Both the position numbers and the translations under genes were made by a program. This document shows positions 1-64,000 of a DNA stretch of 64,000 nucleotides, in pieces (positions within the stretch are counted from its first letter, which is position 1; each line of letters opens with the position of its first letter). The stretch comes from Mobula hypostoma (lineage: Eukaryota): assembly GCF_963921235.1 (NCBI RefSeq), contig NC_086109.1:12958001-13022000 (forward strand), read 5' to 3'. Below the pieces are notes generated by a model. That model was not told the DNA's origin, searched no databases, and saw only the letters and a list, made by a program, of their open reading frames with translations.

Positions 1-2
1 AG

Positions 3-41
3 AAGCCGGATGAATCAGCTCCTCCCAGACTGGTCTATAAG
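3..41 (+). CDS. Cytoplasmic micro-exon (KPDESAPPRLVYK) of an upstream paralogous Ig receptor gene (gene 0)
   Basis: AG at 1-2 and GTAAAC donor at 42; 39 nt, phase 0-0. Paralogous to 62283-62321 (KPDESDLHRLVYE); 3 of the 7 differences are silent third-position changes in this frame. The downstream intron 42-360 aligns with 62322-62640. Confidence 0.7.
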
Positions 42-1987
42 GTAAACTGAAGGCTTCTAGATCACACAGATTGTGCTGGAATTTCGCAGCAAGATCAAAT
101 ATTCATACTTCTTCAGAATTTGTGCAAATTTAACATTTGTGGAGAATTAACTTCTCTTATCATTCATTATCAACTTCATGAAGGTGAAGAAATAATGTTA
201 CCATACTTCAGGACATTGGCTCTTTTTAGCATTCCATTTCCAACATGTCACCTCCACAGATCTCAATCGTATGGTACCTTTTCACAATGTTTTCTTTTCA
301 TTGCACAAGCAACAATTTTTAACCCTATCCTGGCAGTGAACTGCTTAAGATTGTTTTACTCTATAGAACTATAGAACACAACAGCGCAGAAAACAGGCCA
401 TTCGGCCCATCTAGTCCGCTAGTCCCATTGACATGCACCCAGTCCATAACCCTCCAGACCTCTCCAATCCGTGTATCTATCCAATTTATTCTTAAAACTT
501 AAGAGTGAGCCCGCATTCACCACGTCAAATGGCAGCTCGTTCCACACTCCCACCACTCTCTGAGTGAAGAAGTTCCCCCTAAACCTTTCCCCTTTCACCC
601 TAAAGCCATGTCCTCTCATACTTATCTCTCCTAATCTAAGTGGAAAGAGCCTACTCGCATTTACTCTGTCTGTACCCCTCATAATTTTGTAAACCTCTAT
701 CAAATCTCCCTTCATTCTTCTATGCTCCAAGGAATAAAATCCTAACCTGTTCAATCCTTCCCTGTAACTCAACTCCTGAAGACCCGGCAACATCCTAGTA
801 AATCTTCTCTGCACTCTTTCAATCTTACTGATATCCTTCCTATAGTTAGGTGACCAGCACTGTACACAATACTCCAAATTTGGCCTCATCAATCTTATGC
901 AACCTCACCATAACATCCCAACTCCAATACTTAATACTTTGATTTATGAATGCTAGGATGTCAAAAGCCTTCTTTACAACCCTGTCTACCTGTGACGCCA
1001 TTTTCAGGGAATTATGTATCTGAACTCCCAGATCCCTTTGTTCCTCTGCACTCCTCAGTACCCTACCATTTACTGTGTATATCCTACCTTGATTTGTCCT
1101 TCCAGAATGCAACACTTCACATTTGTCTGCATTAAATTCCATTTGCCATTTTCTGGCCCATTTTTCCAGTTGGTCCAGATCCCACTGCAAGCTTTCAAAG
1201 CCTTCCTCGCTGTCTACAACGCCTCCAATCTTAGTGTCATCAGCAAACTTGCTGATCCAATTTACCACATTATTATCTAGATCATTGGTATAGACAACAA
1301 ACAACAATTGTCCTAGCACAGATCCCTGAGGCACACCACTAGTCACAGGCCTCCAGTCTGAGAACAACATGAGCTACCCTCCAGTCCTCCGGCACCACAC
1401 CCGTGGCGAAGGACATTTTAAGTATTTCTGCCAGGGCCCCTGCAATTTCTACACTAGTCTCTCTCAAGGTCCGAGGAAATATCCTGTCAGGCCCAGGGGA
1501 TTTATTTACCTTTATTCGCTGTAAGGCAGCAAGCACCTTCTCCTCTTTAATCTCTATATGTTCCATGACACTACTGCTTGTTTCCCTTCCTTCCATATAC
1601 ACTATGCCAGTTTTCTGAGTAAATACTGATGCAAAAAAACTGTTTAAGATGTCCCCCATCTCCTGAGGCTCCACACATAGACGACCACTCTGATCTTCGA
1701 GGGGATCAATTTTGTCCCTTACTATTCTTTTACTCTTAACATACTTGTAGAAACCCTTCGGGTTTACCTTCACATTATCTGCCAAAGCAACCTCACGTCT
1801 TCTTTTTGCCTTCCTGATTTTCTTTAGTATTTTCTTACATTTTCTATGCTCTTCAAGTTTCTCATTTGTTCCTTGTTGCCTATAACTGCTATACACCTCT
1901 CTCTTTTTCTTAACTAGATCACCAATATCCCTTGAAAACCAAGGTTCCCTATGCCTGTTAACTTTGCCTTTAATCCAGGCAGGAACT

Positions 1988-4750
1988 TGGCACTCTTAGC
2001 TTCCCAATTAAGGTCTGCTAGAGCTAAAAGACAAATTTTAAAGATTTGTAAAGATAATGGAGATATCGTAAGTAATTATGAAGATATTAATAATATTTTT
2101 TGGGATTTTTATTCCAATCTTTATAAATCTCAGTTTCCTGCAGATCCCTCCAAAATGAAGGCATTTTTATATAAGATTCAAGTTCCTCAAATTACTGTTG
2201 AAGATCAACAGACCCTTGATGTTCCAATTGTTGAGCGTGAAATTCAGAAAGCTATATGGTCAATGCAATCAGGTAAAGCTCCTGGACTCAACAGTTATTC
2301 AGTAGGATTTTACAAAAAATTTGAAAAATTACTTTCTCCATACTTTTTGGAAATACTTCATGAATCTTTTGAGAAAGGTAATTTACTTTCTTCTTTTTAT
2401 GAAGCTTCTATTTCTTTAATCCTTAAGAAAGATAAAGATCCTACTGAATGCTCATCTTATAGACCTATTTCGTTATTATTTGTGGATGCTAAAATTCTTT
2501 CTAACATAATGGCTAATCGCTTGGAAAACATTTTATCTAAAATTATTTCTATGGATCAAACAGGCTTTATTAGAGGCCGTTATTCTTTTTCTAATGTTCA
2601 GAGATTGATGAACATTATATATTCACCATTATCCAAAACACCCCAATGTGTTATTTCTCTGGATGCAGAAAAGGCATTTGATAGAGTTGAGTGGGCTTAT
2701 TTGTTTAATGTATTGGAGAAATTTGGCTTTGGTAATAACTTTAATAAGTGGATTCAAATGATATATAAGAACCCTATTGCTACAGTTATTACTAATAATC
2801 TCAGGTCTCCTTTTTTTTCACTCTCACGAGGTACTCGACAAAGGTGTCCATTAAGTCCTTTATTATTTAATCTCGTACTGGAGCCTTTGGCTATAATAAT
2901 TCGTGAAGCTAAAAACATTCATGGTATCTCTATAAATGGGACCACACATAAGATCTCTCTTTATGCAGATGATCTTTTGGTTTATATTTCGAATCCTGAA
3001 GAATCTATTCCTAATCTTTTGGAATTATTAAATGATTTTGGAAAATTTTCAGGATATAAACTTAATTTAAATAAAAGAGAATTGTTCCCTTTAAATGTTC
3101 CTGTTTTTATATATAATTATATCCCATTTAGAATTGTGAATTCTTTTAAATATTTGGGTATTATCATTATAAAAAGAAAAGATCTTTTTAAAGTTAATGT
3201 AGTTCCTTTATTGGACACTATTAAACAATTGTTTTCTAGGTGGAATCCTCTTACACTTTCTTTAATAGGTCGTATTCATGCCATGAAAATGATGATTTTA
3301 CCTAGATTTTTATATATTTTTCAAAATATACCTATTTTTCTAACTAAAAAATTTTTTGATCAAATTGATTCTACTATTTCGTCCTTTATTTAGAATAATA
3401 AAAAACCAAGAATTAATAAGTTTCATTTACAAAAATCCAAAAAAGATGGTGGACTTACGCTACCTAATTTAAGATTGTATTATTGGGCTGTTAATATTCG
3501 ACAACTATGTTTTTGGTTATATTGGCTCGATAAGAGCCAAAAACCAGCTTGGACTGATTTGGAATTAAAAGCTATTAAACAATTTCATTAAACTTCATTA
3601 TTAGGAGCTCCATTACCTTCACAACTTGCTAAAACTCCCAATTTAAATCTCTACCCTGTTATTAAACAGTCCTTACGGATTTGGTTTCAGTTTCGCAACT
3701 CTTTTAGTTTTAAACAATTTAAATTCTCTAGCCCTGTATTTCGAAATTTGCTATTGTATCATTTCTTAATGCATGCATTACTAAATGACAATGAAAGAGG
3801 ACTGCGTGTCCTCATAATCATAATCATAATAACCTCTCACTAAAGATTAAATAAGATTGAGAGGGAGAACTTAATATAACTTTTGTTAATAAAGATTGGT
3901 TGCAAGTTCTGAAAATGGTTAATTCTTATTCGATATGTGCCAATCATTGTTTACTTCAATTTAAAATTGTTCAACGTTATTATTTAACAAAGGAGAGACT
4001 ATCTAAAATATTTCCTAATATAGACAACTATTGTGATAGGTGTAAAAGTGAAGCAGCTATTTTGTCACATATGTTCTGGTCATGTTCCTCATTGAAATCT
4101 TTCTGGAAATCTTTATTCTCTACAATTTCTAAAGCTTTGAAAATTAATTTACAACCTAATACATTGACTGTTCTATTTGGAATAGTCCCACATCATTTTG
4201 GGGGTATTTCATTTTCAAACCAACATGTAATTGCATTTGTTACATTGTTGGCAAGAAGAGCTATTTTCTTGAAGTGGAAAGATACTTCTGCTCCTACACT
4301 AATTCAATGGTTTTCCCAAGTAATGTTATGCCTTAGTGCGGAAAAAATTAGAAATAGAACTTTTGATCCCCGATTCAATTTTGAGAGAAAGTGGGGCTCT
4401 TTTGCCAAATATAATCATTTAATTTGAATTAATTTATATGGTTTCCTTCCATTTTATGTTATATAAGTGTGATTTGGCAGTTGTTGTTTTTTCTTCTTTT
4501 ATATATATAGATGATTGTAAGACGTATTGCTCCGGGAGTTGGTTCCTAATGGTTTTTTTTCTTTTGTAGTTGGGGGGGTTTTTTTAGTCAGTTGGGGTTC
4601 TCTTTTTTCCTTCTTTTTCTTATATTTTTTTTCATTAGCATATATGTTTTTTTTCATCAGCTTTATTAATTATATATATACTAATTTGTTGAACTTTTAA
4701 TTTTTATAGCTGTAGAAGATTATATATCAATAAAAAGATTTTAAAAATGA
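1988..4750 (+). mobile_element. 5'-truncated L1/Tx1-clade LINE inserted in the CR1
   Basis: RT core open from 1988 to 3390 (YRPISLL, DAEKAFDRV, SLYADD). TAG at 3391 sits where Trp is expected (FI*NNKKPRI). C-terminal Cys/His domain at 3900-4427, T-rich 3'UTR, AATAAA at 4729. AGGAACT is duplicated at 1981-1987 and 4751-4757 (TSD). Confidence 0.92.
3745..3830 (+). repeat. Short retroelement 3' tail ending in (CATAAT)3, inserted in the L1 at the site of an internal deletion
   Basis: Non-L1 sequence interrupts ORF2 homology; CATAAT occurs three times at 3813-3830. Confidence 0.55.
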
Positions 4751-6589
4751 AGGAACTCTGCACTCTCAAAATTTCGCCTTTGAAGGCCTTCCAAGAACAC
4801 AGCCTTGCCAGAAAACAACTTATCCACTCTTCCTAGATCCTTTCTCATTTCCACAAAATTGGCTTTTCTCCAATTTAGAACCTCAACTCGAGGACCACAC
4901 CATTCCTTATCCATAATTAACTTGAAACTAATGACATTATGGTCACTGGACCCAAAATGTTTGCCTACACATACTTCTGTCACCTGACCTGTCTGGTTCC
5001 CTAATCTGGAGATCAAGAATTGCATCCTCTCTCGTTAGCACCTCTATATATATTGATTTAGAAAACTTGCCTGAACACATTTGACAAACTCCAAGCCATC
5101 CAGCCCTTTCACATTGTGGGAGTCCTAGTCAATATGTGGAAAGTTAAAATCCCCTACTATTACAACTTCCTGCTTCTTACATCAGTCTGCTATCTCTCTA
5201 CAGATTTGCTCCTCCAATTCTCTCTGACTATTGGGTGGTCTATAATACAACCCTATTAGTGTGGTCACATCTCTCCTGTTCCTCAGCTCCACCCATATGG
5301 CCTCTGTAGATGAGCCCCCCGGGCTGTCCTGTCTATGCACAGCTGTGATATTTTCCCTGACTAGTAATGCCAATCCTTCCCCTTTCACACCTCCCCCCTC
5401 TATCATGTCTGAAACAACGGAAGCCCGGAACATTAAGCTGCCAGTCCTGCCCTTCCTGCAACCAAGTCTCACTAATAGCAATAATGTCATAATCGCACGT
5501 GCCAATCCACGCCCTAAGCTCATCTGCCTTACCTACAATACTCCTTGCATTGAAATAGATGCACCTGAGAACATTTCTATCATGTACAAACCTTTGATTT
5601 CTGGCTGTACATGCAGACCTCGCATGACCTTTATCCTCCTCCACCTCACTATCTGCTCTAACATTCTGGTTCCCCTCCCCCTGCAAATCTAGTTTAAACA
5701 TGCCCGGAGTAGCACTAGCAAACCTACCCGTAAGGATGTTAGTCCCCCTCCAGTTCAGGTGCAAACTGTCCCGTTGGAACAAGTCCCACCTTCCCTGGAA
5801 CAAAGCCCAATTGTCCAGAAACTTGAAGCCCTCCCTCCTGCACCATCTCCTCAGCCACGTATTTAGCTGCATTATCTTCCTATTTCTAGCCTCACTAGCA
5901 TGTGGCATGGGTAGCAATCCTGAGATTGCAACCCTGGAGGTCCTGTCCTTCAACTTTGCACCTTACTCTCTAAACTCTCTTTGCAGGACCTAATCCTCCT
6001 TCCTATCCACGTCGTTGGTCCCTACATGGACCACGACATCTGGCTGCTCACCCTCCCTCCTGAGAATGCTGAGAACTCGATCTGAGATATCGTGGACCCT
6101 GGTACCAGGGAGGCAACAGACCATCCGGGATTCTTGATCTCTGCCACAGAACCTCTTAACTGCCCCCCCTAACTATCGAATCCCCTATCACTACTGCTCT
6201 CCTCTTTTCCCTTTCTGAGCTGAGGTTCCAGTCTCGGTGTCGGAGATGTGACCATTACAACTTGTCCCTGGTAGATTGCCCCACCAACAGTAACCAAAAT
6301 GGTATACATTGCTGATAGGAATGGCCAGAGGGGCGCTCTGCTCTTTCTGCCTACTTCCTTTCCCTCTCCTGACAGTCATCCAGCTACCTGGCTCTTGACT
6401 TTTAGGGGAGACTGTCTCCCTGAAACTACTGTCTACTTCTGCCTCTGCCTCACGAATGATCCAAAGTTCATCCAGCTCCAGCTCCAGTTCCCTAACTCGA
6501 TTTGTCAGAAGCTGCAGCTGGATGCACTTTTTACAGGTGTAGTCATCAGGCACAATTCTGCTGTCCCTGACATCCCACATACTGCCAAG

Positions 6590-9040
6590 AGTCTTACTGT
6601 TAACATTATATTCTGTCTTCAAATTTGACCTCCTGAAATGAATCACCTCACATTTTTTATCTGCGTTGAAGTCTATCTGCTACTTCTCAGTCCAGTTCTG
6701 CATCCTATCGTAATCACACTGTAACCTCTGACAACCCTCCAGACTATCCACAACACCCCAAACTTTTGTGTCCTCAGCAAACTAACTAACCCACCCTTCC
6801 ACTTCTTCATCCAGGTCATTTATAAAAATCACAAAGAGGAGGGGTTCCAGAACAAATCACTGTGGAACACCACTGGTGACCCTCCTTCATGCAGAATACA
6901 AACCATATACAACCACTCTTTTCCTTCTGTGGGCAAGCCAATTCTGGATTCACAAAGCAAGGTCTCCTTGGATCCCATGCCTCAATATTTTCTGAATGTG
7001 CTTTGCAGGGGGAACCTTATCAAATTCTTACTAAAATTTATATACACTATCATCAATAGGGGCTCAGCAATCCCCTTCCTCGCTTCCCACAGTAGCCTGG
7101 GGTATATCACGATCTGTTCTGGTGACTCATCTAACTTAGTACCTTTCAGAAGCTCTAGCAGATACTCTTTCTTAATGTTTATACACTCAAGTGTTTCAAT
7201 CTGCTGTATGTCACGCCCACAATTGCTAAGGTCCTTTTCATTGGTGAATAGTGAAGCAAAGCATTCATTTAGTACATCGGCTACCTCCATCGACTCCATA
7301 CACATGTTTCCACTATCACTCCAGATTGGTCCTATTCTCACATGGCTCATCATCTTGTTCTTCACGTATTCATAGAACACCTTTGGGTTTTCCTTCATCC
7401 TGTTTACAAGGGCCTTCTCATGGCCCCTTCTTGCTCTCCTAATTTCATTCTTGATCTCCTTTCTGGCACCCTCATAATTTTCATCGGCTCTAACCTAGTT
7501 TCTTGAACCTTTTGTAAGTTTTTTTTTACTTTTTAACTAGATTTTCTACATCCTTTGTACACCGTGACTTTTTTACCCTACCATTCTTTCCCTGCCTCAA
7601 TGGAACACACCCATGCAGAACGCCATGCAAATTTTCCCTGAACATTTGCCACATTTTTGCCATGCATTTCCCTGAGAACATCAGCTCCCAATTTATGTTC
7701 CCAAGTTCCTGCCTAATAGCATCATATTTCCCCCTACCTCAATTAAACGTTTTTCCAAATAGTCTGCCCCTGTCCCTTTCTAGCACTAAGGTAAAGCAGA
7801 AAGAGTTGTGATCACTATCTCCAAAATGCTCTCCCACTGAGAGATCTGACACCTGACAGTTCATTTCCCAATACCAGATCAAGTACAGCCTCTTCTCTAG
7901 TTGACTTATCTACGTATTACGTCAGGAAATCTTCCTGAATACACCTAACAAATTCCTTCCACCCCATCTAAACCCCTCGCTCAAAGGAAATGCTAGTCAA
8001 TATTAGTAAAGTTAAAACCACCCATCACAACAACCCTTATATTTTTGCACTATTCCAGAATCTGCCTCCTTATCTGCTCCTTGATGTCTCTGTTACTATT
8101 GGGTGACGGTCTATAAAAAACACCAGTCGAATTTTTGCCCCCTTCCTGTTTCTGACTTCCACCCACAATGACGCAGTAGACAATTCCTCCATGACTTCCT
8201 CCTTTTCTGCAGCCGTAATACTATCCCTGATTAGCAATGCTTCTCCCCCATCTCTTTTGCCTCCCTCCCAGTCCTTTTTAAAACCTCTAAAGCCCGGCAC
8301 ACTCAGCAGCCATTCCTGCACCTGAGACATCCAAGTCTCTGTAGTCACCTCAACATGATAATTCCACATATTGCTCCCCGCTCTAAGTTCATCTGCCTTG
8401 CTTATAATTCTCCTTGCATTAAAATAGACACATCTCAAACCATCTGGCTGAATGCATCTTTGCTCTATCATCTGTTTCTCCTCCCTCACAAACACCCTAC
8501 AGGCTGTCTCAACTTTTGCGCCACTACCACATCCTCTGCCTCTTCACTTCGGTTCCCACCCCACTGCAAATCTAGTTTAAACCCTCCCCAATAGTATGAG
8601 CAAACCTCTCTCCCAGGATATTGGTTCCCCTCCAGTTCAGGTGCAACCCATCCCACTTGTACAGGTCACCCCTTCTCCAGAAAAGGTTCCAATGATTCAA
8701 GAACTTGAAACTCTGCCCCCTGCTCCATCTCCTCAGCCACTCATTGATCTGTGTTATCTTCCTGTTCTGACCTTCACTAGCTCGTGGCACCGGGAGTAAT
8801 CTGGAGATGACCACCTTGGAGGTCCTACCCTTCAGCCTCCTTCCTGACTCCCTAAATATACGACGCAGAACCTCTACCCCTCTCCTGCCTATGTCATTGG
8901 TACCAGCATGTACTATGACCTCCAGCTGCTCACCCTCCCCTTCAAGAATATTCTTCAACCACTCTGAGACATCCTGAACCCTAGCACACAGGAGGCAACA
9001 CACTATCCTGCTGTCTCTTTTGCTGCCGCAGAATCCCCTG
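6590..9040 (-). mobile_element. Second decayed CR1 LINE (esterase, endonuclease and RT fragments)
   Basis: ORF fragments 8572-9003 (HAGTND, DGLHLN), 8070-8495 (CVYFNARR) and 6982-7398 (ENPKVFYEY), plus an RT piece at 6590-6930. Confidence 0.85.
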
Positions 9041-11470
9041 TCTGTCCTATTTTGTAGAAATGGAGTGAAAAAGAGACACTAGCATGAACATTTCCAGTCA
9101 CTGTACAAAGGTCTCAAAGGAGAATGAGCAATGGAAATAAAAGTTGGGTGCTGAATAAAATGAGTGAGATGCAAATTATCACAGCTTGCTTCGGTCATTC
9201 GGGTGTGTAACTTATCTCAGTACTGATCTGTGACTGTAACCCATGATTGTATAATAAAGGTTCTTGAAAATAAGAGGTGAATTGCAATATTGTCGTTATA
9301 ATCATGAAGTTAGAAAATGCAAAGGACTATTCACTCCTTTTCAAGTTCAATCGGAAGTTCAAGTTTAATTGTCATTCAACCATGCACATGCGACAGCTAA
9401 ACAAAACAATGTTCCTCCGGAGCCAAGGTGAAAAACACAGAAGACAGTTACACACAGCACACACCACACAACACATATAGTTTAAAAAGCACATAGATAC
9501 ACAAAAATAAATAATGATGATAATAATAATATCAGTCCAAATCTCTGAGTGACATATCCGTCCTGAAGACTGATGGTGCAGGGGATATTGTCCCAGAGTG
9601 ACGTTTCTCCAACAAGTCCACAGCAGCTCTTTTTGAACTTTGATAAGGTGCACGACTACTGTCCTATTGTAACGCATGTTGAAGAAATGGAGTGAGAAAG
9701 AGACTCAAGCATGAAAATAAAGTTGGTGCTGATTAAAATGAGTGAGCTGCAAATTATTGCAGCTTGCATTGGTCATCAGGGTGTAAACCTGCAAACAGAC
9801 AGTGCAACTTTTCTCAGTACTAACATGTGCCTGTAACCCATAAATGTACATACATAGAATAAAATGTCTTGGAAACAAAACAGAAGGTGAACTTCATTAT
9901 TGTAACTACAATCAGGGTAGTATATGGTGACATATATGTACTCTGATAATAAATTTAATTTGAATTTTAAACTTTGAAATGCCTCAATGACAAGGAGGAA
10001 TATGGCACAATAGTCTTCACCTGCTGTGTGAGGATGTGAATCAAAAACGCTAGAGTCTGTTAGGAGCTCTTGACCTCTACAGGTCAGGGTTATCTGATGG
10101 GATTTGATTAGCCCGAGATAATTCCATTTACAGTGGTCCCACTTGTGAATCTGGTCCTTTTAAACCCAAATTTATTAATAGTCTGAGGGAATGAACTTGC
10201 TCGTTTTTTTTCTGCTGCAAAACAGGGAATTTTACATCAGAAGACAGTGAAAACAAACCTGATTTTGATTCTGAAAGGGGTTGTTTCCCTTTCTGAGGAC
10301 ATCCCAAAGCAATTCTCAGTGGATATGCTGAGAACATCCATGCTCTTTACTTGACTTACAAAACAGAATTTAAGGAAGTACCAATGGATGCCTCATGTAA
10401 ACAAATTGTTCCGTCATCCGCCTGCAGTGTTCCATCACTTAAGACCATAAGACCAGAAGACGATATTGCAGGAACATAATTAGGCCATTCAGCCCATCAA
10501 TCTGTGCCACCATTCTATAATGGCTGATTTATTATCCACCTCAGCCCCATTCTTCACATAACCTTCGACACCCTTACTAATCAAGAACCACCAACATCCA
10601 CTTTAAATATTCACAATGATGTAGTCTCCACAGCCTTCTTTTTCAATGAATTCCACAGATTCACCACTCTGACTGAAGAAATTCCTTCTCATCTCTGTTC
10701 AAAAGGGATGTCATTGTATTGTAGCTGTGCCCTCCGGTCCGAGACTCCCCATGATAAGAAACATTGTCTCTGCATACACTCCATCCAGGCCTTTCACTAT
10801 TCAAGAGGTTTCAATGAAATTTACCCCTCATTCTTCTAAACTCCAGCAAGTACAGGCCCAGAGTCATCCAATGCTCCTCATGTGTTAACCTTTCTCATTC
10901 CTGGGATCATTCCCATGAATCTCCTCTGGACCCTCTCCAAATACAGCACATCCTTTCATAGCTAGGGTTTCCTAAACTGTTCAACATATTCCAAGTGTAG
11001 TCTGACCAATACCTTATAAAGCCTCAGTTCTTTGATAACTTTCCAAAAACCGACTGGAAAACATTTTATGATCCCATAGTTGCATTTACAGCTGTGCACA
11101 GGATTGGGATTAATTTTAAACACAAAGGTCAAAAGGCCTTTTCTTCATGGAATTGTTATTGTTGTTCAATGATCTTGCTGAAACAAAAATGCTGGTCTGA
11201 AGATATTTTGCATCTCTGCCCTTGTTCTCATCAGCATATTGCACCATGGTTGTTGAGAAGTTTTCCAAGAAGTGATGGGGCAATGCAGGAAGAGGGTGGA
11301 ACAAATTGTTTATATATTGCATCTACTGGTACTTCTCTATATCTTCTTTGGTAAGATAAATAAAGAAGACAGAAGTTCGAACCACATCTTTTGCTGAGGG
11401 TGAAAATTACACAGATGACAGCAGTGACTGATACAACAGAGTCAGCTCTCATACTATATCCCAATGTACA
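9040..11470 (+). repeat. Segmental duplication block 2, copy 1 (paralog 34855-36650)
   Basis: Colinear similarity starting GTCCTATTTTGTAGAAATGGA in both copies. It includes a shared CR1 3' fragment at the same position (10441-11030 and about 35633-36200). Copy 1 has an extra repeat at about 9280-9690. Confidence 0.85.
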
Positions 11471-11858
11471 GAATTTAAGCAGATATACATTCGTGGCTAA
11501 TATACTGCACTGCTTTCCCCGAAAACAAATGTAACAAACCCAAAGTGATCCCCGGGATCAATAAAGTATGCCTATGACTATGACTATAAACAACCTAGAG
11601 ATTCATCTTCTAGCAGACATCCACAAAACAAAATAACACAATAGAATCCATGACAAACAGCATACAACATAGGCTGACAAATGTCCAATGTGCAAAAGAG
11701 GATCAATCGTGCAAATAATAAAAATATGTAAATAAATAATACATGGAACATGAGTCTCAGAGTCCCCGAAAGTGAGTCCACAGCTGCAGAGTCAGTTCAG
11801 TGCAGAGGAGAGTGACACTGGTCCTGGCATAGGACCCAAGATCCTGCTCCTCCCTCTC

Positions 11859-13765
11859 GATGGTAGTACTGAGAAGAGAGGGAGATGGGTCAAATACAGG
11901 CATATAGGATGGGCTCAGGTGGGGGGATCGTGCTGGCACAGAGTAATGGGGCTGAACACCGGTTTATTTTCTAGATCCCATTGTAAACTTCTGTTGTTTC
12001 CACTGCACTACAATATCACCCACAATTTATTAATCATGCCACCTACATTACAATTGCAAATTATCAAGACAGATGATAAATATCTGGTTAATAAATAAGA
12101 ACGCTGATCCAGACAACACGCAACTGGTGATGAAGTCTGATGTTGTCAGAAAAACAACACTCCACTACCAATCTTCTCCTTCCACCAAACCTATTCAGTA
12201 TCCATCCTTCTGCCTTATCATGTGATCCCACATTACAGACCAGTCTACTATGTGAAACTTTCTCAAAGACGTTGCTGATCTCCGTGTGCCAACCTCTATT
12301 GTCATAAGACCGTAAGATATAGGAGCAGAGTAGGCCATTTGGCCCATCGAGTCTGCTCCGCCATGGCAAATAACTTTGCCATACCTAATCTGTTCAGGCC
12401 TTTTAACATTCAGAATGTTTCTATGAGATCCCTCCTCATTCTCCTGAACTCCAGGGAATACAGCCCAAGAGCTGCCAGATGTTCCTCATATAGTAACCCT
12501 TTCATTCCTGCAATCATTCTTGTGAATCTTCTCTGAACCCTCTCCCTGCCCTCATCAGTCCTTTTGGTCACCTCTTCAAATAAACTCAGTCCATTTTTTT
12601 TGAGACATAATCTCTCAAGCACAAAACCATGTTGACAATCCAAAATCAGATCTAGCCTTTACAAATTCGGGTAGATCCTGTTTCACACAATCACCTCCAG
12701 TAAGTTACCCACCACTGATCTTATGCTCACCTGCCTGGAATGGGACTGGATCAGTAATCTATTGACTCAGAAATGTAGAAACACACCGAGACATTAGTGG
12801 GCAGTGATAATGATGACTCCAATCAAATAAAAATCATTACTTGTGAAGAGCTGTGAGCACGTGATGAGGGACAATGCTGTTGTCTTCTCAGTTTAATGTG
12901 GAATTCAATTGTACCAATTGACAGCGGGCAGATTCCTTAGAATGCAGTGACAGCTTTAAATAAAACATCTTTTCACATTGTGTTCTTTATCAATTGTGCT
13001 TATTTTTGTGAGCAGCATTCTATCCAAAGTAACAAGTATTTTGTCCTCCTTTGCACTTAGGTCCTGGAAGTGACATTAAACTATCTAGAATCTGCTTGAG
13101 TGAATTTGATTTTACCTGTCCATTTTCTGAAGAAATTCTCCCCCAGTTTCAGGTGCTTTATGGGCAGAAGATAAAGTAAGAGGAGTTGTGAGAAGATCAA
13201 TCACAATCGATTGTCACTATGCACCAATGTACCGTTCACACACGAAGTATTTGTGCCGCATGTGGGATCGTCAATGCACATCGTTAGTGAATACAAATGG
13301 GACAAATGAGCAGCATGGAAGAATGACAATCAGAGATAACACATCCCAGGGAATATTTACTGTTACTATGGAGAATCTTGTCTCTAATGATACAGAACTT
13401 TACAGATGTGGAATTACAACATCTGGCAATCATCCAGTGTTTGACGTGCATCTACAAGTATCTGACGGTAGGTTTCTCTTTGATTGACTTGATGTCCCCA
13501 CTGAAGTGTCTGATTCATATTTTCTCTGGGAAAGGTAAGGACAGCATGGATATCCTGAAGCTCCACAGCCATTCAGAGCACTGCAGGCTGTGGGCAGGAG
13601 TCGGGAAACTCCAGCCATGCTTCTTTCACTAAGTGTGGGGTCTGACCTACTGACTGGATACCAATTTCCAGTAGGAGACTCAGCATATTTTCCTGTCTTT
13701 GAACTGTATGAAATGTCAGAGATTTACATTCAGAATAAAGGTAGTAATCCAACAATAACAGGTCG
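11859..13765 (+). repeat. Segmental duplication block 3, copy 1 (paralog 53833-55005), containing the V exon
   Basis: Colinear intron similarity on both sides of the V exon, e.g. GGATGGGCTCAGGTGGGGGGATCGTG versus GGATGGGCTGAGGTGGGGGAATCGTG. Copy 1 carries extra sequence at about 12305-13015. Confidence 0.85.
13147..13467 (+). CDS. Locus A Ig V-domain exon, CD300/pIgR/TREM-like
   Basis: CCCCAG acceptor, GTAGGT donor, 321 nt, phase 1-1. Reads (V)SGALWAEDKVRG...TIDCHY...KYLCRMWDRQC...NDTELYRCG...LQVSD, with the B- and F-strand Cys plus the extra C-C' Cys pair typical of CD300/pIgR V domains. Confidence 0.93.
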
Positions 13766-14479
13766 ATGAGAAACAAGTGTTACTCAAGATCTAAATAACT
13801 TGAAAATCATAAAAAGGGAATCAGTTCTCAGAGCTAAACAGACTGTGTTCAGTCCTCCCAGGGCAGACTATTCCACATCCCATCCCTGTTTCATGGATCA
13901 GTCATCCCGTCCCTTATTCTGTGCTCTTTTTATCTGTCCCCATCAATGTGCTCCAATACTCCACCCCCCAGCACCCACTGACCATCCATTTCCCGGCAGC
14001 CAGACTCTCCATCGGACCGATCCCTGGTGGGAAATAGGGCAATGGAATTAGAGAGAACTTGGGACACAGTCCAGCACAAGAATGGACTCCATGACCCACC
14101 ATGTCTGCTCTGACCATGAAGTGATTCTAAGCTAATTCATGTGGTCCAGATCCCTCCAAACCCTCTCTTTTCATGTCCATGTCCGAAAGCACCTTATTGT
14201 CTCTGTTTCCACCAGCTGGTCTGACTGTGCATTCCACGCAGTCACCACCCGCAGTGTAAAACAAAACTTGTCTCGCAAACATCCTTTAAACTTTCCCACG
14301 ATCACCCTCAAACTATTATTATTAATACCATTATTTAATATTTCAACCCTGGAAAAAAGATTCCAATTATCTTCCCTATCTATGCCTTCTATAACATTTT
14401 AGACTTGTCACAGATCTCTCCAACACTCCAGCAAAAACAATCTGAGTTTGTCCAACTTCTGCCCACAGCTAATACACTC

Positions 14480-14780
14480 CAATCCAGGCAATATTTATTC
14501 CTATATTTATAGATTGATTTAAATTGAGCTACAGCAGAGAATAGGCACTTCCGGCCCTTCGAGCTATGCCATCCTAGATTTAACCCTATCCTAATCACTA
14601 GACAATTTTCAATGACCAATTAACCAATCAACCCATTGGTCTTTGGACAATGGGATGAAGCTGGAGCACCTGGAGGAAACCCACATGGTCACAGGGAGAC
14701 TGTACAAACTTCTTACAGACAGCGGTGGGAATTGAAACTTGGTCACTGGTACGGTTCACTACTAATTTACTGCGCCACCC
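14480..14780 (-). mobile_element. HE1/V-SINE-like tRNA-derived SINE (decayed)
   Basis: The reverse complement contains a GGTGCTCCAGCTTCATCCCATTGTCCAAAGAC-type central V domain. Borders approximate. Confidence 0.6.
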
Positions 14781-15064
14781 TGGTGAGATCATGGTTAACC
14801 TCTTTACACTCTCCAAAACCTCCACATCTTGAATAATGTGTTGCAACCAGAACTACATATTATGTTGCAAATGTGCCCTAACCAAAGTTTTTTCAAGCAC
14901 AAAGATGCCTTGTCAGCTTCAGTCTCCAACATGTAGAATGAAGAATGCAAACGTGCTGAATGCTTTCATTACCATTATGTCCACTTGTGTTGCCACTTTC
15001 ACGGAGCAATGGACTTGAACCCCAAGAACTCTCAGTACATCAATTCTAAAGGGATCCCAATATT

Positions 15065-16520
15065 AAATTCCAGGTGACATCAAACTTCACTAATGTATGA
15101 GGAGTGTTTGAAGGCTCTGCGCCTGTACTTGCTGGAGTTTAGAAGAATGAGGGAGGATCACATGGAAAGCTATCAAGTGTTGAAAAGCCCAGTGCGTACA
15201 GAGAGGATGTTTCCGATAGTGTGGATGTCTAGGACCAGAGAGCACAGACTCAGAATAGAAGGATGCAGCTTTAAAGAGGGATGAAGCTGGTGAATTTGTG
15301 GTAGCTGTGGACACCAATTCATTGGGGATATTTAAAGCAGGGGTTAATAGGGTCTTGATCAGTAAGGGTGTCAAAGATTACAGAAAGAAGACAGGAGAAT
15401 AGATTGAGAGGGATAAGAAATCAACCATGATGGAATGGTAGAGAAGACTCAATGGACTGCATCACTTAATTCTACTCCTATGTTCTATGGTCTTGTGGTC
15501 CATGGTCTTTCTGCTTCTCCAGTCTCACATGCGTCCTTGTTAGCTTCATATAGATATCATTACTAATGGGATCCCTTCCCCATGTCAAAAACATTGCTGA
15601 CTAGTCCTAATCATATTATGCTTCTCCAAATCTTCATAAATCCTGCCTTTCAGGATCTTCTCCATCAGCTTACTAACCACTGAAGTAAGACTAACTGGTC
15701 TATAATTTCCTAGGCTATCTCTACTCCCTTTCTTGAATAATGGAACAACATCCACAACCCTCCAATCCTCTTGAACCTCTCCCATCCCCATTGAAGATGC
15801 AAAGATCATTGCCAGAGGATCAGCAATCTCTTTTCTCACCTCCCACAGTAGCCTGGGGTATATCTTGTCCAGTCCCGGTGACTTATCCAACTTGATGCTT
15901 TCCGAAAGCACCAGCACATCCTCTTTCTTAATATCTATATGCTCAAGCTTGTATGACTGACAGCAGAGAAAACTGAGAGGAACCTATTGACACAAAGAAG
16001 GAAGATATGAACACCACCAAAGGCAGAGGACCTTCATTGCTGCCCTAAACACCAGTAGTGTAATGGGCAGTAAGTAAGTAGGTATGGAGTCTCAGAATAA
16101 CCTAAGATGTGAGACATTTAAGACTGGGATTAGGAAGGATTTGTTCTCCCAGAAAGTGGTGAACCTGTATTCAAGAAGCATTTAGTTATTTTTTTCAGAG
16201 GCAGGGAGATCAAGAGGAATGAGAAACAATTATTCTCCCAGAAATTAGGGTCCATTGAAAGGCAGAAAGTAGATAATCACCAATAATGGAGGAACGGTGA
16301 TGGAAAACTGATGTGATTGAAAACCAATAAACCTCCAAGTTCTGATACTCTGCATCCCAGAGAACATAAGGAATTGTCACAAGAAATAGTTGATACATTG
16401 CTGGCCGTTTGTAATTCCAATGGATTGAAGAAAAGCTAACAACTAATTTTAAAAGAGATAGAGACAAAAGCGGAAATTATAGAGCAATTAGCCTGACATT
16501 GGTATAAGGAAATGTGGTAA
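15065..16520. mobile_element. Cluster of decayed CR1 fragments in both orientations
   Basis: ORF 15093-15284 (+, RT C-terminus LYLLEFRRMR) and 15585-15917 (-, KSPGLDKIYP, NYRPVSLTSVV). Confidence 0.75.
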
Positions 16521-17379
16521 AGAAGGACCAAGGACAAAACCAATGTATTGAATTGGTCTTTTGTTTCTTTGTGCCCAGTATAAATTCCTCCATTTCTGTC
16601 TGTTAGATATCCTGTCTTTGTTTTAATTAATCTTCTCTTCACAAACTGATTGTAGTTATAGAGGTGCTCAGAAGGTGTGGCCATGTCTTCCACTTGCTAT
16701 GTATGATGGCCACGTATGAAAATGGGAACAAGTTTTGGCACAGACTAGAAGGGCCAAATGGCCTGTTTTCTGTGTTGTAGTGCTCTATGGTTCTAGGTAT
16801 GTATGTTCCCTGCAAACTTGCTCATGTTCTTTATTTTCAGTGTTTTAATAGGCTACTTTATATTATCTTGAATTCTAAACTATTTTGAGTACTCAGCTTA
16901 TCTGCTTTGTCTGAACATGACACGTTTTCTTGGATCTTATAGATTCACAAATTTCTTTCGAGAGTTGTACTTGATAATGTAAAAGCTTCTGAGGGGATCT
17001 CTTTAATGCATGAAATATTCCCTGAGGGATGGATGGAGTTCATGTTAAAAGGGACATTTCACAGGGTCTAGAATGTTGACAATTCCAGGAGAATATTGAT
17101 CATCATCTCATTCCTGTACTTAAGTCTATTACTCTGTGCAGTTTGAACAGATGTTTCAAAAATGGAAAGCTTTATTCAAATATCTGAGTGCTCACTGGAG
17201 GTGTAGGAACTCTCCCACCAGGAAGAGAATCAGGGAAATTATATGCATAGAAAGTTGTTGCCAGGATTTTATGACAGCTTCTGAGAATGGCTGAGGTTTC
17301 TGTCAGTAGTGCAAATGCAAAAAGCCAGTCCTGAGTAAGAGGAAGTAAATGAGTGAACAACATAAAAGTGAGACATTTT

Positions 17380-17650
17380 TTAAAAATTTCATTTATTTAG
17401 CAGTACACCACCACGTAGGCACCTCCAGGCATTTGAGCCACACTGGCCCCCAAACCCCGCCAATCATGATTAACCCTAACCTAATCGCGGGACAATTTAC
17501 AACAACAAGAGGATCCGGAGAAAATCTATGCATTCCACAGGGAGGATGTACAGAAACCCCTTACAGAATGGCTGTGGAACTAAACTCTGAACTCCAGAGC
17601 ACCCTGAGCTGTAATAGTGTCGCTCTAACTGCTACGCTACGGTGTCGCCC
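17380..17650 (-). mobile_element. HE1/V-SINE-like SINE
   Basis: The reverse complement begins GGCGACACCGTAGCGTAGCAGTTAGAGCG (tRNA A-box-like head) and ends in an A/T-rich tail. Confidence 0.75.
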
Positions 17651-18386
17651 ACTGTATATTGAATTTCTGTATATTGTTTAAAAAAGACCTTGCCTTTTTA
17701 TTGGGAAAACCTCCTGCAGTATCCTGTTGGATAGAAAGTGTCTGTGAGCCATTATCCCCCTGTATACTCAAGTACAGTCATGACCACATCTCTGCAGAGG
17801 GTGATGGAGCCCCAGAAAGAGATCTCCTCCTGCTGGCAGAGGCCAGCTCCCTGGCAGGACATTTCCCTTACGATTTCACACATTTAAATAGGATTATAGT
17901 TTCCTCAGTACTAGACCTTTCACTTCCCCAACAGCATCTCCACACCACCAGTTCCTGAATACAGAAAAGAATCCAAATTGTCAGTATATGTAATGGGGTG
18001 CACAGGAGAACAGCAATTAGTGTAACACTATTACAGCACCAGCCATCAGTTCTACCCATGACTGTGTGGGTTTCCTTCCACTTTCCAAAGATACATGGGT
18101 TAGTATTGGTAAGCTATAGCCAAGCCATTTTGGTGCTGGAAGCATGGAATACTTGCAGGCTGCCCCCAGCACATATTCCATGTTGGACGTTGCTGTAAAC
18201 GATGCTTTTCACTATGTGCTCTGATGTACATGTGACAAAAATTCTCATCTTTAATCTTTAAATGTGCATTGAGTAACAGATCACCTTTGGTCTACCATGC
18301 CCAAGTACCTATTGGTCTAACAATTGTGAGCTCTTGTTCTTGTAAGTGCAAAGCAGATGAAATTGAATTTTATTTTCTTTTAACAG

Positions 18387-18441
18387 GGCCAATTCATTTC
18401 TCTGAAAATACTGAGACAGAATCGATGACAACTGCACAAAG
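18387..18441 (+). CDS. Locus A stalk exon (GPIHFSENTETESMTTAQ)
   Basis: TTTTCTTTTAACAG acceptor and AG|GTAAGA donor. Open only in the phase-1 entry frame, Ser/Thr/Glu-rich, exits in phase 2 like the gene B stalk exon. Confidence 0.72.
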
Positions 18442-21400
18442 GTAAGAAACTATTTCTCCTCAAACGTAAGGGATAAGGTTCTCTCTACAGGTGGTTTCAC
18501 TGCTACTGCTTCCAGGCAGAGCAAGTTGGGAGAGAAATTTGGTGTTAAACACATTTGACATAAATAACTTCAATGAGCTCATGTCATGAAAATTGAGTAT
18601 TCCTGATTTTGTTGTATATGTGTCAAGTCTGAGATCACAGATAAATTTATTTCCCCAAATATTTAATAATTTAAGCACTGCAGCTGAAGCTCGTGTATAG
18701 AGTCATACAATCATTGTTATATATTAGAACAAAAGGCCCTTCATCCTGACTCATCCAAACCAACCAAAATGTTCATCTAAGCTCGGCACATTTAATTTTA
18801 TTTATCCTATATCCAGGGCTTCCCCACCTGGAGTCAAGTCCAGTCAAGTCAAGTTTATTGTCATTTAACTATATACATATTTACCATCAAATGAGACAAT
18901 GTTTCTCCTAACCAGCGTGTAAAGAACTGTAATATGCATAATGCATAATAACTTATGAAAGTGAGAATGAAATCTACACATAAATAAACAAACTAAAGTG
19001 CATAAATTAAGTTCTGTAAGGTACACAGCAGACTAACCAGTGACACTGACTCTATGGACCCCTCAGATATTGGTAGGGGCCCATGCATAAAAAAGTTTGT
19101 GAACCCCTATTCGAAGCCTTTCCTATCCACATGTCTGTCAAAATGTCTTTTGAACTTTGTAAATGTATCCACTGCTATAGATTGCTATGGCACCTTGTTC
19201 CATGTACTCAAGACCCTTTGTGAACAAGTTGCTCATCGGGTCCTTTCTCCACTCACTTTAAGTCTGCACATACTCACTTTACTGTTCCCTCCCCTTGTAA
19301 AAAGACAATGAGCATTCACCTTATCGATGCCCCTCATGATTTTATGTACCTCTGTTAAGTCACCCCTCAGCATTCTAATCAAGGGCAAACATCTCAGCCT
19401 ATCCAATCCTACATTATAACTCTAGCCCTCCATTTTCAGGAATATCCTCATGACATTTTTGCTGCACCATTTCCAGACTAATGATATCTTTACTATACCC
19501 AGGAGACCACAACTGCACTCACTAACATCTTGTACAGCCATAACATAACATAATAAACTTATACTCACTGCCCTGACTGACAAAGTAAGTGTATCAAATG
19601 CCACCCTGTCTACCTGTGTCACCACTTTCAGGCAACAATGTACCTGGAAACCTAGATCTTTTTTTTACAATACTCTCCATAGCATTCTCCTACCATTTAC
19701 TGTGTATGTCTTGCCCTGGTTTAACTTACCAAAATGCAAAACCTCCAACTTGAAAAACCCCATCACAATCCACTAACTCCTCCCACCAGGCCAATGTTAT
19801 ATTTAATTAGCTAGCTCACCCTGCATCCCACGTTGATCCAAATCTCTGGAGTTATCTCCATGTGGGTCCTTGTTAAAGGCCTTACTAAGGTTCATGTAGA
19901 CAACATCCACTACCCTGCCCTCATTAATCCTCTCTGTCTGTAATGAGCACTTTTGGCCTATGCAAGGAGCCAGAGAGCATTGAGCTCCAAAGTTTTTAAG
20001 AGCACCTGAATTATTTAATTGTAGTTTAAAAAGAGTTGTTAATCCTTTAGAGAGCCTTGGGTCTTTCTTGAATGACTCGCTCTTTGTAATATGGACCCTG
20101 GTGCTTTCTGTTTAAGCTTATTAAATTTATTTCAGTAAGCTCAGGAATTCCATGTTACTTGTATTACTTAAACAGACACCTGATTTGCACTAATCACAGG
20201 GTCCTATTTGAGAGTGTTCAGTCTGGTAGGTGCCAGTCAGCCAAGCCACCAATGTTCTGTTGGAATAAACTTTGGTGTCTGTCTCCACAATGGAGTTTGG
20301 CTTTCCTGCGCAATTGGGTTCCAACATTGCCGATGTACATCGTGACACTGTCACCTCTTCAAAAAGCTCATTCATATTCGTGAGAACTGATTTCCGATGC
20401 TGACTATCCTAATCAGCCTTGCTTATCCAATTGCTGGTAGATTCTCTTCCTCAGAATCTCCTCCAGTAATTTTCCTACCACTGATGTTGGTTTCATTGGC
20501 CTGCAGCTTCCTGGTGTGCCTTTGTACCCCTTTTTAAATAAAGCCACAGCATCTGCTATTGATCACCCAGACTTCTGTTACCTCATTTGTGGTAAAAATG
20601 ATGCAAGTATCACTATGAAGACCTTAGTCATTTATCCCTAGCTTTTCATACTACCCAGGGCTACAGTTGCTCAGGCCCTATGAAATTATCCAAAAACGTT
20701 ATTCTTCAAGACTGTCAGCAAGTCCTCATTTTAATGATAATATGTTCCAACAGAACACTATTCATTTCCCTTAATTCCTCATCTTCCATGACCAGCTTCA
20801 CAGTAAATACAGATGAGAAATATTAATTTAAGACCTCACCAGTCTCCTGTAGCTCAACATATGGATGATCATATTAATCATTATGGGAACCCATTCACTT
20901 CCTCGTTGCTCTTTTCCTTTTAATAGACTTATAAATCTCTCAGAATTCTTTTATCTTATCTCATTGAGTTATCTCATATCCTCTTTTTGCTTTTCTGATC
21001 TCCCTTCTAATTGCATATTTACAGTGATGCTAGACGTTTGTGAACGTTTCGCTCTAATATTGGATTATTTTTTCTCAATAAATCAATAAACAAGTATAAT
21101 GATATTTTGTGTCATTTATTTAGATTCTCTTCATCAAGTTTTAGGACTGATGTGAAGATCTGATCACATTTTAGGTCACATTTATGCAGAAATAAGAGAA
21201 AATTCTAAAGGGTTCACAAACTTCCTAGCACCTTTTATATTCCTTAAGGGATTCCAATGATCCCAGCTGCCTATACCTGTTAAATGCCTTGTTTTTCCTG
21301 ACCAGTATCTCAACACCCTTGTCAACCAGGATTTCCTAATTCTGCCTGTCTTGCACTTCACTCTAACAGGAACGTGCCATCCTTGAACTCGCCTGATCTG

Positions 21401-22899
21401 CAGCTCATCGGAATGGAAATGGCGTCATGTTTACATCACACTACTGTGTTATGTCTGTGGTGAGGAAACTAGAATAAATTCCTCCATTTGCCATGATTCA
21501 GAGGGTACTCCCTGTGGTGTTTACTATGACAGTCCCATGACTAACTCTATCCCAAGACATAAGTTGAATTGCAATGCTTCTTTACCACTGGCGCCACAGC
21601 AGAGAAAGTCACAGCAAGGCAAATTTCCTGGTGAACTACAGGCTGAGGGCATCACACTTCGAGTTATTTCTCTAAGTGCTGGCCATTGTAACAGCAGGAG
21701 ACATCTCATCTATAATGTGCCTTTGGAGGAGCTCATGTGATGTCAAACTGCTTGCCTTGAGATGTTCACTGTAGGTCTTCTGCTGGGTCTGTTGAAGATG
21801 TTCCACAGTCCAGAGGAGAAAAGATTTTGACATGAGGCCAGTAAGATCTCAACAATCAACGTCCAAGCCAATGTGGGATTTGGTGGGAGTTGCTTTTGTA
21901 GGAGAGCTGGTTTTAAGCGGATGCGGTGTTTCCTTTATTAGATCCTTCAACTGTGAGTGCAGTGGGATCTGTAGATATTACCTCAGCTTCTCCCCACATC
22001 CTGATTCTTACACACAAGTGTTCATACATATATAATTATACTTTTTGGATATTTGCAATAATTCATATTTTTATTTGATTTTTCATTACTTTTCACTGAC
22101 CTGGTAATTAAAGACCCAAATTTCACTGACATACTCTCTTCCTCTCCCCTCTTGCTGGGCAGCAAATACAAAAGCTAGAAAGCATGTACCACCAGGCTCT
22201 AGGATAGCTTCTATCCCAGTTATAAAACTGTTCGATGGCCTCAATGTTTTCATGGCAATTTCATGGCCTGACATGTTCTGCTGCTCTTCACCCGAACCTT
22301 GTGATTTTAACACCCAGCAAGGGCAGTTTCTCCACTAAGTATGGCTTCTGCATGCTTGAACCAAATATTTTGTTCATGCAGCAGAAACTTGAGAAAGTTC
22401 TTCAGCAATTACTGTAGTACTGAGGTTAAAGGCACATGTATTTATTATCGAAGTATTTATTCAGTAAACAACTCTGAGATTTATCTTCTTCAGAAAGCCA
22501 CGAAACAAAGAAAACCATGAGGGCCGTTCAAAGAAGAGGTTCAGCTACATGATCAGCAACGCTGTCTGTCAGAGAAGAAACCACCAATCAATCCTTTAAT
22601 GTAACAGTTTTAATGACATGTTTGTAAAAGAACATGGTAGGGATCTCAAATGACCTGGATAATAGTTACTCTTTAATCAACATCACACTCATTGGTCATG
22701 ATCACATTTCTACTTGTGAGACCTTGGAGTGAACAGATTGGCTGTTGCAAATTCCCACACGGTGAACAGTGTCTAATATTCATTTTATGAGCTGCAGGCA
22801 TCCTGAGCTCATGAAAAATGCTGTGTAAATGTCAGACTTTACAAATGGCCAAGAATAAGTGGTGAACCAAGGTTAATGCATTCCCATTCTTTATCACAG

Positions 22900-22983
22900 A
22901 ATTACTTACATAATTTTGCTCAGTGTCATTGGAATTCTTCTCAGTCGTTTGTCTAGTTTGCCACCTGAAGAGAAAAAACAGTG
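22900..22983 (+). CDS. Locus A transmembrane exon, frameshifted
   Basis: TTCCCATTCTTTATCACAG acceptor and GTAGGT donor. Phase-2 entry gives ITYIILLSVIGILL; the hydrophobic stretch and basic stop-transfer continue in another frame (VVCLVCHLKRKNS). Confidence 0.7.
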
Positions 22984-23253
22984 GTAGGTTTCTTTTCTCC
23001 TTTAAATGTTTCATGATGAATATGATAGCTAGCTTCTGAATCTTAAGGAACTTGATTTTGAAACAATCAATGAAAAGCTGGGATGTGCATTCGTACTGAT
23101 GTTTAGATATAGAACACATGAATGAATTGATCAGGTGTATCTTTTACCAATCTACCACTCACTGCATATCACTGGAGAAATTTCCCTACTCTCATTGTAC
23201 AAAGTTGTTGTAAATTAAGTCATGGGTCTGCTTTATTGAGATGATCCTGAGAT

Positions 23254-23567
23254 GGGCACCACAGTGGCGTAGAGGTTAGAGTGAAGCAATTACAATTCGG
23301 GGCATTTTGGAGTTCGGAGTTCAATTCCGGTGCCATTCTGTAAGGAGTCTGTACATCCTCCCTGTGGAATGCGTGGGTTTTCCCCGGGTGCTCTGGTTTC
23401 CTTCCACAGTCCAAAGACATTCTGAAGTGGTTAATTAGTCGTTGTAATTTGTCCCGTGATTAGGTTGGGGCTAATCAGGTTTGTTGAGGTTTGCTGGGTC
23501 AGCATGGCTGGAAGGGCCGGAAGGGCTGACCCTGCAATGCCCCACTAAATAAACAAACAAACAAATA
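23254..23567 (+). mobile_element. HE1/V-SINE-like SINE
   Basis: GGGCACCACAGTGGCGTAGAGGTTAG head, GGGTGCTCTGGTTTCCTTCCACAGTCCAAAGAC V core, (AAAC)n tail. Confidence 0.82.
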
Positions 23568-24372
23568 ACCTTGCTCTCTTAAATAAATCAGTGAAGAGAA
23601 CTGTGAGTACAGTGATCTCCTGTAGGTTATTATTAGACAGGGAAATGGGGTTGATCTTTGGAAAATAAAGTCCCTCCAAATGATTGGCCAATGGAATATA
23701 ACTCATTGGCTGAAAATTATGATTTTAATTTTCTCTGAGTCCCTGTTTGTTGCAAAGATCTGAACAAAAGGAGTGCATTCTTTTTCATAGAGAAATTCTC
23801 TAAATGATCAGTACTTGAGATAAAGGCAGAAAAGTGCTAACAACACTCAGCATGTAAGATGGCAGCTGTGGAGAGAGGAACAGCTAATCCTTCAAGGCAA
23901 TGACCTTACATCAAAACTGGAAAATGTGAGCGATAACAAGTCTTGAGGTGCAGAGAAAGTATGGAAGGAAGCACAAAAGAGAGGGTTTCTGACAGAGTAC
24001 AAGACAGAAAAAAATACATCAGAAAAGCTGACGTGTGGGCCGGCTGGACAGTTGGAAAATGAGGTGATTTTTATTTTGGGCAGTTTGTTCCTTCTGCCTG
24101 AGGGACAATCCAGAGTTTATCCCGTGATTAGTTCTTGATTGGATGCAGCATCAAAGGTTACGTGAGGAGGCTGGGAAATGGGGTTGAGGAGGGGACAAAA
24201 GGATCAGCCATGAATGAATGGTGGAGCAGACTCGATGGGCCAAATGGCCTAATTCTGCTCCTATTTCTTATGGTCTTTCTGAATATTGTGCAATAACCAG
24301 AGCAGAGGTTTGCTCTGCGTGGAGAATCATTACTGTGTTGCAGCCTGGGTTCCATGGTTCTGAGATTCAGTA

Positions 24373-24670
24373 TGGGGGTCATGGTAATGTAACAGTTTGC
24401 GCGAAGCTAGCTGTTCAATTCCAGTGCCGTTCTGAAAGGAGTCTCTGTATGTCCTCCCTGTGGGATGCGTGGATACACTCCGGGTCCTCCAGTTTCCTCC
24501 CAGAGTCCAAAGACGTACCAGGTAGGTGAATTGGTCAATGGAAATTGTCCCGTGATTAGGTTAGGGTTAATCTGGTTTGTCGGGGGTTACTGGGGTGGCG
24601 AAACTCAAAGGGCTGCAAGGGCCGACTCTGTGCTGTATCTATCTATCTATCTATCAATAAATAAATAAAT
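24373..24670 (+). mobile_element. HE1/V-SINE-like SINE
   Basis: V core CCGGGTCCTCCAGTTTCCTCCCAGAGTCCAAAGAC; (TATC)n(AAAT)n tail. Confidence 0.75.
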
Positions 24671-24723
24671 GTTTATGTCTGTTCCTGACATGGAATTTTT
24701 TTCAATAATATTGTATTTTCCAG

Positions 24724-24769
24724 AATGGAGCCCAAAACATCTCACAGAGAAGGCAACAATGACACCCAG
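24724..24769 (+). CDS. Locus A cytoplasmic exon 1 (MEPKTSHREGNNDTQ)
   Basis: TTGTATTTTCCAG acceptor and CAG|GTATGG donor; 46 nt. Phase 2 in and phase 0 out places the next exon in the ITIM frame. Confidence 0.65.
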
Positions 24770-25216
24770 GTATGGACATGGAGTATAAATTCTCTAATGC
24801 CTCAGAATGTTTAAAATTTGGATTTCATTGGAGTTTACAGATCATTCATCCCCAGTAGTCCAGTCCAGTATTAATATTTTACAAAAACTTCTGAACACTC
24901 CTCTCATTGAATCCCATCAGCATATCCTTCTAGTTAACTGTCCCTTTCTCTTGTGTTTATCCAGCTTTTCTTTAAGTGTATCTATAATATTTTATGTGAC
25001 TATTCTTGAAAGTGGCTCCAGTCTTTATTATCATTACCGAATGGTGAAAAGTGAGATTGGTCCTTTCTCTACTGTTAGAGATGGAGCATCTAATTGTGTA
25101 AATCTGTCTTTGGGTTCAATGACTTTTCAGTTTACATTTTGTATATTCCCTCTGAATCTCAAACTCTGATGTGAAATCAGAAAAAAATAGGGCAGGTCTA
25201 ATCAGAACAATTAATT

Positions 25217-25465
25217 GGGGATGGCACGGTAGCGTAGCGGTTAGCGTTACGTTATTACAGCGCCAGTGACCTGGGTTCAGTTCCACTCCTGTTTGTAAGG
25301 AGTTTGTATGTTCTCCCAGTGACTGAGTAGATCTCCTTTGGGTGCTCCGATTTCCTCCCACGTTCCAAAGAGGTTAGTAGGTTAATTTGGTCATATCGGT
25401 TTAATTGGGTAGTACGGGTTTATTGGGCCAGAATGGCCTGTTTCTATGCTGTATCTCTAAATAAG
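25217..25465 (+). mobile_element. HE1/V-SINE-like SINE with CR1-like 3' tail
   Basis: GGCACGGTAGCGTAGCGGTTAGC head, GGGTGCTCCGATTTCCTCCCACGTTCCAAAGA core. The tail GGGCCAGAATGGCCTGTTTCT matches the CR1 3' ends in this window. Confidence 0.85.
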
Positions 25466-26403
25466 TAAATATCTGTTCTGCGCTTACCTCACCCACCCAT
25501 TTTCTCACCCTACCCCTCAATTCTGACACCAGTATGAATAGTCTATTGACTCTTAGGTCTGTTATTAACAATCCTTGTTTGTGATATTTTCCACAATTTT
25601 CAACATGCGTGGTAAATGCAGGTTGGAAATTGTTCAAGGAACCTGCTCCCTTATGGGCATCATGTTCTCTCCAAGAGCTGTACCTTCAGAGAACTGTGTG
25701 TTCCTCTTGTGCATCCTCCACTCTCAGAATCCCACTACCAATGGCAGTCGCTTCAGCTGTCCAAATCCCACACACTGGACTCAACTCCATGAACTCCTGC
25801 AATTCTGTCCTCTTAACTTTTGATCGTTAAAGATGCAGCAGAGTAACAGTCCTCCTGGCCCACGAGCCTAATTCTCATTTATTTTCAACCTCTTCTCTTA
25901 CTGAACCCCTGTGAAACACCTAGGACCAGTTTAGTGTGTTGGTGTCGTAAAGCAACATGCTGTTCTTGTACATTTAGTAGCGGGTCCTCACTAAGGATCA
26001 CTGCTACTGAGTCATAAGCTGTTATCAAATATTCTGGAAAATTATAATTTACAAGCTGATTGAAAGGATCAAGGTTTATTTAAAGAGTGAAATCTGAGGG
26101 TGATCTGTTAGACGTCTGCGAGACTATCCGATTGTTTTATAGAGTAGTGAAGGTGCTTCCACATACAGATGAGAATAGAACTCAAGCTATAAACATAAGA
26201 TGGATACTTTTAAAAATCCAGGAACTTAAGACCATAAAACCATAAGGCGCAGAAGCAGAATTAGGCTTTAGGCTCATCAAGACTGCTCTGCCCCTCAATC
26301 ATGGCTGATTTGTTTATCTTTTCATCTCATGTTCCTGCCTTTTCCCTGTAACCTTTCACATCCATCAGTCATAGATACATTGTGAATTTATTCTTTATTT
26401 CAG

Positions 26404-26590
26404 GAAATGGCCACGTTGGAAGAAAATATCATTTATACAGATCTACACCATGTTCAAAACGCTGAGGCAGCTGCCCAATTGGCTAACAATGAAAATTGAA
26501 TTGTGTATGCAGATGTGAAATATAAAAGGTAATCAAGAGCAGTACACTCCGTTACTGATGAGGACAACGTTATCGATGCAGATATCAAAA
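26404..26590 (+). CDS. Locus A terminal exon with three tandem ITIM-like repeats, truncated by stops
   Basis: TTCTTTATTTCAG acceptor. Reads EMATLEENIIYTDLHH...ENEN-type repeat then TGA(26497) IVYADVKYKR TAA(26530) SRAVHSVTDEDNVIDADIK. IIYTDL and IVYADV fit (I/V/L/S)xYxx(L/V). Confidence 0.85.
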
Positions 26591-26723
26591 CCAACCCGCA
26601 AACCCCTAACAGAAAGCTTTCTTTCCCGGTACTGCACAGGAAACTTGTGTTGATTTTTAGGGAAATTGCTTACTTCAATCTACATTGTTTATTTCTCCAT
26701 CCTTGACTTATTGTTGTATTATA

Positions 26724-27652
26724 TATTTGGTGACCACTTTATTAGGTACCTCCTGTACCTCATAAAGTGGCCACTGAATGTATGTTTGTAGGCTTCTGCT
26801 GCTGTAGCCCATCCACTTCAACATTTGATGTGCTGTGCATTGAGAGATGTACTTCTGCATACCACTGTTGTAACGCATGGTTATTTAAGTTACTGTTGCC
26901 GTCCTGTCAGCTTGAACCAGTCTGGCCATTGTCCTCTATCGGACCTCTGTTTATTTTCTGATCCTTAGGGTTCTTCTGGGGGTCAGGAATGATGAGCAAT
27001 CTTAATTCTAATGATCACCTATTTTAAAGTACAAGCACACATACAAATACTCAGCAAACTAAATAAAGAGTGGAGAAACATTGCAAAGAGGTAAATGAAC
27101 AGCAAAGAATGCAAAGACAAGAAGATTGTGCCTCTGAAACACCCATCACTTTTATAGTTAAGGAAAATTTCTCAGATAAAGATAAACTAATTTATAGACT
27201 ACATCATGTGGGTAATGTGCTAATACTTAGCCCAATGAAAAATGAGAAAGCTGATACACTGTTAGCTTAACTGCTATACCGCTTTCTGCCAATAAGTGCC
27301 AGTGAGTAGTGATGAATCACCACATACTGTGAAAAATACATGAATTGTTGAAAAGTACAAATCTTCTATAAAAGTGTTATTTTAAAAAGCAGTGGTTTCC
27401 AACACCTCTGACCTCTCTCATTAGCAAACTTTTGCACTCACAGAACTGCCGCTCACTGGATGTTTTTTGTTCTGTAACATTTCTTCCACATTCCAATGTT
27501 TGATCTGAACAAGAACTGAACCTCTTGACCATGTCTGCATGCTTTTATGCAATGCATTTATGCATTGAGTTGCTGCCTGGCTGATTGGCTGATCAGATAT
27601 TTGCATTAACGATTTGGTGTATAGTTGTATCTAATAAAGTGGCCACTGAGTG
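26724..27652. mobile_element. Tc1/mariner-type MITE with about 455 bp of unrelated internal sequence
   Basis: Inverted termini TATTTGGTGACCACTTTATTAGGTAC and GTATCTAATAAAGTGGCCACTGAGTG, flanked by TA at 26722 and 27653. A related copy lies at about 46125. Confidence 0.7.
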
Positions 27653-29244
27653 TAATTCTTCTGCCTTAATCTATCCACATAATAACTTTGTCAAGCTTAT
27701 TCTGAAATGCTTCTTCCACACACGCTTCCCCCACCCCCAACACTTTTCCGGTTCTCCTTCATCAGCAAGTGTAACCAACTGGCAATGAGGGTCTGAGTCT
27801 GGATCATCGATATGTTACTGCCCAATATACTGCTGGCATTTAGAGCAGCAATGAAGGTCCTCCATCTCTCATGATTTTCAGGGCTTCCTTCATCATGTCG
27901 GTAGCCTCCCCATGGTCTTCACTGCCATCAGCCATGCAAGTCCCGTTGGAGGCTCTGGAATACCATCGTACCAGATGTAGAAGGAAACTTCATTGCTCTT
28001 TCCGTAACAATTTTGTTTCACCAGTCAGTGTTCTTAGCCCTGAGCTGAACCCCTGAAACTGGAGGACCAGTGGACCGCTCTGAGTCTGTCCTCCACACTT
28101 TAACCTGTTTGACATAGGTGACCCTATCAAGAGGCAAAGTATAATGCCTTGATTCCAGTCAACATAGCTCTTGGGGTCATTGTGGCACACATACCTACAA
28201 ACCACAGCAAGGTTGTAGTCCTCTCGGAGGCTAGATCATTTCTACAAATGTCAAAATGCTCTTGTCCCTCATTCTGACTTCTACAATATCCACCCTGACA
28301 CCCCACTCCCAACCACCCCCTCTTCAATCATAATTTCTTTCAGGCATTTATCTTGTCCTAATTACATAGAGTTTTGGTAAAACTGCATCTGGACCACTTT
28401 GTACAAGTCTGGTTCTTCCCACCTAAGGAAGGATACACTTACAATGGATTGAGTACAGCAAAGATTCCCCAGAAAAATTCTTGGGGATTTGAATCTGTTA
28501 TATAATGAAAGATTGCTGTATGAGACTGCTTGGAATTCTACTTTCTCAACTTAGAGGCAATCTCAGTGAAACAAAGAATATAGAATATAGGTCATACAGG
28601 GTATAACACAGGGAAAGGCCCTGTGATTCATCCTGTCTGTGCTGACCATTATTCCAATCTAACTAATCCCATCTGCCCACACATGTTCTTACCTGTCCAT
28701 GTGTCTGTTTAAATACCATTTCAATGTTGCTATTGTATCTGCTTCCACCACGTCCCTTGGTAGACCATTCCAGGCGCCATTTATACTCCCTGTGTATCAA
28801 AAAATGCCTCCTCCATCTCCTTTAAAGTTTTCTACTGCTCACCTAAATGCAAGTCCTTTGGTATTTTAGACTTTTACCAAGGGAACTATGACTATCTCCC
28901 CTATCTATGTCTTCCATAGTTTTATACTCTTCCACTAGCTCGCCCCTCAGGCTCTGACACTCCAACTTGTCCAAGCTGTCCATATAGATATTATACACTA
29001 ATCCAGGCCAAACCATGGTTAACCTCTATTGCACCAGCTCCGAAGCCTCCACATAATTTCTACAGTGTGAAGACCAAAACTACACTCAATTACTCCAAAT
29101 GTTGATAAAGTTTTACACAGTTGCAACATGACTTCCCAACTTTCATACTCAATGGTAGCAAGCATGCCATACACTGCCTTTACTGCCCTGTTCACTTGCA
29201 TTGTTACTTTCGGGAGCTGTGCACTTGCATGCCACAATCCCATT

Positions 29245-30187
29245 GTAGATCAGTGCTCCAAAGGGTCCTGCCAGTCACAACATAATTTTGTATTGCATTT
29301 GACCTCCCAAAATGTAACACTTCGTGCATGTGGGTCACTCGGTGGGAGAGCATTTTGAAGACAGTGATCACAATGCTATCTCCTTTACCATAGCATTGAA
29401 GAGGGATAGGAGCAGACAACTTAGGAAAATGTTTAAATGGAGTAAGAGAAAACATGAAGCTATCAGACAGGAACTTGGAAGCATAAATTGGGAACAAATG
29501 TTCTCAGGGATATGTACGGCAGAAATGTGGCAAATGTTCGGGGGATATTTGCATGGCGTTCTACATAGGTATGTTCCAATGAGACAGGGAAAGGATGATA
29601 GGGTACAGGAGCCGTGGTGTACAAAGGCTGTTGATAATCTAGTCAAGAAGAAAAGAAAAGCTTACGAAAGGTTCCAAAAACTAGGTAATGATGAAGATCT
29701 AGAAAATTATAAGGCTAGCAGGAAGGAGCTTAAGAATGAAATTAGGAGAGCCAGAAGGGGCCATGAGAAGTCCCTGGCGAGCAGGATTAAGGAAAACCCC
29801 AAGGCATTCTACAAGTATATGAAGAGCAAGAGGATAAGACGTGAAAGAATAGGACCAATTAAGTGTGACAGTGGAAAAACGTGTATGGAACCGGAGGAGG
29901 CAGCAGAGGTACTTAATGAATACTTTGCTTCAGTATTCGCTACAGAATAGGACCTTGGCAATTGTAGGGATGACTTACAGCGGACTGAAAAACTTGAGCA
30001 TATAGACATTAAGAAAGAGGATGTACTGGAGCTTTTGGAAAGCATCAAGTTGGATAAACTACCGGGACCAGAGGAGATATACCCCAGGCTACTGTGGGAG
30101 GCAAGGGATGAGACTGCTGAGCTTCTGGCAATGATTTTTGCATCATCAAAGGGAATGGGAGAGGTTCCCTAGGATTGGAGAGTTGCA
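29245..30187 (+). mobile_element. CR1 ORF2 fragment (between endonuclease and RT)
   Basis: ORF 29324-29950 (DSDHNAISF, ENPKAFYKY, LNEYFASVF). Further decayed minus-strand CR1 sequence lies at about 28570-29245. Confidence 0.85.
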
Positions 30188-32548
30188 GAAGGAGATGAGT
30201 TATTAACTTCAAACTTTCTGCATAATCGCTCAAAGAGTTGAACTGCACATACATGTAACAAGAGCTGTATAACTCATCTCCTTCTACCTTAGGCCATGAA
30301 CATGTCAATCACCCCTGCTGTGGACCACTTTCTGGAGGTCCAAGGTGCCGAGTTCTACAAAAAAGGGATCCATATGCTCCACGACTGCTGGACGAAATGT
30401 GTAAATGTAGGAGGGGACTATGTTGAAAAATAAATGGGCGAAGGGGCACGAGACAGGGTTGCGCATGGTCACCGCTACTCTTCGCATTATATCTAGAACC
30501 ATTAGCTCAATACATCAGACGAAATAAAGATATCAGGGGAATTACTATTAAAGAAACAGAGCATAAATTGGCCTGTTACGCGGATGACATTTTGATCTAT
30601 CTAGGGCAACCAACATACTCTTTACCTAAATTGATGCAATCCTAAATTGATAAAAGATCAACATAGATAAAACACAACTACTTTCATATAACTATAGCCC
30701 ACCAAGAAAAATTGAAAGTAGATATCCTTGGGCATGGCAAACAGAGTCTATCAAATATTTGGGCATCATTATGCCAAAAGATTTGGCAAAATTATCGGAA
30801 TGTAATTATCAGCCTATATATAAAAAAAATTAAGGAAGATATATCAAGATGGAACCCAATTCCTTTTCTTGGTCTCAGTTCAAGGATTGAATCTATAAAA
30901 ATGAATGTACTGGCCAGACTACTATACCTCTTTCAGACCCTACCAATAGAGATTAACCAAAATCAATTCAATGAATGGAACAAGATGCTATCAAGGTATA
31001 TATCGCAAGGTAAAAGGTCTAGGGTTTGTCTCAAAACTTTGCAATTAGCCAAGGAAAAGGGGGGCGGGGGGACGAGGCCTACCTTCTCGTAGAGATTACT
31101 ATTTTGCAGCACAGGTGAGAGGTGAGAGCTGGTGCAACCCATCATATAACGCTCAATGGAAAAACATTGAGGAGAGGATACTCTCCATCCCCATACAGGC
31201 AATTTTGGCTGATAACAACCTACAAAGTTACATAAATAATATTGACAACCTGTGGGTGAAATGGACTCTTAAAATATGGAAAGCTATTATAAAATAATAT
31301 AAACTAGAGAGAGACGCTGCAATTCTTAAATGGTGTGCATATGACTTGGATTTTACGCCAAATAAACTGGATGCTAGATTTAAGGACTGGACAGCTAAAG
31401 GAATAAAAGCTATTTGCAATGTAATGAAAGAAGGAACATTGTTCAGTTTTGAAATGCTCAAAGAGAAACACTTATTAGAAAAACAAGACTTTTACCGGTA
31501 TTTACAGATGTGACAGCATGTTAATAGGATGGTTAAAAATGTAACCAAGGCAAGTACATGTCTGATAGAGCTATTTAGAAAAGCATATAATTCAGACAAC
31601 GGTAGTAAAATAATTTCAAGCGTGTCAAATCTTAAAACACATTTGACTTCATACATTAAAACAAAATGGGAGAAGGAAGGAGGGATAATAATATCTGAGG
31701 AAGTCTGGAGAATAATATGGAGATATCAATGGAAGTCTACCAGTTCACAGAAATGGAGGGAGTTCGGGTGGAAAAACTTGATAAGATATTTTATTACACC
31801 CTCTCAGAAATCCCATTATGATAGTAACCTCCCCCCCCCCCAGTTTTCTGGAGAAATTGTGGAAATTAAATGCAAACCATTATCATATTTTCTGGGAATG
31901 CCCCGTTATCAAAGACTATTGAAGCGGGATACATAATGCCCTACAAGACATCTTTAAATGTGAAATACCCTTGGAGAGTAACACCATATATTTTGGGTAT
32001 GTACCTCAAGAATGGTGGAAAAGAGATAAATATTCAATGAATGTACTGCTGGTGGCTGGTAAAAAGACACTTACAAGGAAATGGTTATCACAGGAGAGCC
32101 CAACTTTAAATGTATGGATGGAAATTACGATGGACATTTACAAAATGGAGAAGACAGCAGCATCTGTTAATCATAAGTTGGAACAATTTTATTCAAACTG
32201 GAAAAAATGGTTTAACTACATAACACCTCATAGGCCTGATTTTATTCTCACAAGTCAATGAATATGTTGTAAAAAAAAGATCACTGCCTACTTTGTACAT
32301 AGATTTCTTCTTTCAATTGTTCTTTCTTTCCTCTCCTTTCTATAAGTGTATACCTCAGATAAATATAATGTGGAGATATGTGACAATTATGATTATATGA
32401 TATATATGTACAGTATCTGAAATACATCTTATGGAAATGTTTGATGATGAAATTCAATTAAAAATAAATTACAAAAAAAAATGTGCTAGGTTTTCTAAAA
32501 TTGACTCCTTCTACCTTAGGCCAGGGAACTTATCAATCACCCCTCGTA
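30188..32548. mobile_element. Mariner-derived MITE split by an L1 insertion
   Basis: Right terminus CTCCTTCTACCTTAGGCCAGGGAACTTATCAATCACCCCTCG followed by TA; an internal copy of the TIR at about 30273-30315; a transposase C-terminal remnant (GGDYVEK) at about 30410. The left TIR is truncated. Confidence 0.7.
30437..32478 (+). mobile_element. 5'-truncated L1-clade LINE (different family from 1988-4750)
   Basis: Starts inside RT ([17 protein letters not shown]) with broken ORF2 fragments 30712-32261. It ends in a poly(A) tail; AAATG is duplicated at 30432-30436 and 32479-32483. Confidence 0.9.
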
Positions 32549-32759
32549 TTGTTGTCTTTTTGTTTACAAAGTATGAAACATCACTGTACTGATGTTCGAA
32601 GAGAGCAGAAATATGTTCTCTAGATCTGCTGTGTTGAATAAATTTCTTTCGTATCTCACACGTTCGGTTTCCATGTGGCTCAGTTCTGCACTCACAACGA
32701 TCTCGTAGAGTTACAGAGCAACACAGCATGGATAAAGGCCTTTCGGCCCAGCCTGTCCA

Positions 32760-33490
32760 TGCTGACCACACAGGACCCCCCAGCAGGGCCCATTTCAGGT
32801 GGGAGAAGTCGAGTGAACACACATCAGTGCACAGCGAAGGATCAGCAGTGGAAAGGATGAGCAGTTTCAAGTTCCTCAGTGCCAACATTTCTGAAGATCT
32901 ATCCTGGGCCCAAGATATTGAGGCAATTACAAAGGAGGCATGACATTAGAAGTTTGAGGACACTTGGTATGTCATCAATGACACTCACAGATTTCTACAA
33001 ATGTATGATGGAGAGTATTCTAACTGGTTGCATCACCATTTGGTATGGAGGGGCCATAACGCAGGATCCAAAAAATCTTCAGAATGTTGTAATCAAAAGC
33101 AACTCCATCATGGGCAGCAGCCTCCTCAGCATTGAGGACACCTTCAAAAGGCAATGCCTCAAAAAGGCAGCATCCATCATTAAGGACCCCCATTACCTAG
33201 GACATGCCCACTTCTCATTGCTACCATCAAGGAGGAGGTACAGGAGCCTTAAGGCAAACTCTCAAAGTTTCAGAAGCAGCTTCTTCCCCTTTGTCATCAG
33301 ATTACTGAATGGACCATGAACCCATAAACAGTACCTCACTATTTTCTTCTCTTTTTGCATTATTTATTTAATTTTATTTTCTTCATATATACTTCTTGCA
33401 ATTTACAGTTTTGTATTATTATGTATACCAATGTACCTCTGATGCAAAACAACCCATTTCATGGCATAGGGCAGTGATATTAAATGTGAT
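32760..33490 (+). mobile_element. Rex1/Babar-clade LINE 3' fragment
   Basis: ORF 32879-33319: FYKCMMESILTGCITIWYG...LLPSRRRYRS...SFFPFVIRLLN, the characteristic Rex1/Babar RT C-terminus. (GATTCT)n tail. Confidence 0.8.
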
Positions 33491-33814
33491 TCTGATTCTG
33501 ATTTCCTACATTCAGCCCAGATCTGTGAGCTCTGCCCCTCCATGTACCCATCCAAGTGTTTCTTAAATGGTGCTTTTGTACCTGCCTCAATCACTTTCTC
33601 TAGAAGACTCCACAACTCAAACCTCTGCTGCCCTGCAGCTATACTCACTCATGGGTAAGGTTTGGGGAGTATCCAGAGCTGGTGTCCCTATTCCAGTCCT
33701 ATGCTGAGTTCAATGCTGATTGGCAACTCTTGTGAGGCCGCTGGAGAGGGGAAGCCTGCAATGTGGGCAACAGTAGGCACGGGACATTACAGAGACCGGA
33801 AAATGCTGGAAATG

Positions 33815-34063
33815 CAGAGAAATTATTTTAGTCATAGGGTGGTAAATCTGTGGAATTTGTTGCCACAAGCGGCTGTGGAGGCCAAGTCATTGGGTGCATT
33901 TAAGGCAGAGATAGATTGGTTCTTGATTAGCCAGGGCATTAAAGGGTATGGGGAGAAGGCAGGGGAGTGGGGATGAGTGGAAGAATTGGTTCAGCCATGA
34001 TTGAATGGTGCAGCAGAATTGATGGGCCGAATGGCCCACTTCTACTCCTATTTCTTATGGTCT
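33815..34063 (+). mobile_element. Young CR1 3' end fragment
   Basis: RNYFSHRVVNLWNLLP motif; 3'UTR GATGGGCCGAATGGCC...TTCTTATGGTCT. Confidence 0.85.
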
Positions 34064-34854
34064 AAATACTCAGCAGGTCAGGCTGCAACTGTGGAAATGG
34101 AAACAGTGAATATTTCAGACCTGACACCCTTTGACTTAAATCAATAACCCTGTTTCATTTCCCAGAGATTCTGCCTGACATACACAAATTTCCCAGCACT
34201 TTCTGTTTATGTATTAGATTTCCAACATCTGCCATTTTCTTGTTCATTCGAATGATCAGTGTTTTGGGTTTAGTGCAACCTTTCTGTAGCAGAAATGGAA
34301 AAGTATGTGCAGATATGTAAAGACAGAAAATACTCATAAATACAGCATATTCAGCAATATTGGGGTGTAGAACGACAGACACACTGCATAGGTCCAATAG
34401 TATCCATGGAGGCAAAAGGTTTTCCAGCTGGAAGCCCTGCTACAGGGCTGGAGGGTGGGGGGAGGAAAGGAGCAGAATCCAAACTACAGTAGTGAGTGTT
34501 TAGGCAGGAGAGAACAGAGCTGAGGACACATCTTGGTCTGGCACCAGTGGTGAGGATAATCTTTGCAGAGAATGTTCCTGCCTAGGAAACATTAATTTGT
34601 GGAAGGATGTAATTGTATAATAATGACACGTATTTGCAAGCAGGCTTTTTCCACTGAGGTTGGGGGTGGGAGTACAAGCAGAGGTCATGGGTTAAAAAGA
34701 GAAAGACGAGAAGTTTCAGGGGAACATGAGGGGAAACTTTTTCACTCGGAGGGTCATGAGGGTGTGGAATGAGCTGCCAGCACAAAGGTCCGCGCAAGCT
34801 TGATTACAATGTTTAAGAGAAGTTTGGATAGGCACAGAATCTCCTACTTGTCCT

Positions 34855-36650
34855 ATTTTGTAGAAATGGAATGAGAAAGAGACACTAGCATGAAAATTTC
34901 CAGTCACTATACAAAGGTCTTAAAGGAGGCAAGCAATGGAAATAAAAGTTGGGTGCTGAATAAAATGAGTGAGCTGCAAATTATTGCAGCTTGCTTTGGT
35001 CATCAGGACGTGAATCTGCAAATAGAAGGAGTAACTTTTCTCAGTTCCTATCTGTGACTGTGACCCATTAATGTAAAATAAAGGGTCTTGAAAAGGAGAG
35101 AAGGTGAACTGTATAGTAGTGTGACATGTATAGTGACATGTTCATAATTTGATAATAAATTTAATTTGTATTTTGAACTTTGAAATGCCTCACTGACAAG
35201 GAGGAATATGGCACAATATCCTTCACCTGCTGTGTGAGGATGTGAAGCAAAAACACCAGAACCTGATGGAGCTCATCACCTCTTCAGGTCAGGGTTATCT
35301 ACCGGGTGTTAATTATCTGCAGATAGCTCTAGATGCAGTGCTCCCACTTGTGAATCCAGACCTGTTTCACCCAAGCTCATTAATGGTCTGAGGGATAGAA
35401 CTTGCTATATATTTTCTGCTGCAAAACTACAAATTTCACATCAGAAGACAGTGAAAATAAACCTGATTCTGATTCTGAAAGGGACTCTTTCCCTTTCCAA
35501 GCACATCCCAAAGCAATCCACAAAGATTACGGCTGGAACTTCTGAGCTCATGAGACAGTATTCAGGGTAGTTCCAATGGATGCCTCACGTCAACAAGTTG
35601 TTGCATCACCTTCTTGCATTGCTGCATCACTTAAGGCCATAGACCACAAGACGATGCAACAGGAACAGAATTAGGCCATTCAGCCTATTGAGTCTGCTCC
35701 ACCAATCTATAATGGCTGATTTATTATCCACCTCAGCCCCATTCTCCCCATAACCTACGACAATCAAGAATCTATCAACATCCACTTTAAATATACCCAA
35801 TCACTTGGCCTCTGTGGCAATGCATTTCCCAGATTCACCACCAAGGAATTTCACCTCATCTCTGATCTCAAGGAATGTTATTGTATTGAGGCTGTGTCGT
35901 CAGGTCTGAGACTTCCCACCAATGGAAACATCCTCTCCAGACACACTCCATCAAGGTTCCAGGCCCTTCACTACTCTGGAGGTTTCAATGAAACTTCCCC
36001 CTCATTCTTCCAAACTCCAGCAGGTACGGGCCAAGAGCCTTTAAACACTCCTTATATGTTAACCCTTTCATTTCTGTGATCATTCTCATGAACCTCCTCT
36101 GGACCCTTTCCAAATACAGCATCTCCTTTCATAGATAGGGGTTCCAAAACTGTTCACCATATTCCAAGAGCGGTCTGACTAATATCTTATCAATCCTCAG
36201 TTCCTGAATAACTTCCCAGCAACCGACTGGAAAAAAAAATTATGATTCCATCATTGTATTTACAGGTGTGCACAGGATTTGGATTAGGTTAAACACGTTG
36301 GTTAAATGGCCTTTATACTTCTCTTCACCAAATTGTTATAGACGTTCAGTGATCAAGTTGCTGAAACAAAAATACTTCACTGAAGATGATTTGTATCTCT
36401 GCACTTGTTCACATCAGCATATTGAACCATGGTTGTTGAGAAGTTTTCCAAGAAGTGATGGGGCAATGCAGAAAGTGACTGTGCAATAGGTCAATGTGTA
36501 GCAACCATTGGTACTTCTCTATATTCTGTTTGGTAAGATAAGGAAAAAAGACATAAATTCTAACCACATCCTTCAGTGAGGGTGAATATTACACAGATGA
36601 CAGGAGTGACTGATGGAATAGAGTCATCACTCATACTATACAAGGTATAA
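34855..36650 (+). repeat. Segmental duplication block 2, copy 2 (paralog 9040-11470)
   Basis: Colinear with copy 1, including the shared CR1 3' fragment and the inverted-repeat arms. Confidence 0.85.
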
Positions 36651-38212
36651 TTTACAAACAGAGGCAATATGTTGTGAGGACAGGGCAGAATTAGAAACAG
36701 AAACACAGAAAACATACAGCACAATACAGGCCCTTCAGCCCACAAAGCTGTGCCGAACATGACCCTACTATAGAACTACCTAGGCTTTACCCATAGCCCT
36801 CTATTTTTCTAAGCTCCATGTAGCTGTCCAGGAGTCTCCTAGAAAGACCCTATCGTTTCCGCCTCCACCACCATCGCTGGCAACCCATTCCACGAACTCA
36901 CCACTCTCTGCATAAAAAGCTTACCCCTGACATCTCCTCTGTACCTACATCCAAGCACCTTAAAACTATGCCCTCTCATGCTAGTAATTTCAATCCTGGC
37001 GAAAAGCCCCTGACTATCCACATGATCAATGCCTCTCATTATCTTGTACACCTCTATCAAGTCACCTCTCATCCTCCATCACTCCAAGGAGAAAACGCCC
37101 AGTTCACTCAGCCTAATCTCATAAGGCATGCTCCCCAATCCAGACAACATCCTTCTAAATCTCCTCTGCACCCTTTCTATAGTTTCCACGTCCTTCCTAT
37201 AGTGAGGCAACCAGAATTGAGCACAGTACTCCAAGTGGGGTCCGACCAGGCTCCTATATAGCTGCAACATTACCTCTCAACTCTTAAACTCAATCCTACA
37301 ATTGATGAAGGCCAATACACCGTAAGCCTTCTTAACCACAGAGTCAACCTGCATAGCAGCAGTGAGTGTCCTACAGACTAGGACCCCAAGATCCCTCTGA
37401 TCCTCCACACTGCCAAGAGTCTTACCATTAATATGATATTCTGCCATCATATTTGACCTACCAAAATGAACCACCTCACACTTATCTGGGTTGAACTCCA
37501 TCTGCCACTTCTCAGCCCAGTTTTGCGCCTTATCAACGTCCCGTTGTAACCTCTAACAGCCCTCCACACTATCCACAACACCCCCAACCTTTGTGTCATC
37601 TGCAAATTTACTAACCCATCCCTCCACTTCCTCATCCAAGTCATTTATAAAAATCAAAAAGAGTAGGGGTCCCAAAACAGATCCTTGAGGCACACCACTG
37701 GTCACCAGCCTCCATGCAGAATATGACCCATCTACAACCACCCTTTGCCTTCTATGGGAAACCAAGTTCTGGATCCATAAAGCAATGTCCCCTTGGATCC
37801 CATGCCTCCTTATTTTCTCAATAAGCCTTGCATGGGTACCTTATCAAATGCCTTGCTAAAATCCATATACACTACATATACACTAAATCCTGCTTCAGGT
37901 TTGATTCAAAGAAGGAAGTCTGAGAGTCGGAGCGGGAGTGCGGAGGAAGACATTTTTGAAATTTTCGGTTTTTTTCTCCATCGGCGTTCAGAGAGGCGGG
38001 ACTGCGCAGGCGTGTGACGTCGGGCAGTGCAGCGTAGCAGATTTAAAAGGAACAGAGCCTCATACAGCGGGCAGCGTAGTTTGCGGGCTGCGGAGTGAGC
38101 CGGGAGCAAAGTGAAGGCTTAAGGGCTTCGGCTCAACAGGCTTAGGCGGAAACGGGCGAGGCGAGGAAGGTTTGGCATTCATTTTCTGTTGTTATTTGAG
38201 GAGAGGGGCAGC

Positions 38213-39148
38213 ATGAGTGTGAGGGCAGTTTGTTGTTCTCGGTGTCGGATGTGGGAGGCCCTGGAGTCTCCAAGCCTCCCGGACGTCCACATCTGCGCCA
38301 AGTGCATCGAGATGCAGCTCCTAAGGGACCGCGTTTTGGAACTGGAGCTGCAGCTCGAAGACCTTCGTCTGGTCCAGGAGAGTGAGGAGTTGATAGAGAG
38401 GAGTTATAGGCAGGTGGTCACACCGGGGCCACGGGAGGCAGACCAGTGGGTCACGGTTAGGAGGGGGAAGGGGAAGAGTCAGGTAATAGAGAGTACCACG
38501 GTGGCTGTGCCCCTTAACAATAGGTACTCCTGTTTGAGTACTGTTGGGGGGTACAGCTTACCCGGGGGAAGCGACAGTGGCTGTGCCTCCGGCACAGAGT
38601 CCGGCCCTTTAGCTCAGAAGGGTAGGGAAAGGAAGAGGAGGGCAGTTGTGATAGGGGACTTGATAGTAAGGGGGTCAGATAGGCAATTCTGTGGACGCAG
38701 TCCAGAGACCCGGATGGTAGTTTGCCTCCCTGGTGCCAGGGTCCGGGATATCTCTGATTGTGTCCAAGATATCCTGAAGTGGGAGGGTGAGGAGCCAGAG
38801 GTCGTGGTACATATAGGTACCACTGACATAGGTAGGAAAAGGGATGAGGTCCTGAAAGGAGAATATAGGGAGCTAGGAAGGGAGTTGAGAAAAAGGACCG
38901 CAAAGGTAGTAATCTTGGGATTACTGCCTGTGCCACGCGACAGTGAGAGTAGGAATGCGATGAGGTGGAAGATAAATGCGTGGCTGAGGGATTGGAGCAG
39001 GAGGCAGGGATTCAAGTTTTTGGATCATTGGGACCTCTTTTGGCGCAGGCGTGACCTATACAAAAAGGACGGGTTACACTTGAATCCTAGGGGGACCAAT
39101 ATCCTGGCAGGGAGATTAGCGAGGGCTACTGAGGTGACTTTAAACTAG
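38213..39148 (+). CDS. CR1 ORF1: zinc finger, coiled coil, SGNH esterase-like domain
   Basis: Uninterrupted frame from ATG 38213. Contains CSRC...CAKC, LQLLRDRVLELELQLEDL, VIGDLIVRG, HIGTTDIG and DGLHLN. Confidence 0.9.
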   Translation: MSVRAVCCSRCRMWEALESPSLPDVHICAKCIEMQLLRDRVLELELQLEDLRLVQESEELIERSYRQVVTPGPREADQWVTVRRGKGKSQVIESTTVAVPLNNRYSCLSTVGGYSLPGGSDSGCASGTESGPLAQKGRERKRRAVVIGDLIVRGSDRQFCGRSPETRMVVCLPGARVRDISDCVQDILKWEGEEPEVVVHIGTTDIGRKRDEVLKGEYRELGRELRKRTAKVVILGLLPVPRDSESRNAMRWKINAWLRDWSRRQGFKFLDHWDLFWRRRDLYKKDGLHLNPRGTNILAGRLARATEVTLN

Positions 39149-42100
39149 AATGGTTGGGGGGTGGGAATCAAATTAAAGAGGCTAGGTGAGAGGAGGTTAG
39201 TTCACAACAGGGGTATGGGAACCAGTGCAGAGAGACAGAGGGGTGTAAAGTGAGGGTAGAAGCAAAAAGTAGTAAGGAGAAAAGTAAAAGTGGCAGGCCG
39301 ACAAATCCAGAGCAAGCATCAAAAAGGGCCACTTTTCAAAATAATTGTATAAGGGCTAAGAGAGTTGTAAAAGAGCGCCTGAAGGCTTTGTGTGTCAATG
39401 CCAGGAGCATTCGTAACAAGGTGGATGAATTGAAAGTGCGGATTGTTATTAATGATTATGATATAGTTGGGATCACAGAGACATGGCTCCAGGGTGACCA
39501 AGGATGGGAGCTCAACGTTCAGGGATATTCAATATTCAGGAGGGATAGACATGAAAGAAAAGGAGGTGGGGTGGCGTTGCTGGTTAAAGAGGAGATTAAC
39601 GCAATAGAAAGGAAGATGTGGAATCGATATGGGTAGAGCTGCATAACACTAAGGGACAGAAAACACTGGTGGGAGTTGTGTACAGGCCACCTAACAGTAG
39701 TAGTGAGGTTGGGGATGGTATTAAACAGGAAATTAGAAATGTGTGCAATAAAGGAACAGCAGTTATAATGGGTGACTTCAATCTACATGTAGATTGGGTG
39801 AACCAAATTGGTAAAGGTGCTGAGGAAAAGGATTTCTTGGAATGTATGCGGGATGGTTTTTTGAACCAACATGTCGAGGAACCAACTAGAGAGCAGGCTG
39901 TTCTAGACTGGGTTTTGAGCAATGAGGAAGAGTTAATTAGCAATCTTGTCGTGAGAGGCCCCTTGGGTAAGAGTGACCATAATATGGTGGAATTCCTCAT
40001 TAAGATGGAGAGTGACATAGCTAATTCAGAAACAAAGGTTCTGAACTTAAAGAGGGGTAACTTTGAAGGTATGAGACGTGAATTAGCTAAGATAGACTGG
40101 CAAATGACACTTCAAGGATTGACGGTGGATATGCAATGGCAAGCATTTAAAGATTGCATGGATGAACTACAACAATTGTTCATCCCAGTTTGGCAAAAGA
40201 ATAAATCAAGGAAGGTAGTGCACACATGGCTGACAAGAGAAATTAGGGATAGTATCAATTCCAAAGAAGAAGCATACAAATTAGCCAGAAAAAGTGGCTC
40301 ACCTGAGGACTGGGAGAAATTCAGAGTTCAGCAGAGGAGGACAAAGGGCTTAATTAGGAAGGGGAAAAAAGATTATGAGAGAAAACTGGCAGGGAACATA
40401 AAAACTGACTGTAAAAGCTTTTATAGATATGTAAAAAGGAAAAGACTGGTAAAGACAAATGTAGGTCCCATACAGACAGAAACAGGTGAATTGATTATGG
40501 GGAGCAAGGACATGGCAGACCAATTGAATAATTACTTTGGTTCTGTCTTCACTAAGGAGGACATAAATAATCTTCCAGAAATAGTAGGGGACAGAGGGTT
40601 CAGTGAGATGGAGGAACTGAGCGAAATACATGTTAGTAGGGAAGTGGTGTTAGGTAAATTGAAGGGATTAAAGGCAGATAAATTCCCAGGGCCAGATGGT
40701 CTGCATCCCAGAGTGCTTAAGGAAGTAGCCCAAGAAATAGTGGATGCATTAGTGATAATTTTTCAAAACTCGTTAGATTCTGGACTAGTTCCTGAGGATT
40801 GGAGGGTTAGCTAATGTAACCCCACTTTTTAAAAAAGTGGGGAGAGAGAAACCGGGGAATTATAGTCTGGTTAGCCTAACGTCGGTGGTGGGGAAACTGC
40901 TGGAGTCAGTTATCAAAGATGTGATAACAGGACATTTGGAAAGCGGTGAAATCATCCGACAAAGTCAGCATGGATTTGTGAAAGGAAAATCATGTCTGAC
41001 GAATCTCATAGAATTTTTTGAGGATGTAACTAGTAGAGTGGATAGGGGAGAACCAGTGGATGTGGTATATTTGTATTTTCAAAAGGCTTTTGACAAGGTC
41101 CCACACAGGAGATTAGTGTGCAAACTTAAAGCACACGGTATTGGGGGTAAGGTATTGATGTGGATAGAGAATTGATTAGCAGACAGGAAGCAAAGAGTGG
41201 GAATAAACGGGACCTTTTCAGAATGGCAGGCAGTGACAAGTGGGGTACCGCAAGGCTCAGTGCTGGGACCCCAGTTGTTTACAATATATAGTAATGACTT
41301 GGATGAGGGAATTAAATGCAGCATCTCCAAGTTTGCGGATGACACGAAGCTGGGCGGCAGTGTTAGCTGTGAGGAGGATGCTAAGAGGATGCAGGGTGGC
41401 TTGGATAGGTTGGGTGAGTGGGCAAATTCATGGCAGATGCAATTTAATGTGGATAAATGTGAAGTTATCCACTTTGGTGGCAAAAATAGGAAAACAGATT
41501 ATTATCTGAATGGTGGCCGATTAGGAAAAGGGGAGGTGCAACGAGACCTGGGTGTGAGTATACACCAGTCATTGAAAGTGGGCATGCAGGTACAGCAGGC
41601 GGTGAAAAAGGCGAATGGTATGCTGGCATTTATAGCAAGAGGATTCGAGTACAGGAGCAGGGAGATACTACTGCAGTTGTACAAGGCCTTGGTGAGACCA
41701 CACCTACAGTATTGTGTGCAGTTTTGGTCCCCTAATCTGAGGAAAGACATCCTTGCCATAGAGGGAGTACAAAGAAGGTTCACCAGATTGATTCCTGGGA
41801 TGGCAGGACTTTCATATGAAGAAAGACTGGATGAACTAGGCTTGTACTCATTGGAATTTAGAAGATTGAGGGGGGATCTGATTGAAACGTATAAAATCCT
41901 AAAGGGATTGGACAGGCTAGATGCAGGAAGATTGTTCCCGATGTTGGGGAAGTCCAGAAAGAGGGGTCACAGTTTGAGGATAAAGGCGAAGCCTTTTAGG
42001 ACTGAGATTAGGGAAAACTTCTTCACACAGAGAGTGGTGAATCTGTGGAATTCTCTGCCACAGGAAATAGTTGAGGCCAATTCATTGGCTATATTTAAGA

Positions 42101-42171
42101 GGGAGTTAGATATGGCCCTTGTGGCTAGGGGGATCAGAGGGTATGGAGGGAAGGATGGTGTAGGGTTCTGA
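39139..42171 (+). pseudogene. CR1 ORF2 (APE endonuclease plus RT), disrupted
   Basis: [34 protein letters not shown] and FADD motifs. Lesions: TGA at 39187, a frameshift near 39615, a frameshift near 40810 and TGA at 41173. Confidence 0.9.
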
Positions 42172-42449
42172 GTTGGATGATCAGCCATGATCATAATAAA
42201 TGGCGGTGCAGGCTCGAAGGGCCGAATGGCCTACTCCTGCACCTATTTTCTATGTTTTCTATCTACAACTCTATCTTCATCAATGTGCTTGGTCACTTCC
42301 TCAAAAAATTCAATCAGGCTCATAAGGCATGACCTGCCTTTGACAAAGGCATGCTGACTATTCCTAATCATATTATGTCTCTCCAAATGTTCATAAATCC
42401 TGCCTCTCAGGATCTTCTCCATCAACTTACCAACCAATGAAGTCAACAG

Positions 42450-43320
42450 GATCTGTTCCAACAGAAAAGGCAGACAAAATCAAAAAGTTTAAATACCAGA
42501 CTGAAGGTGATATATTTGAATGTACATAGCATATGGAATAAAGTAGAGCAAAGTTGTAGATTGGCATGCATGATGTTGTGGCATCACTGAATCATGGCTA
42601 AATTATAGCTGGGGGTTTAATGTCCAAGGACACACAATGTATCGAATGGACTGGTAATAAGGTGAACAGAATGGCATTGCCCTGTAAAAAGTGAAATCAA
42701 ATCTTTAGAAAGGGATGACATAGGGTCAGAAGGTGTTGAATCATTGTGGATAGAGCAAACGAACTGCATGGGTGAAAAGACCCTAATGGGAGTTGTATAC
42801 AGACCTCCAGATAACAGCAAGGATGTGGTCTCCAAATTACAAGAGGTAGAAATTGCATGCCAAAAGGGTAATGTTACAGTGGTCATGGGGGGGTTTCAAT
42901 ATTTAGATGGATTGGGAAAATCAGGTTGGTGCTGGATTCCAATAGGAGGAATTTATAGAGTGCCCACCAGATAGCTTTTTAGAGCAGCTGGTGGTTGATC
43001 CCACCAGGGGATCAGCTATTCTGGACTGTGTGTTGCGTAATGAAGCAGATTTGATTAGAGAGGTTAAGGTAAAAGAACCCTTAGGGACGAGTGATCATAA
43101 TATGATCAAATTCACCCTGATTTTTGATTTCTCGGCCTCCACAGCCATCTGTAACAATGAATTCCACAGATTCACCACACTTTGGCTAAAGAAATTCTAC
43201 TTCATCTCTGATCTAAAGGAACGTCCTTGTACGCTGAGGCTGTGCCCTTTGGTTTTAGACTCCCACACTACAGGAAACATCCTTTCCACATCCATTCTCT
43301 CTAGGCCTTTCAATATGCAA
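42450..43320. mobile_element. Additional decayed CR1 fragments (endonuclease on +, 3' end on -)
   Basis: VYRPPDNSKD and GTSDHNMIKF motifs at 42744-43120; minus-strand 3' sequence at 43120-43320. Confidence 0.7.
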
Positions 43321-44009
43321 GTTCAAAAGTTCAAAGTTCAATGTACATTTATTGTCAACGTATGCATACATTATACAAACCTGAGATTCATTTCTTTACA
43401 GGCATTCATAAAACAAAGAAACCCAAAGTAAACCACAAACAAAAGAAAACTAACAAACACCCAATATTCAGAGAGAGAAACAGACAAATCGTGCAAAAAT
43501 AAAAGTAAACAACTAGCATTTAGAATAAAAGAAAGTCCTCAGACTCAATGCCTGGAGAAGCCAGAGCTGGATACAGCCTCAACCTAAATTCAGCGCAATG
43601 GCTTAATTAAATGTTGCAGAAGCTGCAAACACCAGGCCCAGAGCACAACTTTCTATTCACAATCACAACCACACTCAACGTGTGCTCTTTACCTTTCCAC
43701 CATTTACTTTTCACAATGAGCACTTTCCCAAATGACTCAACATACCTAACATTTAAATCCAGCAAAAACTAAAACTTCTCTAGTAACCTTGGGAGACATG
43801 TGGGATCTGCAAGGACAGAGTGGTCAACATTTCAGATTAATCCTCTGCTTCAGGACACCTCCAATCGTATATTTTTACTTCAGATTAGAACATTTGCTGT
43901 TGTTACTTGTGTCTACCATTTTAACTTTTCTCAACATTTTGTTCAGTCTTTGGAAAATGTTTAAATGTTTCTATCTTGCGAAATATAACAAAAAGCTTTT
44001 CAGGTTGTC

Positions 44010-44141
44010 ATGCACCACACTCCAGTTGCATCACAGTGGTTTTTTGATAAGAATTCCTGCTGCCTTCTTCCTCATTTTTATTTCACAGTTATTTCTTTCT
44101 GATGACAGTCAGGTCCCAGCTGGGTCTCTGTGAATAAAGCA
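44010..44141 (+). promoter_or_regulatory. Putative proximal promoter/5'UTR of gene B with RUNX-, GATA- and ETS/PU.1-like motifs
   Basis: ACCACA at 44014-44019, TGATAA at 44045-44050 and GAGGAA on the minus strand at 44068-44073, all within 130 nt of the ATG. These short motifs may be chance. A 3' splice-site-like TTTATTTCACAG at 44088 could instead mean an upstream non-coding exon. Confidence 0.3.
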
Positions 44142-44178
44142 ATGTGGACTTTGATTCTTCTGATTGGTCTCCTACCCG
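44142..44178 (+). CDS. Gene B leader exon (MWTLILLIGLLP)
   Basis: ATG in GCAATGT context, a hydrophobic 12-mer, and a G|GTGAGT donor in phase 1. Joined to V1 it gives the signal peptide MWTLILLIGLLPVSGA. Confidence 0.85.
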
Positions 44179-44269
44179 GTGAGTGACAAGCACTGGACAT
44201 TTGCATAATCAGTGTTGGTTTGGGGGTCGTACACCATTTCCACAACAACGCTTGAATACCCGTCGACAC

Positions 44270-44760
44270 TAAAGATGTCAGAAACTGGAATTCAGAGTAC
44301 ACTCCTGGAGGAACTCAGCAGGTTAAGCAGCATCTGTCAGGGGGAGGGGGAAATGTCAACGGTTCAGGTCAAGACCCTTCATCAAGTGTGAGTGGAGAGG
44401 GAGATAGTGTAAATAGGAGAGGGACAGGTGTGAGACTGGGACTGCTAGGTGGCTGGGGACTGAGGAGAGGTGAAACACGACAGGCAAATAGAATGGAGAG
44501 GAAAAGTGGTGAAGTTTGGAGGTATGTGAGAGGTGGAAGCAGATAAGGAGAAAAGGAGAACAGTGTGGAGTCAGGTGCGGGGAGAATATATCCAGCTGGA
44601 GAAATCTCCTAGAAGCTTTTAAGCAGGAACATCAGATTTATCATTGCTGGAATCTGATCTCACTCTGTAGGATCACTATGGCAATTGATGTTATTCTCTC
44701 GAAATCAGTGGTTTTCCTGGGCCATTTCATTGGGGCAATTGGTAAAGAACATTGCTAGAT
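44270..44760. repeat. Interspersed repeat with ACTCAGCAGGT...AGACCCTTCATCA motif (possibly Penelope-like derived); related copies at about 34066-34200 and 58785-58900
   Basis: The same motif recurs three times in the window. The family assignment is from memory only. Confidence 0.4.
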
Positions 44761-45438
44761 CTGGAATCAAAGACAAACCAGGGTGGGTAGGGATCAGAGA
44801 TTTCTGTCCCAAAAGGCCCTTCCGATCCAGATGGGACTTTAACAATCTGGTATTTGATCATTAACTCATTGATATGCAGTTTTTAATTCCAGAAATAATT
44901 AATAAATTGCATTTAAGCACCAAATGTATCTTTACAGAAACTGAAGTCACACCTGGATTTCTAGACACCAAAGGGTAACGACCACTGTTGCACCACCTTC
45001 TAACTACACATAGAAATATTTGACAGGTACAAAATATAAAATTTGCATCAGAACCAGATGGCACAGAAGGCACAGTTTCAGACATCATGAGGGGTTTCTT
45101 TCTGCGGTTTATGAGCTTGTCTGTGAGTGAGGAGGAACTCAGGATGTTGGTCTCATGGTGAGAATTGAAACATAACCTCAAATGATCCTGCTGAGGCCCA
45201 TCTCAACCCCAGAGTTCCACAGAATCTGAGACACACCCACAAATCTGGGAGCATCCCAAATGAATTAGCTGTCATTTTTGTCTACATTTGACGGCACTTC
45301 AGATCAAAACTGTTGGCTGTGCTATCCTGGTCCATCCACGTGCTGGACATGACCTAGACCTGTTTTTACTGTAGTGTTCAAAGTTATTTGTTTGCATTAA
45401 GTTCTTCCTTTCCTCAAATCCGAAAATATCTTCTTCAG

Positions 45439-45759
45439 TTTCAGGTGCATTGTGGGCGGAGGAAAATGTAAGAGGAGTTGTGGGAAGAGCGATCACAATC
45501 GATTGTCACTATGAAGCAAAGTACCGCTCACACACAAAGTATTGGTGCCGTAGATGGAAACACCAATGTTCAGTTTTAGTGGAAACAAATGGGCAACATG
45601 GACGGAGTGGACGTGTGTCAATCACAGATAACCCGGAACAGAGAATATTTACTGTTACTATGGAGGACCTTCACTCTGAAGATAAAGGACGGTACATCTG
45701 TGGAATTGCACCACTAAGTATTGATAAAGGATTTATTGTAGATCTACAAGTCTCTGATG
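45439..45759 (+). CDS. Gene B V1 exon, CD300/pIgR/TREM-like Ig V domain
   Basis: TTCTTCAG acceptor, GTAGGT donor, 321 nt, phase 1-1. Contains TIDCHY, KYWCRRWKHQC and EDKGRYICG. Confidence 0.95.
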
Positions 45760-46124
45760 GTAGGTTTCTCAGTGATCGACTTTGTGCCTTCAATAATGTA
45801 AATGTCTCACCCATGTTTCCTCTGGTCAGTACATTAGATGTCCTGGGGAGTGACGAAGTGCTGGATCTTCAGTTACTGTTTTTGAATGGAGAAATGCCCA
45901 TCTCATGAATGTGTCTGAAAAACAGCAAAATCCTCCTCCTGTTCAGCCTCAGCACAGATTACAATATTTTCGTCCAGACTCTGTCCATCCCTCACCATCT
46001 CTGCATTAATATCAGTGTCAAATGTTTCCCTCTCTACAGCAGGTCACTGAACCCAGTCACAACTTCATTTTCCCCTGAAAGTCAGCAAGCATGTGCAGGA
46101 TATCTCACAAGTTGCTACCTTTAA

Positions 46125-47945
46125 AAACTTAGTGGTCACTTTATTAGGTTCCGCTTGCTGTTTGCCGCTGTAGCCAATCCACTTCAAAGTCTGATGTGTT
46201 GTGCATTCAAAGATGCTCTTCTGCTCACCACTGTTGTAAAATGCATGTTTATTTGAATTTCTGCCACCTTTCAGTAAGCTTGAACCAGTCTGGTCATTCT
46301 TCTCTGATCTCTCTCAATAACAAGGCATTTTTGCTCACAAATTGCTGCTCACTGGATATTTTTTGTTTATTTTTCACCATTCTCTGTAAACTCTAGAGAC
46401 AGTTGTGTGTGAAAATCCCAGGAGATCAGCAGTTTCTGAGACACTCAAACCACCCCTTCAGGCACCAATAATCATTCCATGGTCAAAGTCATTTAGATCA
46501 CATTTCTGTCCCCCATTCTGATGTTTGGCTTGAACAACTGAATCTCTTCCTCTTCTTCTTTTGACTTTTAATGGCAGTTAGTCCAACTTAAACGTGCATT
46601 ACCACCACCAAAAGGACTGAAGTGTGGTGTGGAGAATTAGGAAGTAAAAACCTTACTACTACTTTTCAAATGAAAGCTAATTAACCCCAAAGGTCGTATA
46701 GATTGTAAGTAGTGAAAGGTAATACTGAGAATTATAGTCACTCACATAACATCGTAAATTTTCAAATGAAAACTATCAACCCCCAAAAATTGTAATAAAC
46801 CTGCATTTTATTTCTTTCAACCATATACAGTATGCTTCACTTTGTAATATGTTCAACTGTTTCATAATGATGCCAAGAAAGCCGGCGGCTGACATCACTC
46901 AGGCACTCTCTCTTAAAAATGACAGTCCATGGCAAGATAAACCTAGAGGTTCATCACAACCTACATAACCCAGAATGATGTTTTCCAGCAAGATACAAGG
47001 AATAATTATGCATAGTATGCCAAATTCTAAGTCTAGTCAATATAATTCCTTCCTTTCTTGAATTACCCACTTCTCACACAAACCCAGCAGTTTTATGTAT
47101 TCTGTAAAGGTGTATCCTCTTATGCTCATTATCCCACAAGTCTTGTCATAAGCACCTAATTCTTAACCCTTCCAACCCCTTAGCTTCTGATTTTCTGAGT
47201 GGAAGGTCTATGTCCACAGTTGAATTTTTAACAGCTTTTTTAGCTAAACAATCAATGCTCTCACTCCCCTCAACACCTCTATGTGCAGAGACCCATAAGG
47301 AAAGGACGTGTAAACCAATACTTTGAATATGAAATAAAGTTTGATGAGCTTCCAACGGTAAATCTGACTTACTGCTAGAATAACCTGTTTAAGACTCATC
47401 AAAACCGAAAAGGAATCTGAACAAATTACTATTTTGCAAGGTCAAATTTCCTCCAACCACTCTGAGCCCAAAATGATGACATCCAATCCTGTTGTATATA
47501 ATGATAAATACTTTATAAGACATTTCTTGTTCGTTACCTGTAATTCAGGCATATAAACAGCCACACCAACATTCCCAGTTAAAATATATTTTGATCCATC
47601 TGTAAAAATGGTTAACATATCAGCATCATTTTCCATAATATACTGATGGACCTACAGACTTTCAGACATAACAGAATCCTTAGACTTTATTAAATCATGT
47701 AACCTAAAATCAGCTAAAGTCAGTGGGGAAAAAAAAACCAAAGAGGGGTTACCAAGAAAGCTACAATGGGACATATTGCATAACCTTACAAAGCCATATT
47801 CCTCACATGATAAGAACCCAGCCACCCAAAACTAAAAACACTGTTCTTGTGATGTTTCCAACAATCCTCCAACACACCTTTAACAGAATGATTATTTCTT
47901 AACTGAACCTCTTGACCATGTCTGCATGCTTTTATGGACTGAGCA
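46125..47945. mobile_element. Tc1-type MITE (same family as 26724) interrupted by an RNase H-bearing LINE
   Basis: Left terminus CTTAGTGGTCACTTTATTAGG; MITE sequence resumes at 47901 after the insertion. Confidence 0.65.
46549..47900 (-). mobile_element. I-group (Nimb-like) LINE 3' part with RNase H
   Basis: IFTDGSK (47442-47636) and WVSAHRGVEGSESIDCLAK (47146-47355); (GAA)n 3' tail. A 13-bp TSD AACTGAA[T/C]CTCTT lies at 46536-46548 and 47901-47913. Confidence 0.8.
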
Positions 47946-48619
47946 TAAAATATTCTCAGGTGTCCATGTGGATATTCTTGGGAAGTTACATGAAAATCTT
48001 TGTTGACCCTTTATATTTGTTCAATTAGATCTGCTCTTGATGATCTTTGTGTGGCTTATAGATTAGCTTCATCTTCAACTTTAAAATGTTTGGATGTGAT
48101 AGAAGTACAGGCTTTAAGGTTAAATTGTGGTGCAATAAGGTTACTGCTTTTTTGGTTGAAATGGAACAATCACCCTTACAATTGCAGAGGTTGATGCTGC
48201 TGATAGCCTACTGGATTAAATTGAAGGGGCAAAGAAATGATAATCCTTTTAGAGGTATGCTGGAAGACTTTTGAGAACATCACAAGATTTAGTTTGGGTG
48301 GCTGGGTACTTATCACTCTAGGAATATGGGTTTGTTGAATAATGCAATATGTCCCACTGCACCTTACTCTGTAATCCCATCTTGGTTTTTTCCATTGAAT
48401 TTAGTTAATTTCAGGCTACATGATTTAATAAAGTCTAAGAACTGTCTTATGCCTGACAGTCTGTTGGTTCATCAATATATTAAGGAAAATTATTATGATA
48501 TGTCAACCATTTTTACGGATGGATCAAAAGATAATTTAACTGGGGATGTTGGTCTGGCTCTTTTTGTGCCTACATTGTAGGTAACAATAAATAAATATCT
48601 TACTAATGACTTAACAGTT

Positions 48620-48930
48620 ATATGGGCATCCGTTAGTCTCATGAGACCATGGATTTGCGCTTTGAAAGATTTCCAGGGCGCGGCTCTGGGCAGGGTTGAA
48701 TGGAAGACTGGCAGTTGCCTATGCTGCAAGTCTCCCCTCTCCATGCCACCGATGTTGTCCAAGGGAAGGGCATTAGGACCCATACAGCTTGGCACCGGTG
48801 TCATCACAGAGCAATGTGTGGTTAAGTGCTTTGCTCAAGGACACAACACACTGCCTCAGCCAAGGCTCGAACTAGCGACCTTCAGATAACTAGACCAATG
48901 CCTTAACCACTTGACCACATGCCAACACGT
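48620..48930 (-). mobile_element. tRNA-derived SINE with CORE-like domain
   Basis: Reverse complement: TGGTCAAGTGGTTAAGGCA (A box), GTTCGAGCC (B box), then TGTGTCCTTGAGCAAAGCACTTAACC. Confidence 0.65.
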
Positions 48931-49001
48931 ACGTACAGTAAAATTGTTTGCCATCATTTTGGAAAGAAATTATATTGACTTGACTTAAAATTAGGCATAC
49001 T

Positions 49002-61193: not shown

Positions 61194-61845
61194 TGTCCAG
61201 TGGCAGGCGTGGTTTATTCTGATTGTTGAAAGTCGCTTCCTTTGTGATTGGTTAATTCAGTAAGCAGCTCATTAGCTATCACACTCTGGGGTGGTGCTGG
61301 TGGCCTTTTGGGGCACAGGGAGGCTGGTGGACTACTGTCGTGTACTGGGGGATGACTATTGTATTGTACTGCGTTTTGTATGTAACTTAATAGGGAATTC
61401 ACAAAGGTAATCCTCATCGTCACAAGGGTTGGATCGCAGGGTGTTGCAACTTTCAAGAGGTAGTGTGTCCTGTGGGGGGCTTATTCTGATTGTCAAAAGT
61501 CGCTTTCATCCTGATTAGTTAGTTTAGCAACTGCAGCTGCTTTTCCCATTGGTTAGCGGCCTGGTGTCCAGTGTCAAATATCCTGGGTATAAAAGAGCAC
61601 ATGGAAGAGGCTTGCTCTCTTTTCCTTGGTTTAAGGCAAGTGGTGCACATAACCATCGGGAAGGTATGCATTGCATGCGCTTTTAGCTAAGTGTGTTTGT
61701 AGATTCAACTTTGTAGTTTCTGTAACTTGGGAACATGAATATTTGGTAGAATTTTTATTGTTGGTAAAAAATGATTGACATATTTATTTGCAGCCAGTGT
61801 TTTCTGTCTCACTTGCCACACCCACGATCCTGATTCAACGTTACA
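61194..61845 (+). mobile_element. Probable solo LTR (652 bp) with TATA box
   Basis: TGT...ACA termini with flanks CACTC and GACTC (5-bp TSD, one mismatch). An internal direct repeat of about 55 bp (61221 and 61478), ATTGG boxes and TATAAAA at 61588-61594. Confidence 0.6.
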
Positions 61846-61936
61846 GACTCCACAAAGGAAACAGGAGGTACATATTTTAAACACAAAGCCATCTCATTTC
61901 ATCTCATCAATTCTGTATCTCTTCCTCTTTGCTCAG

Positions 61937-62027
61937 TTTCATGATATGGGAAGTGGGTTGTTGGGTACTCTTCGCTCTCCTGATGATCGGCACGAGTTCA
62001 GTCATGTGGTTCACAAGAGAAACTAAG
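61937..62027 (+). CDS. Gene B transmembrane exon (FMIWEVGCWVLFALLMIGTSSVMWFTRETK)
   Basis: CTCTTCCTCTTTGCTCAG acceptor and AAG|GTAGGC donor; 91 nt. Phase 2 in and phase 0 out matches both neighbours; hydrophobic stretch followed by R/K. Confidence 0.82.
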
Positions 62028-62282
62028 GTAGGCTAATGGACATTAGTGGAATTTGCTTCCAAATATACTTTTCATTTGAGGAAAGACATTTAAACACATT
62101 TACCTTTCCTTATCCAATGGTCAATCCAAAGCTATCTGCAGATGATATTGTCAAGATGTTAACACACTGTATGTGTGCAGAATGTTTGATGTGAATATAT
62201 TGGAGTCCAAGCTCCAGATACAACTCTAAAGCAGAGTTCCCAATGTCGATGAGTCTGATGATTTGACCGTTGCCTTTTACAG

Positions 62283-62321
62283 AAACCTGATGAATCAGAT
62301 CTTCACAGACTGGTCTACGAG
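62283..62321 (+). CDS. Gene B cytoplasmic micro-exon (KPDESDLHRLVYE)
   Basis: CCTTTTACAG acceptor, GAG|GTAAAG donor, phase 0-0; paralog at 3-41. No convincing terminal exon was found before 64000, where the window ends in a pyrimidine tract. Confidence 0.75.
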
Positions 62322-64000
62322 GTAAAGTGAAGGCTCCTGGATCACACAGATTGTGCTGGAATTTTACACAAAGATCAAATATTCATTCTTCTTCCCACTT
62401 TGTGCAGCTTTATCATTTGTGGAGAATTAACCTCTCATCTTACAATTGTTAACTTCATGAAGGTGAAAAAATGTTACCATACTTCAAGACAGTAACTTTT
62501 GTTTTATCATTCTATTTCTAACATGTCACTCTCACTGGTCTCAATCATATGGCACCTTTTCACAATGTTTTTTTTTCGTTGCACAAGCACCAATTTTTAA
62601 CCCTACCATCGCTGTGAACTGCTTAAGACCATTTTACTCTATCAAATGCTGTTCTATGGATTCAAATGCCTGAGGTTGTTGTACGTTTCAATAACTAATA
62701 AATAATCAATTAATATTCTTATAATAAATTGCTGATGTTAATAAGTAATTTATCCTCTCGGTTTAGTTGAGAATGAAATTTCATAAATGGTGAACACATC
62801 ACATTCAAGTTCCTGGATTTTCTTGATGGAATCAAGACCATAAGACCATAAACACAGGAGCAGGATAAGGCCATTTGGCCTGTAAAGTTTGCTTCGGCAT
62901 TCTATCATAGCTGATTTATTATCCTAGTGAACCCTATTCTTCTGTCTTCTCCCTGTAAGCTTTAATGCCCTCACTAATGAAGAACCTATCTACCTTCGCT
63001 TTAAATATACCCAGTGACTTAGTCTCCACAGCCATCCATGGTAATCAATTACACAGATTCACCACTCTCTGGCAAAGGATATTCCTCCTCATTTCTGTTC
63101 TAGAGGGAAGTCCCTCCATTATGAGACTGGCCTTTGGTCCTAGGCTCCTGTATTATTGGAAACTGTATTTAATATTACAGTTCTGTTTGAGTAATCTTGT
63201 GTGCCTGTGTGTATTTGTTTGATTAACCTTTTTTTGGTCATTTAAATAATAAATTATGAGTTACATGTATAAATATGAGCAAGCATGATGACGTATACAA
63301 TTCACATGATACATGCACGCCTCACTTGAAGTAAAGAATGAAGTTAGACCCACATTATTGAAGCACAGTGAAAGATTTGAAGTTAAAAAAATGCTGCAAG
63401 TTAAAAGAAATCATAGCCCAGCATGTGCAGAGATGGTCAAGTTTAATAAAAAAGCAGCACAGCACATGTTCTTCTGAAGGGAGGACACAATCAAGACTGA
63501 ACGGCTTAGGACCATTTTACTCTATTAAACCCTTTTCTATAGATTCAGATCCCTGAGGTTCTTGTTGTTGGATGTTCCAGTAACTAATAAATCAATTAAA
63601 ATTATTCTTTTTAAACTCTCATTGTAATTTTTTGTACTTTTTATAAGATATTAGTTGAATTAATGCAAGACCAAAATCATTGTTTTACTCGTAGTTTCTT
63701 TTTAACTGACATAATTTGTATTTGCAACAATTTGTATCTTTAACAAACTCATGTTTCACGGTATGTGGTGGTTCATCCCCACTTGCTGGCAGAAAGTGAT
63801 ATAGCAGTTACTTACTGGTTTATTATACCTTTTCATTTTTTAATTGGCTAAATGTTAGCACATAATACACATTATGATTGTGTAGCATTTTAATTCATTT
63901 ATCTTTATCTAAGGAATTTTTGTTATCTGGATTATAAAGATTTTTCAAAACTGCAATATTGAAGCTATGGAATATCTTTAATTTCTCGCCTCTCTTCTGC

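Follow-up and report, generated by a model that had tools for sequence, protein, structure and literature searches.

MDIR-family loci in a devil ray: a probable decayed ITIM-bearing remnant and an intact short-tail gene

In the 64,000-nt window of Mobula hypostoma DNA that we analysed (GCF_963921235.1, NC_086109.1:12,958,001-13,022,000, forward strand), two loci with Ig exons, A and B, lie on the same strand 31 kb apart, with B downstream (Table 1). They have opposite tail types and differ in their number of Ig exons, with one in A and four in B. Gene B is intact and complete within the window, with canonical splice sites and a 501-aa open frame arranged as L-V1-C2a-V2-C2b-stalk-TM-tail. Locus A consists of five exons, all of which retain AG/GT splice sites. 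Its closest guide is P0183, an intact 479-aa RefSeq protein of Mobula hypostoma with the order L-V1-C2a-V2-short stalk-TM and three ITIM-like motifs. P0183 is not encoded in the window, where its best match (92%) is to the V exon only, and of 13 Mobula homologues the window encodes not one at >92% identity.

Table 1. Exons and related features of locus A and gene B (positions in the window).
Feature	Position	Strand	Remarks
Intron-derived sequence 5′ of A V	11861..12243	+	79% to B C2a-V2 intron 53835-54232 (self-BLAST)
A V-set exon, V2 type	13147..13467	+	open frame, AG/GT sites, phase 1 at both ends
A stalk exon, GPIHFSENTETESMTTAQR	18387..18441	+	intact, inhibitory type, donor AG|GTAAGA
A TM exon, broken	22900..22983	+	net -8 nt, extra TG before donor
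A cytoplasmic exon 1 (..TSHREGNNDTQ)	24724..24769	+	91% to P0152 over 11 residues
Decayed A last exon (ITIM motifs)	26404..26640	+	stops, lost Tyr, frameshift
B leader exon (MWTLILLIGLLP.)	44142..44178	+	
B V1 exon	45439..45759	+	Pfam V-set
B C2a exon	50832..51152	+	
B V2 exon	54403..54723	+	partner of A V in the 27/321 comparison
B C2b exon	56199..56519	+	subtype accompanying short-tail TM exons
B stalk exon (CGYSYEDIPVEPTA.)	59124..59169	+	
B TM exon, FMIWEVGCWVLFALLMIGTSSVMWFTRETK	61937..62027	+	edge Glu; Cys at family-invariant Arg position
B last exon (KPDESDLHRLVYEVK, stop)	62283..62330	+	without ITIM

The preliminary description had allowed that the ITIM-type exons of A might belong to a different gene from its V exon, but they match P0183 in order, strand and splice phase. 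Searches for leader, V1 and C2 exons in 1-13146 and 13468-27000 found none, the window beginning 13 kb 5′ of the A V exon. Since the sequence upstream of this exon is homologous to the B C2a-V2 intron, A V derives from an internal exon (V2) and not from a leader-proximal one. Both A and P0183 pass from V2 directly to the stalk, without C2b. A weak tblastn match at 18239-18386, considered as a C2b remnant before the A stalk, is polypyrimidine tract plus intron; the C2 exon search was empty there, and intact P0183 has no C2b either. Likewise, the TAA at 18443-18445 is not a lesion but intronic, because the P0183 stalk stops at the same point (..TQR|HTY..) and the donor precedes the TAA.

Scored against four intact homologues (P0008, P0009, P0183 and P0152), locus A shows six or more independent lesions. 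In the TM core, one base (22943) replaces 9 nt of all four homologues, shortening the hydrophobic run to 14 residues, and the codon at the TM/cytoplasmic exon 1 junction is TGA. The last exon contains in-frame stops (TGA 26497-26499 and TAA 26530-26532) and a deletion of ∼7 nt after ∼26586 that is followed by another TAA in the restored frame; this deletion and that of 8 nt in the TM exon were deduced from protein alignments, not from intact-paralogue DNA. The ITIM repeats previously ascribed to A are present in part: IIYTDL and IVYADV are retained as sequences, but the third motif has been lost (VIDADI, Tyr to Asp at 26575-26577) and the exon has stops. As the spliced frame ends at the TM/cytoplasmic exon 1 junction, A has no usable cytoplasmic ITIM. 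In agreement with the earlier view that the ITIM-type copy had decayed, A appears from its sequence to be a relic of the family that no longer works as an inhibitory member, and would make no receptor. Some transcription or V-exon use at A is possible, since the splice sites are kept and the open V exon lies near the family consensus.

RNA and DNA contigs covering the 3′ part of A (20750-26749) were mostly transposon copies. No A-specific RNA contig was found on this interval, although the contig sets are small and unable to prove silence. The sole RNA contig there is a paralogue product, because it has 26 mismatches in 168 nt. At position 26530, contigs of paralogues in the same organism have an adenine where locus A has T. 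In X5, a DNA run of a second organism, a depth of 6.3 out of 77.8 keeps the T, which equals the depth of a near-identical contig, and this arithmetic suggests that the TAA at 26530 is common to the second organism. One X5 contig, on 26431-26749, differs by 4 substitutions and 7 gap letters and may retain the ∼7 nt missing from A. A half-depth X1 contig (C at 22956, T at 22962) was considered as a second haplotype of the source individual, but it encodes the P0183 residues Leu and Tyr and is therefore a paralogue, not an allele. Decay confined to this haplotype, as had been proposed, is not supported, given the number of lesions and the stop that X5 seems to share.

For gene B, the tail is 21 residues long and stops where homologues such as P0003 also end. 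ITIM exons further downstream, which would have changed its assignment in the preliminary description, were looked for and none was present through its last exon. The motif W[K/E]VGRW occurs in six homologues, where its invariant Arg borders a 17-residue TM core. In B, Cys replaces this Arg and only a Glu is kept, four residues outside the best 19-residue window. The Glu and the short tail had been reported correctly, but the Glu lies on the outer margin of the hydrophobic core and is not clearly inside it. Short-tail members would signal via an adaptor held by the TM Arg, which is lost in B, and the role of activating partner assigned to B is therefore only putative.

Our recount of the V comparison gave exactly the earlier figure: A V and B V2 differ at 27 of 321 nt with 0 gaps, and the stalk, TM and tail exons of the two loci are unrelated. 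However, "nearly the same V domain" does not hold for the protein, where 20 of 106 residues differ and identity is just 81%. The third V exon, B V1, differs from A V at 80 of 321 nt, and Pfam assigns V-set to all three. Similarity around V extends over 13022-13761 and 54288-55009, with only ∼300 nt of common intron 3′ of V (self-BLAST), and identity falls steeply at the exon borders: the exon is 8.4% divergent, compared with ∼17% mismatches in BLAST-aligned flanks and ∼29% in a global alignment. Together with a synonymous divergence of 0.075, this would fit a late exchange of the V exon between A and B.

The MDIR family was described in 2006 in the clearnose skate (Cannon et al., Immunogenetics 58:362, cited in PMC3031540). 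Skate MDIR3, MDIR5 and MDIR2 were retrieved with the intact homologue P0008 (MDIR3, 56% identity over 98%). A V is 64% identical to MDIR3, the A ITIM exon matches MDIR2 (E 7e-8) and the B TM exon matches MDIR5 (E 2e-4); indeed, all B exons but the leader, stalk and last exon align to MDIR proteins. On this sequence evidence, we assign A and B to the MDIR family ("pIgR-like" in RefSeq). The prediction of a chondrichthyan family with one V type on both ITIM and charged-TM short tails is borne out by the skate MDIRs and the ray homologues. It is not a new system, because skate MDIR3 (ITIM) and MDIR5 (short tail), whose ectodomains are 81% identical as far as the TM, already show the combination.

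Homologues contain one to seven V-type stretches. The relationships of V2 domains argue against A and B as a matched pair. A V shares 92.5% amino acid identity with P0183 V2 and 88-90% with V2 domains of other rays, compared with 81% for B V2. In a tree of 42 V2-type domains, A and B were not joined, and B V2 sits on a long terminal branch. On this tree, tail type changes 13 times for short-tail and 9 times for ITIM, compared with 13.7 and 9.1 for shuffled labels, so tail type is scattered at random across the V2 tree of the rays. The C2b subtype tracks tail type. True pairs do exist within the MDIR family: a Narcine gene model comprises two tandem units with ectodomains ∼99% identical and opposite tails.

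Taken together, we consider it likely, with good confidence, that A is a non-functional, 5′-truncated remnant of an ITIM-bearing MDIR gene and B an intact MDIR5-type gene, the two reflecting family turnover and no dedicated pair. From V on, the A layout (V2-short stalk-TM-cytoplasmic exon 1-ITIM tail) corresponds to the 3′ half of P0183. The family would evolve by tandem duplication plus recombination or conversion within the intron that follows V2, with exchanges joining common N-terminal modules to tail-specific 3′ cassettes, and this would explain why A and B both have a V2-type exon. Intact ITIM-type relatives would be expected to recruit SHP phosphatases.

An improbable alternative is that A is dead as a receptor while its V exon is preserved, either as a conversion donor for functional V2 exons or as a cassette exon for an upstream unit. 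The open frame with both splice sites would suit such a role, as would the distribution of change: of the 20 residue differences between A and B, 13 are derived in B V2 and 5 in A V, and the stalk, TM and tail exons of A are only 63-83% identical to P0183, well below the V exon (92%). The drop in A-B identity at the exon borders points the same way. However, with ∼8 substitutions in 106 codons a frame often stays open by chance, and the dN/dS of 1.27 for the V exon is indistinguishable from neutral (p=0.82). Moreover, the A version of the exon was in no RNA contig of the organism, and only 16-19% of A V-exon words were present in its RNA runs (contig sets, not raw reads). Very unlikely is the reading that A and B form a genuine inhibitory/activating pair, almost identical in the domain that binds ligand, and that the inhibitory member was lost only recently or only in this haplotype: adjacency on one strand, the V2-type exon in common, the possible late V-exon exchange and the Narcine precedent favour it, whereas the closer kinship of A V to P0183 and other rays, the separate places of A and B on the tree, the unequal Ig exons, the many lesions of A with a stop apparently shared by X5 and the missing TM arginine of B all oppose it.

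Under family turnover, A and B appear to be separate members of one family instead of a dedicated pair. This is ordinary turnover within a gene family and no new kind of system. It adds a devil ray example, mapped exon by exon, to a receptor family first described in 2006, and it places the junction of shared and tail-specific modules in the intron after V2, with V2-type domains swapping freely between ITIM-type and short-tail members across rays. The map is also useful for annotating such clusters, where the RefSeq labels pIgR-like and FCRL5-like mislead and models are sometimes fused. The lost TM arginine of B is a smaller point that bears on how short-tail MDIRs signal. If the A V exon were nevertheless a reservoir used by exon-limited conversion or splicing, pseudogene cassettes would help to diversify an innate receptor family.

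Clusters in which related ectodomains are carried on ITIM tails or on charged-TM/short tails include CD300A/CD300C, KIR, LILR, SIRP and Ly49. In a search of solved structures, the V domain shared the fold class of CD300 (CLM-1, E 6e-17), but pIgR domains matched better (E 6e-43) and the A/B family consists of multi-domain V-C2 mosaics. Unlike mammalian paired receptors, A and B share 81% identity in just one domain and are not mutual nearest relatives. Within the ray itself, P0183 agrees with A from V2 on in its exon order, its splice phases and the point where the stalk ends, but is complete and open. The nearest published parallel is the skate, in which similar ectodomains on different tails are already on record. 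MDIR5 is reportedly without typical activating or inhibitory motifs. The skate MDIRs belong to another batoid lineage, and they differ from the ray loci in that A is a broken fragment and B has Cys for the TM Arg. Like the ray loci, they are built from varying numbers of pIgR/CD300-type V and FcR-like C2 domains in alternation (V-C2-V-C2 in B), and they include both ITIM-tailed members (MDIR2 and MDIR3) and MDIR5, which combines a short tail with the WKVGRW type of TM.

The window, vertebrate DNA with zero N runs, contains a decayed ITIM-type modular domain immune-type receptor (MDIR) fragment (locus A) adjoining an intact MDIR5-type gene (gene B). A preliminary description had proposed these as an inhibitory/activating pair with near-identical V domains; its observation is confirmed, while its interpretation is partly supported. 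On recount, the V exon of A and the V2 exon of B differ at exactly the 27 of 321 nt described, gap-free (20 of 106 residues), and A's V differs from B V1 at 80 of 321 nt. The upstream intron is also homologous (11861-12243 in A and 53835-54232 in B; 79%), and homology continues for ~300 nt 3′ of A's V exon, to 13761; A's V was therefore derived from an internal V2 exon. Past 13761, the common sequence consists of transposon copies only. The receptor exons are embedded in transposon-rich introns and spacers.

In a full HMMER scan, A's V domain, which is of the pIgR/CD300 class, had 1972 relatives at E <= 0.001. The best were multi-domain ray and skate proteins, and RefSeq labels these relatives "polymeric immunoglobulin receptor-like" or "Fc receptor-like 5". 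Named clearnose skate MDIR3, MDIR5 and MDIR2 were among the matches to P0008, an intact 597-aa stingray protein. When aligned directly, MDIR3 was 64% identical to A's V, MDIR2 matched A's ITIM exon (E 7e-8) and MDIR5 matched B's TM exon (E 2e-4). A Rhinoraja longicauda protein, P0063 (760 aa, 'TRIM69-like'), carries, besides RING, B-box and SPRY families, a V-set domain that shares 63% identity with A's V; this model is probably a fusion of adjoining genes.

Receptor exons and transposon-derived fragments in the window
Feature	Position	Strand	Remarks
Reverse-transcriptase-like fragments	1363-2598, 7048-7368, 15588-15896, 29771-30190, 40428-41025, 51670-52956	both	matches to C-terminal part of P0094
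Locus A V-set exon	13147-13467	+	AG/GT
Locus A stalk exon	18387-18441	+	AG/GT
Locus A TM exon	22900-22983	+	AG/GT
Locus A cytoplasmic exon 1	24724-24769	+	AG/GT
Locus A last exon	from 26404	+	AG/GT
Gene B V1, V-set exon	45439-45759	+	
Gene B V2, V-set exon	54403-54723	+	
Gene B TM exon	61937-62027	+	encodes FMIWEVGCWVLFALLMIGTSSVMWFTRETK
Gene B last exon	stop 62328-62330	+	adds KPDESDLHRLVYEVK

Using intact homologues as guides, the exons of locus A were mapped, and all five have AG/GT sites. In P0183, an intact inhibitory M. hypostoma paralogue (479 aa), V2 leads directly to a short stalk (..TQR|HTY..), followed by the TM and three ITIM-like motifs. Because this organisation is the same, A's layout is a normal variant within the family. 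Two candidate lesions were ruled out by this comparison: the absent C2b exon, since intact P0183 also lacks C2b, and the TAA at 18443, since the P0183 stalk terminates at the same residue as A's. Exon order, strand and phases in A are those of P0183, which supports the assignment of the tail exons to the same gene as A's V.

The genuine lesions of A lie in its TM and last exons. In the TM exon, three codons present in four homologues are reduced to one base (22943; net -8 nt), leaving a hydrophobic run of 14 residues, and an additional TG preceding the donor makes the junction codon TGA after splicing. The last exon has an in-frame TGA (26497-26499), an in-frame TAA (26530-26532), a Tyr to Asp change in the third ITIM-like motif (26575-26577) and, further 3′, a ~7-nt deletion and then one more TAA once the frame is restored. 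The conceptual product terminates ahead of any ITIM, and no leader, V1 or C2 exons were found upstream of A in 1-13146. A 312-aa database protein, P0005, reads through a V2-type exon donor into an intron resembling A's 13468-13622; it could represent a secreted V-V isoform or an error of the gene model.

DNA contigs from the source organism showed zero differences from 20750-26749. Other contigs from this organism are paralogues, with A at 26530 (a Lys codon replacing the stop), C at 22956 and T at 22962, the latter two giving exactly P0183's residues. The sole RNA contig over A's tail had 26 mismatches in 168 nt; its start at 26401 confirms the exon boundary in a paralogue that is expressed, rather than in A itself. 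The organism's RNA runs covered 1% of the sequence words in 20700-26700 and 16–19% of those in A's V exon, with no sign of A-specific RNA in these small contig sets, which leave silence unproven. In DNA run X5, from a second organism, T at 26530 was retained at a depth of 6.3/77.8, which equals that of a contig near-identical to A's last exon. This depth arithmetic, as opposed to direct reading, suggests that the TAA at 26530 is not confined to one haplotype. The decay of A is real, but its proposed restriction to this haplotype is disfavoured. Compared with 26431-26749 (A's last exon and 3′ flank), an X5 contig (record 32) has 4 substitutions and 7 gap letters, which might be the ~7 nt absent in A; unique X5 sequence near this interval is apparently 3–10% divergent.

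The eight exons of gene B give an open 501-aa frame (leader, V1, C2a, V2, C2b, stalk, TM and tail) with canonical splice sites throughout. The leader peptide is 92% identical (11/12 residues) to that of a Mobula hypostoma protein. No ITIM was found through the final stop, and the C-terminus of a homologue, P0003, coincides with gene B's end, so the tail is complete and ITIM-free. Six homologues of B's tail type, including skate MDIR5, share the W[K/E]VGRW motif, whose Arg is invariant; gene B has Cys (TGT) instead. A rough hydrophobicity estimate places the family Arg on the border of a 17-residue core that is itself marginal, and B's Glu 4 residues outside B's best 19-residue window. The Glu on which B had been proposed as a charged-TM activating receptor is thus present but borderline in location, and the activating class is putative only. 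As judged from the sequence, Cys in place of the Arg may have cost gene B the adaptor contact typical of this TM type, or given it a cysteine at the membrane. In B V1, KGRYIC replaces TGWY.C of its relatives, with loss of the conserved Trp preceding the second Cys, and the best identity to any sampled domain is <=79%.

A dedicated A/B pair is contradicted by nearer relatives of A's V, which shares 92.5% protein identity with P0183 V2 and 88–90% with V2 from Mobula birostris and Hemitrygon akajei, in proteins with either tail type, compared with only 81% for B V2. When polarised with 7 outgroup domains, 13 of the 20 A/B differences were derived in B and 5 in A (2 ambiguous). In agreement, A and B V2 were not grouped together on a maximum-likelihood tree of 42 V2-type domains (terminal branches 0.051 for A and 0.14 for B). 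These comparisons argue that A and B are not a pair. On the same tree, tail type required about as many changes as under shuffled labels, with 13 for the short-tail type (13.7 shuffled) and 9 for the ITIM type (9.1 shuffled); C2b subtype, unlike V2, tracks tail type. Therefore, family members combine N-terminal modules held in common with 3′ cassettes (C2b or short stalk, then TM and tail) specific to each tail type, and the two parts meet in the intron after V2, the point where A/B homology stops. Several of B V2's 13 derived replacements fall in the CC′/C′C″ and FG loop regions; with the long branch, they could reflect rapid evolution, or weaker constraint on a gene that is otherwise intact.

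A/B identity falls at the V-exon borders, from 8.4% divergence within the exon (synonymous divergence 0.075) to flank mismatches of ~17% (BLAST-aligned) or ~29% (global flank alignment). The V-exon dN/dS of 1.27 was indistinguishable from neutral (p=0.82). Relative to P0183, A's V is 92% preserved and its tail exons 63–83%. These values are suggestive of post-duplication exon-limited exchange, or of a chimeric origin of A, and come from ~70 synonymous sites in one sequence pair, from which direction and function are not readable.

Similar ectodomains on opposite tails are real at the family level and already known. Published skate MDIR3 has an ITIM tail and MDIR5 a short one; across 463 residues of ectodomain the two share 81% identity, and from the TM onward they differ. 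The clearest true pair of the family is mis-annotated as a single protein, the Narcine bancroftii RefSeq model P0016 (1059 aa), in which the ectodomains of two tandem units match at ~99% as far as the TM. From there, one unit continues into an IWEVGRW TM and the other into an ITIM tail, with transposon-like sequence between the units.
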